The notes under the pieces are model-generated. The model had not been told where the DNA came from. It saw only the letters and a list, made by a program, of their open reading frames with translations, and ran no database searches. From Escherichia phage vB_EcoM_E9.1, in the sequence record PP886230: a DNA stretch of 64,000 nt, one strand, 5' to 3'. How positions within the stretch are numbered: position 1 is the first letter of the stretch; the number at the start of each line of letters is the position of its first letter. Both the position numbers and the translations under genes were made by a program. This document shows positions 1 through 64,000 of the stretch, in pieces.

Positions 1-509
1 TAGTCTTCTGCTGCTCACTGAACATGCGTTCAGCAAACGATGAATATTCTTTCCATGTCAGTGGTCTAAATTCTAAACGTAGTCCATTATCTAAATCAAT
101 TGATGGGATTTCTTCAAATGCTTGTGCAGTTTCAAGAAGATATGATAGATTACGTTCAAATCGACCTTCTTTTTCACATTCAGGACATACAACGTTAATA
201 TCATATGTTTCTTCTTTAGAAGCAACTTTAATAGCAATAAGAAGCATTTCAACGTCATTTACATACAACTCATCAGCGTCAATTACATTAGGAACACAGT
301 TTTCAATAACACGGGATACTGCATCTCCGTTTAGTAACATATCGGGGGTATTAAGTGTCATTTCATCACGTGCACTACGTGCACAAACTCCACATTTGAC
401 ACCTTTTGGACCTAGAACTCCTTCTTTATAAGGAATAACGCCGTTTGTAACTAACTTAGTACTGATCTCTTCAATTTTAGTGTACTTAGCAAGTGGATTC
501 ATAGCCATT
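1..509 (-). CDS. Hypothetical protein with two CxxC pairs (zinc ribbon-like); start inside window, continues beyond window start; possibly baseplate-associated
   Basis: Reverse-strand translation from ATG at 509 is open to position 1 (MAMNPLAKYTKIEEISTKLVTNGV...KCGVCARS...CPECEKEG...). GGAG lies 11 nt upstream. The plus-strand ORF 24..431 in the track is its antisense shadow. Function by position only. Confidence 0.6.
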
Positions 510-638
510 TTATTAAATCTCCATGTAATAAATGTGTTTTAGTATTTATAAGACTAAAAAAGATTAAATTAAACTAATTTTTATATTCTCTATAGTTTCA
601 TAAATATTTCTATAATACATCTATTAAAAGGGAATGTT

Positions 639-2843
639 ATGGCTGGAACTACAAGTGATTACCTACTCCAGCAGTTGGTTAATCAAACTAAAGATAACAA
701 CGATAGTTTGAGTGCTATACGTGAGTTATTGGCTGAAAATATAAAAAATGATAGAAAGAAATCCGGTTCTAAAAGTGGAAAACGTAATGGAAGTAATTCA
801 TCAAGTGCTGGAAACCGTGGCTCTCGAACAAATAACAAAGCTGATGATGGTAAAGAATTTGGAAAAATATTCAAATCATTATCATCTGAAGTATCGAATG
901 TCGGCAAAACTATGATGAGTACGTCTGCAAACGTTAGCAATGTTGTAAACTCACTAGGAATGAGTGCATCTTCATTTGCTGGTTCATTAGCAATGATCCC
1001 AGGTCCAGTTGGTGCAGCAGCATCTGCATTCAAATTGGTTGCTGACGCTGGTTTAGCAGTTTATAATGTGTTAAATGCACAGCTTGAAGTTTATAATAGA
1101 ATAAACAGTGCTGGTGTCGCTCTATCTGAAGGTTACGGCTCCATATTAAAAGGTGCTGGTGCATCAATGATGAGTATTGATGCATTTGGTGAAGCATTAC
1201 AAACTCATAGTGCCGTTGTTGCACAATTAGATGGTGCATATGGTGATGGTGTTTCTACATTTGGTAAATTATTGGGTACTGTGCAACAAGCACAAAATCA
1301 ATTAGGTTTATATGGTGTTTCTCAAAAAACATTAACTGATTTAACTGCACGTAATATTAAATTCCAAAAGCAATTTGGTGGAAGAGAAATGTTACGTAGT
1401 ATGGATCAAGCAAAAAGTACTGAACAGTTTATCATGAGTATGACTAAGTTCAGTAAAAGTATGGGTGAGTCAGTTGATGCACTATTAAATAAAACACAAA
1501 ACTTAGATAAATCATTAGACACACGTTCAATGCAAATCGCATTACAAAACTATTCTGGATTATCTAGTAAAGCAGCAGTTGCAACATCAAAAGCATTTAA
1601 CGAAGCTGCTGCCAGTATGGGTGATGCTGGTGCAGATTTTCTACGTTTAATTTCACATCGTTTAACTATTGGTGGAGTACCAGATGATTTATTGACTCCA
1701 GTACTGAACCAATTTGCTGATTTAGGTGAGAACTTGGTACGTAGTGGTGTTACTGATTCACAAGAAATTCGCCGTCAACAATTGGAATTTGTTAAAAAGA
1801 ACAAAGAACTAATAAAGCAAGATTTATTAAATCAGATACAATTAGGAAACACTACGGCAGCAACCTTCAACCAACAACTACTTGATATGGAAGCTGCGAT
1901 TAATGATCCTAAGAGTCAACCAGCAGATAAACTAACACAATTCACTGATAGATTCAATAGATGGATTAGTAAAGAATTTACTGAACCATTTAATAAAATG
2001 TATGCAGATACACAAAATTCTATTGCGGATTACCTTACTGATATTGCAGACCGTACTGATGGTGCATGGGAATTTATCGGAGAGTTAGCACTTGATGGTT
2101 TTGGTTTGGTTCCTATTGCGAAAGATGCAGTTGCGTATTTGGATAGGATTGGTGGTGAGTTTGAGCAGTGGTTAGAAGGGTTAGGTACTGAAATTTTTGG
2201 TAGTGGATATAATAAAGTTTCAGAAGCATTTGATAGCTTTATGAATAACCTAATGGATCTTCCTGGTAAACTTTGGGATTCTGTTAAAGGTTGGTTTGGT
2301 GGATCAGACGACAAAGTAAAAGTAGAAAACAATTCTGTTACCGATGGTGCAGAAAAAGTTAATAATTATTTTGAAGAAAAAATGAATTCATTTGGTGATT
2401 ATATTTCTAGTTCATTTGATGGTTTTTTAAAATGGAATTCAAGTAGAAACTTTAAACAACCAAAACCCCTTGATGAATCAGTTGCTGAAAAACTTATTAG
2501 TAGTGGTCTTGAAAATAAGCCAAGAGCAACTGCGAGAATCGAAAAATCTGAACATGTTGCACCATATGTTACCATAACTCCAAAAACTTTTGATAAATCA
2601 GCATGGGGTCCAAATGAACCACCAATTCAAGCTGAACCGGACGATTATGAGGCCATGAAAGCGATGATAAATAGTGGTAGTAGTATGGCAAATGCTAATA
2701 ATAATGCCACAATATCAGAAGACATGAAAGAGTTACTTAAAAAACTTGCTGATGTTAATGAGCAATCTCTATCTGCCGTGCAACAGACAAATAACTATCT
2801 AAGAACTATCTCTGAAAACACTCAAGGTGAGAGAAACAGTTAA
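639..2843 (+). CDS. Large virion protein, possibly tail tape-measure / hub protein (gp29-like)
   Basis: 734 aa, Ala/Ser/Gly/Gln-rich and predicted alpha-helical with a Lys/Ser-rich N-terminus; sits immediately upstream of the portal gene. Functional call is inference from composition and size. Confidence 0.35.
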   Translation: MAGTTSDYLLQQLVNQTKDNNDSLSAIRELLAENIKNDRKKSGSKSGKRNGSNSSSAGNRGSRTNNKADDGKEFGKIFKSLSSEVSNVGKTMMSTSANVSNVVNSLGMSASSFAGSLAMIPGPVGAAASAFKLVADAGLAVYNVLNAQLEVYNRINSAGVALSEGYGSILKGAGASMMSIDAFGEALQTHSAVVAQLDGAYGDGVSTFGKLLGTVQQAQNQLGLYGVSQKTLTDLTARNIKFQKQFGGREMLRSMDQAKSTEQFIMSMTKFSKSMGESVDALLNKTQNLDKSLDTRSMQIALQNYSGLSSKAAVATSKAFNEAAASMGDAGADFLRLISHRLTIGGVPDDLLTPVLNQFADLGENLVRSGVTDSQEIRRQQLEFVKKNKELIKQDLLNQIQLGNTTAATFNQQLLDMEAAINDPKSQPADKLTQFTDRFNRWISKEFTEPFNKMYADTQNSIADYLTDIADRTDGAWEFIGELALDGFGLVPIAKDAVAYLDRIGGEFEQWLEGLGTEIFGSGYNKVSEAFDSFMNNLMDLPGKLWDSVKGWFGGSDDKVKVENNSVTDGAEKVNNYFEEKMNSFGDYISSSFDGFLKWNSSRNFKQPKPLDESVAEKLISSGLENKPRATARIEKSEHVAPYVTITPKTFDKSAWGPNEPPIQAEPDDYEAMKAMINSGSSMANANNNATISEDMKELLKKLADVNEQSLSAVQQTNNYLRTISENTQGERNS

Positions 2844-2854
2844 GGACGAAAATA

Positions 2855-4594
2855 ATGAGTTGGAAACGACATATGACAGTGGGAAGGTCTAAACTATCGA
2901 CCATCCCAAATCAGTCCAGTAATAGCAATAAATCAACAGGAACGAAAACAAATTTCGCTTCCTATCTTCCTGTTGTATATAATGGATTGGCAAACCGTAC
3001 TGAGCGTTATAGTCAGTATGAGCAAATGGACCAAGATCCTGAAATTAGAACTGCATTGAATATAATTGCTGACTTTTGTACCCAAAGTACTGAAGATTTT
3101 GGTTTACCATATAAAATCAAATATAAAGATGACATTGGTGATACTGAAGTAACGACTATTGAAGATCGTTTAGATGCATGGACTGAACAAAATGATTTTA
3201 AAACACGAATGTATGAAATTGTGCGTGGTCTTCTGAAATATGGTGATCAATTTTTCATTCGAGATCCAGAAACATTCGATTGGTATTGGGTAAGCCCCAA
3301 AAATGTTGAGCAAGTATTTGTTAACGAAGCCACTGGTAAAACACCAGTAATTTATTATATACGTGACGTATCATTAAATTTGAAAGATAAAGTTTTTAGT
3401 AACCTTCAAGTAGGATTTGATAAAACCGCTTATCCAGGAGCTATTCCGACAACAATGGGTGGCGGTGGTTCAGTAGCTGCGGGTGGTGCATCTGGTTTTA
3501 CAAGTCAAGGAAATACTGCTGACCCATTCAGTACTAACGGTCAATTAGACGTTATTCCTGTTGGTGCAGAACACGTAATTCATCTAACGCTAAATACAGG
3601 ACAAGATGGGGTATGGCCTTTTGGTACTAGTATACTTGAGGACGTATTTAAAGTCTATAAGCAAAAAGAACTTCTGGAAGATAGTATCATAATTTATCGT
3701 GTACAACGTGCACCTGAGCGTCGTGTATTTAAAATTGATGTTGGTGATATGCAAGCACACCAAGCGATGGCTTATGTTGAAAGATTTAAAAATGAAATCC
3801 ACCAGCGTAGAATACCTTCAAACAAAGGTGGAAGTACTTCATTAATGGATGCAGCATATAATCCATTAAGCATTTTAGAAGACTACTTTTTCCCACAAAC
3901 TTCTGAAGGTCGTGGTTCAGATGTTCAAACATTACCAGGCGGTGATAACTTAGGACAAATTGATGACTTACGTTATTTTAATAATAAATTGATTCGTGGT
4001 CTTCAAATACCAGCTTCTTATCTACCACAAGGTCCAGATGATGGTGGTGTTTCATTATTTGGTGATGGTGCTACACAAGCTATGGCAAGTGAATTGCGAT
4101 TCAATAATCAATGTATGCGTTATCAACGTTTAGTTGCAAAACATTTTGATGCTGAATTCAAAAGATTTATGGTTAAAAATGGATATAACATTAGTACTTC
4201 ATCTTTTGAAGTTATTATGAATCCACCTATTAACTTAGCTTCTTATCGTAAAGCTGAACTAGATGCTAAACTAATTAATACATATCTTCCTCTTAATGAC
4301 TTGCCTTATATGGCGAAACAAACAATTCTTGAAAAAATGGGCTTTTCTAAAGCTGATATTGTTAAGAATGAACAAATGTGGTTACAAGAGAATCCACAAG
4401 ATGGTTCCCAACCTTCTGGTGGTGAAGAAGATTCCGCTGGATTACAGTCTGTTGGTATTGATGCTCCAAATGATCCTGGAATGGATCTTGGTATTGATGG
4501 AGAAGGTAATTTGGAAAGTGCTGATGCCGAATACCAAGAGCAACAGAGTGGAAGTGGTGGTTTCAACCCTAATAATTTAGGCAATTCTTTTTAA
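2855..4594 (+). CDS. gp20: Portal vertex protein (T4 gp20 family)
   Basis: Segment LLEDSIIIYRVQRAPERRVFKIDVGDM...QTLPGGDNLGQIDDLRYF matches the remembered T4 gp20 core ([27 protein letters not shown]...DTLPGADNTGNMEDIRWF). Confidence 0.92.
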   Translation: MSWKRHMTVGRSKLSTIPNQSSNSNKSTGTKTNFASYLPVVYNGLANRTERYSQYEQMDQDPEIRTALNIIADFCTQSTEDFGLPYKIKYKDDIGDTEVTTIEDRLDAWTEQNDFKTRMYEIVRGLLKYGDQFFIRDPETFDWYWVSPKNVEQVFVNEATGKTPVIYYIRDVSLNLKDKVFSNLQVGFDKTAYPGAIPTTMGGGGSVAAGGASGFTSQGNTADPFSTNGQLDVIPVGAEHVIHLTLNTGQDGVWPFGTSILEDVFKVYKQKELLEDSIIIYRVQRAPERRVFKIDVGDMQAHQAMAYVERFKNEIHQRRIPSNKGGSTSLMDAAYNPLSILEDYFFPQTSEGRGSDVQTLPGGDNLGQIDDLRYFNNKLIRGLQIPASYLPQGPDDGGVSLFGDGATQAMASELRFNNQCMRYQRLVAKHFDAEFKRFMVKNGYNISTSSFEVIMNPPINLASYRKAELDAKLINTYLPLNDLPYMAKQTILEKMGFSKADIVKNEQMWLQENPQDGSQPSGGEEDSAGLQSVGIDAPNDPGMDLGIDGEGNLESADAEYQEQQSGSGGFNPNNLGNSF

Positions 4595-4615
4595 ACATAA
4601 ATAACAGTGTATAAG

Positions 4616-4645
4616 AATGAGGGTTTATTTTTACCCTCATTTATA
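4616..4645 (+). terminator. Hairpin after portal gene (9-bp stem aatgagggt/accctcatt, U-rich loop); weak terminator or processing site
   Basis: Perfect inverted repeat 4616-4624 / 4633-4641; downstream T-tract is short. Confidence 0.4.
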
Positions 4646-4667
4646 ATGCATATTTCAAGGAGATCAA

Positions 4668-4895
4668 ATGTTAAAGGACATCTTTGAATCTAGCAGTGAT
4701 TCAATGTACGACCCTGAAGATGATCAGAACGTATATAAAATTACTGATTCCAGAAAACCGAAACTAACATTACAAGTATTAAACAACTTAAGAAAGTACC
4801 GTGAATTTAAAGCACATGAAGAACAACGCCGCAAAAATGTGGTTGCAGTTGTTTATGCCGCTACACCAACTGGTGACGGTTCTGGGTTAATGTAA
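4668..4895 (+). CDS. Small prohead core protein (gp67-like by position and size)
   Basis: 75-aa ORF between portal and core/protease genes, mirroring T4 order 20-67-68-21. Confidence 0.45.
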   Translation: MLKDIFESSSDSMYDPEDDQNVYKITDSRKPKLTLQVLNNLRKYREFKAHEEQRRKNVVAVVYAATPTGDGSGLM

Positions 4896-4946
4896 ATCAA
4901 AAATCGCACTTTTTAAAGCTTTTAAAAAAGGCGATTTTATTCAGTA

Positions 4947-4963
4947 CTAAATAATATCATACT
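4947..4963 (+). promoter_or_regulatory. Late-promoter-like motif CTAAATAATATCATACT
   Basis: 16-nt stretch taaataatatcatact is identical to the one upstream of the major capsid gene (7712-7727); resembles the T4 late promoter TATAAATA. Confidence 0.5.
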
Positions 4964-4996
4964 TTATACGAATGTAATATATCTATGGAGGATATA

Positions 4997-5845
4997 ATGG
5001 CGAATTTAAAACTACTACAAGAAGCAATTGCGGCGTTTGCAAATGGCGAACAAGATATTGCTGATAAAAAAATGCGTAAGTATTTCGTTGAGCAAGCTCA
5101 AGAAATTAACAAACAACTAGAAGAAAGCATGGAAGATGAAGACGACGATGAAGATTGTGAAGTCGAAGTTAAAGTCAAAGATGAAGAAAAGCTTGACGAA
5201 GATTTTGATGTACAACCAGACGAAGGTCTAAATGCTGAAATCGAATACACCCTTGGTGAAGAAGATGAAAGTGCAGAAGAAGAAGTTGAATTCTCTGCTG
5301 ATGCAGATGGTGACGGTGAAGACGATGTTGACGTTGAAGTGAAAGCTGATGCTGATGTTCCTTCCGAAGACCAATGGGAATCAATCCAAGATGCTTTCCG
5401 TGGCCTACAACAAATGTTTGATGAAATCGGTGACGGTGAAGTTGATCTAGATTCTGAAGAAGAAGTAGAAGATAGCGAAGAAGAAGTTGGCGTTGACGGT
5501 GACGACGAATTTGCTGATGTTGAATTCGGTGATGAAAAATTCGGTGAATCCTTCAAACTAGAAAAAGTTGCTCCAGTTGATAAGAAAGAAAAAGCTGGCA
5601 CTCATTCCAAATCTCCAGTAGCACCAGAAGCTAAATCTCCAGTAGCAGGAGCAGAGCCAGTTAAATTCGCTAAGAAAACTGACCAAGCACCACTACTAGA
5701 CCTAGATGATAAATCTGTTCTACCAAAAGATAGTCTAGATCTTGGTAAAAATGCTCGCGGTGAAATGAAAGATGTTAAAGCACCAAAAACTACTGCATCT
5801 AATTCTAAATCACCACTAAGCAAAGCACAACCTAAACTAAAATAA
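4997..5845 (+). CDS. Highly acidic prohead core / internal protein (gp68-like by position)
   Basis: Extremely Asp/Glu-rich ORF with a basic Lys/Pro/Ser-rich tail containing KSPVA repeats; GGAGGA RBS at 4987-4992 favours ATG 4997 over the track start 4985. Confidence 0.6.
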   Translation: MANLKLLQEAIAAFANGEQDIADKKMRKYFVEQAQEINKQLEESMEDEDDDEDCEVEVKVKDEEKLDEDFDVQPDEGLNAEIEYTLGEEDESAEEEVEFSADADGDGEDDVDVEVKADADVPSEDQWESIQDAFRGLQQMFDEIGDGEVDLDSEEEVEDSEEEVGVDGDDEFADVEFGDEKFGESFKLEKVAPVDKKEKAGTHSKSPVAPEAKSPVAGAEPVKFAKKTDQAPLLDLDDKSVLPKDSLDLGKNARGEMKDVKAPKTTASNSKSPLSKAQPKLK

Positions 5846-5865
5846 ATATCTGAAAGGAGATCATT

Positions 5866-6489
5866 ATGAGTAGTATGATTCGTGAATGGTCTTCATTCAA
5901 TGATTCTAAAGTTGTTTTGGAACATCGTGATAATGGATTTGGTGGGCGTGACTGCTATCTTCGTGGTATTGCTATTCAAGCCGACCAACGAAATTTGAAC
6001 GAGAGAATTTACCCTTTATCTGAAATTACAAGGGCAGTAAATAACATGAACCAGCGTTTAGCTAAAGGTGAAAGCATTCTTGTTGAATGTGACCATCCAG
6101 AAACACTAACTATTAACCTAGACCGAGTAGCAGCAATGATTACTAAGGTTTGGATGGAAGGTGCTAATGGTATGGCAGAAATCAAACTACTTGATACTGC
6201 ACATGGTCAAAATATCCGTAAAATGCTAGAGGCTGGTGTAAAACTTGGTGTAAGTTCTCGCGGTTCCGGTAACGTTGATTATAATGGAATAGTTTCTGAT
6301 TTTGAAATTATCACTATTGATATTGTTGCTCAACCTAGTGCTCCAGAAGCATACCCAACAGCGGTATTTGAATCTCTGATGAGTAAGTACGGATCACCTT
6401 GTAATAGTTCTAAAAAAATCACTGAATCTAAAAAAGTAAATAATTTAGATTCTGAAATATACGATTTTTTCAAGAAATTAAAAGGTTAA
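5866..6489 (+). CDS. gp21: Prohead core protease (T4 gp21 family)
   Basis: Motif GIAIQADQRNLNERIYPLSEI matches the conserved prohead protease region (ADxxNRNGRVYP type); sits between core and scaffold genes. Confidence 0.8.
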   Translation: MSSMIREWSSFNDSKVVLEHRDNGFGGRDCYLRGIAIQADQRNLNERIYPLSEITRAVNNMNQRLAKGESILVECDHPETLTINLDRVAAMITKVWMEGANGMAEIKLLDTAHGQNIRKMLEAGVKLGVSSRGSGNVDYNGIVSDFEIITIDIVAQPSAPEAYPTAVFESLMSKYGSPCNSSKKITESKKVNNLDSEIYDFFKKLKG

Positions 6490-6500
6490 CATTTTAAAAA

Positions 6501-6532
6501 TATAAATATCTGTATGTTGAAGTACAGATATT
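6501..6532 (+). promoter_or_regulatory. TATAAATA late-promoter box overlapping a 10-bp perfect hairpin (aatatctgta / tacagatatt)
   Basis: TATAAATA at 6501-6508; inverted repeat 6505-6514 / 6523-6532 with 8-nt loop, between protease and scaffold genes. Confidence 0.45.
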
Positions 6533-6555
6533 TCAGTACTTAAAGGAGAGAACGA

Positions 6556-7671
6556 ATGTCTAAATTAGAAAAGCTTCTAAAAGAATCATCTCTTTCTGAT
6601 GAGGCAAAACAGCTAATTCAGGAAGCATGGAATGAAGAAAAGAATACACTAGCCGCAGAGATGCGTGAAGAAATGAAAGGCCGTTATCAGCAAGATTTGG
6701 CTGAACTAACCGAAGGTTTGAATACTATGGTTACTCAAGTCATTGCTGAAGAAATGGGTGCTGTATATGAAGAGAAAAAACGTCTCGTTGAAGATCGTGT
6801 AACTCTACGTAAAACACTAAGCAATTTCTCTGCGTTTTCAAACTCTGTTTTGGCTGAAGAAGTTAAACAAATGCGTAAAGAACGTAAGCATCTTCATGAA
6901 TGCATGGGTAAATTCGTTAATTTTTCTAACGGTATACTAGCAGAAGAGCTAAAAGAATTCCACACTGAAAAACGTCAACTAGTTGAAACTCGCGTTAAAC
7001 TACTTGCTGAAGGTTCACGTCAAATTGCTGAAGCTCGTAATAACTTCATCAAACGTACATCTGAAAGTGCTGCTAAATATATTGCAGAAACCACTCAGAA
7101 GAATCTATATGCGTTGAAACAAGATCTAGTGGAAGCAAAACAAAATATGTTTGGTCGTAAAATCTTTGAAGCATTTGCTCAAGAGTTTAATGTCAAACAA
7201 TTTAATGAAAACTCATTGCTACGTTCCCTAACTGAATCAATTAAATCTAAAGAAGATGAAATTGCTCAAGTTAAGCAAGAACTACATGAAACTGCTAATG
7301 CGGTTAAAGCTGCTAAAACCAAACTACGTATTATGGAAGATGCACAAGCACGTAATGCGATTATGTCTGAACTAGTAAAACCACTAACTGCACAGCAAAA
7401 ACAAATTATGGAATCCCTTCTAGCTACTTCACCTACTGAAAAGCTTAAAGAAGATTTCAGCAAGTACCATAAGTCAGTACTTAACGGTACTAAAGTAAAT
7501 GAATCTGCTACCACTCGTCAAGCAGTTCAGTCTTCCGCTAAGAAAACTCTTGCAGAAGGTAAAGTAATCACTGGCAACCGTCAGGCTATTGTTGAAAGCG
7601 AAGAAATGACCGCTGACGATATGGCATTCCTAAAAGAACTCGATGTTCTTTCAGGTATCAATAAAAAATAA
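6556..7671 (+). CDS. gp22: Prohead scaffold protein (gp22-like)
   Basis: 371 aa, charged, predicted coiled-coil (E/K/Q/A-rich); directly upstream of major capsid gene as in T4. Confidence 0.7.
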   Translation: MSKLEKLLKESSLSDEAKQLIQEAWNEEKNTLAAEMREEMKGRYQQDLAELTEGLNTMVTQVIAEEMGAVYEEKKRLVEDRVTLRKTLSNFSAFSNSVLAEEVKQMRKERKHLHECMGKFVNFSNGILAEELKEFHTEKRQLVETRVKLLAEGSRQIAEARNNFIKRTSESAAKYIAETTQKNLYALKQDLVEAKQNMFGRKIFEAFAQEFNVKQFNENSLLRSLTESIKSKEDEIAQVKQELHETANAVKAAKTKLRIMEDAQARNAIMSELVKPLTAQQKQIMESLLATSPTEKLKEDFSKYHKSVLNGTKVNESATTRQAVQSSAKKTLAEGKVITGNRQAIVESEEMTADDMAFLKELDVLSGINKK

Positions 7672-7709
7672 ACATTTTAAAGCATTTTAATAATCAAATT
7701 TTTCAGTTC

Positions 7710-7727
7710 TATAAATAATATCATACT
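7710..7727 (+). promoter_or_regulatory. Late promoter TATAAATA plus conserved extension (TATAAATAATATCATACT)
   Basis: Exact T4 late-promoter consensus TATAAATA at 7710-7717, about 45 nt upstream of the capsid gene start. Confidence 0.65.
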
Positions 7728-7762
7728 GAAAAACGAATATAACATCTTTAAGGAGATATATA

Positions 7763-8938
7763 ATGTCACAACTACTAAATGAATCCAAATGGGTAGCAGT
7801 AAAAGAGAAACTAGTTGAAGGTCTACAGGGTACTCGTAAGTCTGTAATGGAAACTGTTCTTGATAACCATCGTAAAGTTATGCTAACTGAATCCGCAACT
7901 TCTGGTGCAACTACCGCTGGTAACATCGCTACTCTAAACAAAGTGATTCTACCAATTATGCGTCGTGTAATGCCAACCGTTATTGCTAACGAAATCATCG
8001 GTGTTCAACCAATGACTGGTCCAGTTGGTCAGATCCACACCCTACGTGTGCAATATGCTGATAACGCACCTGGTGTTATCGCTGGTGAAGAAATGCTTTC
8101 TCCATACAAAATCGCTAAATCCTACTCTGGTGATCTAAATGCGGATAATAGCAACCCACAAGCTGCTCCTACTAGCCAACTAGAAGGTACTATGGGTCGT
8201 CGCGTTAACATCCGTATTCTACGTGAAACTGTTGAAGCGAAATCTCGTCGTCTATCTGCACGTTGGACTGTTGAATCTGCACAAGATGCTCAATCCCAAC
8301 ATGGTGTTGACGTTGAAGCAGAACTAATGGCTGCAATCGCTCAAGAAGTTACCGTAGAAATCGACCAAGAGCTACTAAGCCGTCTACGTGCACTACCTGG
8401 TGCTGCTGCTGTAACTTATGACCAATCTAAAGTTACTGGTGTTGCAACCTTCGTTGGTGATGAGCACGCTGCTCTAGCAACTCTAATTAACCGTCAAGCA
8501 AACGAAGTTGCTCGTCGTACTAAGCGTGGTGCTGCAAACTGGGCTGTTGTTTCCCCAACTGCACTAACCATTCTACAATCTGCTACTACTTCTAGCTTTG
8601 CACGTACCACTGAAGGTACTTTCGAAGCACCAACTAACGTTAAGTTTGTAGGTACTCTAAACAGCACTATGCGTATTTTTGTTGATACTTATGCAAGTGA
8701 TGCAGAAGATATTCTAATTGGTTATAAAGGTAATGCAGAAACTGATGCTGGGGTGTTCTATTGCCCATACATCCCACTAATGGCTTCCGGTACTGTAATG
8801 GACCCTAACACTGGGGAACTCGTGACCACATTCCTTACCAGGTATGGTTATGTACAATTGACTGATAGTACTTCTTCTCTTGGTAACGCTGCTGACTACT
8901 ACAGCAAAATCGCTATCAAAAACGTTACTTTCATGTAA
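7763..8938 (+). CDS. gp23: Major capsid protein (T4 gp23 family)
   Basis: VIANEIIGVQPMTGPVGQIHTLRVQYA and NIRILRETVEAKSRRLSARWTVESAQD...HGVDVEAELMAAIAQEV match remembered T4 gp23 blocks (LIAFDICGVQPMNSPTGQVFALRAVYG; IDKQVIEAKSRQLKAAYSIELAQD). Confidence 0.93.
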   Translation: MSQLLNESKWVAVKEKLVEGLQGTRKSVMETVLDNHRKVMLTESATSGATTAGNIATLNKVILPIMRRVMPTVIANEIIGVQPMTGPVGQIHTLRVQYADNAPGVIAGEEMLSPYKIAKSYSGDLNADNSNPQAAPTSQLEGTMGRRVNIRILRETVEAKSRRLSARWTVESAQDAQSQHGVDVEAELMAAIAQEVTVEIDQELLSRLRALPGAAAVTYDQSKVTGVATFVGDEHAALATLINRQANEVARRTKRGAANWAVVSPTALTILQSATTSSFARTTEGTFEAPTNVKFVGTLNSTMRIFVDTYASDAEDILIGYKGNAETDAGVFYCPYIPLMASGTVMDPNTGELVTTFLTRYGYVQLTDSTSSLGNAADYYSKIAIKNVTFM

Positions 8939-8982
8939 TTGTAATAGATTTAAAAGATTTAATCAAGAAATTAAAAACAATA

Positions 8983-9010
8983 GGGACTCTTCGGAGTCCC
9001 TTTTCTTTTT
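8983..9010 (+). terminator. Rho-independent terminator after capsid gene
   Basis: gggactc-ttcg-gagtccc hairpin followed by ttttcttttt. Confidence 0.8.
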
Positions 9011-9013
9011 GTG

Positions 9014-9042
9014 TTGACACACCATCTTTTTTGTGTAATAAT
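9014..9042 (+). promoter_or_regulatory. Sigma70-type promoter (TTGACA-N16/17-TAATAAT)
   Basis: TTGACA at 9014-9019 with -10-like TAATAAT about 17 nt downstream, just after the capsid terminator. Confidence 0.6.
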
Positions 9043-9076
9043 ACGCGTACATTATAAATGAAGAAGAGGAATTTTC

Positions 9077-9997
9077 ATGAAACCAAATGAAGAAAAATTT
9101 ATTAATACAGTGAATGAAAAGTACGGTACTGGTGTGTATTTGTTTGATAAAATGGTATATATTAATGCTCATAAACAGGTTGAACTTTATTGTGTAGAAG
9201 GTGGTCATTATTTCAAAATCACTCCTATGCAAATAGTCCGACCTTCTGCAAAAGGATGTAACATTTGTCAAAAAAACACAGCATACACGACTGAAACGTT
9301 TATTGAAAAAGTTAAAACCATCCATCCAACATTGTCATTTGAGAAAACTATCTACAAAAAACAAAGTGACAGTAATGGGCGAGTCATCGTTACGTGTCAT
9401 AATGATCCGAATGATGTGCATGATTGGATTGTATCTGCCAATACTTTGTTAAGAGGTAAATCAGGGTGTGGTGTTTGTTCTGGTAAAGGCGGGAGGACAT
9501 TGGAGCAATTTGTCAAAGAAGCAAAAAAAGTACATGGTGATGATTATGATTATTCTGAATCATGCTATACTGGTAGTGAAGAATATATGGATATGAAGTG
9601 TAATAATTGCAATGAAAAATTCAAACAACAGCCCAAAGCACACCTTTCAGGACGCGGGTGTCCTAACTGTGGTAAGTATGGATACCAACCATCAAAACCT
9701 GGATATTTCTATGTACAAAAACTAACTAACAATAACAAGACGGTGTACAAATATGGGATCACTGGTGATATGAAACGCCGTGTCAACGAACAAAGCCGCA
9801 ATTCTGAGTTCGAGCATGAAGTACTTATAGAACGCTACTTTGAAGATGGCAATCAACCATTACTGTTGGAAAAGTTCATAAAGAAATACATTGAAAGTGG
9901 TGTTGTAAGTACTGAAGAGTTACCGTCAGGATTTACTGAAACATTTGATGCTAAGTATCTTGAAAGTGTTTTAGAAATTGTAAATACTTTTAAGTAA
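9077..9997 (+). CDS. Homing-endonuclease-like protein: three Cys-rich zinc-ribbon repeats plus C-terminal T5orf172 / GIY-YIG-like domain
   Basis: Three repeats each ending in a CxxC pair (CNICQ, CGVCSG, CPNCG); C-terminus GYFYVQKLTNNNKTVYKYGITGDMKRRVNEQ resembles the T5orf172 signature. Confidence 0.6.
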   Translation: MKPNEEKFINTVNEKYGTGVYLFDKMVYINAHKQVELYCVEGGHYFKITPMQIVRPSAKGCNICQKNTAYTTETFIEKVKTIHPTLSFEKTIYKKQSDSNGRVIVTCHNDPNDVHDWIVSANTLLRGKSGCGVCSGKGGRTLEQFVKEAKKVHGDDYDYSESCYTGSEEYMDMKCNNCNEKFKQQPKAHLSGRGCPNCGKYGYQPSKPGYFYVQKLTNNNKTVYKYGITGDMKRRVNEQSRNSEFEHEVLIERYFEDGNQPLLLEKFIKKYIESGVVSTEELPSGFTETFDAKYLESVLEIVNTFK

Positions 9998-10020
9998 ACA
10001 ATCTAAAGGAGTTGACACGG

Positions 10021-10371
10021 ATGTTAACTGTATACAAATTTAACAAAGAAGAGTACTTAAAGAGTCAGTACTCAAATATAGAAATAAATGTTCCTTATGG
10101 TACGTTAGTTGGATATGATGAAGCCACTGAAACATTGTATTATAATGATGATAGATTGGATTATAGTTTAGATTCTTTCATAGAAGATATACTTAATACA
10201 CATACTGAAGATATGTTGTATGAAGAATACATAGATCATTATAGAGAACGTATGTCGGTGCTGCATTCTGATGCTCCTGTACTAAACATAGCACAAGAAC
10301 CATCGGAATTTCAGCCACATAATCCTTTTCAACGTTTAATTGATATTGGTTTAAAATTCACTATTAGTTGA
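10021..10371 (+). CDS. Hypothetical acidic protein
   Basis: ORF with AAGGAG RBS 9 nt upstream of ATG 10021 (track start 10012 is a TTG); Asp/Glu/Tyr-rich. Confidence 0.6.
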   Translation: MLTVYKFNKEEYLKSQYSNIEINVPYGTLVGYDEATETLYYNDDRLDYSLDSFIEDILNTHTEDMLYEEYIDHYRERMSVLHSDAPVLNIAQEPSEFQPHNPFQRLIDIGLKFTIS

Positions 10372-10410
10372 TAGATAAATATCTCCATATTAATGATGGA
10401 GATTGAATCT

Positions 10411-10719
10411 ATGTCACAGATATGTTATGTTATAATAAACTCTGCATGGCCTGACTATGTTAAGATTGGTTTCACTTCTAAATCTGAAATGACAGAGCGT
10501 TTGAGAACGTATCAGACAGCTACCCCGTTTCGTGATTTTGAAGTTTATCATGAAGTTCACTTTGAAGACGCACGTTTAGCTGAAAAAGAGATACATAAAA
10601 GGCTTAAACAAATGAATGCAACTAGACAACCAAACACAGAGTGGTTTAAAATGTCTAAAAAGATAGCAGCAAACATCATTGATTCTGTGTGGGATGATAT
10701 GGATAACGACTTGCTATAG
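10411..10719 (+). CDS. Stand-alone T5orf172 (GIY-YIG-like) domain protein
   Basis: CYVIINSAWPDYVKIGFTSKSEMTERLRTYQTATP...EWFKM matches the T5orf172 pattern (YVL...KIGxT...R...EWF). GGAG RBS before ATG 10411; track start 10393 is an alternative. Confidence 0.65.
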   Translation: MSQICYVIINSAWPDYVKIGFTSKSEMTERLRTYQTATPFRDFEVYHEVHFEDARLAEKEIHKRLKQMNATRQPNTEWFKMSKKIAANIIDSVWDDMDNDLL

Positions 10720-10759
10720 GAATAAATATAGTATATATTAATCATAAAGGGATTTATAC

Positions 10760-12370
10760 ATGAGCATAAGTTTTAATAACCCATTGGATACAATGACCAG
10801 TACTGGTGCTAATGGATCTTTAGAACTAATAGTGCTTGGTGGTACACCAACTAACCCAAGACCTATTCGTTTTAATTCGTCATCAGTTATTATACCAGTA
10901 CAAACGTTACCTACTGGTGAACAAGGTGCAATGGTTTTTGATCGAAACGAATTAGTTTTGAAGTATCATAACGGTACAAGTTGGATTGCAGTATATGATA
11001 CTGATACTATTTTGGAACCAATTAGAATTTCATTAGATGAAGTAAACAGAAAATTAAATTTAAAAGTAGAAAGTGTAACATACAGTAGTAGTACTGTTCC
11101 TAGTGCAAGTATTAGTGGAACAAACTTAAACATTGTATTCCCTACTGCTTCTAGTGGTGGTTCTGGTCCAACTGGTCTTTACACTTCACTTAAACCTGGT
11201 GCTATTACACAATATTCATTGACTTCTGGTCAATCTGTTGCTAGTATACGTGAACAAATGTCAGGGCAATCGAATGGACAAAGTGGACGAAACGGTTCAC
11301 AAGGTGCTCCGTGGAAAACGTCTGACGGTTGGTGTTTTGCTGATGGTATGTGGTGGCAATGGGAGGGGGAAAATGGTACAATTACCAAACAAGTACCAAA
11401 CCTTAACCAAAACGCGTATTTAAAAGGTATAACAACATCAGGTGTAACTAAAACTGATAGTGTTATTGGTAGTAGTGGTAACATTAGTGGAACTGTATTG
11501 AGTGTTGCCCAGTTACCATCACACTCATTTAGTTTTAGTGGAACCACTGGTGCTGCTGGTCGTCATGGTCATAGTCAAGCACTAAAAGGTATGGACCGTA
11601 GTGGTCTAAATGCGTTAACTTCAAGTAATGATAACGGTATACCAACTGTAATCAATAACATTAACGAAGCACCAGACCACATTCACTCATTTAGTGGAAA
11701 CACTAACACACTTGGTGGAAACCAACCACACTATCATGGTATTAGCAACATTGATGTGGAACACTTTAACGTTGCATACCTATATAACATTGCTGAATCT
11801 AACGTCGCATTGAGTGAAAAAGTTGCAAACACTCGTTATGTACTAAAAACTGGTGATACAATGACTGGTTCATTGACTATTGCAAACAGTGCGTCAATTA
11901 AGTCAAATGATACATCATTAGTTCTATATTTCCGTAACGCAAGCGGTGGTGAGCGTGCGGCAGTGTATCATAACTCTTCAAATAATACATTGAGATTACG
12001 TTCCGGTGGAGCAGAAGTTACTGTAAACTCTTCTGGTACTTTAGCTGCTCCATCATTAACTGTTTCTAACAACTCAGCTACTGTTGGTGGTAAAAATATT
12101 GTTCGTTCAATTAACGGTACTGCTGCTGATGCTAGTGGCAACGTTACTTTGCAAATTAGTACTAATAACGTACAAAGTATTCGTTTGAGTGCACGTATTG
12201 AAACAAGTAAAATACCTGATTCTTCATGGACATATACACCAGAAGGTGCATTTATGGATGGCGTATGGATTTCTGTTAATGGTAGTTCAGGCACTCACTT
12301 AGAACGAATTAGTTATCGCTATGTTCAAATGCAAATAAATGGTAACTGGGAAACAGTACGTCAACAATAA
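10760..12370 (+). CDS. Tail fibre protein with phage tail-collar type His motifs
   Basis: Gly/Ser/Thr/Asn-rich 536 aa with SHSFSFSGTTGAAGRHGHSQ and HIHSFSGNTNTLGGNQPHYHG, reminiscent of T4 gp12/gp37-type fibre motifs. Confidence 0.8.
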   Translation: MSISFNNPLDTMTSTGANGSLELIVLGGTPTNPRPIRFNSSSVIIPVQTLPTGEQGAMVFDRNELVLKYHNGTSWIAVYDTDTILEPIRISLDEVNRKLNLKVESVTYSSSTVPSASISGTNLNIVFPTASSGGSGPTGLYTSLKPGAITQYSLTSGQSVASIREQMSGQSNGQSGRNGSQGAPWKTSDGWCFADGMWWQWEGENGTITKQVPNLNQNAYLKGITTSGVTKTDSVIGSSGNISGTVLSVAQLPSHSFSFSGTTGAAGRHGHSQALKGMDRSGLNALTSSNDNGIPTVINNINEAPDHIHSFSGNTNTLGGNQPHYHGISNIDVEHFNVAYLYNIAESNVALSEKVANTRYVLKTGDTMTGSLTIANSASIKSNDTSLVLYFRNASGGERAAVYHNSSNNTLRLRSGGAEVTVNSSGTLAAPSLTVSNNSATVGGKNIVRSINGTAADASGNVTLQISTNNVQSIRLSARIETSKIPDSSWTYTPEGAFMDGVWISVNGSSGTHLERISYRYVQMQINGNWETVRQQ

Positions 12371-12380
12371 GGAATGTGTA

Positions 12381-12896
12381 ATGCAACTAACAAATTTTAA
12401 GATGTATGAAAAAGAAGGTGGTAATCCTAATTCTTTGTATATGATGTCCGATGAAGGTATGGATTGGTATGAATCTCGTGAATTGTTTGACATTAATAAA
12501 GCAAAATTTATGTATGATATTAACGGTTTAATTGTTTCAGCATCATATAACATTTATGATCTAGTACCTTTAGGTTTTAGTGTTTCTGAAATTGAATATG
12601 ATGGTGATATTAACAAACTTTATGGTATGGTTTACGATGGAAATACTATTCATGACTATATTGAAACTAAAGAAGAAAAAATTGAACGCCTAAAAAATGA
12701 ATTATCTAATTTGAAATACATTGCAATTCAAGAACTTGGACACTTAAAAACGGCTATGGATCTTGAGTTAGCAACTGATGAAGAAGCTGTATTGTTTGTG
12801 AAATTGAAAGATTATGTAACGCAATTGAATTCAATCAAACCAGCAGACATGATCAAGAAAACATTTTCATTTCCAGTTAAACCGGAAAAAAAATGA
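12381..12896 (+). CDS. Tail fibre assembly chaperone (Tfa/gp38-like by position)
   Basis: 171-aa ORF immediately downstream of the fibre gene; AAGGA RBS before ATG 12381 (track start 12339 overlaps the fibre gene). Confidence 0.55.
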   Translation: MQLTNFKMYEKEGGNPNSLYMMSDEGMDWYESRELFDINKAKFMYDINGLIVSASYNIYDLVPLGFSVSEIEYDGDINKLYGMVYDGNTIHDYIETKEEKIERLKNELSNLKYIAIQELGHLKTAMDLELATDEEAVLFVKLKDYVTQLNSIKPADMIKKTFSFPVKPEKK

Positions 12897-12926
12897 GACA
12901 ACACGTAAAGACGTGATACAATTAAG

Positions 12927-12961
12927 TCATCTCACCGATTGTGGTGAGGTGACATTTTTTT
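12927..12961 (+). terminator. Rho-independent terminator
   Basis: 10-bp stem tcatctcacc / ggtgaggtga (one G-U) with 6-nt loop, followed by ttttttt. Confidence 0.75.
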
Positions 12962-12986
12962 GAAAACACACATGGAGAAATACAAA

Positions 12987-13289
12987 ATGGCTAAATCTAA
13001 AAAAGAAGTTAAAGTTGAAATTCGTGATCTAAACGATGAACAACGTAAACGTCTCGGTGACGCACTTAACAACATTGTTGTACAACTAACTTTCATTGAT
13101 GATACCAAAGCATCCTTATCTGATTTTGTTTCTAGTGTTTCTGATGAACTTGGTATCGATGCATCTGATATCAAACAAGCTGCACAACGTATGTACAAAG
13201 GTGATTACTTTGACAAACAAAATAAACTCGATAATATCGAAACTATTCTTAGTGTTACTAATAATCTTCCACAAGCAGATGATTACTAA
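12987..13289 (+). CDS. Hypothetical protein
   Basis: ORF with GGAG RBS 9 nt upstream of ATG 12987; track start 12960 is a TTG. Confidence 0.6.
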   Translation: MAKSKKEVKVEIRDLNDEQRKRLGDALNNIVVQLTFIDDTKASLSDFVSSVSDELGIDASDIKQAAQRMYKGDYFDKQNKLDNIETILSVTNNLPQADDY

Positions 13290-13311
13290 TTAGTACTAAA
13301 ATATATTAAAT

Positions 13312-13339
13312 AGCCTCCAATGACGGAGGCTTTCTTTTT
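13312..13339 (+). terminator. Rho-independent terminator
   Basis: agcctcc-aatgac-ggaggct hairpin followed by ttcttttt. Confidence 0.8.
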
Positions 13340-13368
13340 AACTTAATAAACGTAAGGGAATACAAACG

Positions 13369-16300
13369 ATGTATATCGATGCTTATATGGAACGTAAACG
13401 TACTGGTGATATTCTTCATGTAGTTGAACGTAAGAATGGTAAACGTATTCTACGCGAATTAGATCCAGTATATGAATATTATGTTGAATCCCCACAAGGA
13501 ACACATAAAACTGTTTATGGTACAATGGCTAAACATTTTGAGTTTCAAACTCAAGCTCAAATGAATAAAAGTGTAGAGCAACACAAAAGTGAAGGTCTAC
13601 GTATTTTTGAAAGTGATTGTAACATTACATTTAAAACATTAGCTAAAGAATATATGGGAAAAGGTTCACCCGATTTGAACATCGTGTTCTTCGATATCGA
13701 GACTGATTTCCATAAGAAATTTGGTTATGCTCCACCATCAGACCCGTTTAACCGAGTAACCGCTATTTCTCTATATCAATCATGGACTGGAAAGGATTAT
13801 GTACTTACTTTACCACCTGCTGATATGGAAATTTATGAAGCACAAGATATTGTTCGCCAACTAAATGAAGAAACAAACGATCCTAACAGTACTGTAATTT
13901 TATATACAGACGAAAAGGAAATGTTTATGGAATTCTTTAGTTTAATTGATGATTCTGATGTTATTTCAGGATGGAATAGTGAATTCTTTGATATTCCATA
14001 TATGATCAATCGAACTAAAAAAATCTTCAATGAAGCAACAACTGCTCGTTGGTGTTTATGGAATAAAAAACCAAATTCACGTGAAGCAGACAACTTTGGT
14101 AAAACTGTTCAAACATATGATCTGGTAGGTCGCGTCCATCTTGATTATTTGGCTTTGTATAAGAAACATGCTGGTCAAGTTGAACAATCTTATAAACTAG
14201 ATTATATTGCTGAAAAAGTAACTAAAGAAAATAAAGTATCCTATGAAGGTTCATTGGATAAACTTTACAGAGAGGATTACATTACTTTCTTGCGTTATTC
14301 TAAACAGGATAGTATTCTTCTTAAAAAGATTGATGCTAAATGTGACTATATCAACCTACACAATCGACTTGCACACAAAGAATGTGTACTTATCAGTACA
14401 ACAATGGGTTCAGTAGCACTAATCGACACTGCTATTATCAACTTAGCACATACTCGTGGTGAAGTTGTTTTCAACAAAGCACCGAAAGATGATCTTGAGT
14501 TTGATCCAGAAATGGAATATTATGGTGAAGATGGTGAAGAAGAAGATGAGAAAATTAGTGCAAAAGCAGCAGGTGCATGGGTACAAGATCCAGTACTAGG
14601 ACTTGTAAGTGACCTTGGGTGTACTGACTTTAACTCTCTTTACCCTACTGTTCTACGTACTTTGGGTATGAGTACTGAATGTATTCTTGGTCAATTACGT
14701 CAAGATTACACCGATGCGTATCTTGCAGCTAAAATCCAAGAACAGAAGAACAAATCTAAATCTAAATCATTTGAACCAGATTGGACTGCGGCATGGCATG
14801 GTTTATTTGCTGCTGTTGAATTTACAATGGTTCATGAAAAGTCAGAAGAAACATTGATTGTTGATTTAGAAGATGGGAGTTCTTTTAAAGCAACGGGCAA
14901 AGAGCTATATGATATTATTTTTGCAGAAGATAGTACTATTGTACTTAGTGCAAACGGAACACTTTTTGATAAGTCTAAGTCTGGTGTAATTCCTGACATT
15001 CTAACTCAATGGTATTCTGAACGTAAAGCACAGCAAAAAATGGTCATTGACTACAAACATATGTATACTGATGGTTGGGAGTTTAATGGCTATGAAAAAG
15101 TCGAACCACTACTATCAAACTATACCCCTGGTACAATGTTTAGAACTAATATTCATGATAATGATCCTGTATACTTACTTCGTAAAGAAATTGGTAAAGG
15201 ACAGTGGGATGAAGTTGCTAAGTTGATTGTAGAAAACGGATTAGTACTAAAAGATGGTCGTATTTTCTGTCCTAAAGAAGAAAAAGATTACTTCAAACAA
15301 CGTAGTGCTTTCTGGAAACAGAACCAACAGATTCGTAAGATTCTTCTAAACAGTCTATATGGTGCACTATTGAACAAAGGTTCTCGTTTTTTTGACAAAC
15401 GTTTAGGTCAATCCGTAACATTAACTGGACGTTCTATGACCAAACATATGGCAAGTCGTATCAATGAAATTACTACTGGTGTATATAACCACCAAGGTGG
15501 TTCAGTAATTTATGGTGATACTGACTCAGTTTACTTTAGTGTAACTCATTATCTGAAAGAACAAGGTATTCCATATAATCTATCTAAAGAAGAGATTGTT
15601 GATATGTATATTAAAATTGGTGAAGAAGTTGGTGAATCTTTCCCATCATTTATGCATGAGATGTTCAACACTGGTATTGAAAAAGGTAAGATTGTTGGTG
15701 CAGACCTTGAGATGGTTGGTTCGCGTGGCCTATTCTTGAAGAAAAAACGTTATGCAATTCTGAAGTACTGGGAAGATGGGTTCCGTAAAGATATTGATGG
15801 TAAACCAGGTGAAATCAAAGCGATGGGTCTTGAAATTAAACGCTCAGACACGCCAAAATACATCCAGAACTTCCTAGAAGAGACTCTAATCGCATTACTG
15901 GTAGGTGAGAGTGAACAACAGCTAAAACAGCGTGTACGTGAGTTTAAGGACGTATTTAAGGATATGCCTGTACATGAAAAAGGTTCACCAAAAACTGTAA
16001 AAAACTACACTAATTTAGAGGCTGAATATCAGCTAACTGGTAAGTGTAAAGTTGGTCACGTTCTTGCTGGTATCCAATGGAACCGTCTACGTGAAGTTTA
16101 TGATGATAAATCTGTTCCAGAAGTAACAGATGGAACAAAAGTAATTGTCTGTAACTTAAAAGATAATCCTATGGGAATTAAAGCAGTTGGTTATCCAATT
16201 GACTGTGTTGAGTATCTTCCAGAATGGTTCTTGGAACTACCATTTGATACTGAAAAAATGGAAGAGATTGTTCTAACTAAAAAATTAGAGAATATTTTTG

Positions 16301-16374
16301 GTATTTTGGATATGGATATTGGTATTCATGAAAAAAGTACTGCGTCAGTAAACAATGGATTCTTCACTTGGTAA
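13369..16374 (+). CDS. gp43: DNA polymerase, family B (T4 gp43-like)
   Basis: 1001 aa; Pol C motif VIYGDTDSVYFSV, Pol A-like LYPTVLRTLG and Pol B-like KILLNSLYGAL; N-terminal exonuclease-like FFDIETD. Confidence 0.95.
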   Translation: MYIDAYMERKRTGDILHVVERKNGKRILRELDPVYEYYVESPQGTHKTVYGTMAKHFEFQTQAQMNKSVEQHKSEGLRIFESDCNITFKTLAKEYMGKGSPDLNIVFFDIETDFHKKFGYAPPSDPFNRVTAISLYQSWTGKDYVLTLPPADMEIYEAQDIVRQLNEETNDPNSTVILYTDEKEMFMEFFSLIDDSDVISGWNSEFFDIPYMINRTKKIFNEATTARWCLWNKKPNSREADNFGKTVQTYDLVGRVHLDYLALYKKHAGQVEQSYKLDYIAEKVTKENKVSYEGSLDKLYREDYITFLRYSKQDSILLKKIDAKCDYINLHNRLAHKECVLISTTMGSVALIDTAIINLAHTRGEVVFNKAPKDDLEFDPEMEYYGEDGEEEDEKISAKAAGAWVQDPVLGLVSDLGCTDFNSLYPTVLRTLGMSTECILGQLRQDYTDAYLAAKIQEQKNKSKSKSFEPDWTAAWHGLFAAVEFTMVHEKSEETLIVDLEDGSSFKATGKELYDIIFAEDSTIVLSANGTLFDKSKSGVIPDILTQWYSERKAQQKMVIDYKHMYTDGWEFNGYEKVEPLLSNYTPGTMFRTNIHDNDPVYLLRKEIGKGQWDEVAKLIVENGLVLKDGRIFCPKEEKDYFKQRSAFWKQNQQIRKILLNSLYGALLNKGSRFFDKRLGQSVTLTGRSMTKHMASRINEITTGVYNHQGGSVIYGDTDSVYFSVTHYLKEQGIPYNLSKEEIVDMYIKIGEEVGESFPSFMHEMFNTGIEKGKIVGADLEMVGSRGLFLKKKRYAILKYWEDGFRKDIDGKPGEIKAMGLEIKRSDTPKYIQNFLEETLIALLVGESEQQLKQRVREFKDVFKDMPVHEKGSPKTVKNYTNLEAEYQLTGKCKVGHVLAGIQWNRLREVYDDKSVPEVTDGTKVIVCNLKDNPMGIKAVGYPIDCVEYLPEWFLELPFDTEKMEEIVLTKKLENIFGILDMDIGIHEKSTASVNNGFFTW

Positions 16375-16385
16375 GGAGTAATAAT

Positions 16386-16535
16386 ATGGTTATTGTAAAT
16401 GAAATTGAACTAAACTATGACGAAGTAAACGATACTTTCACTAATGAGATGTTGAATCTTACTGAAGAAAGTGTAAATGAGGCATGGGAAAAATATGTAG
16501 AATGGACTTCATTACAAGGTAAAAATGATGAGTAA
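16386..16535 (+). CDS. Small hypothetical protein (49 aa), not in supplied ORF track
   Basis: ATG 16386 preceded by AAGGAG (16373-16378); acidic; overlaps start of next gene by 11 nt. Confidence 0.5.
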   Translation: MVIVNEIELNYDEVNDTFTNEMLNLTEESVNEAWEKYVEWTSLQGKNDE

Positions 16536-16824
16536 TATATATAAGCGTATTGGTGAAGTATTAGAAGGTAATGGTATCATTAATTCTGTACTAGCATATG
16601 ATAATGATGAAGAAGTAGTTCTAATTGGTGCGGGTTTTACTCGCACTGGTTCAGTGGAAGTTGACGGAGAGATTGCTGATGTTTACACTCTTGTGAAAAA
16701 GCGTAAAGTTGTTTTTGTCGATGATGTACATACATTAAAAGACTTGAAAAAATTACGAGATAAAATTGGCATGAGTTCTACAATTGATAAGCCTTATCTT
16801 CAACGTTGGAATACAAAATACTGA
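16525..16824 (+). CDS. Hypothetical protein
   Basis: 99-aa ORF in the gene array between polymerase and clamp genes. Confidence 0.6.
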   Translation: MMSNIYKRIGEVLEGNGIINSVLAYDNDEEVVLIGAGFTRTGSVEVDGEIADVYTLVKKRKVVFVDDVHTLKDLKKLRDKIGMSSTIDKPYLQRWNTKY

Positions 16825-16833
16825 TAAAAAATT

Positions 16834-16861
16834 GAGACAAGCATCATTTTTGAGATATAAT
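16834..16861 (+). promoter_or_regulatory. Sigma70-like promoter GAGACA-N16-TATAAT
   Basis: gagaca 16834-16839, 16-nt spacer, tataat 16856-16861; upstream of the clamp gene. Confidence 0.6.
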
Positions 16862-16925
16862 GGTGCTTGTAGTAATCTTACATAAAAACATTTTTTGATT
16901 AACAAATAAAACGGAGAATTATATA

Positions 16926-17657
16926 ATGGATCTACGCAACGTACTACGTGACCTCGTAAACACAACCAGTGGTATTGACTTCTCTTGTATTGCAGTAAGC
17001 AGTGAAGACCGTGGTGAAGGACAACGTGTATATCTAGAAGCGTACACAGATGACCGAACTCTTGTAATGCGAGCATATACTAAAGAAGATGTTCCTGAAG
17101 TTCAGGGTCGTTTTGGCTTAGGTAATCTAGGTCTTCTTCAGGGTCTAATGTCTCTAAAAACATACAGTACCGAAGGAACCACAATCACATCAAATGTTAA
17201 AGATGGTTCAGTTAAAAGTCTGGCATTTAAATCTGAAGATGCAAGCACTACATTTATGGTACAAGCTGAAAAACTTATTCCAGTTCAACCACGTTTTCAT
17301 GAACAACCATATGACGTACAGGTTATTCCTAGTGCAGCAAAAGTTCAGGAACTAAAGAGTTTTTCTGGTGTATTTAAATCTTTTAGTTCTCTTGTAACTC
17401 CGTATACTGAAGGCGACACCCTATACTTTCACGTTGGTGAGAAAAACAAAAGTAACCACGTTGGTTCTCTAGCTTTTTCTAAAACTGAAGGTGAATTAGG
17501 TCTTGGTTTTGGTTATAATATTGATCGCGTACTTCAAGCATTATCTCGCGTATCTAATGCCGAATCAGTATCACTTGGTATTACTAAAACTGGTATGCTA
17601 AATGTAACACTAGATACTGGAATTGCAGTATACAAATTTTACGTAACAGGCTGCTAA
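16926..17657 (+). CDS. gp45: Sliding clamp (T4 gp45-like)
   Basis: 243 aa; N-terminus MDLRNVLRDLVNTTSGIDFSCIAVSS resembles T4 gp45 N-terminus (MKLSKDTTALLKNFATINSGIMLKSG); size and placement fit. Confidence 0.7.
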   Translation: MDLRNVLRDLVNTTSGIDFSCIAVSSEDRGEGQRVYLEAYTDDRTLVMRAYTKEDVPEVQGRFGLGNLGLLQGLMSLKTYSTEGTTITSNVKDGSVKSLAFKSEDASTTFMVQAEKLIPVQPRFHEQPYDVQVIPSAAKVQELKSFSGVFKSFSSLVTPYTEGDTLYFHVGEKNKSNHVGSLAFSKTEGELGLGFGYNIDRVLQALSRVSNAESVSLGITKTGMLNVTLDTGIAVYKFYVTGC

Positions 17658-17686
17658 TATAAATAACGGGGAACACTATGTTCCCC
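17658..17686 (+). promoter_or_regulatory. TATAAATA late-promoter box followed by hairpin ggggaaca-cta-tgttcccc
   Basis: TATAAATA at 17658-17665 directly after the clamp stop codon; 8-bp stem 17668-17675 / 17679-17686 matches the topoisomerase terminator stem at 60489-60507. Confidence 0.5.
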
Positions 17687-17721
17687 AAATTAGTTTGATT
17701 TAAAAAGTAAAGGAATACAAA

Positions 17722-17928
17722 ATGCCATTATATACATATCGTTGTGAAAAAGAAGAATGCAAACATAGCATGGAAAAAATTGTTAAAATTGCAAATCGTG
17801 ATGAACCTCATGATTGTCCTAAATGTAATGGTGAAAAAACTATGAAGTTGGAAGTGTTCACTCCAGGTGATAAGGGTGCTAATCTTTATTTCCGTGGAAA
17901 ATGGTTTGCAAATACTGGAGGTTACTGA
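17722..17928 (+). CDS. FmdB-family zinc-ribbon protein
   Basis: MPLYTYRCEKEECKH...HDCPKCNG: YxYxC...C / C-P-x-C arrangement typical of FmdB-type zinc ribbons. Confidence 0.7.
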   Translation: MPLYTYRCEKEECKHSMEKIVKIANRDEPHDCPKCNGEKTMKLEVFTPGDKGANLYFRGKWFANTGGY

Positions 17929-17929
17929 T

Positions 17930-18229
17930 ATGAAAATTAAAATGATTAATGATTACGTTCTTGTTCGACAAATTGAAGCACAGAATAAAAGTACTGGTGG
18001 TATTATTCTAGGTAATGTTGAACCACCATGTATTGGGATGGTAATTTCCGTTGGTCCAGGTAAAATTCTTCCGAACGGACAACTTGCAGAACATAATATT
18101 AAAGAAGGTGATATGGTTGTGTTTGGTCGTTCATCTTTGAACACACCACTGACTGAAGATCTTGGTGGCGGTGAAGATACATATTATGTAATGAAAATCG
18201 AAGAGATTTTTGGTAAGAAAAATGGCTAA
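17930..18229 (+). CDS. GroES-like co-chaperonin (functional analogue of T4 gp31)
   Basis: MKIKMINDYVLVRQIEAQNKSTGGIILGNVEPP...GMVISVGPGKILPNG aligns with bacterial GroES ([27 protein letters not shown]...GEVVAVGPGRILENG). Start set at ATG 17930; the track extension from 17867 overlaps the upstream gene. Confidence 0.85.
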   Translation: MKIKMINDYVLVRQIEAQNKSTGGIILGNVEPPCIGMVISVGPGKILPNGQLAEHNIKEGDMVVFGRSSLNTPLTEDLGGGEDTYYVMKIEEIFGKKNG

Positions 18230-18947
18230 AAAGAAATTTATTCCATTTTGGATGGTCCCTGCTCACTGGGGACTTTCTGGAAAGGCAAAAGAGATAGCTA
18301 AAGCATACTACTACAATGATGATTATGAAGCTGATATGAAAGTTGCTGAATTGACATATCTAACTCCATATGAAGTTGAAGTGGCCCAATTGGATATTAA
18401 AAAGAAATATAGCGTAATTGGAGATTTGGAATATCTAATTGCTGCACTTGATGTTGAACTAAAATATTCTAAAATTACTCGTGAACAGTATGATGTTAAA
18501 GTTCTTGATGCAAAACTAAGTATTGGAGTTATTACAGAAAAAGAATATGATATGGAAATCATTGAGTTAATGCCAGAAGGTGATGAAAAAAGGCTTAAGG
18601 CTATTGAATTTGCATATCGTTACGATGAAATCACACAAAGTGAATATTCTAAGGAAATATACACACTTCGTAAAGAACCTTGGATTGATTTGGATGTTGT
18701 TCTTGATCCTGAAACTAATGAAGTTGAGTTTGTATTTGACTATAATGAATATTTCTGGAAAAAGTTGAAAGCTGAAGGTCATCCAGGAAATGATGAAGAA
18801 GAAATTATCGATAACTTTGTGAGAGACTTGGGGCGTAAACTTGCTACGGATGATTTCAGTGATGATTACGACACAAAGCTGGTGAGTGCGAACGAAGGAT
18901 TAGACAAGCTACCTGGTTTGCCTGAAGGATTTCGTTCATATAGATAA
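18222..18947 (+). CDS. Hypothetical protein with three I-T-x-x-(E/Q)-Y repeats
   Basis: ORF; ATG 18222 overlaps GroES stop (ATGGCTAA). Repeats ITREQYDVKVL / ITEKEYDMEII / ITQSEYSKEIY. Confidence 0.6.
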   Translation: MAKKKFIPFWMVPAHWGLSGKAKEIAKAYYYNDDYEADMKVAELTYLTPYEVEVAQLDIKKKYSVIGDLEYLIAALDVELKYSKITREQYDVKVLDAKLSIGVITEKEYDMEIIELMPEGDEKRLKAIEFAYRYDEITQSEYSKEIYTLRKEPWIDLDVVLDPETNEVEFVFDYNEYFWKKLKAEGHPGNDEEEIIDNFVRDLGRKLATDDFSDDYDTKLVSANEGLDKLPGLPEGFRSYR

Positions 18948-18952
18948 CATAT

Positions 18953-18986
18953 AAAAAAAGGAGAGCAAATGCTCTCCTTTTCTTTT
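18953..18986. terminator. Bidirectional rho-independent terminator between convergent genes
   Basis: aaaaaaa-ggagagc-aaat-gctctcc-ttttctttt: hairpin with A-tract on one side and T-tract on the other. Confidence 0.8.
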
Positions 18987-18994
18987 GAAAAATA

Positions 18995-19684
18995 TTAAAC
19001 CAATGCTGGGATGTATTGGAAAAGTTTAACACCGAAATCACCTGCTGCATCAGCAGATTGGGAACGTAGGTAAACTTCGGTAACACCATCTTTAGCAAGT
19101 AGTGGAACACCAGTTAGATCATCAATTAGTAGACGGCCTTCTTCGGATTCAGTACTTGGTACACCTTGTGGTGATTTAAGATCTTTGTTAAAGACACCCG
19201 CACGTTCAACTAGGAAGGTAACAACAGAAGCATCAGCAATACTAACTGAACCTGCACTCAATACACCATCAGGTGCGTTGGTGAAACCAGTAACTGGAAA
19301 TACTTCAAGACCATTACCTGCGATGTTAGAGGTAGCGATGATAACCGCACGTTGTTGAACAACATCGACAATACGTTTAACGTTAGTTTGTGCTGCATAA
19401 GATGCATTGTAATCAGCTTCTAGTGTGCCAAGAACAAATGCAGTTCCATCAATACGTTTGATACCTTTATCATTTAGATATGCTAGAATTTCTTCTGGAA
19501 TATCAGTGTTTAGAAAACGTTGTAGACCAGCATAAGAAGAAACTGCACCAGTAACTAGAACGTTTACGTCTCCTAGCTTACTGATAGCAATGGATGCTAG
19601 GGCGTTAGTGCCACAAAAGTAACCTAGAATACGTTCAAAGGAATAACCATTGATACGTTCAAAAGAAGTATTAGTATATGACAT
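18995..19684 (-). CDS. Late-expressed putative virion structural protein (paralog A)
   Basis: 229 aa on minus strand with AGGAGG RBS; shares QQRAV and ER(A/Q)GVFNK blocks with the adjacent upstream ORF. Confidence 0.7.
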   Translation of the reverse strand: MSYTNTSFERINGYSFERILGYFCGTNALASIAISKLGDVNVLVTGAVSSYAGLQRFLNTDIPEEILAYLNDKGIKRIDGTAFVLGTLEADYNASYAAQTNVKRIVDVVQQRAVIIATSNIAGNGLEVFPVTGFTNAPDGVLSAGSVSIADASVVTFLVERAGVFNKDLKSPQGVPSTESEEGRLLIDDLTGVPLLAKDGVTEVYLRSQSADAAGDFGVKLFQYIPALV

Positions 19685-19698
19685 AATCTATCCTCCTA

Positions 19699-20298
19699 TT
19701 ATAGTTGAACAGGAAGAGCAGCACGTACTTTAATTGCTACAGCAGTAGATGCACCTGCATCACCAACACCATCAGTACCTTGACTTACGAAAGTTTTGGT
19801 ACGGAAAACTTTAGCTTGAGCGATAGACTTAGCTAGGTCAACAGTTGGATCAACTGGAGCAGGACATGCTGAACCAGGACGAACTTCTTGCTTGTTAAAT
19901 ACGTCTTGACGTTCACAGATGAAAGTCAATGCAACAGAATTAGCACCACCTGCTACATCAGCACCACTAGTGCCGAACGCAACTACGTTTGGATTAGCAT
20001 TTTTGAAATCAGCAGGAATAACAACTTCTGAATCAAGAGCTAGTAGAGAGGTAGTAACTAGAACTGCACGTTGTTGTAGTAGTTGGGTAACCATGAATAG
20101 GTTATATTGAGCATTACTTAGAGCAGTTTGATACGCTTCAGCTTGAACATCAGAACCGTCAGAAGTAACTTTGGTAGTACCTAGTTCAACATCAGTTGGT
20201 AGATCGATTACGATGGTAACGAAACCGTTATTACCACCCCACCATTCGCGAGCAACGCTAGACATACCATAGTTACGGTTAAAAGAATTAAGACTCAT
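19699..20298 (-). CDS. Late-expressed putative virion structural protein (paralog B)
   Basis: 199 aa; AAGGAG RBS; paralog of 18995..19684; driven by late-promoter motif at 20401..20418. Confidence 0.7.
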   Translation of the reverse strand: MSLNSFNRNYGMSSVAREWWGGNNGFVTIVIDLPTDVELGTTKVTSDGSDVQAEAYQTALSNAQYNLFMVTQLLQQRAVLVTTSLLALDSEVVIPADFKNANPNVVAFGTSGADVAGGANSVALTFICERQDVFNKQEVRPGSACPAPVDPTVDLAKSIAQAKVFRTKTFVSQGTDGVGDAGASTAVAIKVRAALPVQL

Positions 20299-20400
20299 GA
20301 AAATCTCCTTGTCAAATTTTGTGCAGGTATATCCTGCTTAAAGTTATTTATCAAAAAATATCACTAGCATTTAAATTTACTGAGATATTTAATGAATTTC

Positions 20401-20418
20401 TATGATATTATTTATCAA
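20401..20418 (-). promoter_or_regulatory. Late-promoter motif (minus strand) GATAAATAATATCATAG
   Basis: Reverse complement contains ataaataatatcata, 15 nt identical to the capsid-gene late promoter region. Confidence 0.55.
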
Positions 20419-20423
20419 ATCTG

Positions 20424-25707
<5,284 letters not shown>

Positions 25708-25718
25708 TTAAAAAATAT

Positions 25719-25746
25719 GGGACAGTATAAAAACCTGTGCTATAAT
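25719..25746 (+). promoter_or_regulatory. Sigma70-like promoter GGGACA-N16-(gTGc)TATAAT (proximal gene 32 promoter)
   Basis: gggaca 25719-25724, tataat 25741-25746 with extended -10 TG. Confidence 0.6.
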
Positions 25747-25833
25747 GTAAAACGTTGAAGGAACAATGAAGTTTCTGAAACATTGAAGCCAATTAACAAA
25801 TAACAAAGAAACCCAAAATCAAGGAAGATATAT

Positions 25834-26868
25834 ATGAAATCTCTAGCTGAAATTCGTGCACACCTAAAAGCAGAACAAGAAAAAGCAGAAGCTCAAAAGA
25901 ATGGTACATTTACTGGTGAGCGTAAAGCTGATTCGTTCTTAGCTTTCTGGAACGTACCTTATAACGAACCACTAAACCTACGTTTTCTACCAGATGCAGA
26001 TGAGTCTAACCCATTCTTCTGGCGTGAACGTGACATGATTAACCTAACTTTCAATGGTGTAGTCGGTATGCACACTGATAAAGTTACCGTTCAAGTACCT
26101 TGTAACGAAATGTGGGTTCCTAAATCCTGTCCGGTTCTGAAAGAAGTACGTCAATGGTTCCAAAGTGCGAATGAAACAGGGAACGAAGAACTAAAAGCAA
26201 TGGCTGGTCGTTACTGGAAGAAGAAAACCTATCTAATGCAATGTTTTATTGCTCCTGATAGCGTTGCAGTAAAAGACGACATTGCACCAGAAAATCCAAT
26301 TCGTCGTATTCTGGCTAACAAAGATATCTTTGATAAAGTTAAATCCATCCTGCTAAATCCAGGCATCAAAGAGTCTCCAACTCACTACGTTCAAGGTCGT
26401 GATTTTGGTATTGTTAAAACTAAGAATGGTGGTGGTTATAATAGCTACGACATGTCTCAATTCTCCATGTCTGAGCGTCCACTAAACGAAGAAGAACTAG
26501 CAGCAATTGAAAAATATGGCCTATACAATCTAAATGATTTTATGCCAAAACAACCAACTCCAGAAGAGTTGAAAGCAATTGAAGAAATGTTCGAAGCATC
26601 AGTAAATGGTGAAGCATATGATCCAGCACGTTGGGCATTTGCATATCGTCCAGCAGGTGTACCAAAACCTAACTCTGGAACTGTTACTGAATCAAAACCA
26701 ACTCCTGCTCCAGTACAACAAGAGTCAGCACCTGCACCAGTTACACCAGCCCCACAAGCTGCTCCAGTAACTCCAGTCGCTACCCCAGCAGCAACCACTC
26801 CTGAAGCACCAAAAGAACAACTATCTGCATCTGCACTAGTTGCTCGTTTGAAACAACAAGGTAAGTAA
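25834..26868 (+). CDS. gp32: Single-stranded DNA-binding protein (T4 gp32 family)
   Basis: LNLRFLPDADESNPFFW parallels T4 gp32 (AVIRFLPSKNDEQAPF); Cys pair VPCNEMWVPKSCPV fits the zinc site; Pro/Ala/Thr-rich C-terminal tail. Confidence 0.8.
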   Translation: MKSLAEIRAHLKAEQEKAEAQKNGTFTGERKADSFLAFWNVPYNEPLNLRFLPDADESNPFFWRERDMINLTFNGVVGMHTDKVTVQVPCNEMWVPKSCPVLKEVRQWFQSANETGNEELKAMAGRYWKKKTYLMQCFIAPDSVAVKDDIAPENPIRRILANKDIFDKVKSILLNPGIKESPTHYVQGRDFGIVKTKNGGGYNSYDMSQFSMSERPLNEEELAAIEKYGLYNLNDFMPKQPTPEELKAIEEMFEASVNGEAYDPARWAFAYRPAGVPKPNSGTVTESKPTPAPVQQESAPAPVTPAPQAAPVTPVATPAATTPEAPKEQLSASALVARLKQQGK

Positions 26869-26886
26869 TAGTTTTTGAAAAGTTAA

Positions 26887-26915
26887 GGGGCAACGGAGTT
26901 TGCCCCGTTTTATTT
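26887..26915 (+). terminator. Rho-independent terminator after gene 32
   Basis: ggggcaa-cggagt-ttgcccc hairpin followed by gttttattt. Confidence 0.8.
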
Positions 26916-26937
26916 CATGAAATTCAAGGAGCGAATT

Positions 26938-28056
26938 ATGAAAATGACAAGTGGTTTTGCGAACATTCTTAAAAACAGTACTGGTAGTGTTAAAAAGAAT
27001 ACTGGTGTTAGTGTTGGTTTTCATGATCCAGATACATGGGTTAGTACTGGTAACTACGCACTAAATTATCGCATCAGTGGCTATTTTGACCGTGGTATCC
27101 CACTAGGCAAAGTAACGATGTTTGCTGGTGAATCAGGTAGTGGTAAATCTTTTATCGTATCTGGTAATATTGCACGTGAAGCTCAAAAACAAGGCATCTT
27201 TGTTGTTATGATTGACTCAGAGAACGCATTGGATTCAGATTGGCTTCAAGCACTTGGTGTTGACACTTCTGAAGAAAAACTTTTGAAAGTCAATATGGGT
27301 ATGATTGGTGACGTTGCAAAATTCACCTATGAGTTCATTGAAGGATATCGTAAAGAATACGAAAATACACCTAAAGATGAACGTCAAAAAGTATTGTTTA
27401 TTATTGATTCAATTGGTATGCTAAACACTGAAGTAGCCAATGATCAAATGAAAGCGGGTAACCTTAAAGGTGACATGGGTCATAAACCCAAACAGCTTAA
27501 AGCATATATCACAAACTGTGTAAACTCTATTGGTTCATTGAACATTGGTATGGTTTGCGTTAACCACAGTTATGAATCTCAGGACATGTTTAACCCAGAT
27601 CCTAAAGTTTCAGGTGGTAGTGGCTTGATTTATGCTTCATCTATGGTTATCGCAATGGGTAAATTAAAACTTAAAGAAGATGAAGACGGAAATAAAACTT
27701 CCGAAGTAAATGGTATTCGTGCTAAATGTAAAGTCATGAAGACTCGTTACAACAAGCCGTTCGAAGATGTAGAAATTAAAATTCCTTGGGATAAAGGTAT
27801 GGACCCACGTAGTGGTCTACTAGATATGTTTGAAAAATACGGTCTAATCACTAAATCAGGTAACCGTCTATTGTATGTTGATATTGTAACTGGCGAACAG
27901 ATTCTAAAATATCGCAAAGAGTGGATGCGTAATGAAGATTCATGTCTTGATTTGGTAATGCATCAATTTAAAAATCATCCTTTGATTGAAGAAGTTAAAG
28001 AAGAAGAAAAAGGTGATGAAACTTTTGGTACTGATGTGGATATTAGTGAGGAATAA
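26938..28056 (+). CDS. uvsX: RecA-like recombinase UvsX
   Basis: Walker A GESGSGKSF, RecA-type core; AGGAG RBS favours ATG 26938 over the track start 26917. Confidence 0.85.
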   Translation: MKMTSGFANILKNSTGSVKKNTGVSVGFHDPDTWVSTGNYALNYRISGYFDRGIPLGKVTMFAGESGSGKSFIVSGNIAREAQKQGIFVVMIDSENALDSDWLQALGVDTSEEKLLKVNMGMIGDVAKFTYEFIEGYRKEYENTPKDERQKVLFIIDSIGMLNTEVANDQMKAGNLKGDMGHKPKQLKAYITNCVNSIGSLNIGMVCVNHSYESQDMFNPDPKVSGGSGLIYASSMVIAMGKLKLKEDEDGNKTSEVNGIRAKCKVMKTRYNKPFEDVEIKIPWDKGMDPRSGLLDMFEKYGLITKSGNRLLYVDIVTGEQILKYRKEWMRNEDSCLDLVMHQFKNHPLIEEVKEEEKGDETFGTDVDISEE

Positions 28057-28517
28057 TGAAACCTTGGCATTGGATTATCAAAGATGATAAATCTAAAATT
28101 ATTGAAATGATTGAGTTCTTTAACAAAGAAGTTGAAGAAGCTCGTCGTGAAGTAAAGAAGATTGGCATCATTGAAAAAATTGCTCAAGAGATTCCTGGCT
28201 GGCATGAGACGCGTCTAAGCCAGCTTCAAGAACTTGAAGCAGTATTGGAAATGTTAGAAATTGAAATGCGTCAGGTACAAGCCGAGAAGTTCAAATACTT
28301 TCTCGAAGGATACCGCCGTGCACTATCTTCATCTGACTGTAAAAAGTATGTTGAAGGTGATAAAGATGTTTGTGAGTTAGCAGAACTTATAAACGAGGTA
28401 TCTTATATAAGAAATACATATTCAAGTATTGTTAAATCCTTAGAGATGAAAGCTTTTCAGTTAAACAATATTGTGAGACTACGTGCCGCTGGTATTGAGG
28501 ATGCACGTTTAGAATAA
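28056..28517 (+). CDS. Hypothetical coiled-coil protein; possible recombination mediator (UvsY-like) by position
   Basis: 153-aa helical ORF translationally coupled to uvsX (ATGA overlap); no motif confirmation. Confidence 0.4.
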   Translation: MKPWHWIIKDDKSKIIEMIEFFNKEVEEARREVKKIGIIEKIAQEIPGWHETRLSQLQELEAVLEMLEIEMRQVQAEKFKYFLEGYRRALSSSDCKKYVEGDKDVCELAELINEVSYIRNTYSSIVKSLEMKAFQLNNIVRLRAAGIEDARLE

Positions 28518-28526
28518 TTATCATTA

Positions 28527-28550
28527 AGGACGCATATCGCGTCCTTTTTC
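28527..28550 (+). terminator. Rho-independent terminator
   Basis: aggacgc-atatc-gcgtcct hairpin followed by tttt. Confidence 0.7.
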
Positions 28551-28564
28551 TATGCGAGAATAAA

Positions 28565-29383
28565 ATGACAAAATTAAATGAGTTTTTATCAAATGTAGCA
28601 GTTCTAGATACTGAAACTACTGGGGTTGAGAGTGAAGATGATATTATTGAATTTAGTATCTCGTATCCACATACTTCACATGAAAACATTGATACTATTG
28701 ATAACTATACATTGAGATACAAACCCTTGAAAGATATTCCACCAGAGGCATCTGCTGTGCACTTTATCAGTACTGAGGATGTAGCTAATTGTGTTGGGTA
28801 TAAAGATGATTTAGATAACATTGATGCACTTATGGGATGCCGTAAGTATTTTGTTGGTCATAATGTACAATTTGACCGTAGAATGATGGTAGATAACGAA
28901 TATAAATATCGTAACTCAATTTCACAGTACTTACTTGATGAAAATAAATGGATTTGTACCCTTCGTCTTGCTAAGAAAATGTTCGCAGAAGATATTGAAT
29001 TTAAAAACTTAACTCTAAGTTATTTGTGGTATAAGTTTGGATGTTATCGTGATGTTCATCGACCTGTTAATGCACACGCAGCAAAAGACGATGTGTTCAT
29101 GTGTTATCAGGTTCTAATCAAATTAGTTGAAATTGCAATCGAACGTGGACATATTGAGCCTAATGGTGATATTGGTGAGCAAATTGTAACTTTCTGCAAC
29201 ACACCAATGCGTTATCAATTCATGCCATTTGGTAAACACAAAGGTGAGCCAATGAGTACAGTTCCATTGAATTACATTGAATGGATGATTGCTAATAGTG
29301 ACATTTTAGATGCAAGTAACCCTAACTGTGATAAAGATTTAGTATATACATTTGAGTACGAATATAATACTCGAACTAATTAA
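28565..29383 (+). CDS. dexA: DEDDh 3'-5' exonuclease (DexA / ExoX-like) with C-terminal KGEPM-type domain
   Basis: Exo I VLDTETTG, Exo II GHNVQFDRRMM, Exo III HAAKDDVFMCYQV; C-terminal FGKHKGEPMSTVPLNYIEWM. Confidence 0.8.
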   Translation: MTKLNEFLSNVAVLDTETTGVESEDDIIEFSISYPHTSHENIDTIDNYTLRYKPLKDIPPEASAVHFISTEDVANCVGYKDDLDNIDALMGCRKYFVGHNVQFDRRMMVDNEYKYRNSISQYLLDENKWICTLRLAKKMFAEDIEFKNLTLSYLWYKFGCYRDVHRPVNAHAAKDDVFMCYQVLIKLVEIAIERGHIEPNGDIGEQIVTFCNTPMRYQFMPFGKHKGEPMSTVPLNYIEWMIANSDILDASNPNCDKDLVYTFEYEYNTRTN

Positions 29384-29398
29384 TAAAGGTAATCATGG

Positions 29399-30883
29399 AT
29401 GAAAACTTGTAAGTTAACCTTATTGGATGAGGTGAATTGTAAATTTGAGGGACTTGATCCCTCAATTAGACAAAAGATGATTCGTGCAACTGAATATGTG
29501 TTACCATATGCAAAGTTCACACCAGCAGGACGTATTGGACGTTGGGATGGTAAAGTTCAGTTTATGAATTTAGGCGGGACAACTTATTATCATATGTTAG
29601 ATAAGTTATTGCCTATTCTTGATGAAGCTAAGATTGACATTGAATTAGTAGATCATAGGGTAGATTATGGATTTAAATTTGACCCCATTGATGAAGATAT
29701 TTTTAGTGATGTTGTATTCGGTGCAGGACACCACATGGAAGGTAAATCCATAAAACTACGTGAACATCAAGTTAATGCGGTTAATGCATGTTTGGCTAAT
29801 CCACACGGACTACTATTGGCAGCTACTGGTGCAGGTAAAACTCTCATTACTGCTGCATTGTCAAAGAAAGTGCAAGAGTATGGACGTTCTGTTATAATAG
29901 TACCAAGTACTGACTTAGTACAACAAACATATGATGACTACATTATGTGTGGGTTGGATACTGGCATGTTCTATGGTTCACAAAAAGATTTTGGTCACCA
30001 ACATACTATTACGACTTGGCAATCATTTAACTCTCTATGGAAGAAAACCAAGAAAGGTGAAATTGAATTAACTGAACAAGACGTGAATGATTTTATCGAT
30101 GGAGTAGTTTGTGTTATCGTTGATGAGTGTCAAGGTGCAGGCGGTGACGCATTAGTTCAAGTACTTTCTAAAGTTATGAATAACGTACCATTACGTTGGG
30201 GTCTTACTGGAACAATTCCTAAAGATCCGGTAGTTGCCGCGAAAATCAAATGTAATGTTGGTGATGTTATATTTAAAATAACTGCAAAGGAATTACAAGA
30301 TAAACAAATACTAAGTACATGTAATGTGAATTGCATCAAACTAAAAAGTAGTATGAAGTTTGCATCATATGCTGAAGAGTTGAAATACTTAGTAACTGAC
30401 AGAGATAGGATGGCATATGTAGCGTCATTGATATCTGCGTTATCTGAATCAGGAAACACTTTAGTTTTAGTAGATAGACTTGAAGCAGGTGAGTTGCTAT
30501 GTGAATTTTTAGGCATTCCCAAATCAGAATTCGTTCGTGGAGAAACTAAAAAGAAAGATCGAGAATCATCTTATGGTGAAATTCGTTGGGCTGATAATAA
30601 AATACTTATTGCGACATACGGCGTTGCCAGTACGGGTATTAGTATTTCAAGGTTATATAATGTAGTATTGATTGAGCCAGGAAAAAGTTTTGTAAGAACT
30701 ATACAGTCAATTGGACGTGGATTACGCCGAGCAGAAGATAAAGACCACGTAGAAATATATGATATTAGTGGTTCTAATAAGTATAGTGCCAAGCATTTAC
30801 GAGAACGTTTAGCTTACTATAAGGAAGCACAATATCCTCATAGTATAATAGATGTTAAAGATTGGGAAAACACAGCGGGATAA
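29399..30883 (+). CDS. uvsW: SF2 helicase UvsW
   Basis: LLLAATGAGKTLITAALS (Walker A), VIVDECQ (DExQ), ATYGVASTGISISRLYNVVLIEPGKSFVRTIQSIGRGLRR parallel to T4 UvsW (ASYGVFSTGISVKNLHHVVL...LQTIGRVLRK). Confidence 0.9.
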   Translation: MKTCKLTLLDEVNCKFEGLDPSIRQKMIRATEYVLPYAKFTPAGRIGRWDGKVQFMNLGGTTYYHMLDKLLPILDEAKIDIELVDHRVDYGFKFDPIDEDIFSDVVFGAGHHMEGKSIKLREHQVNAVNACLANPHGLLLAATGAGKTLITAALSKKVQEYGRSVIIVPSTDLVQQTYDDYIMCGLDTGMFYGSQKDFGHQHTITTWQSFNSLWKKTKKGEIELTEQDVNDFIDGVVCVIVDECQGAGGDALVQVLSKVMNNVPLRWGLTGTIPKDPVVAAKIKCNVGDVIFKITAKELQDKQILSTCNVNCIKLKSSMKFASYAEELKYLVTDRDRMAYVASLISALSESGNTLVLVDRLEAGELLCEFLGIPKSEFVRGETKKKDRESSYGEIRWADNKILIATYGVASTGISISRLYNVVLIEPGKSFVRTIQSIGRGLRRAEDKDHVEIYDISGSNKYSAKHLRERLAYYKEAQYPHSIIDVKDWENTAG

Positions 30884-30895
30884 ACCCGCTGTTTG
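30872..30895 (+). terminator. Rho-independent terminator after uvsW
   Basis: acagcggg-ataaa-cccgctgt hairpin followed by ttgtg. Confidence 0.55.
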
Positions 30896-30938
30896 TGATA
30901 TAATGTGTCATATGACAACAACAAGGATGTAAAATAAA

Positions 30939-31367
30939 ATGGAATTGAGATCTAGTATTGCTTTTATTTGTGACCAAGAAACTTTAGAAGTTATGGATGT
31001 ATTGTTGAACGATGATGGTATTATGGATGACATGGTATCTTCTCTTGACTATATACCTGAGCTAGAAACGGATGATACTAACGTATGGAGATGTAATATT
31101 GATAGTGATTCTTGGATTAATATCTATGAATTACAGACACGAATTGATTCTAAAGTAGAATCATTGAAATATGATATCATCTATGCAAGTACTGACACGA
31201 AAACTTTTATTGATGTAGTAAGTCTAAGTGGTAATTTTGATTCATATCTGGATACTGATGTAGATAAAATTCAAGAGATGTGTGAAACTTATGGACTTGA
31301 ATTTTATGGGGTAGAAGACCAAGATGATGAAGAATATTATGATGACGAAGAAGATTCGCAGTACTAA
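30939..31367 (+). CDS. Hypothetical highly acidic protein (DNA-mimic candidate)
   Basis: 142 aa, Asp/Glu-rich throughout, C-terminus EDQDDEEYYDDEEDSQY. Confidence 0.6.
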   Translation: MELRSSIAFICDQETLEVMDVLLNDDGIMDDMVSSLDYIPELETDDTNVWRCNIDSDSWINIYELQTRIDSKVESLKYDIIYASTDTKTFIDVVSLSGNFDSYLDTDVDKIQEMCETYGLEFYGVEDQDDEEYYDDEEDSQY

Positions 31368-31376
31368 GGAGATGAC

Positions 31377-31874
31377 ATGAACGTATTAACACCTGAAAAT
31401 AATTCTTTTGACATGGATTTAGTAACAGAACATATCCCTGAAGAAATGTATTGTGTTTTGGATCTAAGCCCAAATGGTGAATCTGATTTTTATTTTAGAC
31501 ATATTCTAAACACCGTATCATTTAATAGTATTAGTGCTGATCTTCAAATTGGTGAAAAGATTATTCAAGTGCCTCTAGGATGGCAAATTATGTTAGGTGA
31601 TGAAGAAACTGGTATGGTTGAGATGTGTACAATTGAAAACATTCTTAACATGAAAGAACCAAAAGCTTTTGTTTACAATCCTATCCGTTCAATGTATCCT
31701 AAGTTTGAACCAGTCAAAGTACTACGTGTATTTGCATTAACTACAAAGTGGCAGATACCAATGTTACCTAAAAAGAATTTACTATGCGTCCCACTACATA
31801 GTGGTGAAAATCCACCATGTGTGTACTTTGCAGATGAAAACGAAAAAATTCAAGATTTGTATCTAGGAGTATAA
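31377..31874 (+). CDS. Hypothetical protein
   Basis: 165-aa ORF in gene array. Confidence 0.6.
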   Translation: MNVLTPENNSFDMDLVTEHIPEEMYCVLDLSPNGESDFYFRHILNTVSFNSISADLQIGEKIIQVPLGWQIMLGDEETGMVEMCTIENILNMKEPKAFVYNPIRSMYPKFEPVKVLRVFALTTKWQIPMLPKKNLLCVPLHSGENPPCVYFADENEKIQDLYLGV

Positions 31875-31878
31875 AATA

Positions 31879-32724
31879 GTGTTTGATTTCAGTGATATTA
31901 AAAATAAGTCGGTCGATGATGATGAAAAACCAACACAGCATTCTTTTTCTATTGCTGAATTTCTAAAACACATTGACCGTGCTGATTATAAGTACTATAA
32001 TGACATGACCGAAAAAGAACGAAAAGAGTTTACTCCATATACTGTTTTGCGATGGGTAAGCTCTTTAGATGATTCGTTACAAGTAACCTACCCTAGTAGT
32101 AAAGTTGAAAGTGTATTTGGAAAATGGAAATCTGGTGGTAAAGAAGCACTGACTGAACTAGTTACTGAATTAAAGTCTTCAGGGACAAATGTTTCATCAG
32201 TAACTAAGTACTGTCATAGTGATTATGATTGGCGTATTAAATTTGCAGTCCAATCAAAAGATGACGCACAAAAATTAATATCCTCAATGGTCGAATTTGG
32301 CGTATCAGGTTCCGAAATTGTTTCATTAGTAGATACTGAAGTTGTCAAATACCAACTTATTATGCTAAATGATATGGTTAATGATGGATTTTGGGATATG
32401 AAAGAACATCCAGAATTAGTATATCAGCTTATGTGTTCAGTCCATGATATGATTGGTGGACAAGAAATGCCACGTAACTGGTTAAACTTTTCTAAGAATT
32501 TCAAAAAGGCAAATAACGAATTATTTGAGTTAATTAAAAGCTCACAACCTGATACTATATCTACTCAAATGAATGAAGATGAGTACAAAATTGTTCTATT
32601 GCAGTATGATAAAAAAACATTTGAGACATTTCTTGACAATAATGGTTTTCAAGATAATGAAAAGAAATCTATGATGAAATTGTTTAAAGAAGAATGTAAA
32701 AAATATGGCAAAGAAATCAAGTAA
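31879..32724 (+). CDS. Hypothetical protein (GTG start)
   Basis: 281-aa ORF; GGAG upstream of GTG 31879. Confidence 0.55.
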   Translation: MFDFSDIKNKSVDDDEKPTQHSFSIAEFLKHIDRADYKYYNDMTEKERKEFTPYTVLRWVSSLDDSLQVTYPSSKVESVFGKWKSGGKEALTELVTELKSSGTNVSSVTKYCHSDYDWRIKFAVQSKDDAQKLISSMVEFGVSGSEIVSLVDTEVVKYQLIMLNDMVNDGFWDMKEHPELVYQLMCSVHDMIGGQEMPRNWLNFSKNFKKANNELFELIKSSQPDTISTQMNEDEYKIVLLQYDKKTFETFLDNNGFQDNEKKSMMKLFKEECKKYGKEIK

Positions 32725-33415
32725 TCAAGTATATACCTGTAGATTTTGTGATCGTGAATTTAAACGTGAAGAAACTGTAAACACACATAAATGTATAAAA
32801 CGTGACCGATACGAAGACCGCCAAAGCCGCCAGATGATGGAGGCTTTTCGTATATATATGCAATTTATGGAATTGAATAAGTTCCCATTTAAAAAAGGCG
32901 TAGAGCCTTTTATTGCTTTTATAAAGTCAAAGTACTTTAATGATTTTTATAGTTTTGCCGAATACTATTTGAATAATAGAGATATTATTAATGTGGACGA
33001 GTTTGTAAAGTACTTGATTATCAATAACAAACCAATCACGGAATGGAGTACATATAAAGCAAAAGATGAATGGATATTAAAAACAATTCGTGCCGAGCAC
33101 CCAAAAGAAGCAATTGCAAGAAGTGTTATCTCACTGGTTGAATGGGCTGAAAATTTGAATGTACAATGGAATACTTTCTTTGAAAATGTAAGTTCTGCCC
33201 GTGCAATTGCATGGATTGAGAGTGGTAAAATTTCACCTTGGATTATCTGGCTTGCTCCTAAAAAAAGTACTAATAAGTTTTTTAAAAAACTATCAAACTC
33301 AGAAATTGAATATATACTTAAATACATCGATCCAAGTTATTTTGAAATCAAAACTATAAAATACAAAAAGGATTGTGATGAAATTAAGATTATGCTATGT
33401 GAGGCAGGATTATGA
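32705..33415 (+). CDS. Hypothetical protein with N-terminal C2H2-like zinc finger
   Basis: YTCRFCDREFKREETVNTHKC near N-terminus. Confidence 0.6.
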   Translation: MAKKSSNQVYTCRFCDREFKREETVNTHKCIKRDRYEDRQSRQMMEAFRIYMQFMELNKFPFKKGVEPFIAFIKSKYFNDFYSFAEYYLNNRDIINVDEFVKYLIINNKPITEWSTYKAKDEWILKTIRAEHPKEAIARSVISLVEWAENLNVQWNTFFENVSSARAIAWIESGKISPWIIWLAPKKSTNKFFKKLSNSEIEYILKYIDPSYFEIKTIKYKKDCDEIKIMLCEAGL

Positions 33416-33741
33416 ATGGAAAAAGTATATATAATAAAATACCAGAAGGGTATGTACCTGTACCTAAAGAACAAAAATCAAAACAAATATCTCTACTTAG
33501 ACAAGGATCTATTACTGAAATAACTTTAGATGGTAAAACATTTCAAGTTCATGATCCTGCTCGTATTGAAAAAATTATTTCTTTGGTAGAAAGACACGAA
33601 GAACGCTTTTTCAGTTTAAGTCAAGAATTGGCAAAGACAAAACAAAATTGTAGATTATTAGAGAATCAAATATCAACTTTGACTAATACAGTTAAACAGT
33701 TACAGGAGCAAATAAAAAATGCAGGATTCGACCGATTCTAA
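33412..33741 (+). CDS. Hypothetical coiled-coil protein
   Basis: 109-aa ORF; ATGA overlap with upstream gene. Confidence 0.55.
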   Translation: MNGKSIYNKIPEGYVPVPKEQKSKQISLLRQGSITEITLDGKTFQVHDPARIEKIISLVERHEERFFSLSQELAKTKQNCRLLENQISTLTNTVKQLQEQIKNAGFDRF

Positions 33742-34357
33742 ACATTATAGAAAAGCCCGAACTGATATTGACATTGACTTCAAGGATAGTAAAAGCGTAA
33801 TCGCTAAACTTCCATGTGTGCGAAGTACTGAAAAAATTACGGAGGATGGTTTAATCCCCCATAATAGTGGTGTTCATTTTGATAATATACCTATTGACCC
33901 AATCACTGGATTGGCAAGTATACAATATAAAGAAGCTGAAAGGTTAGGGTATCAAAAAGTTGATATTCTTTCACAGTCAGCTTACATGTATGTTCGTGAT
34001 AGAGAGCATTTAAAAGAACTAATGAATCAGGAACCAAATTGGGATCTATTGTTAGAACCCGAAATTGTAGAACATCTATCGCAAATTAAAAAACATGTAA
34101 CTTTATTAAATGTATGGAAGCCTAAATCTATAGACGAACTAGCAATGTTTATTGCAATGATTCGCCCAGGAAAAAGGCAGTGCCAAAGTATGAACACATG
34201 GGACGAAGTTAAAGCTACCATATGGGATTATAGTACTATAGGAACTGACCAAGCAGGAAATAAATTACGATATTTCAAAAAGCCACATGCTTACGCATAT
34301 AGCTTAATGATTGTTGTACAACTAAATGCTTTAGTTGAACATCTTACTTCTTCTTAA
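33719..34357 (+). CDS. Hypothetical protein
   Basis: 212-aa ORF. Confidence 0.55.
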   Translation: MQDSTDSKHYRKARTDIDIDFKDSKSVIAKLPCVRSTEKITEDGLIPHNSGVHFDNIPIDPITGLASIQYKEAERLGYQKVDILSQSAYMYVRDREHLKELMNQEPNWDLLLEPEIVEHLSQIKKHVTLLNVWKPKSIDELAMFIAMIRPGKRQCQSMNTWDEVKATIWDYSTIGTDQAGNKLRYFKKPHAYAYSLMIVVQLNALVEHLTSS

Positions 34358-34697
34358 GAGCCACATTACGACGCTTGATGCGTTTCTGTGGCAAATTGCT
34401 TAAAGAAACTACTGGACCACATACGAAATTCACCGACGGTGTATCGAATCTCTGTGTGTACGGTTCAAATTTCTCCATCTCTTCTTGAAAGAATAGACAA
34501 ACTGGAATGGTTCTATTACTTTGCCACCACCAATCGTGTGCTATACCTAACAATTCGTCTTGCATTGAATCATCCATATCATCGAAACAGTAAAGAGTTG
34601 TATACTGTTTGCTTTTGATTTTGATGATACCAACAAACGTTTTACCATCATACTGGATTACAGTAATGAATGGTGGAATAGTGTTATATTGATTCAT
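34344..34697 (-). CDS. Hypothetical protein, lone minus-strand gene in a plus-strand block
   Basis: 117-aa ORF, Trp-rich (HDWWWQ), basic C-terminus; shares the palindromic divergent promoter region with 34755..35732. Confidence 0.5.
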   Translation of the reverse strand: MNQYNTIPPFITVIQYDGKTFVGIIKIKSKQYTTLYCFDDMDDSMQDELLGIAHDWWWQSNRTIPVCLFFQEEMEKFEPYTQRFDTPSVNFVCGPVVSLSNLPQKRIKRRNVALKKK

Positions 34698-34705
34698 ATT
34701 AGTTC

Positions 34706-34743
34706 CATAAATATTAGTATAAATTTATACCTATTATTTATGG
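34706..34743. promoter_or_regulatory. Palindromic divergent late-promoter region (GTATAAATTTATAC core)
   Basis: 14-bp perfect palindrome 34717-34730 gives a TATAAAT box on both strands; flanked by inverted ccataaata / tatttatgg. Confidence 0.5.
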
Positions 34744-34754
34744 AAGGAAAAACT

Positions 34755-35732
34755 ATGGCTCATCACGGCGTGTTTATGTACCCTTATAATCAGGAAGTAT
34801 CATTGGGCAATTTTAATATGCCATATAGCAATGAAAAACTAACTATATATAGAGGGGCAAATAATAATTTATCTTTTACTGTTCACAACGCTGATGGAAA
34901 ATATACTTTATTGAAAGATAATGAATATCTTACATTTATGATTTTTGATGCACGAAATAATACTAAACTATTTGATGTTGTATTAGAAAAACAAGAACCC
35001 AGTTGGTTATCAGAAAGTGGACAAGGAAGACAAACATTAGGAAATAAAAAGAAAGTATATTATGGATGTATTGTTCCAGCAGGAGTTATTCAAGATACCA
35101 GTCCTGGTTCAAAATATAGATGGAGCATTACTAAAGTAACAATGGATGGTTCACTTATAGAACCAACACAATATCTATACACAGGGATGAACTTTGAGGC
35201 ATCAGCAGAGCTAATAATTTCAGACCAAGCAGCACCTGTATTTGTCCCCAGTACTGAAATATCAGTTAATAAAAATCCAGCATGGACAACTATAAAGCGT
35301 TTATATCATGAACCAATTGGAAATGGTATGATTGGTGAATATGATATTCTCGCATCAACTCCACTACCAGCACAAATGCAGTTTGGATTAGTAGATGGAT
35401 TAAGTAGTATTGCAATCTATTTTGATAAATTTATTGGTAGAATACAGCTACAAGGGTGCTTGTGTAACAACGTACCTAATGATAATGAAAACTATAAATG
35501 GTTTATTATTAAATTAGATGGAAAGGATTATATTGAAAATGGAATTGATTCAGAAGGTTTTCCAAAAGAACTTGACGGAATACAAGCATTTAATTTTAAA
35601 GGAAATTATATGTGGTTACGTTTGGTGGTTGCTATTCATCCCAAAATTGTTCCAGTACCATATGACTATGCTGCTGTCCGAAAAGTGTATGACCCTTTCC
35701 TAACAGTACCTAAAATTTTGATACGTAGATGA
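34755..35732 (+). CDS. Hypothetical protein, probably late
   Basis: GGAAGG RBS before ATG 34755; track start 34689 would include the promoter palindrome. Confidence 0.6.
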   Translation: MAHHGVFMYPYNQEVSLGNFNMPYSNEKLTIYRGANNNLSFTVHNADGKYTLLKDNEYLTFMIFDARNNTKLFDVVLEKQEPSWLSESGQGRQTLGNKKKVYYGCIVPAGVIQDTSPGSKYRWSITKVTMDGSLIEPTQYLYTGMNFEASAELIISDQAAPVFVPSTEISVNKNPAWTTIKRLYHEPIGNGMIGEYDILASTPLPAQMQFGLVDGLSSIAIYFDKFIGRIQLQGCLCNNVPNDNENYKWFIIKLDGKDYIENGIDSEGFPKELDGIQAFNFKGNYMWLRLVVAIHPKIVPVPYDYAAVRKVYDPFLTVPKILIRR

Positions 35733-35758
35733 GACAAAACTAGAAGGTGTGCTATAAT
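35731..35758 (+). promoter_or_regulatory. Sigma70-like promoter GAGACA-N16-(gTGc)TATAAT
   Basis: gagaca 35731-35736; tataat 35753-35758; upstream of the primase gene. Confidence 0.6.
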
Positions 35759-35787
35759 CATTTGTAAGAAAAGACAAGGATTAACTT

Positions 35788-36843
35788 ATGAACGCTGTAC
35801 AAAACATAATGGCACAAATTATGAATGATCCAGTACCTGCGATTGGTACATGGTCACAACACAACTGTCCAGCTTGTGTGTTCAGAGGACATTCAAGGCC
35901 GGATACAAAGCACCGTGGTAATCATATGTTCAATGCAGATGGTTCCGTTTCATATAACTGCTTTAACTGTAGTTTAAAAACTGGTTGGCAACCAGGAAAA
36001 TATATGAGCAAAGATATGGAGTCTTTGCTCATTTCTTTTGGTGCACAAGATAAAGAAATAGAATTAGTTAAGTTTTATATTAAAGAAATGGTTGACAGCG
36101 GTGATTTTGATGCACAAGAAACTGTTGCATCAAAATTGTATGACCGAGTAACAGTACGTGATTTGCCATCAAATGCAAAAACATTTTGGGAATGGGCTTC
36201 TTTACCTGAAGATAAAATTCCACAAGAATTTATAAGTGTTTTGCATAATGTCAATGAAAGAAACCCATATCTGTTAGACTTAGAATTATATTGGTCACCT
36301 AATAAAGAACATAAAATGTATGACAGATTTATTATTCCATATTTCATGAATGGTAAAATTATTGGTTATACTGCACGACATAAATTAAAAGATCCTGGAA
36401 GTACATACAGGTTCATAAATCAAGTAAGTACTAATATACTATATAACTATGATTTATTAAAAGATGAACGAATAAAAACAATTTTAGTATGTGAGGGTCC
36501 GTTAGACGCAGCATTAATGGGTGGTGTATCTGCTAATAACTTTAAATTATCAAACGTACAGATTGATGTATTAAAAGATGCACAGCAAAAAGGTAAAAAA
36601 ATAGTTATTGTTCCAGATAGAGATAAAGATGGATTAATAACTATAGACCAAGCACTTGAAAATGGATTCAGTGTTTCCTTCCCAGACTTTGGTGCTGTAA
36701 GAGAAGGTAGTACAATACGTCATATCAAAGACTTTGAAGAAGCTTGTGCACGATTTGGTAGGTTATTTTGTTTACAATTAATACATGATAGTATAGTAGA
36801 TGAGCCATTTTATATTAAAGCTCAAACGGATAAATGGATGTAA
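35788..36843 (+). CDS. gp61: DNA primase (T4 gp61-like; zinc finger plus Toprim)
   Basis: N-terminal zinc ribbon CPACVF...CFNC; Toprim acidic motifs VCEGPLDAA and VIVPDRDKDG. Confidence 0.85.
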   Translation: MNAVQNIMAQIMNDPVPAIGTWSQHNCPACVFRGHSRPDTKHRGNHMFNADGSVSYNCFNCSLKTGWQPGKYMSKDMESLLISFGAQDKEIELVKFYIKEMVDSGDFDAQETVASKLYDRVTVRDLPSNAKTFWEWASLPEDKIPQEFISVLHNVNERNPYLLDLELYWSPNKEHKMYDRFIIPYFMNGKIIGYTARHKLKDPGSTYRFINQVSTNILYNYDLLKDERIKTILVCEGPLDAALMGGVSANNFKLSNVQIDVLKDAQQKGKKIVIVPDRDKDGLITIDQALENGFSVSFPDFGAVREGSTIRHIKDFEEACARFGRLFCLQLIHDSIVDEPFYIKAQTDKWM

Positions 36844-36865
36844 TACATATAATGAGGGAACATAG

Positions 36866-38386
36866 ATGATTCAAAGCACAGTGGATGTGAAACAATATGG
36901 GATTAATGCACAACAATACTTATTATCTCAGATTTTCAGTAATCCTGATTTATATGTACGTTGTAAAAATATCCTTAAACCAGAATATTTTGATAAAACA
37001 TTTCATGAAAGTATTCAATACGTGCATGATTATGCTGCAAAATATAGTTCATCACCTACTTTGAAAGATATTGAAGTTAAAGGTGGTTATCAATACGATC
37101 AATATGAAGTTCAAGAATTACATAAACAATCAGTACTTGATACCTGTGGTGAATTTTGTCGCCATAAAGCATTAGCTTTAGCCGTTGAAAAAGGAATGGA
37201 ACTTGTCCATCAGAAAAAATATGGTGGAATCGAAGAACTAATCCGAGAAGCAATGTTGGTAACGGTACAGAATGAGTTAGGTTTGGATATTTTTGAAAAC
37301 CCTGAAGATACAATCCGCTCACTCAGTACAATGCAAGGATCATTTAAGAGTGGTTGGGAAACTCTTGATTACAAACTTTTCGGTGGATTTGGGCGTAGAG
37401 AGTTAGAGATCTTTGCTGCTGCATCAGGTGGTGGTAAATCAGTAGTACTGCAAAATTTAGCAGTTAACTTTGCGAAAGCTGGAATGAATGGTGCATACAT
37501 TTCACTTGAACTAGCTGAAGAGTTGGTTGCTGTTCGTATCTATGGTATGATGACTGAATCAAAACTCAGTAACGTAAAAAATGAAGCTGAAAAGATTGGA
37601 TTTGCTGTTAAAGTTGAAGGTAAAAACAGTGGTATGTTGCGTATTAAACGCTTACCTGAATCTGTAACAACCACAGACGATATTGAAAGTTATCTACGTG
37701 AATTACAAATTAAGATGGAAATCAAACTTGATTATGTATGCGTGGACTATTTGGATCTATTAACTTCTAATCGTCTTGGACCAAATGATAAATCCAATAC
37801 ATTTACTAAAGATAAATTTGTATCAGAAGAATTACGTGCTCTTGCATCCAAAATGGATTTGACTGTTTTCACTGCATCTCAGTTTAACCGTAGTGGTATG
37901 GACGAAGATAAGAAAAGTCAAAGTCAGATTGCTGGTGGTATTTCAAAAATTTATACTGCTGATAACGTAATTTATATTGAAGCAAAAAAAGAAACTGGCG
38001 AACTATGGTTTGATTTCCAAAAAACACGTAACAGTAGTGCAGTAGGTTCCCGTTTGCGTATGTCATATGATATTGATTCATTGAGAGTTCTTGACCACGC
38101 AACTACAGTACAACAAATGGAAACCGAAGGTAATGGATTCCGTCACAGCGGGGTTTCTAAGATTGGTGGAGGGAACATGGCGTTACCACCCAGCACTATG
38201 CAAACATTACGTCATTCGCTTTCTGGTGCAGCTAAATCACCATCTGTGCAACCTGACAATACAGTAACACTAAATACTGATAGTGCTCCTAACTCTACGA
38301 CACAAAACGAAATACAGAATCCACAGACACATGCTGGTACTGATCGTGTTCATGCAATGAAGCAATGGTTAAATCAAAGGAAATGA
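36866..38386 (+). CDS. gp41: Replicative DnaB-like helicase (T4 gp41-like)
   Basis: Walker A AAASGGGKS, DnaB-type RecA fold motifs (DYLDLL, FTASQFNRSG). Confidence 0.85.
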   Translation: MIQSTVDVKQYGINAQQYLLSQIFSNPDLYVRCKNILKPEYFDKTFHESIQYVHDYAAKYSSSPTLKDIEVKGGYQYDQYEVQELHKQSVLDTCGEFCRHKALALAVEKGMELVHQKKYGGIEELIREAMLVTVQNELGLDIFENPEDTIRSLSTMQGSFKSGWETLDYKLFGGFGRRELEIFAAASGGGKSVVLQNLAVNFAKAGMNGAYISLELAEELVAVRIYGMMTESKLSNVKNEAEKIGFAVKVEGKNSGMLRIKRLPESVTTTDDIESYLRELQIKMEIKLDYVCVDYLDLLTSNRLGPNDKSNTFTKDKFVSEELRALASKMDLTVFTASQFNRSGMDEDKKSQSQIAGGISKIYTADNVIYIEAKKETGELWFDFQKTRNSSAVGSRLRMSYDIDSLRVLDHATTVQQMETEGNGFRHSGVSKIGGGNMALPPSTMQTLRHSLSGAAKSPSVQPDNTVTLNTDSAPNSTTQNEIQNPQTHAGTDRVHAMKQWLNQRK

Positions 38387-38389
38387 TAA

Positions 38390-38662
38390 ATGTCTAGTAA
38401 ATCCAATAAAAAGAATCTACTTGATAGTATAGTTGACTATACGCCAGAGAAAGATACATTACAGAGTTTTAGTAATCGTGCCGACCACGCAATAAACTCT
38501 GTGATTCATTTATTGGAGAGCATTGAAGATGAGTTTAACCAAACTGATGCTGAAGATTTAAAAAAACGCTTATTTCTAAGTATAAAAAACCGAGATTATA
38601 AAAAGTTTCAAAAAGGGTTAGAGAATATAGCACTTGATGAAAAACGTAATAAAGGAAATTAA
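38390..38662 (+). CDS. Hypothetical protein
   Basis: 90-aa ORF. Confidence 0.5.
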   Translation: MSSKSNKKNLLDSIVDYTPEKDTLQSFSNRADHAINSVIHLLESIEDEFNQTDAEDLKKRLFLSIKNRDYKKFQKGLENIALDEKRNKGN

Positions 38663-38663
38663 T

Positions 38664-38828
38664 ATGAAGAAAAAGAATATCAAAGAAAATGCATCTTCTG
38701 GAGCTACTTCAGCAGGTGCTATTGCATCAGTCAGTACTGGTTTACATTATCCATTACATCGTAGATTGCCTCCTACTAACTTCTTTGGATACAAAGTCGT
38801 AGAGAAAAAAGATAAGGACAAAGAATGA
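38664..38828 (+). CDS. Small hypothetical protein (54 aa)
   Basis: ATG 38664 immediately after upstream stop; track start 38634 overlaps the upstream gene. Confidence 0.4.
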   Translation: MKKKNIKENASSGATSAGAIASVSTGLHYPLHRRLPPTNFFGYKVVEKKDKDKE

Positions 38829-39217
38829 AACCATATACATTCTACACAATTCACACTGTAGTAGATATTGGTGATGGTAAAACCCCAACAATCATAGATT
38901 CTAAGTTCACTGGTGCTATGAACTTGTCTAGGTTGTTGGAAGCTATTATGGTATATGACTATCCAATGATGGTAAGCGTTGTTAAAAATGAAGTCGATTT
39001 ATATAAAGATAATAATTCATCTTTTTATAACATGCCAATTTCTTGGGGAAAATGTACCATAAGCACATTCAAATTCGCATTACCAATGGATGTCGAACTT
39101 CGTTTGAATGGTATACCATTGGTTCTACCAACCGAATTAAATGGAAAACGAATAACAAAATTTATCACATCTGGTGATGATATTAACATTAGCATCAGCA
39201 AACAGACCTTTTCTTAA
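38825..39217 (+). CDS. Hypothetical protein
   Basis: 130-aa ORF, ATGA overlap. Confidence 0.55.
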   Translation: MKPYTFYTIHTVVDIGDGKTPTIIDSKFTGAMNLSRLLEAIMVYDYPMMVSVVKNEVDLYKDNNSSFYNMPISWGKCTISTFKFALPMDVELRLNGIPLVLPTELNGKRITKFITSGDDINISISKQTFS

Positions 39218-39273
39218 TTGTGATAAATATCATAAAGCAAGACAGAGGTCTTTTTATTTTATATGGAGAAATT

Positions 39274-40218
39274 ATGGATATAAACCAAACAGCAACTGAA
39301 CTTCAAAAGTTCGCAGATGCACATAATTTGAATGTTGATGTTTCTGTTATTCTTGATAATATGGATGCAGGTGATTTTATCACTTTAAATTCTGCGATTG
39401 ATAATTCTGACAATCGTGAAATATTCCAAATTTTACAAAAATACAAAGCACAGATGAGTGAATGTTATAATTATTTTAGTACTAAAAATGTTAACAAACA
39501 TATTAATGAAAGTACTGAACTTCATAGTATTGTTGATTCAATGTCACTAAAGCAATTAGCAGAAGAGTATCATAAAAATTATACATATTCAGATATAACA
39601 AAACTAACCACACAAGAATTAAAAGCAATTGTATTTGAAGATTTACAAAATCAAGCCACACAAATGCAAGCAAAACAAATTGCTAAAATGAATGTTTCTC
39701 AGGGTCAACAACAAGTCAATCCACAAACTCAAGCTAAAATGAAACAAGCTGAGTTGCAAAGAAATGCTAATAATATGAAAGTTAGTGTTCCTGGTACACA
39801 AAGCGGGACAGATTCGGTTGAACCTGTAGTTGGTGTTGACCCAGGACAAACACCGGAGCAATCATTAGTTATTACTAAAAGTGGGACCAAGCCAAATGAG
39901 TTGAACGTTTTTCCTTTGAGTGATGTTAATCCTATTGATAATCAAAATAATCCAATTCGAGAAGAAAAATCTCCACAAGAAATTAACAGTGAACTTATGG
40001 CTAATTCCAGTTTAGAGCCTGATAGTAATCCTGATACACCATCACCATTGTCACATCATGCACCTGGTATGGGCGAAATGATACATGCAATTTCTGATAT
40101 TGAAAAAGAAGATGATATCTATGGTGATGAAAGTGTTATGGCAAACACATCACAATCTGATAATGATGACATGGTAGACCAAATTATCGATTTCTGTCAT
40201 CGTATGCGAGGTCGTTAA
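39274..40218 (+). CDS. Hypothetical Gln/Asn/Pro-rich protein
   Basis: GGAG RBS before ATG 39274; low-complexity middle. Confidence 0.55.
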   Translation: MDINQTATELQKFADAHNLNVDVSVILDNMDAGDFITLNSAIDNSDNREIFQILQKYKAQMSECYNYFSTKNVNKHINESTELHSIVDSMSLKQLAEEYHKNYTYSDITKLTTQELKAIVFEDLQNQATQMQAKQIAKMNVSQGQQQVNPQTQAKMKQAELQRNANNMKVSVPGTQSGTDSVEPVVGVDPGQTPEQSLVITKSGTKPNELNVFPLSDVNPIDNQNNPIREEKSPQEINSELMANSSLEPDSNPDTPSPLSHHAPGMGEMIHAISDIEKEDDIYGDESVMANTSQSDNDDMVDQIIDFCHRMRGR

Positions 40219-40436
40219 TGAGAACAGTACTAAATGTGCATGGTCACAATACAATGGTTTCTAATGAAGAATATAAACTATTACAAAAGATAAAAGCACG
40301 CGGTACTGTTCCAGTTGAAAAGGTAAATGAATATTATCAGGAATTAGCTGATAAGATGGTATCACGTGGTGTTCTAAATAAAATAGAAAATGATGACGGT
40401 ACTGAATCTTACCAAACAGTTAGGAGTAGTAAATGA
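40218..40436 (+). CDS. Hypothetical small protein
   Basis: 72-aa ORF, overlapping stop/start. Confidence 0.5.
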   Translation: MRTVLNVHGHNTMVSNEEYKLLQKIKARGTVPVEKVNEYYQELADKMVSRGVLNKIENDDGTESYQTVRSSK

Positions 40437-41110
40437 ATTACGAATATGATCAACAATCAGTTAATCAGATGGCTGATTTGTTAAGTGGATTGAATGACAT
40501 TGAAGCTGGTGAAACACATAACGCATCTGGGGTTCCATATAAAACTGGTGGTGATATCGGTGCTATGGCTTCTATTTTAACTTCATTAAATGAAGCAGGT
40601 ATGGATTATGGGGTTGACCCAGAGCAACAACACCCACAAGTTGTTCCATACTATGCACCATACAACGAACATATGCTTGGACATCAATCAGTACAACCTG
40701 TAGTTCAACGAACTCCAGCTAAACCAAAAACTAATTGGAGTTTAGTGGAAGAAAAAGTACAAGGTACTAAATCTACTAAAGTTTATAGCATTAAGTGTAA
40801 TCATAGTTCACAAATTATCATGAATAATATTATGATGTATGAAGCAGCACTTACATTAGTTAATCTTCTCAATGAAGGAAGAATGTTGACAGATGCAAAA
40901 GTACTTGGTATAATCAGTTCGGGTCTTCAATACACGAATGTGATTAGTGAAGCATTGAAAGCAGCCCAGAAACGTCAACGCGTACTTAATGAATCGAAGT
41001 ATGATGAAGCAAAAGATTTAGATATAATTATTGCAGAAAAGAAAGCTGAAGCGTATAAATTAAAAGAGCGTGTATTAAACTTTCTAAAAGGCGAAGGTTA
41101 TATAAAGTAA
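40433..41110 (+). CDS. Hypothetical protein
   Basis: 225-aa ORF. Confidence 0.55.
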   Translation: MNYEYDQQSVNQMADLLSGLNDIEAGETHNASGVPYKTGGDIGAMASILTSLNEAGMDYGVDPEQQHPQVVPYYAPYNEHMLGHQSVQPVVQRTPAKPKTNWSLVEEKVQGTKSTKVYSIKCNHSSQIIMNNIMMYEAALTLVNLLNEGRMLTDAKVLGIISSGLQYTNVISEALKAAQKRQRVLNESKYDEAKDLDIIIAEKKAEAYKLKERVLNFLKGEGYIK

Positions 41111-41142
41111 ATAAATGAGTGATATTTTATAAGGAAATACAA

Positions 41143-41775
41143 ATGTCAAAATATAAAAAACTAATGGAAGCAGCTTCTCGTGCAGAAGCTATGAAGTTTA
41201 TTCAACTAAATGAATCTAATATTGAAAAAGCAGAAATTGTTCTTTCAGTAAAAGGTGAGATTGTGGATAAACTCCAACGTCAATCTGAGGTTATTAACAA
41301 CATGGGTGTTGACGTACTAGGCCCACTACTTGACCGTATTAAAGCCGAGCAAGGTCTAGATGCTGCACAAAATTTTAGTGATAATGTTCGTCATCTACTA
41401 CAACATGCAGTTACTACCTTAATGGATGTAAAAGACAAAATCAGTACTGAAACACTTAAACTAACTGGTGATATCACTGACGGTCCAGATGTTTCTGATA
41501 TTGGAAGTGAAGATGTTGATATTGATATTGCAGCAGATACCCCAACTTTTGATATGGATGCAGACGCAGACTTTGAAGAAGACATTATCTCTGAGCCAGT
41601 ACCAACTGAACGTGAAATGAAAGAATCTGTTAAACCAAGTAAAGTTGGTGTAAAAATGGAAAGTATTCGCGGAACTGTGGGTACTAAATACTTTAGTTCA
41701 AAAGAAGAAATGAAAACATGGCTTTCTGAGAATGAAAAGAAAGTTAAACGTGTTCTAGGATACGTTAAAAAATAA
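41143..41775 (+). CDS. Hypothetical protein with acidic central region
   Basis: ORF; acidic stretch DVDIDIAADTPTFDMDADADFEED; start could be 41119 or 41143. Confidence 0.55.
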   Translation: MSKYKKLMEAASRAEAMKFIQLNESNIEKAEIVLSVKGEIVDKLQRQSEVINNMGVDVLGPLLDRIKAEQGLDAAQNFSDNVRHLLQHAVTTLMDVKDKISTETLKLTGDITDGPDVSDIGSEDVDIDIAADTPTFDMDADADFEEDIISEPVPTEREMKESVKPSKVGVKMESIRGTVGTKYFSSKEEMKTWLSENEKKVKRVLGYVKK

Positions 41776-41791
41776 TTAAGGACAATTCTAC

Positions 41792-42127
41792 ATGAGATTT
41801 CGTGATCTTACTGAAGAGGCTCCTGGTAAAGATATACGCAATATGATTACTACTATTGCGTTGTCTTTAGTGTCCACGGGTCGAGAAGAAGTAAATGTTC
41901 AATCTTTGATTTCTGAAATTAAAAAGAGAACCAACATCGATGTTCCATACAATGTAATGATGGACATTTTGAATTCCCTTCCTTTTGTACAGGATGCTAA
42001 TTCTGATGTTGTAACTTTTGCAGGAAATTCAGCAGAAGGTTCAGAAGAAGTCGAGCAAGATTCTGAAGAGCAAGTTGAAGATTGGGCCACAAAAGCTGCT
42101 GTGACAGCAAATAAACAAAAAAACTGA
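41792..42127 (+). CDS. Hypothetical protein
   Basis: 111-aa ORF. Confidence 0.55.
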   Translation: MRFRDLTEEAPGKDIRNMITTIALSLVSTGREEVNVQSLISEIKKRTNIDVPYNVMMDILNSLPFVQDANSDVVTFAGNSAEGSEEVEQDSEEQVEDWATKAAVTANKQKN

Positions 42128-42153
42128 GACAAATTAAAATATAATGCTATAAT
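42126..42153 (+). promoter_or_regulatory. Sigma70-like promoter GAGACA-N16-TATAAT
   Basis: gagaca 42126-42131; tataat 42148-42153. Confidence 0.6.
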
Positions 42154-42166
42154 TAGGAGTACACGG

Positions 42167-42886
42167 ATGTACACACCACCAATTGTTAGCAGATATACAT
42201 ATGTTGGTTACAATAGAATTGAAGGCGGCCCAGAAGGTCGCCTTTATTCAACTCCAACAGGTAATCTGCCGTCAGTAACAACAATTCTAAGTGCGACCTC
42301 GAATGACGAAGGTTTAAAGAAATGGAGAGAATTTGTTGGTGAAGAAAAGGCTAATGAGATTACATTAGAAGCATGTACAGTTGGTACTTTTATGCATGAG
42401 AACTTGGAATTTAGATTGGAAGGAAAGCCAGACCATGAAGGCGGTATGCCAATTCGAGTTCTTGCACGTAGAATGGCTGACAAAATTCAGCAAGAAGCAT
42501 GGCCTAGAATTAATGAAGTATGGGGACAGGAAGTCCCATTGTACTATGAAGGTTTATGGGCCGGAACAACTGATTTAGTAGGTGTTCATGATGGAATCCC
42601 AACCATTATGGATTATAAAAATTCCCGTAAAGTTAAGAAGTGGGGACAAATCGAAAATTATCGTATGCAAATTGCAGCATATGCATTAGCCCATAATCAA
42701 ATGTTTGGTACTAATATAGAACGTGGTGTGATTTTCATCTGTGTAAGAAAAGATCCTAACAATCTACAATATCAAGAGTTTGTCATAGAAGGTCAGGACT
42801 TCAAAGATGCAGTCAATATGTGGATTGAACGTGTAGAACAATACTATATTTTACGTGGAGAAATTGAATCAAATGGAGCAGCATAA
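42167..42886 (+). CDS. Putative PD-(D/E)xK family nuclease
   Basis: GTTDLVGVHDGIPTIMDYKNSRK contains a D...(D/E)YK arrangement typical of RecB/Cas4-like nuclease cores. Confidence 0.5.
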   Translation: MYTPPIVSRYTYVGYNRIEGGPEGRLYSTPTGNLPSVTTILSATSNDEGLKKWREFVGEEKANEITLEACTVGTFMHENLEFRLEGKPDHEGGMPIRVLARRMADKIQQEAWPRINEVWGQEVPLYYEGLWAGTTDLVGVHDGIPTIMDYKNSRKVKKWGQIENYRMQIAAYALAHNQMFGTNIERGVIFICVRKDPNNLQYQEFVIEGQDFKDAVNMWIERVEQYYILRGEIESNGAA

Positions 42887-42890
42887 AAAA

Positions 42891-43427
42891 ATGAAACAAG
42901 ATCTATATACAATTCGTGCACTAGTAAGTAAAGGTTATGATTTAGAAGAAGTAATTAAACTTAGTGAAGAAGAGATTGATAAACTTGATTTATCAAATAA
43001 GCTAATTCTAAATATCAAAGATTATAAACAACGTGGTGCTAAACCTGTTGAAGAAATTAAAGAACAAATTGCACAAGATATTAGTGTTGATGAAGTATCA
43101 CGCAATGTACCACCAGAAGTTATCCAAGAGTATGTTGTTGATAGTGAAGAACAAGTTAAAGTTTCTGAAGAAGTTGAAATTATTGCAGAAGAACTTGCTC
43201 CTGAATTGGAAGAAGATGAAGTTGTTATTGAGCGTGTTGTTTCATCTAAAGAAGATTTGGACATTATCAAAGAAGCATTACAGACTAAAGAATTTAAAAG
43301 TGTTTCCAACTATGTTAAACATTTAAAATCTTTAGTACCAGAACAAATTTTATCTTCTGTAGATAGCTCAGTTGTATCTCAACTAATTAATGAGCGTATT
43401 GCGGAAGTTAAAGAAAAAGCTAAATAA
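42891..43427 (+). CDS. Hypothetical acidic coiled-coil protein
   Basis: ORF; start uncertain (42855, 42873 or 42891). Confidence 0.5.
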   Translation: MKQDLYTIRALVSKGYDLEEVIKLSEEEIDKLDLSNKLILNIKDYKQRGAKPVEEIKEQIAQDISVDEVSRNVPPEVIQEYVVDSEEQVKVSEEVEIIAEELAPELEEDEVVIERVVSSKEDLDIIKEALQTKEFKSVSNYVKHLKSLVPEQILSSVDSSVVSQLINERIAEVKEKAK

Positions 43428-43455
43428 TCCTATAATACTATAGGAGATAGTTTTT

Positions 43456-44037
43456 ATGGCACAACAACAAATTGCTTTACAACAAGTAAGAACTGGTAAA
43501 CAGAGAGACTTACCTGATGCATTAGAAAAAGGTCAGATAGGATTCAGTACTGATGTGGGTCGTGTTTTTATTGGCCTTCCATCATCATCTGACCCCGCCA
43601 GCTTAGTTGCAGGTAGAACTTGGACTACTGATCCAAATTCAGGTAAAGAAAACGTAGAAATAATTACAGAATTTTCACCGTGGAGAACGGTATCAAAAAT
43701 AATTAACAGACCGTTTAAAGTTGATCTTCCACAAAATCAAGAAAGTATAGAAGTTATTCTTGAAAGTGAAAGTAGAGTATTCATCGATTATATTGCATAT
43801 GATGATACCGAAACGGTTTTGGAATCAGGAACTATTCAAATTGTAGCTGCTGGCACAAACACGATGATTGCACAGTCAAATAATACAAATAGAACTGACG
43901 CAATTATTTCTATCTCATTTGAAGATCCTGCATATGATTCTACAACTGGAAATATGCAATTTAACATAGTTAACTCGGATTATTTAAATTCAGGATATCA
44001 TATAGAATTTGTATATCGTGGGTGGGACAAACCTTAA
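43456..44037 (+). CDS. Hypothetical protein
   Basis: 193-aa ORF followed by a terminator. Confidence 0.6.
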   Translation: MAQQQIALQQVRTGKQRDLPDALEKGQIGFSTDVGRVFIGLPSSSDPASLVAGRTWTTDPNSGKENVEIITEFSPWRTVSKIINRPFKVDLPQNQESIEVILESESRVFIDYIAYDDTETVLESGTIQIVAAGTNTMIAQSNNTNRTDAIISISFEDPAYDSTTGNMQFNIVNSDYLNSGYHIEFVYRGWDKP

Positions 44038-44057
44038 AAGGCGTCCCGCCTTTTTCT
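44038..44057 (+). terminator. Rho-independent terminator
   Basis: aaggcg-tcc-cgcctt hairpin followed by ttttt. Confidence 0.7.
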
Positions 44058-44100
44058 TCCACTAAAAAAAGAAATTTACATCAAAAAACAAGGATGACAC

Positions 44101-46419
44101 ATGATTAACGTAACCAAGCGTAATGGAATGAAAGAGCCGTTATCATTGGATAAGATCCATCAAATTTTATTTTTCGCTGCTGAAGGTTTAAGTGGTATTT
44201 CAGTTTCTGAAATTGAAATCCGAGCACAACTTCAGTTTTATGAAGGTATTGAAACTAGTACTATTCATGATATTCTAATAAAAGCAGCAGCAGAACTTAT
44301 TTCTGAAGATACGCCTAACTATCAATACGTTGCTGGAAGATTATTAAACTATAGTATTCGTAAGCAAGTATATGGACAGTATGACCCAATTAAGTATACT
44401 GCTCATCTTCAAGAAATGGTAGATACTAAAATATATGATCCTGAAATTTTGGAGAAATATACTCTTCAAGAAATAGAAGAGCTTGGGCGTTATATCAAAC
44501 ATAAGCGTGACGACAAATTTACTTATGTTGCTATGCGTCAGTGGGAAGGAAAGTATCTTTATAAAAACCGAGTCACTAAGAAAATTTATGAAACCCCACA
44601 AATGGCATATATGACTATTGCAGCAATCATCTTTATGGAGTATGATCGTTCTGTACGTATGTCATATGTTAAAAAGTTTTATGACGCAGTAAGTAATTTT
44701 GACATCAGTCTTCCAACACCTATTATGGCAGGTCTACGTACTAATACACGTCAGTTTAGTTCTTGTGTAGTACTGAACGTTGGTGATAGTTTAGATAGCA
44801 TTGGTTCATCAAATCACGCTATTCTACGTTATATCTCACGCAAAGCTGGACTAGGTATTAATATGGGCCGCATTCGTGCTCTAGACTCTGAGATTCGTTC
44901 AGGTGATGCAGTACATACTGGGTTGATTCCTTTTATCGCAGCAACTGCTAAGACCGTTAAAAGCTGCTCACAGGGTGGTGTGCGTGGTGGTGCAGCAACT
45001 GTTCACTTTCCATTGTGGCATTTGGAATTTGATAACCTAGTTGTACTTAAAAATAACAAAGGTACAGAGTTTAACCGTGTACGTCAACTAGACTATTGTT
45101 TCCAAGTAAACAAAACTTTATATCAACGTTTGGTTGATGGAAAGAATATTACATTCTTTAGTCCTAATGAAGTCCCTGGGCTATATGAAGCATTCTGTTC
45201 TGACCAAAAAGAATTTGAAAAACTATATAAAAAATACGAAGCTGACCAAAGCATCCGTAAAAAATCCGTTCCTGCTGTGGAAGTATTCAGTACTCTAATG
45301 ACTGAACGTGCAGAAACTGGTCGTATCTATATTCAAAATATTGACCATGCAAACACTCACTCAACATTTGTTGAATCAATTGCACCAATCGAACAATCCA
45401 ACTTGTGTCAAGAAATCGCACTACCATCTGTGCCATTTGATGATATTAATACTGGTGAAGGTTTGATTAGCCTATGTACTTTGAGTGCAATTAACTGGGG
45501 TAACTTTGATAAACCAGAAGATATGGAAACTGCATGTGATCTTTCTGTTCGTGCTCTTGATTCACTATTGGACTATCAAGACTACCCAGTAGTTCATGCT
45601 GACCGAGCAACAAAAATGTATCGTCCACTAGGTGTTGGTATTATTAACTTTGCATACTTCCTTGCTAAACGTGGTTTACGTTATAATGAAGCAGCACTAG
45701 AAACAGTTAACGAGTGGGCTGAAGCATGGTCTTACTATCTAATTAAATCTTCTGTACAGCTTGCTAAAGAGAAAGGTAAGTGTGAAGGATTTGATAATCT
45801 AAAATATGCCAAAGGTATCCTTCCAATCGATACTTATAAATCGGACATTGATGAATTAGTAACTAAAGAACTAAAACAAGATTGGGAATCCTTACGTGCC
45901 GATATCAAAGAATATGGTATTCGTAACGCAACAACAATGGCATTAATGCCAGCAGAAACAAGTGCACAAATCAGTAACAGTACTAACGGTATTGAAAAGC
46001 CACGTTCTCTTGTAACGAAGAAACTATCTAAGGATGGTATTCTTAAACAAGTAGTTCCAGAAATCAATAAGTTGAAAAACAAATATGATTTACTATGGGA
46101 TCAGAAAGATAACATTGGTTATCTACAAATCTGTGGTGTTCTACAAAAATACATTGACCAAAGTATCAGTGTTAATACTAGTTATAACCCAATACACTTC
46201 CCTGATGGTAAGTTGCCAATGTCAACTCTTCTAACTGAACTTATGTATGCATATAAAGTTGGTTTGAAAAATCTTTATTATCATAATACAAATGATGGTT
46301 CAGATGAAGTAGACGTTGAAAAAGTACTGAAAGAAGCTGCCAAACCAGAATCTGGACAATTTGTATTACCATCACTTCCTGATTTGGATGAAGGTGATTG
46401 TGATAGTTGTAAAATCTAA
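44101..46419 (+). CDS. nrdA: Ribonucleotide reductase class Ia alpha subunit NrdA
   Basis: 772 aa; N-terminal ATP-cone-like region; C-terminal Cys pair (CDSCKI) typical of NrdA tails; followed by nrdB. Confidence 0.9.
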   Translation: MINVTKRNGMKEPLSLDKIHQILFFAAEGLSGISVSEIEIRAQLQFYEGIETSTIHDILIKAAAELISEDTPNYQYVAGRLLNYSIRKQVYGQYDPIKYTAHLQEMVDTKIYDPEILEKYTLQEIEELGRYIKHKRDDKFTYVAMRQWEGKYLYKNRVTKKIYETPQMAYMTIAAIIFMEYDRSVRMSYVKKFYDAVSNFDISLPTPIMAGLRTNTRQFSSCVVLNVGDSLDSIGSSNHAILRYISRKAGLGINMGRIRALDSEIRSGDAVHTGLIPFIAATAKTVKSCSQGGVRGGAATVHFPLWHLEFDNLVVLKNNKGTEFNRVRQLDYCFQVNKTLYQRLVDGKNITFFSPNEVPGLYEAFCSDQKEFEKLYKKYEADQSIRKKSVPAVEVFSTLMTERAETGRIYIQNIDHANTHSTFVESIAPIEQSNLCQEIALPSVPFDDINTGEGLISLCTLSAINWGNFDKPEDMETACDLSVRALDSLLDYQDYPVVHADRATKMYRPLGVGIINFAYFLAKRGLRYNEAALETVNEWAEAWSYYLIKSSVQLAKEKGKCEGFDNLKYAKGILPIDTYKSDIDELVTKELKQDWESLRADIKEYGIRNATTMALMPAETSAQISNSTNGIEKPRSLVTKKLSKDGILKQVVPEINKLKNKYDLLWDQKDNIGYLQICGVLQKYIDQSISVNTSYNPIHFPDGKLPMSTLLTELMYAYKVGLKNLYYHNTNDGSDEVDVEKVLKEAAKPESGQFVLPSLPDLDEGDCDSCKI

Positions 46420-46425
46420 TTTAAG

Positions 46426-46452
46426 ATCCCGCTTCGGCGGGATTATTATTTC
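46426..46452 (+). terminator. Rho-independent terminator after nrdA
   Basis: atcccgc-ttcg-gcgggat hairpin followed by tattatttc. Confidence 0.65.
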
Positions 46453-46473
46453 AAAATATATAAAGGAATATAT

Positions 46474-47598
46474 ATGTCAGTTTTCAAAATTAACGAGAAG
46501 TCTCACCTAGAAAAAAATATGTTTTTTGATGAAAGTGTTGATATCCAACGCTTTGAAAGTAACAAATACTCTACACTTGAAAAACTAACAGAGCAACAGA
46601 AAAGTTTCTTCTGGACTCCTGGTGAAGTTGACGTATCTAAAGATAAAATTGATTTTGCCAACCTTAATGATTCCGAGAAGCACATTTTTACCTCTAACTT
46701 GAAACGTCAAATTCTTCTTGATTCCGTACAAGGTCGTGGTCCAAACCTAATGTTACTTCCATATGCATCTCTACCTGAACTAGAGAACTTTATAGAGACA
46801 TGGGCATTCTTTGAAGGTGCGATTCATAGCAAATCATACACTCACATTATTCGTAACATTTATCCTAATCCATCTGAAGTATTTGATACTATGTTGGACA
46901 TTCCAGAAATCACAGATTGTGCGGCTGATGTTTCCAAATACTACGATGAACTTGATGTATTAGGAACTTTATACCGTGCATTGGGCGTTGGGACACATAC
47001 AATCAATGGTGAAACAGTTGAAATTAGTTTGTACGAACTAAAGAAAAAACTTTGGTTGTGTCTGAATAGTATTAACATTCTTGAAGGTGTTCGTTTTTAT
47101 GCAAGCTTTGCGTGTTCTTGGGCGTTTGCTGAAAACAATCTAATGGAAGGTAATGCTAAGATTATCCGTCTAATCTGTCGTGATGAAAACCTACACCTAG
47201 CAGCAACCCAAATGATTCTACGTCTTCTGAAAAAAGAAGATCCAGATATGGTAAAAATAGCAGAAGAGTGTTATGATGAAGTACTGGAAATGTTTATGTC
47301 TGCTATCCGTCAAGAAGAAGCTTGGGCAGACTTCCTCTTTAAAGATGGTTCAATCATTGGGCTGAATGCAGAAATCCTAAAACAATATGTTCGTTGGATT
47401 GGTTCTAAGCGTATGACTGCACTAGGAATTAAATGTCCATATACCGTATCTAAGAGTAACCCACTACCTTGGACTGAGCATTGGGTTAGTGGTGGTTCAG
47501 TACAAGTTGCACCACAAGAAACTGAAATAAGTTCTTATATCATTGGTGGTATTGTGAATGATATCCAAGTAGATACATTCACACCGTTCAAACTATAA
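46474..47598 (+). CDS. nrdB: Ribonucleotide reductase beta subunit NrdB
   Basis: Di-iron ligand block EGVRFYASFACSWAFAEN (compare E. coli EGIRFYVSFACSFAFAER). Confidence 0.9.
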   Translation: MSVFKINEKSHLEKNMFFDESVDIQRFESNKYSTLEKLTEQQKSFFWTPGEVDVSKDKIDFANLNDSEKHIFTSNLKRQILLDSVQGRGPNLMLLPYASLPELENFIETWAFFEGAIHSKSYTHIIRNIYPNPSEVFDTMLDIPEITDCAADVSKYYDELDVLGTLYRALGVGTHTINGETVEISLYELKKKLWLCLNSINILEGVRFYASFACSWAFAENNLMEGNAKIIRLICRDENLHLAATQMILRLLKKEDPDMVKIAEECYDEVLEMFMSAIRQEEAWADFLFKDGSIIGLNAEILKQYVRWIGSKRMTALGIKCPYTVSKSNPLPWTEHWVSGGSVQVAPQETEISSYIIGGIVNDIQVDTFTPFKL

Positions 47599-47611
47599 AT
47601 TCTAACTAACA

Positions 47612-47635
47612 GGGATTCTATGAATCCCTTTTCTT
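47612..47635 (+). terminator. Rho-independent terminator after nrdB
   Basis: gggattc-tat-gaatccc hairpin followed by ttttctt. Confidence 0.8.
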
Positions 47636-47648
47636 ATGGGTATAATAT

Positions 47649-49249
<1,601 letters not shown>

Positions 49250-49250
49250 T

Positions 49251-50687
<1,437 letters not shown>

Positions 50688-50772
50688 TGTTAATCTCCAA
50701 TCTTATTGTTATTTTTATAAAGTATTTACCCATTTTTACGTTTTACATAGTTTATATGGAGAAAGAAGTAAT

Positions 50773-52075
<1,303 letters not shown>

Positions 52076-52102
52076 CTTGAAATGTAAAAATCAGTCGAGG
52101 GA

Positions 52103-53446
52103 ATGATGAGTAAAATTAAGCTTACGGATAAGCAACAAGAAATCTTTGATGATTTTATAGATCGTGTTTACAACTATGCAGGTAAGACCATTTCGGTTTT
52201 GTCTGCCCCAGCAGGAACTGGAAAAACATTCACTACTGCTGAGATTGTAAAAGCACTATGTAAAAACTATAATATTGCAGTAACTTCACCTACACATAAA
52301 GCCAATGCTGTTATTCGTAATATGCTAATCAATAATGCTGGTCTTACTAAGGAAGATGCACAAGTTAGTACAATACACTCTTTTTTAGGACTAAAATTAG
52401 TATATGAAAAGAATCGTCAAGTACTGAAACATGATCCCCAAAGTAAAGTTAGTAATACTAACGTTGACATTCTTATTGTTGATGAGTGTAGTATGATTTC
52501 AGAAGAATTATTCCAACATATTCAGGATCAATTGTGGCGTGTCCGTCGAGCAGTTTTATTCATTGGTGATCGTTGTCAATTGCCCCCAGTTGAGTCCGAA
52601 GGTACAATGGGAGAGACTAAATTGTCTCCTACGTTTGATGTACCTGTTCAATATGAGTTAACTGAGGTTTTACGTCAAGCATTGGATAATCCGATTTTGG
52701 CAGTTGCAACTGCTATTCGAGAGTGTATTGGAACTAGTAAAAATCCATTTGATATTATGCATCAGACATATGGTTTAAGCACTATTACACCTATTGATGA
52801 TGAAGATTTATTTTTAGATGTTTATCGTGAATTTATTATGGAAAACAAGGGTTCATCTAAAAAAATATTTGATTTCGTAAATGAAAATAAAATCTTAGCA
52901 TATACTAACTATCGAGTTAATTTGGCTAATATTTACATTAGAAGTCAACTATTTGAAGTACCAGATGAATTTACTAAAGGTGAACCAATTGTTTTTGAAA
53001 GCATAACTGAGAATAGTCCATATGTAGTACAACAAATTATACAATGTCCTGAAGTGAAACGTGAAAGTTTTATGGGGATTGATTGTTGGCAATTCCGTTT
53101 ACCTAATGGTAGTTATATTTTAGGCGTAGGACCAGAAACAAGAATTGCAATGGACGAAAAACTAGATAAACTTGTTAAGGATATTGAGAAAAAAGAAATA
53201 AATCCATTGACAAAGAAACCATATATGTGGCAGGATTACTATGTAATAAAGAATAAATTGCATATTATCAATTATCCTTACGCAACAACTGTTCATAAAT
53301 CGCAAGGAAGTACTTTTGATAACATTTGGTTTGATACTGATTTTATTGAACGTATTGGTACAAATGATACTAAGTGTAGAATTTTATACACTGCCATGAC
53401 ACGTCCACGTTATAGTGTTATGTTGAGACAAAATGCACGATTCTAA
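52103..53446 (+). CDS. dda: SF1B helicase Dda
   Basis: Motifs SAPAGTGKTF, TSPTHKANA, STIHSFL, ILIVDECSM, TTVHKSQGSTFD, LYTAMTRPR parallel T4 Dda (GPAGTGKTT, AAPTHAAKK, STIHSIL, VLICDEVSM, TFHKAQGMSVD, LYVGVTRGR). Confidence 0.9.
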   Translation: MMSKIKLTDKQQEIFDDFIDRVYNYAGKTISVLSAPAGTGKTFTTAEIVKALCKNYNIAVTSPTHKANAVIRNMLINNAGLTKEDAQVSTIHSFLGLKLVYEKNRQVLKHDPQSKVSNTNVDILIVDECSMISEELFQHIQDQLWRVRRAVLFIGDRCQLPPVESEGTMGETKLSPTFDVPVQYELTEVLRQALDNPILAVATAIRECIGTSKNPFDIMHQTYGLSTITPIDDEDLFLDVYREFIMENKGSSKKIFDFVNENKILAYTNYRVNLANIYIRSQLFEVPDEFTKGEPIVFESITENSPYVVQQIIQCPEVKRESFMGIDCWQFRLPNGSYILGVGPETRIAMDEKLDKLVKDIEKKEINPLTKKPYMWQDYYVIKNKLHIINYPYATTVHKSQGSTFDNIWFDTDFIERIGTNDTKCRILYTAMTRPRYSVMLRQNARF

Positions 53447-53529
53447 AAGACTAAATGTTATACGTAAATATTTTTGATTTTTAATAATAAATAATCAAAA
53501 GTGTTTTGTATTATGGAGAAGAATATACA

Positions 53530-54096
53530 ATGAACAATTTACTACAAGTATTTAAAATTGAAGTTGCAGGGACGAACCTAGATAATATCCCATATTATAT
53601 GTATGGTGATTATGATTCATCTTCCCCAACAACCGCACCGACTGACCAGCAAACTATTGATAAGTCAATTGCACTTTTGCGTTACCTACAACTTTCTCGT
53701 TTGCTTTCAACTTATTCAGTACCAGTTTATAGCAATGTTGAATTTGCTACACCAGGAACTGCAAAAACGATTCCAACTGGTGCAACAATCACCGTTGGAT
53801 ATATTAGTTATCAACCTTTTCTTAGTACTTTGAGTGTTGCAGAACAAGCAGCACTAACTACTGAAGATATGAAAACAGCAAAAGCTGCTGAGATTATCCA
53901 AACACTAATCAATGATTCATTGAAAGGTAATGGCACTAATGCACTAGAAAATGAAGAAATTACTGTACAAAAAACCATACAACGTATCAAGAATGCTCTT
54001 ACTACGAGTACTGTTGATTTCATTGAGTATGAGAACGTGTATCTTAATGTTCCTTCTGTTTCTGATGCATCTGTAGTATCTTACGTTAAATTATAA
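53530..54096 (+). CDS. Hypothetical protein
   Basis: ORF; start 53506 or 53530. Confidence 0.55.
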   Translation: MNNLLQVFKIEVAGTNLDNIPYYMYGDYDSSSPTTAPTDQQTIDKSIALLRYLQLSRLLSTYSVPVYSNVEFATPGTAKTIPTGATITVGYISYQPFLSTLSVAEQAALTTEDMKTAKAAEIIQTLINDSLKGNGTNALENEEITVQKTIQRIKNALTTSTVDFIEYENVYLNVPSVSDASVVSYVKL

Positions 54097-54119
54097 TTTT
54101 ATAACATGGAGTTCTTGAC

Positions 54120-54314
54120 ATGACTGACAAAACATTTTATGATCGTATTATTGAAGACAAGGGAGTTTTTGATAAGGTAGTTTATGACCTAGAACTTATG
54201 ATCAAAGACGCACCGAACCCCCGTGTGCGAACCCAAGCAGAATTTGCAAAAACTTATCTTGTTCAAGTTCAAGCAATCTGTGAAGCAATTAAAAAACACA
54301 ATGATAGTGCTTGA
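54120..54314 (+). CDS. Hypothetical small protein
   Basis: 64-aa ORF; its 3' end overlaps the -35 box of the downstream promoter. Confidence 0.5.
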   Translation: MTDKTFYDRIIEDKGVFDKVVYDLELMIKDAPNPRVRTQAEFAKTYLVQVQAICEAIKKHNDSA

Positions 54315-54339
54315 CAGAACTAATGTTCTATCCTATAAT
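54311..54339 (+). promoter_or_regulatory. Consensus sigma70 promoter TTGACA-N17-TATAAT
   Basis: ttgaca 54311-54316, 17-nt spacer, tataat 54334-54339; about 45 nt upstream of the IF3-like gene. Confidence 0.75.
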
Positions 54340-54383
54340 TACTATCGAACAAAACATTAAAATCATATTGGAGCTTTTATTAC

Positions 54384-55446
<1,063 letters not shown>

Positions 55447-55461
55447 AATATAGACTTAAAA

Positions 55462-57623
<2,162 letters not shown>

Positions 57624-57624
<1 letters not shown>

Positions 57625-58415
57625 TGCCAAGTAAGAGTAAAAGTCAGGCTAAATTCTTCGCAGCCGCCGCACACAATCCAGAATTTGCAAAGAAAGCTGG
57701 AATTTCACAAAGTGCTGCTAAAGAATGGAATGCCGCTGATGAAAAGGAAGGAAATCTTAAAAAAAGTTCTAAACTTCCTAATAAAGTAAAAGAAGCAAGT
57801 ATGCGTAGTTTAGTCGATATTGTACAAGATGCAGAATTAGCTGATACAGACGACAGAACTTGTGATATAATGGATTCATGTGAAGACGACAAAGATAAGT
57901 TGGATGAAATGCCACAACGTTTCGATAGTTTTCAAGGTCAAGACCGAGACGAGTTTGTCGATAAAACTGCCGAAATGACAGGTAAGCACAACATGGTTAA
58001 GTTCGCAGAACATAAAGACTATGATGTATATATGAACAAAAACGGTACTGGATTTATCGCTTACGATAAGTCTGGTAAACAGCTTGCTATAGTTAGTGGG
58101 CATTTATCCAATGATGCAGTACTTGGTGTTCAAAACGTTTTTGAAATTGCCGCAACTGCATCTAAAACTGGAACTAAAGGTATAATTTATAATATTTTTA
58201 TGGATATGATATCACATGGTATTAAAGTTCTGAGTGATAGTCTGCATACTGATGATGCAATTAAATTCTGGACCCGTTTAATTGGTTCCCATCAAGTTTA
58301 TATTGTTGGTGGTGGTGAAGTACTTGCAAAGGCGAGTCCAGATAAGGTTCATAAGTACTGGAGTGATGATGAATCAAGTCCAAGTGCCGAACTTCAACTT
58401 ATGTTAGTAAAATAA
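57624..58415 (+). CDS. Hypothetical protein with DUF3008-like N-terminus
   Basis: MPSKSKSQAKFFAAAAHNPEFAKKAGISQSAAKEWNAAD resembles the MP-KSK-Q N-terminal pattern of DUF3008 proteins; ATGA overlap with upstream gene. Confidence 0.5.
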
Positions 58416-58421
58416 TAATAT

Positions 58422-58450
58422 ATCGGGACAAATTGTTCCGATATTTTTTT
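58422..58450 (+). terminator. Rho-independent terminator
   Basis: atcgggaca-aat-tgttccgat (one G-U) followed by atttttttg. Confidence 0.7.
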
Positions 58451-58478
58451 GAGACAAACAAAACATTGGTGATACAAT
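58451..58478 (+). promoter_or_regulatory. Sigma70-like promoter GAGACA-N16-TACAAT
   Basis: gagaca 58451-58456; tacaat 58473-58478; upstream of the topoisomerase genes. Confidence 0.55.
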
Positions 58479-58512
58479 GTTTTATGACAAAGAGACATGA
58501 TAAGGAATTCAA

Positions 58513-60477
58513 ATGGCTAAGAAAGAAAGTGCTGTTCTACAGGAACATGATGTTCAACGACTAAATGATTATCAACATGCTCGTTTGCGTACCGAGATGT
58601 ATCTTGGTTCTCGTTCAGTGCATGAAAGTCAAGTACTGATTTTTGGCGAATCAGGTTATGAGGTTAAGAACGTAGAATGGGTTCCTGCAATTCTTACTGC
58701 TACACGTGAAATTATTGATAACAGCTTAGATGAATTTAAAAAAGCTGGAACCAAAGAACCTGTTTTGAAAGTTGATTTCAATGAAGAAGAACTATCATTT
58801 GAAATTAGTGACAATGGACGTGGTATTCCAATTGATTATGTTCCAGAGTATCAGAAAAACTTGTGTACTATGGTAATGACTGAAACAAAAACAGGCCGTA
58901 ACTTTGACGATTCAAAACGTGATGAAACGATTGGTCAGAATGGTTTAGGTGGTTCTGTTGCAATGATTGTCAGTTCTAAGGCAGAGTTAGAAATTCATCG
59001 CCAAGGTCGTCCGTATAAAACACAAAGTAGTAATGATGGTTATGATGGGTTTTATAAGTTCAATCAGAAGTTTGAGGAAGGAACTATTATGTTCCCTGAG
59101 CTTCATGTACACGAACCTACTATTAGAAAGGTACAAACCGATAAAACTGGAACAACAATTCGTTTTACTTTGAGTAAAGAAGTTTTTCCAAACAGAAAAC
59201 TACCAACCGAATTACTTTATAGTATTCTTAAAGAAATGGCAGCAGCTAACCCAACTTATAAAATCTTTCTGAACGGGAAACGTATTGCTATTAAAGGAAA
59301 CACTGAAAAAGCACTCTTCAATGCATCTAAATTAATGCAGTTGAATGTTAAAGATGATTCATTCAATTTTAACAGTACTTTTTATATTGTTCCTAATGCA
59401 GTAGCTGGCATGAACACGAATTTCCATATGCATGGGTTGGTTAACAATGCTCCTGCATTTGATGGTGGTACACATCTTGATACATTCAAGAAATTCTTCT
59501 CACTCGGTGTAGGAACTGCACTAGAGAAAGAATCTAAGAAACGTAGGATGAAACCTAATCGTTCTGATATTGAAGAAGGTTTGTTGATTTATAATGTCAC
59601 AACTATGAAAGCACCTTCATTCAACTCACAGATTAAATCTAAACTAACTAATGAAAACGTAATCCGTCCAATTCAACAAGCTATGAGTACCGAATGGTTT
59701 GATGAATTAGTTAAGAAGAACAAAGAATGGGTTGATGAAATCTTCGAACGTTGTGCTGCCCGTACAAATAAGAAAGATGCAGAAGAAGATCGTCGCCTAG
59801 CAAAGAAACTTCTAAAAGGTAAAGTTGCAAAACTATTGGATAGTACTGGAACAGACCGTTCACAGTGTATTCTATTGATTGCAGAAGGTGACTCTGCAAT
59901 TTCCAACATGGCTAGTGCTCGTATACCAAGTATTCATGGTATTCTACCATTGCGTGGGAAAATTATGAACGTCAGTGGTACTGAGAAAACCAAAGAATTA
60001 ATGGATTCAATGGCTTTACATGATATAATGGCTAGTATCAACTTAGTTCCAGGTGTTAAAGCAGAACGTTCTGAACTAAACTATGGTAAGCTTTACATCT
60101 GTGCTGATGAAGATGAAGATGGGAAGAACATTGGTGCTCTAGTGTGTAACTTCTTATTTAAATTCTGGCCTGAATTGTTTCAAGACCCAGAAAATCCATT
60201 TGTGTATGTATTCAAAACACCATTTATCATTCTTGAGAAAGGTAAAGAATCAAAATACTACTATGGTCATAATGTGCATGAATATAACCCAGATGATTGG
60301 AAAGGCTGGAAAGCAACGCGTGCAAAAGGTTTAGGAACTTTAGAAAAAGCAAACTTCCGTGATGCATTCACTAATAGTGTTGCAGTAGCGATCACCGATG
60401 ATGGACGTCTTGGAGAAACTCTTGATTTGATTTTCAACAAGAAACGTGCAGATGATCGTAAGAACTGGATGGAATAA
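58513..60477 (+). CDS. gp39: DNA topoisomerase II large subunit (T4 gp39-like, GyrB-type ATPase plus Toprim, unsplit)
   Basis: GHKL ATPase motif REIIDNSLDE, GLGGSVA, Toprim LIAEGDSA; 654 aa covers the region that T4 splits between genes 39 and 60. Confidence 0.88.
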   Translation: MAKKESAVLQEHDVQRLNDYQHARLRTEMYLGSRSVHESQVLIFGESGYEVKNVEWVPAILTATREIIDNSLDEFKKAGTKEPVLKVDFNEEELSFEISDNGRGIPIDYVPEYQKNLCTMVMTETKTGRNFDDSKRDETIGQNGLGGSVAMIVSSKAELEIHRQGRPYKTQSSNDGYDGFYKFNQKFEEGTIMFPELHVHEPTIRKVQTDKTGTTIRFTLSKEVFPNRKLPTELLYSILKEMAAANPTYKIFLNGKRIAIKGNTEKALFNASKLMQLNVKDDSFNFNSTFYIVPNAVAGMNTNFHMHGLVNNAPAFDGGTHLDTFKKFFSLGVGTALEKESKKRRMKPNRSDIEEGLLIYNVTTMKAPSFNSQIKSKLTNENVIRPIQQAMSTEWFDELVKKNKEWVDEIFERCAARTNKKDAEEDRRLAKKLLKGKVAKLLDSTGTDRSQCILLIAEGDSAISNMASARIPSIHGILPLRGKIMNVSGTEKTKELMDSMALHDIMASINLVPGVKAERSELNYGKLYICADEDEDGKNIGALVCNFLFKFWPELFQDPENPFVYVFKTPFIILEKGKESKYYYGHNVHEYNPDDWKGWKATRAKGLGTLEKANFRDAFTNSVAVAITDDGRLGETLDLIFNKKRADDRKNWME

Positions 60478-60488
60478 TATAGACTAAT

Positions 60489-60511
60489 GGGGAACATGGT
60501 GTTCCCCTTTT
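60489..60511 (+). terminator. Rho-independent terminator
   Basis: ggggaaca-tgg-tgttcccc hairpin followed by tttt. Confidence 0.8.
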
Positions 60512-60527
60512 ACCAAGAGACAATGGA

Positions 60528-61940
60528 ATGGCTAAAAGTAAAAAAACAGAAAATCATAATATCGATAACCAAACACTAACTCTACTAGATTATAACAGTT
60601 CTGATTATGTGAATACAACATCACTAGAATATTCGATGTATACACTAGACCGTGCTATTCCTGGAATTGATGGTCTAAAGAGTTCACAACGTAAAGCAAT
60701 CTTCACATTATCTAAAATTAGTGGGGAAATTAAGACAGTATCATGTGCTGGAAAAATGATTAGTGATGGTATCTATCTTCATGGGGACATGTCAGCATCA
60801 GGAACACTTCAAAATCTAGCATCTCCAGTAGCTAACAACTATCCTCTTATTGGAAAACGTGGTGGTTTTGGTACACAAGTAAACAGTACACCAGCATCTG
60901 CTCGTTACACTTATGTTAAAAAGAATAAGAGTACTGAGATGCTTGTTTTGCGTGATGCTGATATTATACCAATGAAAGAGAACTATGACGGGACAACATA
61001 TGAACCTGTTCATTTCTTGCCTATTATTCCATTATCATTGTTTGGTAATGATAGTATGTCAGTTGGTTATAAGAGTACAATTCTACCACATAAAATTGAA
61101 GATATTATTGATAATTGCATTCGTGCTATTGATAAAAAACCACTAAAAGAAATGACCCCATATTATGTTTCATGTGGTGCAAGTGATGTTGTGACTAAGC
61201 TTGATGAAAATAAGTATGAATTCTATGGTAAAGCTGAGGTTATTGATGCAAGCACTGTTAAAGTAACAGGCTTACCACCTAATTACAGTATTGAGAAATT
61301 CATCGAAAAACTAATCAAAATGAGTGATGATGGTGAGATTCGTGATTATGACAATGATAGTACTGATGTAATTGATATTACCATTAAACTTCCACGTGGA
61401 ACGTCAGCTAAATGGACAGAGATGGATGTTATTGAGTATTTTGGCATTAACAAAAAAATGACTCAACATTTAACTGTTCTAGGTGAAAATGGCAAAGTGA
61501 AAGTTTACGATACTACGATGGATTTGATTAAAGACTTCGTTGATTTCCGTTTCAAATATTACATCAAGCGTTATGAAAAGAAACTTGATGATTGTGCTGC
61601 TGAAGTTCGTTATAAAATTCTAATTAAAGAATGTTTCGATAATGATATGATTGCTAAGGTAAAAGGATTTGCAAACCGTGCTGAAATGGTTGAATTCGTT
61701 AAATCGTTAAATACCGAAATTGAAGCAACGGAAGAGAATATTCAAAGCATTGTAAACTTCCCTTCATATCGCTGGACGCAAGATAATTATCAATCAGTAC
61801 TACAAGATATTCAAGATAATCTTGATTTGATGGATAAGTACAATGAACTGTTATCTAATCATGACTTAATTTGGGACATTTATAAATCTGAACTAAAAGA
61901 ACTAAGAAAGATTGACTTTACTCCTAAATCAGACAATTGA
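60528..61940 (+). CDS. gp52: DNA topoisomerase II medium subunit (T4 gp52-like, GyrA-type cleavage core)
   Basis: YTLDRAIPGIDGLKSSQRKAIF and PASARYTYVK parallel GyrA ([36 protein letters not shown] with catalytic Tyr). Confidence 0.85.
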   Translation: MAKSKKTENHNIDNQTLTLLDYNSSDYVNTTSLEYSMYTLDRAIPGIDGLKSSQRKAIFTLSKISGEIKTVSCAGKMISDGIYLHGDMSASGTLQNLASPVANNYPLIGKRGGFGTQVNSTPASARYTYVKKNKSTEMLVLRDADIIPMKENYDGTTYEPVHFLPIIPLSLFGNDSMSVGYKSTILPHKIEDIIDNCIRAIDKKPLKEMTPYYVSCGASDVVTKLDENKYEFYGKAEVIDASTVKVTGLPPNYSIEKFIEKLIKMSDDGEIRDYDNDSTDVIDITIKLPRGTSAKWTEMDVIEYFGINKKMTQHLTVLGENGKVKVYDTTMDLIKDFVDFRFKYYIKRYEKKLDDCAAEVRYKILIKECFDNDMIAKVKGFANRAEMVEFVKSLNTEIEATEENIQSIVNFPSYRWTQDNYQSVLQDIQDNLDLMDKYNELLSNHDLIWDIYKSELKELRKIDFTPKSDN

Positions 61941-61981
61941 TATATTTAATGGAAGACCTTATGGGTCTTCCTTGTCCTTTA

Positions 61982-61997
61982 TATAAATAATCTATAG
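61982..61997 (+). promoter_or_regulatory. Late promoter TATAAATAATCTATAG
   Basis: TATAAATA at 61982-61989, 38 nt upstream of the open-ended ORF. Confidence 0.55.
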
Positions 61998-62027
61998 ATA
62001 ATGGCAGCTTGGCTATGGAGAATTATA

Positions 62028-64000
62028 ATGACAACTTTTACCCCACGATGGGATATAAAAGCCGATGCTCGATATATACAAGAAGGACAAGACATTCTTG
62101 TGCGTTTGAGTATCAATAAAGAAAGCACAACGGATGATAGCTATGTATTAAATGAAGATGAATACTTAGAAATGATTCTTAACATACAATGCTTGGATAG
62201 TTCAGGTGCTGTATTTGATCCAGAACCACATTATACTTTTTATGTTGGTAATGACGAAAATACTTTTGTTCCTATTTCAGATGGTACAACTGGTAATAAA
62301 TTAGTAAATGGTAAGCATAAGTGTAAAATCAGCAAAAATGAATTTAACTTATCTGCAAGTACTAATAGTGAAGATGTTTATTTTATAAAAATTCATTGTA
62401 AAAATGATGGAACCTATAATAATACAGAAATTATAAATTTTTATTTACAAGCAGTAAATGTTATGTATTTTGGAAATATTTCACCAAGTGGTGTTCTAGG
62501 ATTAACTGATACATCAATAACATATGATAGTCAAGAAGTTTGGGTTACACCCGGAGTTGAGATTGGTGATGACAAAAAGCTTTATTGTATTGGTGATGTT
62601 GAGTATGGCTCCAACAGTACATTGTTCGTTCAAGGATTTGGAAGAAGACGACCTTTCATTTTGGGTACTGACATGACTACTGATATTACACCTCGTGTCT
62701 TTTTTCCAGCATATCGTTTGATTGACATGGATATTTCTGAAGTTCCAGATAAACATATTACGAATGATTTCGCAGTATTCAAGCCAGCACAATCAACATG
62801 GCCTATTTCTGGTATAAACAAAGAAGTAAAAGTTAATATTCAAAATAGAAATGGTAATTTAATTGACACTGGAATGGTGTTCAACCCAAATGGGCAATTA
62901 TTGCAAACATTTTTATATGACTCAGATGCTTGTGATGCATATTTTAAAGTTGAGATTGTTGATATATTAAGTACATACACCGAAGAAAGTGAAAGGTTTG
63001 CTATCAATCAACGATATAAAGCATATCAAATGTGGGTTTGTCCTGAAGACATAGATACTATATATTCTATTTCAGAAAAACCACTACCCAATCATTTATA
63101 TCAATTAAAAGATAATGTTGTGTATCCATACGTAATTAGTGGTGAATACGATAATGGAACAATTAAGCCCGTTTATGATAGTAGTGATTGGATTGATTTA
63201 GGATATTATGACTCTACTCTTGGTGATAATATCATTGGTATGCAAAAAATGTTCAGGGTTTTGATAAACGCAGAAGAAGGTAATAATATAAACTTTATTA
63301 CTGATAGTGATTTAGGAACCATACATGTTGGTGAATATTTTGGAGACAGTATATATCCTAAAATTGAAACTGATAGCTCTAATCAAGTTTCGTATGTTTT
63401 AGATGGTGGTGATGACATTAGAAAGTATGGGATAGATTTGACACCAGATGGATATCTTGTAGGAACTGCATATGCCAAAAGTATTGATTTTAGTGAAAAT
63501 GATGATATTAAATTATCGTTTTATGTTAAAGCATTTAGTACTGAAGGTGGTGAAGCAAGAAAAATATTTAACCTTAAGATTGTAAGAGGATTCGGACAGA
63601 ATTATTTGAGTGCACATGTATTACCTTCGGTTGCATTTGAGAGAGAATGGTTTAAATGTATAAGTACTTCATCATTCACTAATCAACTATTTTTCCGACA
63701 ATCTGACAATAGATATGGTCTTCAGAAAATACCGAAGATGTTATTGAAAGAAAACTTCCTAAGTCAAACGTATCCATATACTAACCTTTCTGATATCAAG
63801 AAAGTATTGAGAAATAGTATAATTAACCCAAATGGAACTACTATTCCAAATGGAAAATTTAAAATGGTAATGGGTAATTATAAAATAATATCAGCACTTG
63901 ACAATCAAGGTAACTTACAATATGATCTATTATATAGAGAGGTTTTACCTGAAGGTTCTTTAGTATCTGTATCCAAAAATCCACGTCAATATACTCAAAT
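62028..64000 (+). CDS. Large hypothetical protein, likely virion structural (continues beyond window end); absent from ORF track
   Basis: Frame from ATG 62028 (GGAG RBS) is open through 64000 (at least 657 codons); preceded by late-promoter motif; Asn/Gly/Tyr/Asp-rich. Confidence 0.75.
   Translation, partial: MTTFTPRWDIKADARYIQEGQDILVRLSINKESTTDDSYVLNEDEYLEMILNIQCLDSSGAVFDPEPHYTFYVGNDENTFVPISDGTTGNKLVNGKHKCKISKNEFNLSASTNSEDVYFIKIHCKNDGTYNNTEIINFYLQAVNVMYFGNISPSGVLGLTDTSITYDSQEVWVTPGVEIGDDKKLYCIGDVEYGSNSTLFVQGFGRRRPFILGTDMTTDITPRVFFPAYRLIDMDISEVPDKHITNDFAVFKPAQSTWPISGINKEVKVNIQNRNGNLIDTGMVFNPNGQLLQTFLYDSDACDAYFKVEIVDILSTYTEESERFAINQRYKAYQMWVCPEDIDTIYSISEKPLPNHLYQLKDNVVYPYVISGEYDNGTIKPVYDSSDWIDLGYYDSTLGDNIIGMQKMFRVLINAEEGNNINFITDSDLGTIHVGEYFGDSIYPKIETDSSNQVSYVLDGGDDIRKYGIDLTPDGYLVGTAYAKSIDFSENDDIKLSFYVKAFSTEGGEARKIFNLKIVRGFGQNYLSAHVLPSVAFEREWFKCISTSSFTNQLFFRQSDNRYGLQKIPKMLLKENFLSQTYPYTNLSDIKKVLRNSIINPNGTTIPNGKFKMVMGNYKIISALDNQGNLQYDLLYREVLPEGSLVSVSKNPRQYTQ

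Follow-up and report, generated by a model that had tools for sequence, protein, structure and literature searches.

Recurring sequences upstream of head and other virion genes as probable T4-type late promoters of an Asteriusvirus

Introduction

The late promoters of bacteriophage T4 have a TAAATA core at the −10 position, do without a −35 element and are placed right after terminators, 5′ of virion genes, all of which holds for the sites described below. In the T4 system the sigma factor is gp55, which works with gp33 and the gp45 clamp. The T4 octamer, TATAAATA, occupies positions −13 to −6 (PMC1524935), and a preponderance of A/T marks the strand-separating segment downstream of the box (PMC2988020). 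A T4-family box with a relaxed 5′ end, CTAAATA, forms the late promoters of Aeromonas phage Aeh1, in which C at position −12 acts as a strong determinant. Closer to the phage studied here are CBB and GAP32, Rak2-like jumbo phages in which MEME identified ‘Promoter 3’, ATAAATA followed by A/T-rich sequence, 5′ of structural genes; the authors of the CBB study report no homologues of gp33, gp45 or DsbA (PMC5259590). The motif and the clade are the same as ours, and the published 14-nt motif already spans seven downstream bases; the CBB/GAP32 work, however, concerns another genus, does not separate a start-site box from A/T richness and maps no transcripts. For Asteriusvirus, our literature search returned no equivalent promoter description, and no transcript 5′ ends, timing data, transcript maps or promoter analyses; the RNA-seq paper on PA5oct gives sigma-70-like motifs only.

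We analysed a 64,000-nucleotide stretch of DNA (the window) in which an earlier note had pointed to a recurring 16-mer, interpreted as a T4 late box extended by about eight conserved downstream nucleotides. The outcome is a late-promoter map for jumbo coliphages that are studied for therapy and whose genome papers contain no promoter descriptions, with predicted transcription starts at 4959 and 7723 and predicted two-box sites 5′ of at least ten virion genes in the window. It reveals no new mechanism and its novelty is low: T4 late-promoter logic (a gp55-like sigma, TAAATA and an A/T-rich start region) reaches the Rak2-like clade, with the modest addition of a position-specific YATA preference at the start site that is common to T4 and CBB as well.

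Results

The window, with a G+C content of about 34%, shares 99.5% identity with Escherichia phage JP4 and is related also to PBECO4 and 121Q; by sequence it is an Asteriusvirus, a PBECO4/121Q/JP4-like jumbo coliphage. Gene calls in this analysis were heuristic. The gene descriptions in the earlier note (acidic core, capsid and structural paralogs) are borne out. The open reading frame at 4997–5845 is strongly acidic (pI 4.06; 87 of 282 residues are D or E), and 7763–8938 encodes the major capsid protein. On the minus strand, 19699–20298, which comes first in gene order, and 18995–19684 are paralogs (35% identity, E = 8e-9). The start codon of the acidic frame is probably ATG 4997 rather than 4985, because GGAGG lies 5 nt 5′ of that ATG and the N-terminus MANxKLL is kept in relatives.

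The exact 16-mer TAAATAATATCATACT occurs on the plus strand at 4948–4963 and 7712–7727, precisely where it had been reported. The first copy belongs to P1 (ACTAAATAATATCATACT, 4946–4963, TAAATA box at 4948–4953), which has a predicted +1 at A4959 and sits 38 nt 5′ of ATG 4997 of the acidic, core/scaffold-like virion protein. The second belongs to P2 (TATAAATAATATCATACT, 7710–7727), with a predicted +1 at A7723, 40 nt 5′ of ATG 7763 of the major capsid protein. A late-promoter-like copy on the minus strand, GATAAATAATATCATAGA, 116 nt 5′ of the first paralogous virion gene, has the 15-mer ATAAATAATATCATA (20401–20415) in common with the capsid copy. The minus-strand 15-mer match thus exists as claimed; its coordinates, given earlier as 20401–20418, were off by about 2 nt, as the copy spans 20399–20416. 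Two more TAAATA boxes lie nearer that gene, with their T at 20391 and 20350. The related versions on the plus strand were likewise found at their reported positions. The late-promoter-like GATAAATAATATTATAAA (24319–24336) lies 35 nt 5′ of the virion protein gene 24356–25642 and overlaps the final codons of the large terminase gene; the late promoter TATAAATAATCTATAG (61982–61997) is preceded immediately by a terminator hairpin and lies 44 nt 5′ of a virion protein gene whose start is at 62028 and whose end falls outside the window. TAAATA is present in all five of these sites, and each stands 5′ of a virion gene in the correct orientation.

Further candidates with both a TAAATA box and a downstream box were located on the plus strand: CATAAATATTTCTATAAT (599–616) 5′ of the virion protein gene 639–2843; GATAAATATCTCCATATT (10374–10391) 5′ of the frame 10411–10719, a GIY-YIG nuclease family protein by the PBECO4 annotation; AATAAATATAGTATATAT (10721–10738) 5′ of the tail fiber gene 10760–12370; and CATAAATATTAGTATAAA (34706–34723) and GCTAAATAATCCTATAAT (43419–43436) 5′ of the virion protein genes 34755–35732 and 43456–44037, respectively. 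On the minus strand, the late promoter candidate TATAAATACTAAAACACA (533–550) would serve a baseplate-hub gene that leaves the window at its left end. On the plus strand at 6501–6533, a TATAAATA box 5′ of the scaffold gene 6556–7671 overlaps a conserved hairpin with arms AAATATCTGTA (6504–6514) and TACAGATATTT (6523–6533; −12.3 kcal/mol, z = −4.05). Directly 5′ of P1 is a plus-strand terminator-like hairpin, AAAATCGC...GCGATTTT (4900–4938; −12.1 kcal/mol, z = −4.4), an order of terminator and then late promoter often seen in both this genome and T4. The P2 box lies in the 17-nt loop of an inverted repeat, TTTTTCAGT (7699–7707) and ACTGAAAAA (7725–7733), which spans 7699–7733 on the plus strand (−6.7 kcal/mol, z = −3.3) and whose arms co-vary in relatives.

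The genome of PBECO4 was used to view the TAAATA core genome-wide. In oriented upstream intergenic DNA, TAAATA is the top enriched hexamer other than Shine–Dalgarno sequences (58 copies versus 6.3 expected, 9.2-fold). Of its 213 copies, 61 are intergenic and at most 120 nt 5′ of a same-strand gene, in a genome of which 11% is intergenic. When the site list was cross-read with the annotation, 24 different virion, head, tail or baseplate genes had a TAAATA site, including capsid, scaffold, the acidic core protein, tail fiber, baseplate and many genes annotated ‘virion structural protein’. T-richness at −14 to −5 of these sites largely reflects terminator U-tracts. Compared with the T4 octamer, the first two bases are loose in this clade: A stands at −12 in 52% of the PBECO4 sites, and the full TATAAATA is found in 18%. 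P1 reads ACTAAATA and several CBB sites read CTAAATA, a relaxed 5′ end like that of the Aeh1 box; in contrast to Aeh1, position −12 here is mostly A, with C a minority.

A gp55-family sigma is encoded in this genome type too. In PBECO4 the annotation of gp530 reads ‘sigma factor for late transcription’; this protein matches PHROG 234, ‘late sigma transcription factor’ (E = 8e-18), and is 24% identical to T4 gp55 over 139 residues (E = 2e-4). A Pfam scan of this protein returned no family, and the family assignment came from PHROGs. At 279 aa versus 185 aa for T4 gp55, gp530 is the longer protein, with some 120 additional residues at its N-terminus. Of the base-pocket residues listed in PMC7892883 it retains four in our reading of the alignment: N13, F86, Y97 and T99. 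The gene was seen in PBECO4, a 99%-identical relative, at a place about 5 kb past the left end of the window. A tblastn search of PBECO4 with T4 gp33, gp45 and DsbA gave nothing below E = 1, but the same search missed gp55 too, so its sensitivity was too low to be informative.

Downstream of the core, the general signal is an A/T-rich stretch followed by YATA, which begins at offset 9–11 counted from the T of TAAATA. Among non-paralogous intergenic sites, 23 of 52 (44%) have YATA at these offsets, versus 6 of 125 coding sites (5%; p = 1e-9), and other windows of the same intergenic sequences contain it in 0–8 of 52. TATA alone, at 18 of the 52 sites, exceeds what a pure A/T sequence would give (p = 0.003), and G+C is depleted at offsets 6–20. 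T4 has the same tendency (YATA at +9 to +11 in 8/27 intergenic versus 3/127 coding copies, p = 4e-5), with a TATA excess over pure A/T background that is not significant (p = 0.10), and each of the 35 published late promoters of CBB has A or T at both offset 10 and offset 11. Since the T4 octamer occupies −13 to −6, +1 corresponds to offset 11; with this geometry YATA would coincide with the start site, CATA being −1/+1/+2/+3. Indirect but independent support for a start at offset 11 comes from distant relatives, in which frames of at least 100 aa have their ATG at offsets 10–12, most often at 11 (13 unique cases), never at 7, 9, 15 or 16. These frames have no Shine–Dalgarno sequence, so that they resemble leaderless mRNAs.

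Discussion

The recurring sequence is, in our judgement, very likely a set of T4-type late promoters of an Asteriusvirus. The late-promoter part of the earlier proposal is borne out by TAAATA 5′ of virion genes, by its oriented enrichment, by a gp55-family sigma and by publication of the motif in related phages. We infer that the host RNA polymerase core with the phage gp55-like sigma directs late transcription from these sites, recognizing a −10-like (A)TAAATA with no −35 element. The A/T-rich segment just downstream would melt, and transcription would start about 11 nt past the T of TAAATA. Within the 16-mer, TAAATA would cover −11 to −6, ATAT (−5 to −2) would be the melting segment, free in sequence with A/T preferred, and C-A would form a pyrimidine–purine −1/+1 start (A4959 and A7723) with TACT as the first transcribed bases. 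Promoter activity would then depend on TAAATA and not on ATATCATA alone, and the general downstream signal would be a mere YATA preference at the start site. Both exact copies would drive very highly expressed head genes, and their 16/16 identity would mean that the two promoter regions are homologous or are kept alike.

The first of these two options, which is compatible with the late-promoter reading and would account for the perfect match, is a real possibility that we rate only slightly short of probable: P1 and P2, 2.8 kb apart, would be copies of one terminator/promoter cassette, produced by duplication or gene conversion, and the 16-mer would be its best-preserved part. Among 1326 late-promoter pairs compared across 52 nt of upstream sequence, P1 and P2 are the most alike, with 29 matches (mean 15.9, s.d. 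3.5), which suggests shared ancestry; the aligned regions are 79% identical. A 10/10 downstream identity between promoters is expected 0.014 times under column shuffling. These statistics are modest, because the flanks are short and A/T-rich. The two promoters also resemble each other within genomes, reading ATGACATACT and ATAACATACT in one relative (L009) and both cTAAATAA..GTACAA in another (L021), but they diverge more from each other in L012–L017, and selection favouring a single strong, optimal promoter might look the same.

A different question is whether YATA(C) is a second sequence-specific element of gp55-family late promoters. It would then be an ‘initiator’ that the holoenzyme reads and that has so far gone unnoticed under the label ‘A/T richness’, and in the head-gene promoters it could be combined with inverted repeats. 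We think this unlikely. In such an arrangement, the repeats at 7699–7733 (capsid) and 6504–6533 (scaffold) could adjust the output of the strongest late genes, for instance by hiding the box or making it accessible while the DNA is single-stranded or within RNA made by read-through.

The proposal that the eight downstream nucleotides form an extra recognition element fares worse, and we consider it quite improbable. A larger late sigma or a cofactor would, on this proposal, read about eight bases past TAAATA in a 15–16-nt promoter, in keeping with the roughly 120-aa N-terminal extension of the sigma, with the position-specific YATA box and with the 13-mer TAAATAATATCAT, which occurs four times in PBECO4, always in intergenic DNA. 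However, the 348-kb PBECO4 genome has just two exact copies of the 16-mer, both at the orthologous sites, and the extension is missing from most virion-gene promoters. Promoter pairs that agree at 8 or more of the 10 downstream positions show no excess (8 versus 3.2 expected, shuffle maximum 10). Orthologous promoters, compared at IMG/VR loci (a spread protein search of phage records gave mostly distant T4-like capsids), argue in the same direction. P1 retains TAAATA-N4-CATAC in relatives. In an alignment of P2 from ten relatives, TAAATAA is invariant, the next 3–4 nt vary and (C/T)ATAC is retained. The ATAT segment reads ATGA, AGGA, ATAA or AAAG in orthologous promoters, and only YATAC stays. 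Relatives with 64–72% capsid identity have no intergenic promoter 5′ of the capsid gene and are therefore silent on the conservation of P2. The extension is thus not conserved as one block; what is general is an A/T-rich spacer plus YATA, seen in CBB and also in T4 with its short gp55. As this promoter type has already been described for the clade, it does not constitute a new recognition element.

We give just as little credence to the other function proposed earlier, a conserved 5′ leader whose bases act in RNA, through a 5′-end structure or a site used by a protein or an RNase, on the stability or translation of head-gene mRNAs. ATAC(T), the predicted first transcribed bases, is kept in both head-gene promoters across relatives, and further downstream P1 and P2 both carry ACGAAT-TAA-AT and GGAG(G)ATATA. 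This further similarity, however, is absent from P1 of relatives. Only the last five of the 16 bases (ATACT) would be transcribed, which is the part of the leader proposal that stands. We reject a structured leader: the predicted P1 and P2 leaders fold no better than shuffled sequences (z = 0.56 and 0.05), and an Rfam scan of 4400–8000 found nothing relevant, its sole match scoring 23.8 bits against a gathering score of 92.6.

It is highly improbable that TATA(AT) or CATA is the real −10 element, used by host sigma-70 or by the sigma-70-like factor of the phage, with TAAATA as a spacer or UP-like sequence. Some sites, at the RCC1-like paralogs, do read TAAATAtagTATAAT, and the phage factor has regions 2, 3 and 4. 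A position profile of the 61 PBECO4 sites nevertheless has no informative column from −30 to −15, and so no TTGACA-like conservation 16–18 bp 5′ of such a −10. Many start codons lie only 31–37 nt from TAAATA, such that transcription beginning about 7 nt past YATA would hit or pass the Shine–Dalgarno sequence. TAAATA, invariant by construction in this site set, shows 9-fold enrichment, whereas fewer than half of the sites (44%) have YATA, and the clade’s own sigma-70-like motifs are distinct (TTGAC..TATAAT and TGAAAC..TGnTATAAT).

Chance recurrence in A/T-rich DNA has a negligible probability: although the base composition is permissive and five of the nine window matches to TAAATAATATCATACT with at most three mismatches (14906, 28635, 31168, 49971 and 51073) lie within or antisense to coding sequence and look like chance, shuffled sequences contain 3.5 ± 1.9 such matches and none of 100 dinucleotide shuffles reaches nine, and the exact copies and close variants are oriented towards virion genes and conserved in relatives.

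Two further ideas were set aside. T4 P23 and the capsid promoter have ATACTGAA in common, which we judge a coincidence because T4 P23 is embedded in the coding sequence of gene 22. As a general feature of these promoters, inverted repeats flanking TAAATA find no support (arms of 7 bp or more at six sites versus 4.3 expected), so the repeat at the capsid promoter is a local one. Two long inverted repeats proved to be plain terminators with TAAATA in the loop, and some TAAATA copies in the loops of terminator hairpins may not be promoters.

The 16-mer and its relatives in the window

The exact 16-mer TAAATAATATCATACT is present at 4948-4963, in the late promoter P1 (4946-4963(+)), and at 7712-7727, in the late promoter P2 (7710-7727(+)). 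When up to three mismatches are allowed, the window contains nine matches, compared with 3.5 ± 1.9 in shuffled sequences; 0 of 100 shuffles reached nine. The earlier note was right about the two identical copies. Four of the nine matches are meaningful: both perfect copies plus GATAAATAATATCATAGA (20399-20416(-)) and GATAAATAATATTATAAA (24319-24336). The remaining five lie within coding sequence and look random. A fifth related site, TATAAATAATCTATAG, is located at 61982-61997. The gene descriptions in the earlier note likewise hold: P1 precedes the gene of a virion protein that is very acidic (pI 4.06), P2 that of the major capsid protein (7763-8938), and the other sites precede two paralogous virion proteins and two more virion proteins. 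The acidic protein probably starts at the ATG at 4997 and not at 4985, since 4997 has GGAGG in front of it and relatives conserve the N-terminus MANxKLL.

Probable late promoters in PBECO4

The region shares 99.5% identity with Escherichia phage JP4 and about 99% with PBECO4 and 121Q, which places it in the genus Asteriusvirus, among the Rak2-like jumbo phages. Phage IA-38 has a capsid protein with 100% identity to the one encoded here. The genome-wide test proposed in the earlier note was performed on the entire PBECO4 genome (348,113 bp), with gene calls from our own heuristic underlying the statistics. PBECO4 gp530, whose gene in that phage lies just past the window's left end, carries the annotation of a late-transcription sigma factor. 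It matches PHROG 234 ('late sigma transcription factor', E = 8e-18), and its alignment with T4 gp55 spans 139 aa at 24% identity. In our reading of this alignment, gp530 retains N13, F86, Y97 and T99, four of the residues that structural work has shown to form pockets for bases of the T4 box (PMC7892883).

In the oriented intergenic DNA upstream of PBECO4 genes, no hexamer other than Shine-Dalgarno words is more enriched than TAAATA (58 observed versus 6.3 expected). Although only 11% of the genome is intergenic, 61 of 213 copies are intergenic and no more than 120 nt upstream of a same-strand gene, and sites of this kind precede 24 different genes for head, tail, baseplate or 'virion structural' proteins. 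Upstream of TAAATA, the T-rich stretch frequently corresponds to a terminator hairpin's U-tract, a terminator-then-promoter layout common to PBECO4 late sites and T4. For the related phages CBB and GAP32, an ATAAATA motif with A/T-rich downstream sequence, found with MEME, has been reported before structural genes, alongside a gp55-like sigma factor (PMC5259590). The late-promoter reading is thus backed by the gp55-like sigma factor, the TAAATA enrichment and the placement before virion genes, and we infer late timing and the factor that reads these sites.

A narrower downstream element

The earlier note had also proposed about eight extra conserved nucleotides after the box, and this part finds little support in that form. 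PBECO4 contains the exact 16-mer nowhere but at the two orthologous head-gene sites, and the 13-mer TAAATAATATCAT has four copies, all intergenic. Statistics were computed on 52 non-paralogous intergenic TAAATA sites. Outside the window, nine tandem 'regulator of chromosome condensation' paralogs (PBECO4 157828-168914) each carry a near-identical cassette of terminator, TAAATAtagTATAAT and AGGAGG; their sites were left out because they are non-independent. Ten identical bases after the box were found in one pair, P1/P2, versus 0.014 expected by column shuffling, and pairs with at least 8 of 10 downstream matches showed no excess among the 52 sites (8 observed versus 3.2 expected). What recurs is a second box, YATA, at offset 9-11 from the T of TAAATA (23/52 intergenic versus 6/125 coding sites, p = 1e-9); other windows of the same sequences contain it in 0-8 of 52. 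TATA alone (18/52) exceeds the expectation for pure A/T sequence (p = 0.003). Across ten related genomes, the orthologous capsid and acidic-protein promoters have an invariant TAAATAA and retain (C/T)ATAC, whereas the 3-4 bases after TAAATAA vary (ATAT, ATGA, AGGA, ATAA, AAAG).

A true 16-nt recognition element is consequently disfavoured, given that its spacer is variable and that it is missing from most virion-gene promoters. A structured leader or known RNA family is not supported. A sigma-70-type promoter with YATA as its -10 fails, since intergenic TAAATA sites of PBECO4 have no conserved -35 region and transcription would start on or past the Shine-Dalgarno sequence for many genes. Chance recurrence is excluded by the shuffles, the TAAATA enrichment and the intergenic 13-mers.

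The YATA tendency is not really a novelty. T4 shares it (8/27 intergenic versus 3/127 coding sites, p = 4e-5), with an excess over pure A/T background that is not significant (p = 0.10). The 35 late promoters of CBB were published as 14-mers that already include seven downstream bases (PMC5259590); all 35 have A or T at offsets 10 and 11, with ATA as the last three bases of 11 of them and TAT as those of 8. For T4, a preponderance of A/T in the strand-separating segment past the box has already been described (PMC2988020). No Asteriusvirus promoter analysis or transcript map was found in the literature searched. The T4 P23 promoter, TATAAATActcctgATACTGAAG (29803-29825 in our T4 locus), and the capsid promoter of the window, TATAAATAatatcATACTGAAAAA (7712-7733), have ATACTGAA in common at or just past the start, probably by coincidence because T4 P23 lies within gene 22 coding sequence.

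Predicted start sites

In T4, TATAAATA occupies -13 to -6 (PMC1524935), and +1 is therefore 11 nt after the T of TAAATA. This geometry predicts +1 at the A of CATACT in the 16-mer, at 4959 and 7723, with leaders of 38 and 40 nt, respectively. Independent support comes from distant environmental relatives (capsid 64-72% identical), in which ORFs no shorter than 100 aa, belonging to at least eight families, begin with an ATG 10-12 nt after that T (L023 8242, L035 4956, L040 6530, L046 6330, L029 3433, L025 2369, L037 6583, L054 4930 and others). The distribution peaks at offset 11 (13 unique sequences), with none at 7, 9, 15 or 16. Many sites from close relatives are orthologous copies and hence not independent. 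These ORFs lack a Shine-Dalgarno sequence, usually follow a terminator T-run and look like leaderless late mRNAs starting at the A of AUG. Given the start geometry and the ATG peak, the extension would comprise a melting segment (-5 to -2), a start at a pyrimidine-purine step (-1/+1) and the earliest bases of the transcript.

In RefSeq, gp538, a 3,333-aa virion protein encoded outside the window, starts at an ATG that follows a TAAATA box by 12 nt (PBECO4 320738-320750). Another in-frame ATG with a proper GGAG lies 30 nt downstream, so either the start is misannotated or the mRNA is leaderless.

Identity of P1 and P2

Of 1326 late-promoter pairs compared over 52 nt upstream, P1 and P2 show the greatest similarity (29 matches; mean 15.9, s.d. 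3.5). They also have leader and ribosome-binding-site segments in common, and are alike within single relatives too. The simplest reading of these sequences is common ancestry or homogenisation, together with selection for a strong start region, the two regions driving the most abundant head proteins. The capsid translation start, CTTTAAGGAGATATATAATG (7744-7765), is much like TTTAAGAAGGAGATATACATATG, the strong leader of phage T7 gene 10 that pET vectors use; its counterpart in the acidic-protein gene is GGAGGATATAATG.

Nearby features

An inverted repeat, TTTTTCAGT/ACTGAAAAA (7699-7733; -6.7 kcal/mol as RNA, z = -3.3), encloses P2 in a loop of 17 nt, and its arms change together in relatives (CAGT/ACTG, CTGT/ACAG, TTGT/ACAA; two compensated changes). 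Inverted repeats of this kind do not characterise late promoters in general. The repeat could be a read-through RNA hairpin, a palindromic site for a protein or a side effect of flanks that are T-rich upstream and A-rich downstream. Before the scaffold gene, the TATAAATA box overlaps a strong conserved hairpin, AAATATCTGTA-N8-TACAGATATTT (6501-6533; -12.3 kcal/mol, z = -4.05), and the predicted late start falls within its left arm. Relatives keep this hairpin with G-U-type changes, for example ATATTTGTAC...GTGCGAATAT in L009, suggesting that the element acts at the RNA level when transcripts read through.

The ORF immediately downstream of the capsid gene (9077-9997; 306 aa) is absent from PBECO4. 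It contains a treble-clef zinc finger (DUF4379, E = 8e-9), matches T5orf172 weakly and is probably a homing-endonuclease-type insertion. Finally, TGGAACAAAACAGAAAAGTGTGCTATAAT at 47822-47850 is the sole good example within the window of the TGAAAC...TGnTATAAT promoter type, which the CBB supplement lists under Table S6 and describes as preceding DNA-synthesis genes.

Follow-up and report, generated by a model that had tools for sequence, protein, structure and literature searches.

A putative T5orf172-family homing endonuclease gene at a variable site beside the major capsid gene of an Asteriusvirus jumbo coliphage

Genes and signals downstream of the capsid gene

The DNA analyzed here is a stretch of 64,000 nucleotides (64 kb, hereafter the window) from Escherichia phage vB_EcoM_E9.1 (PP886230), a 121Q/PBECO4-type (Asteriusvirus) jumbo coliphage of the Rak2-like lineage. 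All features described below lie on the forward (+) strand. The left flank of the locus is formed by the gene for a gp23-like major capsid protein (MCP; 7763-8938; Pfam Gp23, E 1.3e-89; phrog_138) and the right-hand context by a tail fibre gene (10760-12370; phrog_13229, E 1e-273), which is syntenic in all relatives. A terminator scan placed an intrinsic terminator of the MCP gene at 8982-9010 (stem 8982-9001), whose 8-bp stem (5 GC pairs) encloses a TTCG loop and is followed by a T-run. This terminator, which marks the left edge of a variable segment, is kept in filled as well as empty Asteriusvirus alleles, and distant relatives have stem-loop variants of it. An Rfam scan of the surroundings of the genes for introns and other RNAs gave only a sub-threshold Phe_leader match at a terminator hairpin, and an intron-encoded origin was rejected.

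Adjoining the terminator is a sigma70-type promoter-like site (9014-9042; TTGACA-17-AATAAT with an extended -10 TG). It scored 11/12 and was the top match in a scan of 6 kb, in which promoter-like sites as a class showed no enrichment (24 found vs 22.4 expected). Its position is conserved across alleles of the gene that follows, ORF1, with TTGACA ... TATAAT(ACGC) equivalents upstream of the Sharanji, Ecwhy_1, JP4 and EcMJ alleles. ORF1 may be expressed early from this site. The terminator, the promoter and the protein-coding genes described below had been picked out in an earlier note on this DNA, made from the letters alone, and all were found where that note had placed them.

ORF1 (9077-9997, 306 aa) encodes a putative T5orf172-family homing endonuclease in which three Cys-rich zinc-finger modules precede a GIY-YIG-fold domain. 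It matches phrog_681 ('endonuclease') with an E-value of 1.4e-65, has 71 homologues and was modelled by AF2 as a beads-on-a-string arrangement (mean pLDDT 89, pTM 0.50). The finger modules (9083-9676; aa 3-66, 70-136 and 140-200) are of the CapR/DUF723/DUF4379 type with Cys/His ligands; the three repeats are in register, ~65 aa each, with the ligand pattern C/(H or C)/CxxC, and AF2 predicts a helix, a beta-hairpin and a CxxC helix for each. Nine cysteines (C39/C61/C64, C107/C131/C134 and C175/C195/C198) are invariant in 36 ORF1 homologues. Against Pfam DUF4379, the whole protein scored over the cut-off (E 8e-9), as single repeats the first and third matched with E-values of 0.005 and 6e-5, and repeat 2 alone gave no match to this family. 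Across the ORF1 family, Pfam matches were to DUF4379 in 33 of 36 members, DUF723 in 16 of 36 and CapR in 9 of 36. The modules probably constitute a sequence-specific DNA-binding array.

The C-terminal part of ORF1 (9695-9988; aa 207-304) is a T5orf172-like GIY-YIG-fold domain and the likely nuclease domain. Membership of T5orf172 (Pfam PF10544, GIY-YIG clan) is set by a curated cut-off of 20 bits, and ORF1 scored below it both as a whole protein (17.0 bits) and as an isolated domain (18.8 bits); among its relatives, 12 of 36 match T5orf172 at E <= 0.01, the best at 5e-5. No match to Pfam GIY-YIG (PF01541) was seen in ORF1 at E <= 0.1, and a PDB sequence profile search with the ORF1 alignment returned nothing meaningful. 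The ORF1 domain is 40% identical over 100 aa (E 1e-22) to that of the SHEFM2K protein, which itself matches T5orf172 with 26 bits (positions 4-100 of 101). The AF2 model has the three-stranded sheet and flanking helices, in the order beta-beta-alpha-beta-alpha, by which the GIY-YIG fold is recognized (strands 209-217, 222-229 and 246-255; helices 232-241, 259-271 and 292-304; pLDDT ~83-96). On the strength of this fold and the transitive link via SHEFM2K, we regard the domain as a probable member of T5orf172 despite its sub-cut-off Pfam score. The profile search that the earlier note had proposed, with its match to phrog_681, and the fold point to a nuclease family for ORF1.

ORF2 (10021-10371; phrog_15724) encodes the acidic protein of the earlier note (116 aa, pI 4.4) and truly starts at the ATG at 10021, not at the TTG at 10012. 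A Pfam search with it gave no match, and its AF2 model was unusable (pLDDT 48). An exhaustive profile search among 1.84 billion proteins recovered only 21 cluster representatives, all of them small proteins, and no informative fusions.

ORF3 (10411-10719) is a stand-alone T5orf172/GIY-YIG domain protein with a late-promoter-like motif upstream; ATAAATA motifs are the candidate late promoters of ORF3 and of the fibre gene. Its likely start is the ATG at 10411 (102 aa), which most homologues also use, while translation from the ATG at 10393 would give 108 aa. Here the Pfam assignment is clear, with 50.3 bits for T5orf172 (cut-off 20; positions 2-98 of 101) and 49 bits for MUG113 (cut-off 22.3), as expected from the second T5orf172 protein that had been noticed earlier. 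The 28 homologues are 59-94% identical, ~100 aa long and all endowed with T5orf172 and MUG113 domains. Y12, G26, T28, R36, Y40, E64, E66 and E83 are invariant in the 29 sequences, W84 is also invariant in the homologue alignment, and the C-terminal tail is conserved and acidic (DDxxNxLL). A PDB sequence profile search with the ORF3 alignment found no relative. The virion proteome of phage phAPEC6 lists the capsid protein and none of the four genes downstream, and hence lends no support to ORF2 or ORF3 as structural proteins.

The matches of ORF1 and ORF3 to phrog_681 fall in one and the same part of it, and both proteins retain the GIY-YIG motif residues (strand-1 Tyr, strand-2 Tyr/Gly, helix-1 Arg and catalytic Glu). 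In the ORF1 family, these positions are conserved in most members (Y212 in 30/36, Y224 in 29/36, G227 in 33/36, R234 and R235 in 28/36 each, E265 in 34/36 and E288 in 32/36). Judged by motif order, the residues would correspond to R27 and E75 of I-TevI and to E180 of the origin-directed nuclease Odn, the likely counterparts of the latter being E265 in ORF1 and E64 in ORF3.

A variable site between conserved neighbours

The variable segment (9010-10020) comprises the promoter, ORF1 and a short 3' junction with the ribosome-binding site of ORF2; ORF1 and its own promoter span 1019 bp from the MCP terminator to ORF2. The earlier note had suggested comparing relatives at the gp23-to-fibre junction for presence and absence, and such a polymorphism was indeed found: in a census of 34 related phage records the site was empty in 7 and filled in 27, with at least six insert size classes. 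Empty sites were seen in PBECO4, fEgEco12, CMSTMSU and four SD phages, in which a spacer of 8-55 bp stands instead of the variable segment, and in Erwinia pEa_SNUABM_47. No discussion of the locus is given in the papers describing Sharanji and fEgEco12. Besides an unrelated endonuclease family, the occupants include at least five size classes of the T5orf172 type; occupants elsewhere range from 304 to 552 aa, and those of Turkey5 and SE_PL score above the Pfam CapR cut-off.

The flanks of filled and empty sites are up to 100% identical. Over positions 7763-8685, the MCP gene shows 0 differences from PBECO4, SD-15, SHEFM2K and JP4, and ORF2 plus ORF3 are within 0-3 nt of the window in PBECO4 (no occupant), JP4, ECO103, SHEFM2K and UE-S1. 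The occupants carried by these near-identical backbones are proteins of 365 aa in JP4 (63% amino-acid identity to ORF1), 305 aa in ECO103 (85%) and 332 aa in SHEFM2K, and the 552-aa occupant of UE-S1 belongs to a family different from that of ORF1 (phrog_3339, 'homing endonuclease'). In ph0011, as in UE-S1, the site is occupied by a different endonuclease family. Distant genera also have an ORF1-family gene at this site (RaK2 and Munch), and a second clade varies in occupancy as well: MCP and ORF3 lie ~1365 bp apart in the filled genomes of Munch and fENko-Kae01, but 290 bp apart in that of PHA46, where the site is empty.

Across 951 phage records, the ORF1 family turned up at 1570 places, and a genome often has several of them. 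In the jumbo coliphages, ORF1-type genes are annotated mostly as 'hypothetical protein' and once as 'DNA polymerase II'. In the 64-kb window, tblastn and local HMMs detected no other member of the family. The GC content of ORF1 (35.0% vs 34.4% for the window) gives no compositional sign of a foreign origin.

ORF2 and ORF3 behave differently from ORF1 and are under strong purifying selection. Both are found in every Asteriusvirus relative examined, including all empty-site genomes, and do not co-vary with ORF1. ORF2 occurs in all relatives examined, RaK2 included (dN/dS 0.03-0.15), and ORF3 (dN/dS 0.012-0.04) is also found in Erwinia, Yersinia, Serratia, Salmonella and Xanthomonas jumbo phages. 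Conserved core genes that lack presence/absence variation had been named in the earlier note, along with a lack of nuclease-family profile hits, as what would count against an insertion; the first of these describes ORF2 and ORF3, not ORF1. A recent duplication of the ORF1 and ORF3 domains was rejected (hhalign probability 0.45%; BLASTP E = 6). Their local alignment lies only z ~3 above shuffles, and the two domains are only remotely related.

Mosaicism within and around ORF1

At the 3' end of the MCP gene, adjoining ORF1, lies a mosaic patch (8686-8881) of dense SNPs, mostly at third codon positions. The differences between the window and the HEG-less (lacking a homing endonuclease gene, HEG) PBECO4 in the left flank are confined to this patch, and at least 4-5 haplotypes of it occur among phages with identical upstream 900 bp of MCP; it is a probable recombination or co-conversion zone. 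The haplotypes are not associated one-to-one with the occupants: SHEFM2K has the PBECO4 haplotype, and UE-S1 has the 8686-8760 block of the window despite its other-family occupant. For this reason, no cleavage or immunity site could be derived from a linkage of haplotype and occupant. On the other side of ORF1, ORF2 and ORF3 show block haplotypes, and their dS relative to Sharanji is ~10-fold above that of MCP, which points to block recombination.

Within ORF1, sliding identity against Sharanji revealed a swapped third finger module (9463-9662), with nucleotide identity of 51-59% vs 87-100% over the remaining gene. P0001 carries this finger 3 as well, but within another backbone. This exchange of 200 nt suggests that the zinc-finger modules act as exchangeable specificity units.

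Interpretation and relation to known systems

Given the site polymorphism, the varied occupants in near-identical backbones and the finger-3 mosaic, we place ORF1 in the putative T5orf172 homing-endonuclease class. ORF1 and its promoter are likely to represent a free-standing selfish HEG of this type, sitting in a recombination hot spot between the MCP terminator and ORF2, with ORF2 and ORF3 as resident genes. In this class, repeated zinc fingers are combined with T5orf172, and 31% of its gene neighbourhoods contain a capsid gene; homing by the T5orf172 proteins of phage ICP1 has, as the authors themselves state, not been experimentally verified (Barth, Dunham and Seed, 2023; PMC10448857). ICP1 itself has a putative T5orf172 HEG, Gp121, adjacent by gene number to its major capsid gene (gp122). 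ORF1 has the architecture of the class, with CapR/DUF723/DUF4379 finger repeats at the N terminus and the T5orf172-like domain at the C terminus, and like the ICP1-type HEGs it is free-standing, capsid-adjacent and variable between close relatives, with domain or module shuffling and other HEG classes at the same loci. It differs from them in its host lineage, the Rak2-like jumbo coliphages, which are absent from the main text of PMC10448857, in being a single copy in the 64-kb window, unlike the dense ICP1 family, and in that the alleles examined included none that was frameshifted or decayed.

As a selfish HEG, ORF1 would use its three fingers to read a target in phage genomes that lack it, probably in or near the 3' end of MCP or the intergenic spacer, and its C-terminal domain would cut near the bound target. 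Repair off a co-infecting ORF1 genome would then transfer a copy of ORF1, and with it part of the flanking DNA, to the genome that was cut, and exchange of finger modules between alleles could alter target specificity. ORF2 and ORF3, the latter with its motif residues intact, would merely adjoin the hot spot. Several observations sit less easily with a selfish HEG, namely the Pfam T5orf172 score of ORF1 under the curated cut-off, the negative profile-profile comparison of its C-terminus with ORF3 and the lack of a one-to-one tie between MCP 3' haplotypes and occupants. In addition, the empty sites of the SD phages (8-16 bp, without a ribosome-binding site) resemble deletions, so that part of the polymorphism reflects loss rather than gain.

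The locus offers a clean natural case of HEG turnover beside an essential capsid gene in otherwise almost identical backbones, and the exchangeability of the modules bears on the retargeting of natural modular nucleases. Foreign DNA of 8 bp to 1.7 kb that brings its own promoter is tolerated here, which makes the site a plausible neutral place for insertions when these therapeutic-candidate jumbo coliphages are to be engineered. ORF1-type genes now called 'hypothetical protein' can be renamed; the type has already been described, and the current view of phage biology is unchanged.

T4 has segD next to gene 23, and the T4 Seg proteins carry their GIY-YIG nuclease domain at the N terminus. ORF1 resembles Seg and I-TevI as a selfish free-standing gene near an essential gene, here a gp23-type capsid gene, and the analogy with T-even gene 23 drawn in the earlier note is apt with regard to position. 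It fails for the architecture, because the domain order is reversed: the GIY-YIG catalytic domain of I-TevI is N-terminal (1ln0), whereas in ORF1 the fingers (aa 3-200) precede the nuclease domain (aa 207-304). ORF1 also differs from these enzymes in its nuclease subfamily (T5orf172) and in its DNA-binding modules, and no sequence similarity of ORF1 to T4 Seg or I-TevI was detectable. By analogy, ORF1 would work like these enzymes without being a member of their group.

We consider it unlikely that ORF1 is instead a domesticated HEG derivative that serves the phage as a DNA-binding regulator of the late structural genes nearby or as a sequence-directed nuclease for defence, aimed at satellites or at phages that compete with it, although precedents with the same domains exist for both. 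CapR of PLE, a repressor of the capsid operon derived from the DNA-binding domain of an HEG, binds DNA specifically through a Cys4 module (PMC8096241), which is homologous to the ORF1 fingers. Odn (ICP1 Gp88), the only T5orf172 member with demonstrated DNA cleavage, loses this activity with E180A (PMC8263062); conserved Arg and Glu residues are common to its T5orf172 domain and to the T5orf172-type domains of ORF1 and ORF3. The alleles of ORF1 examined are all intact, with a dN/dS of 0.05-0.33 and both domains under purifying selection, and the exact sequence is present on at least 24 public contigs, each time at the MCP-ORF2 site; together with the occurrence of the family at this site as far as RaK2 and Munch, this would also fit a function beneficial to the host phage. 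However, 7 of the 34 relatives do without an occupant, and near-identical backbones hold occupants that are 63% identical or of another family. CapR, moreover, is satellite-encoded and has one module and no nuclease domain, in contrast to the three modules and the nuclease-type domain of ORF1, in which catalytic-type residues are retained. Odn binds DNA through a captured RepA_N domain directed at the origin of a satellite, whereas ORF1 has a generic HEG finger array, no such captured domain and no known link to a satellite.

That the polymorphism stems only from an ancient gene that was passed on vertically, was deleted repeatedly and diverged fast, with no endonuclease-driven mobility, appears quite unlikely. 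Such a history would accord with the presence of the family at the site across several genera, with the scar-like sites of the SD phages and with the 3' junction common to all T5orf172-occupied Asteriusvirus alleles (AAAGGAGTTGACACGG abutting the ATG of ORF2). It is difficult to reconcile with JP4, where MCP is identical up to 8815 and ORF2/ORF3 are 3 nt off, yet the occupant is only 63% identical to ORF1, with the limitation of the module swap to 200 nt, with the different endonuclease family in UE-S1 and ph0011, and with the ~10-fold excess of ORF2/ORF3 dS over that of MCP. The earlier note had also raised a mobile cassette or a DNA-targeting system. That ORF1 to ORF3 make up one such cassette, or a targeting system of several components with two cooperating T5orf172 nucleases, is extremely improbable, for although these genes lie side by side in one orientation and ORF1 and ORF3 alike have GIY-YIG-type domains, these domains are only remote kin, ORF2 and ORF3 are conserved, syntenic, under purifying selection and near-identical with any occupant or none, ORF3 is conserved in empty-site jumbo phages such as Erwinia pEa_SNUABM_47, and RaK2 keeps homologues of ORF1 and ORF2 with an unrelated ORF in ORF3's place. 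The homing-endonuclease-like insertion of that note therefore holds for ORF1, and its extension to ORF2 and ORF3 does not.

ORF3, as a resident gene, may go back to an old homing endonuclease gene that was domesticated. A more elaborate proposal, which we regard as possible if rather doubtful, is that it is no dead remnant but an essential-like domesticated stand-alone T5orf172 nuclease, fixed across several genera of Rak2-like jumbo phages and expressed with the late structural genes, whose tail would bring it to a partner and to some function besides homing, the adjacent site being a permanent landing pad for HEGs. Candidate roles for such a nuclease are the processing of replication or packaging intermediates, the destruction of competing or satellite DNA and action as a nuclease in trans. 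With its single small GIY-YIG-type domain and no DNA-binding domain, ORF3 resembles T4 endonuclease II (DenA), UPF0213/EF2693 and the catalytic domain of SLX1; it differs from stand-alone GIY-YIG proteins in its conserved acidic C-terminal tail and, in having a late-promoter-like motif, from an early host-DNA-degrading enzyme. T5-like phages, too, have small stand-alone T5orf172 proteins, such as one of 131 aa in EPS7.

The site downstream of the capsid gene

The window region shares 97-99% nucleotide identity with 121Q/PBECO4-type jumbo coliphages (genus Asteriusvirus). Genes for a prohead protease (5866-6489), a scaffold (6556-7671) and a gp23-like major capsid protein (7763-8938) are followed by three open reading frames (ORF1, ORF2 and ORF3), a tail fibre gene (10760-12370), a fibre assembly protein gene and a DNA polymerase gene. 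An intrinsic terminator closes the capsid gene (stem 8982-9001, TTCG loop and T-run) and, as the earlier note had described, a putative sigma70-type promoter (9014-9042, TTGACA-17-AATAAT with TG, 11/12) and the 306-aa ORF1 (9077-9997) lie directly after it. This promoter was the top match of a 6-kb scan, in which promoter-like sites as a class were not enriched (24 versus 22.4 in shuffled sequence).

In 34 distinct records of related phages, we mapped the capsid 3' end and the ORF2-ORF3 block independently and took the difference of their coordinates. The gap between terminator and ORF2 was 8-55 bp, that is, empty, in seven records, 992 bp in one, 1017-1018 bp in eight, 1097-1104 bp in three, 1196-1218 bp in twelve, 1287 bp in one and 1704-1706 bp in two; the junction comparison proposed in the earlier note thus revealed presence/absence variation. 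The 1019-bp gap of the window holds the promoter, ORF1 and a short junction. PBECO4 and fEgEco12 have a spacer of 47-55 bp between the terminator and the ATG of ORF2. Judged from these sequence comparisons, ORF1 is an insertion. Just 8-16 bp separate terminator and ATG in four Salmonella phages (SD-15_S21, locus L015 1802-1818; SD-1, SD-2 and SD-6), whose empty sites have no ribosome-binding site.

The occupants are diverse. In the 1196-1218 bp class, the product is a four-finger relative of 365 aa, only ~63% identical to ORF1; the 332-aa occupant of SHEFM2K has unrelated N-terminal fingers, and the 552-aa occupant of UE-S1/ph0011 belongs to another family (phrog_3339, 'homing endonuclease'). 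A second clade is also polymorphic by coordinates, with Munch (confirmed by a separate look at the locus) and fENko-Kae01 filled and PHA46 empty; the site is likewise empty in Erwinia phage pEa_SNUABM_47. Relatives of 373-408 aa occupy it in RaK2, SE_PL and Turkey5. SE_PL has an additional 207-aa ORF between the endonuclease gene and the ORF2 homologue (locus L008 2445-3068), without a match in Pfam or PHROG, and the hot spot can therefore hold more than one gene. The exact ORF1 allele of the window was found on at least 24 public contigs, each time at this site. Members of the wider family were found at 1570 places in 951 phage records, with several often present in one genome. One such gene, in vB_EcoM_CRJP21 (OQ708376.1, 204191-205087), is labelled 'DNA polymerase II' and most others are named hypothetical proteins; these labels are errors or gaps in the annotation of public records.

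Each T5orf172-type occupant is preceded by a TTGACA...TATAAT-like promoter of its own, and all share the 3' junction AAAGGAGTTGACACGG followed by ATG. The 8-mer GTTGACAC is present at both ends of the inserted segment, as the promoter -35 box (9013-9020) and just ahead of the ORF2 ATG (10011-10018), and TTGACA is kept at both ends in other alleles; the pair could reflect chance or recombination microhomology.

Architecture of ORF1

The Cys-rich repeats reported earlier in ORF1 proved to be three in-register modules of about 65 aa each, with nine Cys invariant in 36 homologues. Profile searches assigned ORF1 to phrog_681 'endonuclease' (E 1e-65) and placed a DUF4379 treble-clef finger above the Pfam cut-off. 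As its T5orf172 score was sub-threshold (17-18.8 bits, cut-off 20), the nuclease assignment was checked in three further ways, which together support the proposed C-terminal T5orf172/GIY-YIG-like domain. In a scan of the 36 family members, T5orf172 was matched by 12 (best 5e-5) and MUG113 by 8, with the finger families DUF4379, DUF723 and CapR matched by 33, 16 and 9, respectively. An AlphaFold2 model built on the alignment of these members had high confidence within each domain (mean pLDDT 89), with a pTM of 0.50 that fits a beads-on-a-string arrangement, and comprised three helix/beta-hairpin/CxxC-helix modules followed by a C-terminal beta-beta-alpha-beta-alpha-alpha domain. Finally, this domain is 40% identical over its full length (E 1e-22) to that of the SHEFM2K occupant, which scores above the Pfam T5orf172 threshold (positions 4-100 of 101).

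The expected GIY-YIG-type active-site positions are conserved in the family (Y212, Y224, G227, R234/R235, E265 and E288), and the C-terminal domain is under purifying selection (dN/dS 0.05-0.10). A less likely reading is that ORF1 has been domesticated as a regulator or a defence nuclease, against which stands the presence or absence of the gene among close relatives. Of the explanations considered, the best supported makes ORF1 a putative selfish, free-standing nuclease gene. Its fingers would bind a sequence in genomes without this allele, with the T5orf172 domain making a cut close by; repair by recombination with a co-infecting carrier would then bring in the gene and a flank of variable length. 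Swapping of finger modules would shift the target. A T5orf172 domain is capable of DNA cleavage, which E180A abolishes, in Odn (PMC8263062), and the Cys4 module of CapR binds DNA specifically (PMC8096241).

Replacement, mosaicism and related systems

Across ORF2 and ORF3 together, 0-3 nucleotides distinguish the window from PBECO4, JP4, ECO103, SHEFM2K and UE-S1, in which the occupant is, respectively, none, a 365-aa, a 305-aa and a 332-aa protein, and a member of the other family. No differences separate PBECO4, SD-15, SHEFM2K and JP4 over the first 900 bp of the capsid gene. According to another, less likely explanation, purely vertical descent with deletion produced the polymorphism; in its favour, the empty sites of the SD phages look, from their sequence, like deletion scars rather than never-occupied sites, and against it, the five near-identical backbones carry different occupants or none.

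Mosaicism extends into ORF1 and its flanks. The window allele is 87-100% identical to that of Sharanji except at 9463-9662 (51-59%), a stretch coinciding exactly with the third finger module; this finger 3 is shared with an allele that is 92% identical and lies in a phage backbone with another tail fibre. The final ~200 bp of the capsid gene (8686-8881), which flank the site immediately on its left, contain dense third-codon-position differences, forming at least 4-5 haplotypes among phages with identical upstream 900 bp, and this cluster appears to mark a recombination boundary adjoining the mobile gene. ORF2 and ORF3 fall into two deep haplotypes, with synonymous divergence ~10 times that of the capsid gene. 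Taken together, the finger swap, the capsid 3' cluster and these haplotypes are probable signs of repeated recombination ending at the site. The haplotypes were not linked one-to-one to particular occupants, and a cleavage or immunity site can therefore not be inferred from them. The tail fibre gene is block-polymorphic (for example, 11416-11500) among otherwise near-identical phages, and a metagenomic relative (locus L019 4685-6400) encodes another fibre, of 571 aa and Gp53-like at its C-terminus; exchange of host-range modules thus takes place just downstream of the hot spot.

The likeness to T-even phages drawn in the earlier note holds for position, next to the capsid gene, but not for type. 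The domain order is the reverse of that in T4 Seg/I-TevI and no canonical GIY-YIG profile match was found, which sets ORF1 outside that type; we take segD, beside T4 gene 23, to be a positional analogue. ORF1 shares its architecture, capsid-gene adjacency, variable presence, co-occurrence with other classes of homing endonuclease gene (HEG) and module shuffling with the T5orf172 HEGs, a putative homing class from the work of Barth, Dunham and Seed (PMC10448857), who found a capsid gene near 31% of such genes. One putative T5orf172 HEG, Gp121 of ICP1, is judging by gene number adjacent to the capsid gene, gp122. Membership of ORF1 in this already described class is well supported by sequence features. 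Rak2-like phages are unmentioned in the main text of Barth et al. (PMC10448857), and the papers on Sharanji and fEgEco12 are silent on the locus.

ORF2, ORF3 and expression signals

Beyond ORF1, the only points of further interest are the conserved stand-alone ORF3 and ORF2. The earlier note's acidic ORF and second stand-alone T5orf172 protein were both recovered: ORF2 (ATG 10021, 116 aa, matching all annotated relatives) has a pI of 4.4, and ORF3, whose probable start, shared with most homologues, is ATG 10411 (102 aa), is a clear T5orf172/MUG113 protein (50 bits, cut-off 20). The earlier note's further suggestion of a mobile cassette or DNA-targeting system, as a three-gene ORF1-ORF2-ORF3 unit, is contradicted by distribution, ORF2 and ORF3 being present in every Asteriusvirus examined whether the ORF1 site is empty or filled. 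With dN/dS of 0.03-0.15 (ORF2) and 0.012-0.04 (ORF3), comparable to the capsid gene within the genus (0.02-0.05), these genes are therefore resident and functional, outside the mobile unit. RaK2 keeps homologues of ORF1 and ORF2 and has an unrelated 244-aa ORF without a family match in place of ORF3 (locus L011 4288-5022), so that ORF2 and ORF3 are not an obligate pair.

ORF3 is 59-94% identical across 28 cluster representatives, all of about 100 aa, from Escherichia, Salmonella, Yersinia, Erwinia, Serratia and Xanthomonas jumbo phages, with invariant residues at all GIY-YIG-type motif positions. Its domain and the C-terminal domain of ORF1 are only distantly related, and the closest relatives of ORF3 outside its group are small stand-alone proteins of T5-like phages. 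Pfam, profile searches and structure prediction gave no family, fold or fusion clue for ORF2. The conserved acidic C-terminal tail DDxxNxLL of ORF3 (10693-10716) and the strongly conserved C-terminal NPFQRLIDxGxxFxI of ORF2 (10321-10368) look like candidate short interaction motifs. The published virion proteome of phAPEC6 (PMC7247149) includes neither protein.

Rfam gave a below-threshold Phe_leader match (13230-13339; 30.6 bits versus a gathering score of 55, E 0.04), which overlaps a bidirectional terminator hairpin (13312-13331) ahead of the DNA polymerase gene and is most likely due to chance. ATAAATA(TCT) motifs, often in the form ATAAATATCT and resembling the T4 late promoter TATAAATA, lie at 5842, 6501, 7710, 10375 and 10722, 30-50 nt upstream of the protease, scaffold, capsid, ORF3 and tail fibre starts; the heptamer is no commoner in the window than expected (16 copies on the forward strand, against about 27 by a rough estimate from base composition). 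The motif ahead of ORF3 suggests late expression of this gene. Between the sigma70-like -10 box and the ribosome-binding site of ORF1 lies TATAAATG (9053-9060), which matches 7/8 of the T4 late-promoter consensus and is conserved in the Sharanji, Ecwhy_1 and Turkey5 alleles; given this placement, ORF1 may carry both early-type and late-type signals.

What the first reader, a model, noticed from the sequence alone, without database searches (positions are those of the whole stretch)
18995..20298. Two late-expressed structural-protein paralogs on the minus strand with strong RBSs
Adjacent minus-strand genes (229 and 199 aa) share conserved blocks (QQRAV, ER(A/Q)GVFNK) and each has a near-perfect Shine-Dalgarno (AGGAGG, AAGGAG). 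They are driven by a late-promoter 15-mer identical to the capsid gene's. This predicts abundant virion components such as tail tube or decoration proteins that have been duplicated.
Basis: partly seen in the sequence, partly recalled or inferred. Interest (0 to 1): 0.45.

Follow-up and report, generated by a model that had tools for sequence, protein, structure and literature searches.

The report
Two abundant paralogous jumbo-phage virion proteins
Two neighbouring genes of a RaK2/121Q-type giant E. coli phage encode related, very abundant virus-particle proteins; this has been known since 2013, they are almost certainly not the tail tube once proposed, and they may be the still-unassigned outer layer of the capsid.

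Summary
Window 19699-20298(-) and 18995-19684(-) encode 199-aa and 229-aa proteins that are true paralogs. Each has a strong ribosome-binding site. They form a two-gene unit behind two T4-like late-promoter boxes, one of them a 15-mer identical to the one upstream of the major capsid gene, and the unit ends at a hairpin terminator.

The window is an Asteriusvirus jumbo phage (121Q/PBECO4/phAPEC6/SP27). The pair is already published. RaK2 gp106w/gp107w (2013) were described as two distantly related, abundant, unprocessed virion proteins. Their orthologs are at or near the top of three virion proteomes (RaK2, CBB, phAPEC6).

New here:
- Both AlphaFold models are confident and share a ferredoxin-like alpha/beta core. 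It resembles no solved tail tube, sheath or decoration protein.
- Genes matching tail-tube PHROG families sit next to the sheath gene elsewhere in the genome.
- The pair's codon bias ranks just behind the capsid gene and above the sheath and tube genes.
- The double promoter is conserved in four divergent lineages.

The tail-tube idea is therefore disfavoured. The best guess (about 0.5) is that these are the unassigned outer capsid lattice proteins seen in the phAPEC6/121Q cryo-EM maps. The finding is real but largely known, and of modest interest.

The parts
19699..20298 (-). First gene of the operon: 199-aa, 20.9-kDa, acidic (pI 4.76) virion protein. Ortholog of RaK2 gp107w, phAPEC6 gp210, 121Q gp618 and CBB_271.
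   Evidence: ORF. PHROG 9326 E=1.3e-86. 100% identical to the phAPEC6, 121Q and PBECO4 proteins. Detected by virion MS. AF2 pLDDT 86, pTM 0.81. Codon index rank 2 of 134.
18995..19684 (-). Second gene of the operon: 229-aa, 24.3-kDa, acidic (pI 4.58) paralog. It carries an insertion of about 32 aa (two helices, residues 51-73) and extra C-terminal strands. Ortholog of RaK2 gp106w, phAPEC6 gp211, 121Q gp617 and CBB_270.
   Evidence: ORF. PHROG 9326 E=3.4e-86. AF2 pLDDT 82, pTM 0.78. Family alignment. MS. Codon index rank 4 of 134.
20401..20415 (-). Distal late-promoter-like box, ATAAATAATATCATA. It is identical to the 15-mer upstream of the major capsid gene and forms part of the repeated TTTGATAAATAA.
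   Evidence: D7. A distal ATAAATA box is conserved in CBB, L007 and L009.
20345..20351 (-). Proximal late-promoter-like box, ATAAATA (within TTTGATAAATAAC), 45 nt before the ATG. The spacing matches that of the capsid-gene box.
20323..20337 (-). 5'-leader hairpin GCAGG-ATATA-CCTGC, between the proximal box and the RBS. The stem is conserved in phage CBB with a different loop.
   Evidence: sequence conservation. (folds at -9.1 and -11.4 kcal/mol, z -2.4 and -2.9).
20305..20310 (-). Shine-Dalgarno AAGGAG of the 199-aa gene, 6-nt spacer.
19692..19697 (-). Shine-Dalgarno AGGAGG of the 229-aa gene. It lies in the 14-nt intergenic spacer, 1 nt after the upstream stop codon. There is no promoter box between the genes, so they are read as one bicistronic unit.
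18953..18984 (.). G+C-rich hairpin flanked by an A-run and a T-run. It sits between the pair and the convergent gene 18210-18947 and looks like a bidirectional intrinsic terminator.
   Evidence: the only terminator-like site in 18700-20700. (I1).
7711..7725 (+). The identical 15-mer late box upstream of the major capsid protein gene (7763-8938). Listed for comparison.
4948..4961 (+). A 14-mer copy of the same extended box, upstream of the head gene 4985-5845 (PHROG 15696; codon index rank 3). Listed for comparison.

Best explanation
The locus is a self-contained, bicistronic late operon. It lies on the opposite strand to almost every other gene in the window. It consists of two tandem T4-type late-promoter boxes, a small 5' hairpin, a strong RBS, the 199-aa gene, a 14-nt spacer with a second strong RBS, the 229-aa gene and a bidirectional terminator.

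The operon produces two anciently duplicated, acidic proteins that are not proteolytically processed. They share a ferredoxin-like alpha/beta core and a conserved but disordered N-terminal arm. They are incorporated into the virion in very high copy number.

The most likely role is an inference, not a demonstration. I propose they are the outer, second-layer capsid (decoration/cement) proteins that cryo-EM of phAPEC6 and 121Q shows as elongated densities around every hexamer, meeting across local two-fold axes and present in about as many copies as the 1620 major capsid subunits, and which were never assigned to a gene. They would bind after capsid maturation and so escape the prohead protease. 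Possibly they act as a heterodimer bridging neighbouring capsomers and stabilising the very large T=28 shell. They are not the tail tube.

The confidence of 0.5 refers to the capsid-lattice role. That these are paralogous, late-expressed, abundant virion proteins is near certain (above 0.95).
For: Shown:
- Operon anatomy.
- Paralogy.
- Presence and top-ranked coverage in three independent virion proteomes, with orthology confirmed by tblastn and synteny.
- Visible SDS-PAGE bands at the predicted mass, meaning no cleavage, in RaK2. CBB_270's 91.3% coverage can only be reached if the N-terminal tryptic peptide 5-20 was detected.
- Both AF2 models are confident, have the same order of secondary-structure elements, and hit the same generic ferredoxin-like set. 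Nothing tail-like appears.
- Tail-tube-family genes (PHROG 4542/45) lie immediately downstream of the 888-aa sheath gene and are separately detected in virions at lower coverage.
- The MCP-trained codon index ranks the pair 2nd and 4th of 134 ORFs, above scaffold (9th), sheath (11th) and tube (19th). CTA-Leu is 68-73% and CGT-Arg 86-100%, like the MCP.
- Tandem ATAAATA boxes are conserved in four lineages. A gp55-like late sigma factor is annotated in the same genome. The ATAAATA late motif was described for CBB and GAP32.

Inferred:
[quoted passage not shown] The pair are the most abundant unassigned virion proteins.
- Acidic pI (4.6-4.8) and lack of processing fit an external protein added after maturation better than a DNA-embedded internal protein.
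Against: - No direct localisation exists. MS sequence coverage and codon bias are only proxies for copy number.
- The phAPEC6 authors explicitly could not assign the outer density from their MS data. They did not exclude that it is an extra domain of the capsid protein itself.
- Other high-coverage unassigned proteins exist in phAPEC6: gp347 (75%), gp306c (66%) and gp253 (66%).
- The fold matches no known decoration or cement protein, so there is no homology support.
- The heterodimer idea is untested because no multimer prediction was available.
- One distant lineage (L007) has only one family member at the conserved locus.
- The extended promoter box is not head-specific. It also precedes a spanin gene.
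Confidence: 0.5

Rival explanations
1. One or both proteins form the tail tube. This was the original suggestion for RaK2 gp106w/gp107w and is one of the first reader's options.
For: Size (21-24 kDa), abundance and predicted beta content were the basis of the RaK2 proposal. RaK2's Table S3 labels them 'putative tail protein'.
Confidence: 0.04
2. They are other high-copy tail-surface proteins. An example is the decoration rings seen at two levels of the phAPEC6 tail, or anchors for the 'hairy' sheath fibres.
For: phAPEC6 and CBB tails carry unassigned decoration proteins and fibre bases. The pair is unprocessed and acidic, as expected for any external protein.
Against: Tail decorations at two or three annular levels would amount to tens of copies. 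That does not fit the top coverage in three proteomes or the capsid-level codon bias. The pair is equally conserved in RaK2, for which tail hairs were not reported.
Confidence: 0.13
3. They are internal head proteins that build the rod-like 'inner body' (about 91 x 18 nm) seen in bubblegrams of 121Q and phAPEC6.
For: The inner body is large, unassigned and would need hundreds of copies of small proteins. The pair is abundant.
Against: Both proteins are acidic (pI 4.6-4.8), which is unfavourable for a structure embedded in DNA. They are not cleaved although the phage has a T4-type prohead protease that trims the capsid protein. From general knowledge, internal proteins of T4 and phiKZ are processed. 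The phAPEC6 authors favoured the RCC1-like proteins for the inner body.
Confidence: 0.15
4. The two paralogs occupy different capsid sites. One forms the hexagonal outer network. The other forms the dimeric fibre-anchoring knob at hexamer centres or the dome at the vertices.
For: The cryo-EM maps show at least three unassigned external capsid components. The 229-aa type has an extra helical insertion and tends to give more peptides than the 199-aa type.
Against: Nothing discriminates this from the heterodimer model. This is a sub-variant of the best explanation rather than a true rival, and its probability is contained within the 0.5 given there.
Confidence: 0.15

Closest known systems
RaK2 gp106w/gp107w family (PHROG 9326); orthologs phAPEC6 gp211/gp210, 121Q gp617/gp618, CBB_270/CBB_271, GAP32 gp264/gp265
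   Same: Same family and same locus. The order GroES, virion protein, the pair on the opposite strand, RNase H, terminase is conserved. The 199-aa protein is 100% identical to those of phAPEC6, 121Q and PBECO4. The literature describes the pair as distantly related, abundant and unprocessed virion proteins.
   Different: Nothing differs at the sequence level. This report adds the fold, the codon-bias ranking, the conserved double promoter, and the argument against the published tail-tube suggestion.
T4 Soc (small outer capsid protein) and other capsid cement or decoration proteins such as lambda gpD
   Same: Proposed functional analogy only. These are late-expressed, unprocessed, high-copy accessory proteins bound to the outside of a gp23-type capsid at capsomer interfaces. 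The capsid protein here is Pfam Gp23. The Soc and gpD properties are from general knowledge.
   Different: No sequence or fold similarity was found. These proteins are 2-3 times larger than Soc, occur as two paralogs, and have a ferredoxin-like core. Capsid binding has not been demonstrated.
T4 gp19-type tail tube proteins (PHROG 45/4542)
   Same: Similar size and abundance in myovirus particles.
   Different: The fold differs and there is no profile match. The gene position is not next to the sheath gene. Separate genes matching tail-tube PHROG families are present next to the sheath.
T4 late promoters (TATAAATA, read by the gp55 late sigma factor)
   Same: The core ATAAATA lies 40-55 nt upstream of structural-gene start codons. 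A gp55-like factor is encoded in the same genome. The motif was previously reported for CBB and GAP32.
   Different: Both boxes at this locus read GATAAATA, whereas the capsid gene has a perfect TATAAATA. The tandem arrangement and the extended ...ATATCATA version are particular to a few very highly expressed genes. No transcript mapping is available.

Membership tests
PHROG 9326 / RaK2 gp106w-gp107w virion protein family | Full-length profile match | tested here: met
   E=3.4e-86 and 1.3e-86, covering profile positions 1-195 of 195. The family alignment has invariant Q, R, V, S, E, R columns.
PHROG 9326 / RaK2 gp106w-gp107w virion protein family | Conserved locus: on the opposite strand between the GroES-proximal virion gene and the RNase H/terminase genes | tested here: met
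   Same order in 121Q, phAPEC6, SHEFM2K, CBB and two metagenomic relatives.
PHROG 9326 / RaK2 gp106w-gp107w virion protein family | Physical presence in purified virions | not testable with these tools
   Published MS covers identical or orthologous proteins in phAPEC6, CBB and RaK2. This is literature evidence, not measured here.
Tail tube proteins (T4 gp19 type) | Tail-tube fold | tested here: not met
Tail tube proteins (T4 gp19 type) | Sequence or profile similarity to tail tube families | tested here: not met
   No Pfam or PHROG tail-tube hit for the pair. By contrast, the genes downstream of the sheath hit PHROG 4542 at about 1e-80 to 1e-86, and two of the three also hit PHROG 45 weakly.
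Tail tube proteins (T4 gp19 type) | Gene adjacent to the sheath gene in the tail module | tested here: not met
   The pair lies in a replication and packaging region of the window. The sheath and tube module lies elsewhere in the genome.
Known capsid decoration/cement proteins (T4 Soc/Hoc, lambda gpD and others) | Sequence or structural similarity to a characterised decoration protein | tested here: not met
Known capsid decoration/cement proteins (T4 Soc/Hoc, lambda gpD and others) | Binding to the exterior of the mature capsid at a stoichiometry tied to the capsid protein | not testable with these tools
   Only indirect evidence exists: unassigned outer density with MCP-like copy number, top MS coverage and MCP-like codon bias.
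Known capsid decoration/cement proteins (T4 Soc/Hoc, lambda gpD and others) | Not processed by the prohead protease (added after maturation) | tested here: inconclusive
   The RaK2 gel mobility equals the predicted mass. The coverage arithmetic for CBB_270 requires the N-terminal peptide to have been detected. This is consistent but indirect.
T4-type late promoter | TATAAATA-like core at an appropriate distance upstream of a late gene | tested here: met
   GATAAATA at -53 and -117 relative to the ATG. The capsid gene has TATAAATA at -52. The tandem boxes are conserved in four lineages.
T4-type late promoter | Late-specific transcription start dependent on the gp55-like sigma factor | not testable with these tools
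   A gp55-like factor is annotated in the same genome and in CBB. No transcript data are available.

The most novel reading that the evidence does not exclude
The two paralogs define a previously unrecognised class of capsid cement protein. The class has a ferredoxin-like core and a conserved N-terminal arm, and is restricted to the RaK2-like jumbo phages. [quoted passage not shown] This would be a Soc-like solution that arose independently to stabilise very large gp23-type shells. The ancient duplication would have turned a homodimeric bridge into a heterodimeric one.
Probability: 0.35. Interest if true: 0.5.

Novelty: already known. Interest (0 to 1): 0.3.

Why it matters
These are among the most abundant proteins in the particles of a widespread group of 350-kb phages of E. 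coli, Klebsiella, Salmonella, Erwinia and related hosts. Several of these phages are being developed for therapy. Thirteen years after the proteins were first seen, their place in the virion is still unassigned.

Removing the tail-tube label and pointing to the unassigned outer capsid layer gives structural biologists a concrete pair of models to fit into the existing 121Q and phAPEC6 maps. If confirmed, the pair would show how T=28 capsids are reinforced and would offer a high-copy surface display site. As a genome-scan finding, however, it mostly rediscovers published knowledge.

Tried and rejected
- Pfam scan of both proteins: only a sub-threshold GLMA_C hit.
- Sequence search of the PDB: nothing meaningful.
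- Foldseek against BFVD: only family members and uncharacterised phage proteins.
- afdb50 fold search: the library was unavailable.
- Profile search of the 5.8-billion-protein collection and exhaustive HMM search of 1.84 billion representatives: the family stays small (109 and 42 clusters). It has no informative domain fusions. The single 1054-aa hit is a spurious partial match to a Laminin_G/He_PIG repeat protein.
- The phiKp24 capsid paper was checked and set aside. That phage has a different 597-aa capsid protein and no decoration proteins.
- The Sharanji paper and the 2026 jumbo-phage review contain nothing on these proteins. The 121Q supplements hold no protein identifications.
- I tested whether the extended 14/15-mer promoter is head-specific. 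It is not, because it also precedes a spanin gene, and the sheath and tube genes have plain ATAAATA boxes. I do not use it as evidence for a head location.
- The 'hemagglutinin repeat-containing protein' label on phAPEC6 gp211 has no support in Pfam or in the predicted structure and was disregarded.

Full report
WHAT IS THERE

The window is a segment of an Asteriusvirus jumbo myophage. A 1.7-kb query around the finding is 99-100% identical to Escherichia phages SP27, 121Q, PBECO4, phAPEC6 and SHEFM2K and to several Salmonella isolates.

The two ORFs exist exactly as described: 19699-20298(-), 199 aa, and 18995-19684(-), 229 aa. Apart from one ORF at 49962-50642 and a spurious antisense ORF inside the gene at 4985-5845, they are the only minus-strand ORFs of 150 aa or more in the 64-kb window. 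They are convergent with 18210-18947(+) and divergent from the RNase H/FEN gene starting near 20456-20507(+).

PARALOGY

- Direct BLASTP gives 35% identity over 89 aa, E=8e-9.
- Both proteins match PHROG 9326 ('virion structural protein') over its whole length at about 1e-86.
- In a 104-sequence alignment of both subfamilies they align from end to end at about 25% identity. The Q, R, V, S columns (QQRAV..TS) and the E, R columns (ER..VF.K) are invariant. There are also nearly invariant residues in the N-terminal arm (R, G, G, N) and at the C-terminus (K, P).
- The 229-aa type differs mainly by an insertion of about 32 residues.
- A 30-nt stretch of DNA across the QQRAV block is still 80% identical.
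- Both subtypes occur in distant lineages, so the duplication is old. One metagenomic lineage has a single copy at the conserved locus.

EXPRESSION SIGNALS

AAGGAG lies at 20305-20310 with a 6-nt spacer. AGGAGG lies at 19692-19697 with a 7-nt spacer, 1 nt after the upstream stop codon.

The 15-mer ATAAATAATATCATA at 20401-20415(-) is identical to 7711-7725(+), just upstream of the major capsid gene (Pfam Gp23, E=1e-89). A 14-mer copy lies upstream of the head gene at 4985. Taken alone, a shared 15-mer anywhere in the window occurs in 12% of Markov simulations, so the argument rests on position and conservation.

There is a second, proximal box (TTTGATAAATAA, repeated 64 nt from the first) 45 nt from the ATG. 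That is the same spacing as for the capsid and scaffold genes. Two tandem ATAAATA boxes precede the first gene of the pair in the window (-117, -53), in phage CBB (-127, -60) and in two metagenomic relatives (-102, -47 and -82, -45).

ATAAATA was previously proposed as the late promoter of CBB and GAP32 by analogy with T4 TATAAATA. A gp55-like late sigma factor is annotated in the same genome.

No box lies between the two genes in the window or in CBB, so they form a bicistronic unit. A GCAGG/CCTGC hairpin in the leader is conserved between the window and CBB. The only terminator-like hairpin in the region, flanked by an A-run and a T-run, lies between the pair and the convergent gene.

WHAT WAS ALREADY KNOWN

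The RaK2 paper (PMC3622015) describes ORF106w (24.6 kDa) and ORF107w (21.1 kDa) as 'two distantly related proteins'. They were visible on SDS-PAGE of virions at their predicted masses. On the basis of size, abundance and beta propensity, the authors suggested that one of them may be the tail tube.

- In RaK2's Table S3 they have the two highest sequence coverages of all 54 virion proteins: 55.4% and 53.5%, against 26.5% for the capsid protein and 28.3% for the sheath.
- In CBB the orthologs (confirmed by tblastn and synteny) are CBB_270, with 91.3% coverage, the maximum of the coverage range the paper reports, and CBB_271, with 56.4%.
- In phAPEC6, whose 199-aa protein is 100% identical to the window's, gp210 and gp211 have 69.8% and 69.9%. 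The capsid protein has 74.9% and the sheath 68.0%.

STRUCTURE

AlphaFold2 with the family alignment gives confident models: 199 aa with pLDDT 86 and pTM 0.81, and 229 aa with pLDDT 82 and pTM 0.78.

The order of secondary-structure elements is the same in both: a disordered N-arm, a strand, a long helix, a sheet, a helix and a final strand. The insertion of two helices and some extra strands is in the larger protein.

The tail-tube and sheath predictions are not borne out.

WHERE THE TAIL TUBE REALLY IS

In the near-identical SHEFM2K genome, the 888-aa sheath gene is followed directly by three genes that match tail-tube PHROGs. The matches to 4542 are at 1e-80 to 1e-86, the match to 13438 is at 8.5e-227, and two of the three also hit PHROG 45 weakly. 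I equate these by size and position with phAPEC6 gp275c, gp274c and gp273c and with RaK2 gp042/gp043. All of those were detected in virions at 9-30% coverage. The tube role is already filled.

HOW MUCH IS MADE

Both genes share the capsid gene's unusual codon choice: CTA for 68-73% of Leu and CGT for 86-100% of Arg. Most genes in the window use CTA for 0-30% of Leu.

With a codon index trained on the capsid gene, the pair rank 2nd and 4th of 134 ORFs across 164 kb of this genome. They rank ahead of the scaffold (9th), sheath (11th), main tube gene (19th) and portal (68th). This is a proxy, but it points to capsid-level rather than tail-level expression.

MOST LIKELY ROLE

Cryo-EM of phAPEC6 at 10 A, and of 121Q, shows a T=28 shell of 1620 gp23-type subunits. 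It is overlaid by an elongated second-layer protein that forms a hexagonal network. [quoted passage not shown] There are also a hexamer-centre fibre anchor and a vertex dome.

The pair are the most abundant unassigned virion proteins. They are acidic (pI 4.6-4.8) and are not processed. The CBB_270 coverage can only be reached if the N-terminal peptide 5-20 was seen. All of this fits an external protein added after the prohead protease has acted.

I therefore favour an outer capsid lattice (cement/decoration) role at about 0.5, possibly as a heterodimer. The rivals are the inner body (0.15), some other tail-surface protein (0.13) and the tail tube (0.04). None of these localisations is demonstrated.

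DISTRIBUTION AND NOVELTY

tblastn finds the family in 73 phage records, from hosts in Escherichia, Klebsiella, Salmonella, Erwinia, Yersinia, Serratia, Pectobacterium, Cronobacter, Xanthomonas and Vibrio. All 40 records listed are jumbo phages of this group or fragments of them. An exhaustive HMM search of 1.84 billion representative proteins finds only 42 clusters, so this is a narrow, clade-specific family.

As an observation this is already known. The added value here is the fold, the rejection of the tail-tube label, the expression evidence and a testable capsid assignment.

Noticed in passing
window 7763-8938, 4985-5845, 18995-20298, 25834-26868, 41119-41775: A small set of genes uses CTA for 60-80% of Leu codons and CGT for nearly all Arg codons, whereas most genes use CTA for 0-30% of Leu. 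The set comprises the capsid gene, a prohead-core-like gene, the pair, the gp32-like SSB gene and one PHROG 14154 virion gene. CTA is rare in E. coli (general knowledge), which suggests dependence on a phage-encoded tRNA. No tRNA gene lies in this window.
   Followed up: partly
window 20323-20337 (-) and L004 about 2455-2474: A conserved 5'-leader hairpin (GCAGG...CCTGC) lies between the proximal late box and the RBS of the 199-aa gene. The stem is kept in phage CBB with a different, longer loop. It may be an mRNA-stabilising or regulatory element.
   Followed up: partly
window 19620-19667 (-): A tandem 24-nt repeat (79% identical) encodes FERINGYS/FERILGYF in the disordered but conserved N-terminal arm of the 229-aa protein. 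In the orthologs compared, from other genera, only a degenerate version is present.
   Followed up: no
window 18210-18947 (+): The convergent neighbour (PHROG 13349, very acidic, pI 4.65) is annotated as a virion protein. By position and size its RaK2 counterpart is gp105, which was detected in virions (21.7% coverage). It is absent from the phAPEC6 list. The ORF listing gives a TTG start that overlaps the GroES-like gene, whereas public annotations use a start about 12 nt downstream.
   Followed up: no
window 25834-26868 and 26917-28056; window 16926-17657: According to the phAPEC6 proteome, the gp32-like SSB, the UvsX/RecA-like recombinase and the 243-aa protein of unknown function (gp215c) are found in purified virions. 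This is unusual for replication and recombination proteins.
   Followed up: no
L009 (GCA_020049715.1 contig), about 2200-20650: A distant relative carrying the same locus encodes QueC, PTPS (QueD-like), GTP cyclohydrolase I and a radical-SAM protein nearby. That gene set suggests 7-deazaguanine DNA modification. In this lineage the second paralog has its own ATAAATA box, and a third, unrelated 267-aa gene precedes the pair on the same strand.
   Followed up: no
window 20449-20513: Two similar ATG contexts (ATTATCAATGAAAA and ATTTACAATGAAAA, 51 nt apart) give alternative starts for the divergent RNase H/FEN gene. Public annotations disagree on its length (281 versus 328 aa; the ORF listing gives 345 aa). 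The longer versions would bring its start within about 40 nt of the distal late box of the pair.
   Followed up: no
L006 31776 (-): A fourth copy of the extended late box (CTAAATAATATCATC) precedes the Rz-like spanin gene. The extended motif therefore marks some late genes that are not head genes.
   Followed up: partly
proteins P0142, P0144, P0146 (290-300 aa family members from metagenomes): Some distant family members carry an extra Gly-rich segment of about 80 aa with repeated GGSGY/GGSGF motifs, inserted close to the C-terminus. It has no Pfam match. An added surface module would fit an exposed location.
   Followed up: no

Follow-up and report, generated by a model that had tools for sequence, protein, structure and literature searches.

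Two overlapping, face-to-face late promoters probably occupy a 57-bp divergent gap in an Asteriusvirus jumbo phage

The window analysed here is a 64,000-nucleotide stretch of Escherichia phage vB_EcoM_E9.1 (sequence record PP886230), an Asteriusvirus jumbo phage of the PBECO4/121Q-like type, with SHEFM2K and SD-2_S15 at 99.9% identity. Gene ends in our map were anchored on ELP-22, which differs from the window by indels; the near-identical relative that carries ELP22_0368 matches at 99.9% over the 2.1-kb region compared and at 99.4-99.6% across the whole window. Intergenic DNA makes up 4.5% of the window. The divergent gap under study spans 57 bp (34698-34754) and lies between a minus-strand gene for a 117-aa product and the plus-strand gene gp18. 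An earlier note, made from the sequence alone, had described the former as the only minus-strand gene in 15 kb, and this holds even more widely, as it is the sole credible one from ~25.8 to ~49.3 kb of the window.

The plus-strand gene gp18 (34755..35732) is assigned to phrog_14467 and is a homolog of CBB_289 and RaK2_00126. Its 326 codons include the stop codon, so that the encoded protein has 325 aa and not 326, as first noted. We place its start at ATG 34755 because every genus keeps this codon, the in-frame ATG 34740 being limited to Asteriusvirus, and the start-codon calls in several database records were corrected in this way. A purine-rich Shine-Dalgarno sequence, GGAAGGA, can be read at 34742..34748 on the plus strand. 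CBB_289 is found among the structural proteins in the supplement of the CBB study (PMC5259590), and the late or virion character that the earlier note implied for gp18 is borne out by its homologs (CBB_289, phrog_14467), which are virion structural proteins. The gene itself sits among replication genes.

The 117-aa gene on the minus strand (34344..34697) is a homolog of 121Q gp17 and CBB_288. In every relative its product carries the annotation "hypothetical protein", and it falls into phrog_11637, a family of unknown function. The structure prediction proposed earlier for this product yielded an AF2 model (pLDDT 84.7) of a small, conserved beta-barrel that also has helices and a basic tail; fold matches were weak only. 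In an alignment of 39 homologs, the basic C-terminal tail KRIKRRNVALKKK is invariant. The description as Trp-rich was overstated, since the protein has three Trp in 117 aa, which form a conserved WWW motif in the same alignment. The likely Shine-Dalgarno sequence of this gene is GGAA (34706-34703, minus strand), read from the sequence as for gp18, and purine-rich blocks occur at the matching positions of both Shine-Dalgarno sites in all relatives.

Searches for other elements gave negative results. We found no sigma-70-type promoters in the gap, no terminator-like sites in 34200-35900, including the stretch between the upstream plus-strand genes and gp18, and, with E values up to 1 allowed, nothing resembling a known RNA family in 34200-34900. 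The GC skew does not turn, apart from a local shift caused by the minus-strand gene, and a replication origin at the gap was rejected on these grounds.

Within the gap lies an imperfect inverted repeat of 43 bp on both strands (34703..34745). As the earlier note had claimed, its arms TTCCATAAATATTAG (34703-34717) and CTATTATTTATGGAA (34731-34745), 15 nt each and 93% complementary, enclose a perfect 14-bp palindrome, GTATAAATTTATAC (34717-34730, both strands). The outer arms are 1 nt off the axis of this inner palindrome, the two spacers being 3 and 4 nt long. The palindrome is perfect in seven of the eight Asteriusvirus genomes checked (the window, 121Q, UE-S1, JP4, ph0011, TH47 and A4; JNE01 carries one inserted nucleotide that interrupts it) and differs in the other genera (RaK2, EJP2, Munch, GAP32, CBB, Yen9-04, XaC1 and metagenome relatives). 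No second copy is present in the 64 kb, the single match at up to two mismatches being unrelated. As a rare event the palindrome was rejected: perfect palindromes of at least 14 bp are as common in the window (9) as in dinucleotide shuffles (mean 6.1). The significance of the site therefore derives from its conservation and not from its being palindromic.

The heptamer ATAAATA, which is present in both outer arms, shows the distribution of a promoter element throughout the window. It is depleted overall (22 copies vs 37.7 expected), and 16 of the 22 copies are fully intergenic; all 16 aim at a start codon 29-110 nt downstream, mostly that of a virion gene. This is the highest intergenic fraction of all AT-only heptamers, and the excess is significant even against their intergenic rate of 12% (binomial P = 1e-10). 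The T4 octamer TATAAATA was dropped as an informative motif, as it is not enriched (7 copies vs 10 expected); the heptamer is the relevant unit. At +6 from the box, 14 of 18 other sites have an A, which matches the T4 spacing; the two sites of this gap have A at +6 (plus strand) and at +7 (minus strand). A TATA/ATA motif 4-7 nt past the box also recurs at other late sites, and upstream of the box there is no conserved position among the 18 other sites, i.e. no -35 element. A gp55-like sigma factor exists in the lineage: its gene in the near-identical relative, ELP22_0368, is annotated as "sigma factor for late transcription" and matches phrog_12791 at 3e-154 and phrog_234 at 8e-18. This gene is located a short way upstream of the window and is thus not part of it. 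A gp55-like sigma factor was also reported for CBB, and homologs of gp33 and gp45 were not found by the CBB authors (PMC5259590), so that activation may work differently than in T4. Taken as motif statistics, these data show that the late box of the group is most simply read as ATAAATA with a predicted start ~6 nt downstream, and not as the full T4 octamer.

Both genes at the gap have such a predicted box. That of gp18 is located at 34707..34713 on the plus strand, 41 nt upstream of ATG 34755, and that of the 117-aa gene at 34735..34741 on the minus strand, 37 nt ahead of its own ATG (34697); both distances are within the usual range of 29-110 nt. The two outer boxes are unchanged in 16 genomes from Asteriusvirus, Alcyoneusvirus, Mimasvirus, Eneladusvirus and unclassified relatives, with a variable sequence and a spacing of 19-25 bp between them. 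The most distant clade (L023/L024/L045) has CTAAATA at the minus-strand box and an arm spacing of 8 bp; this form of the box also appears in Table S7 of the CBB study (PMC5259590). Most relatives at 30-38% protein identity keep the divergent pair, with longer gaps, a different layout and uncertain start calls, and were left out of the layout comparison. Among four other Asteriusvirus lineages, the whole 43-bp repeat including its centre is 100% identical at 75-95% identity of the flanking genes. Such invariance exceeds what two boxes alone need, which speaks against an account by two promoters only.

Based on these data, the gap is very probably a bidirectional late-promoter region. We further consider it probable that it consists of two ordinary T4-type late promoters on opposite strands, which face each other and overlap, with the palindrome as their shared start-site region instead of their boxes. 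This reading relies on the motif statistics, conservation and geometry, on the gp55-like sigma factor in the lineage and on the virion status of the gp18 homologs. The earlier proposal of a bidirectional late promoter is thus kept with regard to the type of region, which is marked by the outer ATAAATA boxes in 16 genomes, and loses its emphasis on the central palindrome. The TATAAAT that the palindrome presents on both strands carries ATAAATT, which occurs 39 times in the window, 37 times within genes and otherwise only as the palindrome's own two copies, and the centre is not conserved across genera. The conserved consensus boxes are those in the outer arms; they face inward and their predicted 5' ends cross, making the geometry face-to-face and not back-to-back, as had been proposed.

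In the proposed mechanism, each promoter would consist of a -10-like box alone, read by the gp55-like phage sigma factor. The plus-strand box (34707-34713), adjoining the start of the minus-strand gene, would fire rightward into gp18, and the minus-strand box (34741-34735), adjoining the gp18 ribosome-binding site, would fire leftward into the 117-aa gene. Transcription would begin at A34719, six bases past the box, on the plus strand and at ~34728 on the minus strand; as the boxes are 21 bp apart and face each other, these predicted starts cross. The palindrome may then be read as two start-site regions (GTATA per strand) together with ~10 nt transcribed both ways, and the two mRNAs would have these ~10 complementary nt in common at their 5' ends, both starting AUAAAUUUAUAC. 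The same 10-nt overlap is predicted from the box geometry, and the box layout is common to all 16 genomes. As a consequence of the crossing layout, each leader would carry UAUUUAU, complementary to the opposite promoter, immediately ahead of its own Shine-Dalgarno sequence. The inverted repeat and the palindrome would arise from symmetric packing, in the order ribosome-binding-site complement, box and start-site region, followed by the mirror image, which gives two of each within the 43 bp. The same two boxes recur back-to-back at another divergent gene pair, whose gap (509-638) is 130 bp long; by comparison, the crossing layout is what results when two normal promoter-leader units are squeezed into 57 bp. 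Because two polymerases cannot sit on both promoters at once, the promoters would have to compete. The start sites, the late timing and this competition are inferred from the sequence, and no start-site, transcriptome or timing data for Rak2-like phages were found in the literature searched. The minus-strand box could also be conserved for another reason, e.g. as a leader element of the gp18 mRNA.

Alternative explanations differ mainly in what they make of the centre of the repeat. Two back-to-back late promoters within the palindrome would use TATAAAT at 34718-34724 (plus strand) and 34729-34723 (minus strand), with starts at ~34732 and ~34715, respectively. The motif is indeed present on both strands and, at 29 and 24 nt from the start codons, is acceptably placed too; the palindrome is unchanged in seven of eight Asteriusvirus checked, and T4 late promoters tolerate single deviations from the consensus (PMC2988020). 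However, ATAAATT is not avoided within genes as ATAAATA is, the centre changes in all the other genera listed above whereas the outer boxes do not, and the published CBB promoter of the homologous gene is the outer box, which makes this arrangement very unlikely. The symmetry could instead indicate an operator, with the palindrome or the whole repeat bound by a dimeric phage regulator of one or both promoters in Asteriusvirus. The perfect 14-bp palindrome and the identity of all 43 bp despite a divergence of 5-25% in the neighbouring genes between lineages would fit such a role, and the invariance within Asteriusvirus is the part of the earlier operator suggestion that may stand. Across genera it is disfavoured, as the centre is neither palindromic nor conserved and the arm spacing varies between 19 and 25 bp, or is 8 bp in one clade. 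In addition, the palindrome is without a second copy in the 64 kb, no candidate regulator was identified, and the constraint is also explicable by the double use of every base in overlapping promoters and leaders; we therefore rate an operator as quite improbable.

Compatible with face-to-face promoters is the idea that the repeat additionally gates translation, which we regard as possible, if doubtful. In a read-through RNA from an upstream middle promoter, the entire repeat would form a hairpin and partly mask the gp18 Shine-Dalgarno sequence, and the late RNA, beginning in the loop and thus lacking the 5' arm, would be translated. In support, a folding energy of -15.2 kcal/mol (z = -3.2) is predicted for the read-through RNA 34695-34760, nine relatives form hairpins of -7 to -15 kcal/mol in which CUUCC is paired with GGAAG or GAGG, and the predicted late start falls into the hairpin loop. 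The lack of a terminator-like site ahead of gp18, its place as a structural gene among replication genes and a T4 precedent (PMC3014915) also agree with such a gate. Possible sources of middle transcripts come from a search with the middle-type consensus of CBB Table S6 (PMC5259590), which gave 16 matches vs 7.3 expected: the nearest upstream promoter-like site, CGGGATAAAC...TGATATAAT (30876..30904, plus strand), might produce the read-through RNA over the repeat, and TGAGACAAAACTAGAAGGTGTGCTATAAT (35730..35758, plus strand) lies upstream of the primase gene as the counterpart of CBB Porf_290. On the other hand, sliding the partner by 1-2 nt does not make the pairing outside the boxes any worse, and covariation does not support the hairpin. 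Since a pyrimidine-rich complement of one ribosome-binding site always pairs with a purine-rich ribosome-binding site, the hairpin may be an automatic by-product of the symmetry. In the window it covers the GGAA alone of GGAAGGA, z-scores are weak in several relatives (-0.5 to -1.5), and the read-through transcription is itself a prediction.

Besides being a promoter region, the site might also mark a physical end of the DNA, a nick or a place of processing (a terminal-repeat boundary, cos or cruciform cleavage). The annotation of UE-S1 starts an 8,298-bp terminal repeat at the equivalent of window position 34690, that base is also where the JP4 record has been linearised, with "cos ends" given by PhageTerm in the JP4 paper, and the two papers are based on separate libraries and PhageTerm runs. 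The phage also encodes endonuclease VII and SbcCD-like nucleases, which would be candidates for such processing. Conversely, the fEgEco12 paper describes terminal repeats of ~21 kb at a different locus, confirmed by restriction digestion, and deems the UE-S1 repeat probably mis-assigned; after tracing the records and papers of UE-S1 and JP4, we largely rejected a terminal-repeat boundary on this evidence. Furthermore, the UE-S1 library was made with Nextera XT, CBB, GAP32, RaK2 and fEgEco12 have the homologous locus in the middle of the genome, and the two UE-S1 repeat boundaries have no motif in common. An assembly or coverage artefact at the AT-rich inverted repeat, or an orientation of JP4 on UE-S1, may account for the coincidence, and a physical DNA end at this site is most unlikely. 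It also appears unlikely, though less so, that the 43-bp repeat is more than two promoters, i.e. a timing gate for gp18 and/or a site at which virion or replicating DNA has a specific break or nick, at 34689/34690, 13 bp from the repeat. If true, a timing gate would mean that middle read-through RNA is kept untranslated by the hairpin and that gp18 is made from late RNA only, and a break would link a cruciform-prone pair of late promoters to DNA processing by endonuclease VII or the SbcCD-like nucleases.

Returning to the face-to-face promoters, their individual elements are familiar from T4, in which the gp55-dependent TATAAATA box of late promoters precedes the start by about one helical turn (Geiduschek and Kassavetis, 2010; PMC2988020). 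The likeness comprises a single AT-rich box without a -35 element, AT-rich DNA downstream, sites on either strand mostly before virion genes, avoidance of the motif inside genes and a gp55-like sigma factor in the lineage. In contrast to T4, the first base of the octamer is free here (C in both boxes of the gap), leaving ATAAATA as the core, no gp33 and gp45 homologs were detected in CBB by its authors, and the promoters are predicted from sequence. The T4 genes e, soc, 49 and I-TevI have leader hairpins with internal late promoters (PMC3014915). As in these genes, a longer RNA can fold over the ribosome-binding site and the late promoter is part of the 5' arm, so that the late RNA would be devoid of the arm; unlike there, the 5' arm consists of the ribosome-binding-site complement and the promoter of a divergent gene, and the hairpin may be incidental, given the missing covariation.

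Closer to our phage, "Promoter 3" of Rak2-like phages is a predicted late promoter listed in CBB Table S7 and also reported for GAP32 (Buttimer et al., 2017; PMC5259590). Its instance Porf_289 (ATAAATATTGTATA, 210,031-210,044) lies 10 nt from the ATG of CBB_288 (PMC5259590), and the left box of the gap (plus strand, 34707-34713) is its direct homolog, at the same distance of 10 nt to the ATG of the small gene that diverges from gp18. The plus-strand promoter is thus previously predicted. The CBB study analysed only regions upstream of structural genes, and the minus-strand box and the face-to-face layout are absent from it.

With respect to the arrangement, face-to-face or overlapping divergent promoters form a class that was reportedly defined by Beck and Warren in 1988, with Pe/Pc of P2 and pR/pL of coliphage 186 as examples. 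The gap resembles this class in its opposite-strand promoters, 5'-overlapping transcripts and interfering polymerases, all of which are predicted here. Unlike in P2 and 186, the overlap would be ~10 nt with boxes 21 bp apart, which points to interference by mutual exclusion at binding and not by collision during elongation; as both promoters would belong to the same late class, a switch of the lysis-lysogeny type is not expected. Symmetric bidirectional sigma-70 promoters, said to have been described by Warman et al. in 2021, have -10 hexamers that overlap back-to-back and outward starts ~18 bp apart. Divergent transcription from one short, symmetric, AT-rich element would be shared with these promoters. 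A symmetric shared -10 is not what we find, as the conserved boxes are separate, 19-25 bp apart and inward-facing with predicted starts that cross, and the central TATAAAT is neither consensus nor conserved.

Taken together, the site is an ordinary but neat instance of known promoter types. The practical value of this result is mainly in annotation, and the understanding of phage transcription is unchanged. Nevertheless, it gives testable positions for a compact bidirectional late promoter in the Rak2-like jumbo phages, a group used in phage therapy work, and two mutually exclusive T4-type promoters within 35 bp would suit the study of promoter competition with a -10-only sigma factor.

The 57 bp between the diverging genes (34698-34754) are best read, on the evidence of their sequence, as two conserved T4-type late promoters that lie face-to-face and overlap. 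One of the two was already predicted in a related phage: Table S7 of the CBB paper lists Porf_289, a promoter ahead of the homologous structural gene CBB_289, as ATAAATATTGTATA at 210,031-210,044 (Buttimer et al., 2017; PMC5259590). Since Porf_289 sits 10 nt from the start codon of CBB_288, the homolog of the 117-aa gene, it corresponds to the outer left box of our gap. The earlier note described the gap correctly: its length is 57 bp, a perfect 14-bp palindrome (GTATAAATTTATAC) lies at 34717-34730, and the larger inverted repeat consists of TTCCATAAATATTAG (34703-34717) and CTATTATTTATGGAA (34731-34745). Exact ATAAATA boxes occupy the outer arms of this 43-bp repeat, the left one on the plus strand (34707-34713), 41 nt ahead of the gp18 ATG, and the right one on the minus strand (34741-34735), 37 nt ahead of the ATG of the 117-aa gene.

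The surrounding 2.1 kb are 99.6-99.9% identical to many Asteriusvirus jumbo coliphages (including SD-2_S15, SHEFM2K, PBECO4 and phAPEC6), 98.4% identical to 121Q and 65-73% identical to Rak2-like phages of other genera (RaK2, K64-1, GAP32, CBB, Serratia BF, fHe-Yen9-04, Munch, XbC2, XaC1). On the gene map transferred from the ELP-22 annotation, no other credible gene lies on the minus strand from about 25.8 to 49.3 kb than the 117-aa ORF (34344..34697), a longer stretch than the 15 kb of the earlier note. Its 121Q counterpart gp17 is a hypothetical minus-strand gene and gp18 a virion structural protein, and both are surrounded by replication genes (SSB, UvsX, UvsY, polymerase pieces, primase, DnaB-like helicase). 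For gp18 (plus strand, ATG 34755 to 35732, 325 aa), records place the start at the equivalent of 34740 (UE-S1, JP4), at 34755 (most others) or at a later ATG (121Q RefSeq); 34755 is the likely start, as the sole ATG conserved across genera. The BLAST alignment of the window with ELP-22 is interrupted by an insertion/deletion at about 9008-9656, close to the endonuclease gene that comes after the major head gene; the difference may reflect a mobile endonuclease cassette.

For Rak2-like phages, three motif classes are described: RpoD-like early promoters, TGAAACG...TATAAT in the neighbourhood of replication genes and, ahead of structural genes, ATAAATA with an AT-rich stretch behind it; CBB is reported to encode a gp55-like sigma factor, and gp33 and gp45 homologs were not found by its authors (PMC5259590). 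The T4 octamer TATAAATA is not enriched in our window (7 copies, 10 expected). ATAAATA is depleted (22 copies versus 37.7 expected, every shuffle holding at least 22), and 16 of the 22 are fully intergenic, with intergenic DNA making up 4.5% of the window. The intergenic share of ATAAATA copies is the highest among all AT-only heptamers (P ~1e-10 against their 12% background). All 16 intergenic copies have a start codon 29-110 nt downstream, and the genes behind them include the baseplate hub, the major head protein, a tail fiber and several virion proteins. Among 18 other sites in the window and the 25 kb upstream, no position upstream of the box is conserved, and the sixth base past it is an A in 14, which fits the T4 rule that the late box stands about one helical turn ahead of the start (PMC2988020). 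Four copies lie wholly within annotated genes (28902-28908 and 2667-2673, plus strand; 50431-50437 and 50482-50488, minus strand); the latter two both fall in a minus-strand membrane-protein gene (49962-50624) and might be internal promoters, or the gene start might be mis-called. A late sigma factor gene, so annotated and matching PHROG late-sigma-factor families, lies just upstream of and outside the window in ELP-22, a relative almost identical to it (99.4-99.6% across the full window). After it in that genome (L022:19213-23736, in the extracted ELP-22 sequence) come genes for SbcD-like and SbcC-like 'palindrome specific endonuclease' proteins and for endonuclease VII, enzymes for which cruciform-prone repeats like the 43-bp one could be substrates.

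The earlier note suggested that one symmetric element, reading TATAAAT on both strands, could act as two back-to-back late promoters or as a dimeric operator. The promoter reading is partly supported: the gap very probably holds late-promoter boxes, but in the outer arms and facing each other. The central palindrome holds ATAAATT on both strands, and these are the only intergenic copies among 39 in the window. With 37 of 39 copies elsewhere, the phage does not avoid ATAAATT in genes, which makes it unlikely as a working box. Nor is a perfect 14-bp palindrome unusual in DNA this rich in AT: nine of at least 14 bp occur in the window, versus a mean of 6.1 in shuffles. We aligned the gap across 14 GenBank genomes and those metagenome contigs that encode a homolog of the small protein. 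All 16 alignable genomes have both outer boxes; between them most positions have changed and the length varies from 19 to 25 bp. In the most distant compact-gap clade (46% protein identity) the boxes are spaced 8 bp apart and the right one reads CTAAATA, which also figures as a variant in the CBB list (PMC5259590). The perfect central palindrome is limited to Asteriusvirus, in seven of eight genomes checked (the window, 121Q, UE-S1, JP4, ph0011, TH47, A4); JNE01 has a 1-nt insertion within it. All 43 bp of the repeat are unchanged in ph0011, TH47, A4 and JNE01 (bar its insertion) while the flanking genes there are 75-95% identical. This constancy can be explained by each base serving two promoters and two leaders; a genus-specific operator is conceivable but unlikely.

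In the face-to-face arrangement, the predicted starts lie 6 or 7 bases past each box, at about A34719 for the plus-strand RNA and A34728 for the minus-strand RNA, so that the two RNAs would overlap by about 10 nt, each starting with AUAAAUUUAUAC. The central GTATA...TATAC halves fit the TATA/ATA start-region pattern found 4-7 nt past other late boxes. In each leader UAUUUAU, the complement of the opposite box, would stand immediately ahead of that leader's purine-rich ribosome-binding site (GGAAGGA in the case of gp18, GGAA in that of the small gene). The 43-bp repeat would accordingly consist of a ribosome-binding-site complement, a box and a start site, stacked against their mirror image. 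The crossing layout would result from two normal promoter-leader units of about 45 nt sharing 57 bp. As two polymerases cannot bind both at once, we infer that the promoters should compete. An internal contrast is the second divergent pair, in a 130-bp gap (509-638), whose ATAAATA boxes are back-to-back: 549-543 (minus strand) on the side of the baseplate hub gene and 600-606 (plus strand) on that of a virion structural gene.

Pfam gives no match for the 117-aa product, which falls in phrog_11637, a family of no known function. 'Trp-rich' applies to it only in the sense of a conserved WWW motif. A word-index search returned fifty close homologs, every one at least 46% identical, with shared invariant residues in a WW.QSNR.IP block and in the KRIKRRN..LK tail, and a full profile search gave 216 clusters at 50% identity, of similar length throughout and none named. 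The AlphaFold model is confident (pLDDT 84.7), with three N-terminal strands, a long helix, two short helices, two strands and a low-confidence basic tail; BFVD returned its own family alone. From the modelled fold class and the basic tail, nucleic acid binding is at most a reasonable guess. The CBB homolog is absent from the listed virion proteins (PMC5259590 supplement). The 3' end of the gene (34344-34357) overlaps convergently, by 14 nt, the 3' end of a 212-aa gene annotated as DNA polymerase (phrog_11778, weak Pol III alpha finger domain match), which late minus-strand RNA would enter antisense; the only minus-strand terminator-like site is weak (33865-33836).

It is conceivable, if rather doubtful, that the repeat also gates gp18 translation through a hairpin in read-through RNA. 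No terminator-like site was found in 34200-35900, and a pattern search (TGRGACA...TGnTATAAT) placed plus-strand middle-type promoter-like sites at 30876 and 35730, with others at 12894, 16833, 20422, 25643, 25718, 42125, 47822 and 58450. The pattern has 16 matches in the window versus 7.3 expected, a number reached by no shuffle; the sites stand ahead of replication and nucleotide-metabolism genes and fit the CBB 'Promoter 1' class. Plus-strand read-through RNA would hold both arms (predicted fold -15.2 kcal/mol, z = -3.2), and nine relatives form similar predicted hairpins, in which a CUUCC block pairs with the gp18 ribosome-binding site. Because the predicted late start falls in the loop, the 5' arm would be missing from late RNA, an arrangement with precedents in the T4 genes e, soc, 49 and I-TevI (PMC3014915). 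Yet a ribosome-binding-site complement pairs with the ribosome-binding site by necessity, and outside the boxes the arms pair no better than they do when one partner is shifted by one or two bases.

The records also suggested a DNA end at 34689/34690 (L002:1289/1290, L010:1 and L011:15742 in our extracted loci). UE-S1 has an annotated 8,298-bp terminal repeat starting at the equivalent of 34690, and the JP4 record is linearised at the same base. Both papers used PhageTerm, UE-S1 with a Nextera XT library, and JP4 was reported to have 'cos' ends. In UE-S1 one T is missing at this junction, so that its 117-aa gene is annotated in truncated form, and just ahead of the right edge of its annotated repeat UE-S1 has a 584-aa CDS (L012:6419-8170, in the extracted UE-S1 sequence) with no counterpart there in the window. 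We consider a genome terminus here unlikely because the fEgEco12 paper confirmed repeats of ~21 kb at another locus by restriction digestion, and because the homologous locus is mid-genome in CBB, GAP32, RaK2 and fEgEco12; the same paper considers the UE-S1 repeat probably mis-assigned. Still, two end calls coincide to the nucleotide, with an AT-rich inverted repeat 13 bp away; the coincidence could reflect a real nick or break, or an artefact of library, assembly or record orientation. Overall the interest of the gap is modest, and it is the face-to-face layout of the promoters, the possible translational gate and this odd PhageTerm coincidence that make it worth an experiment.
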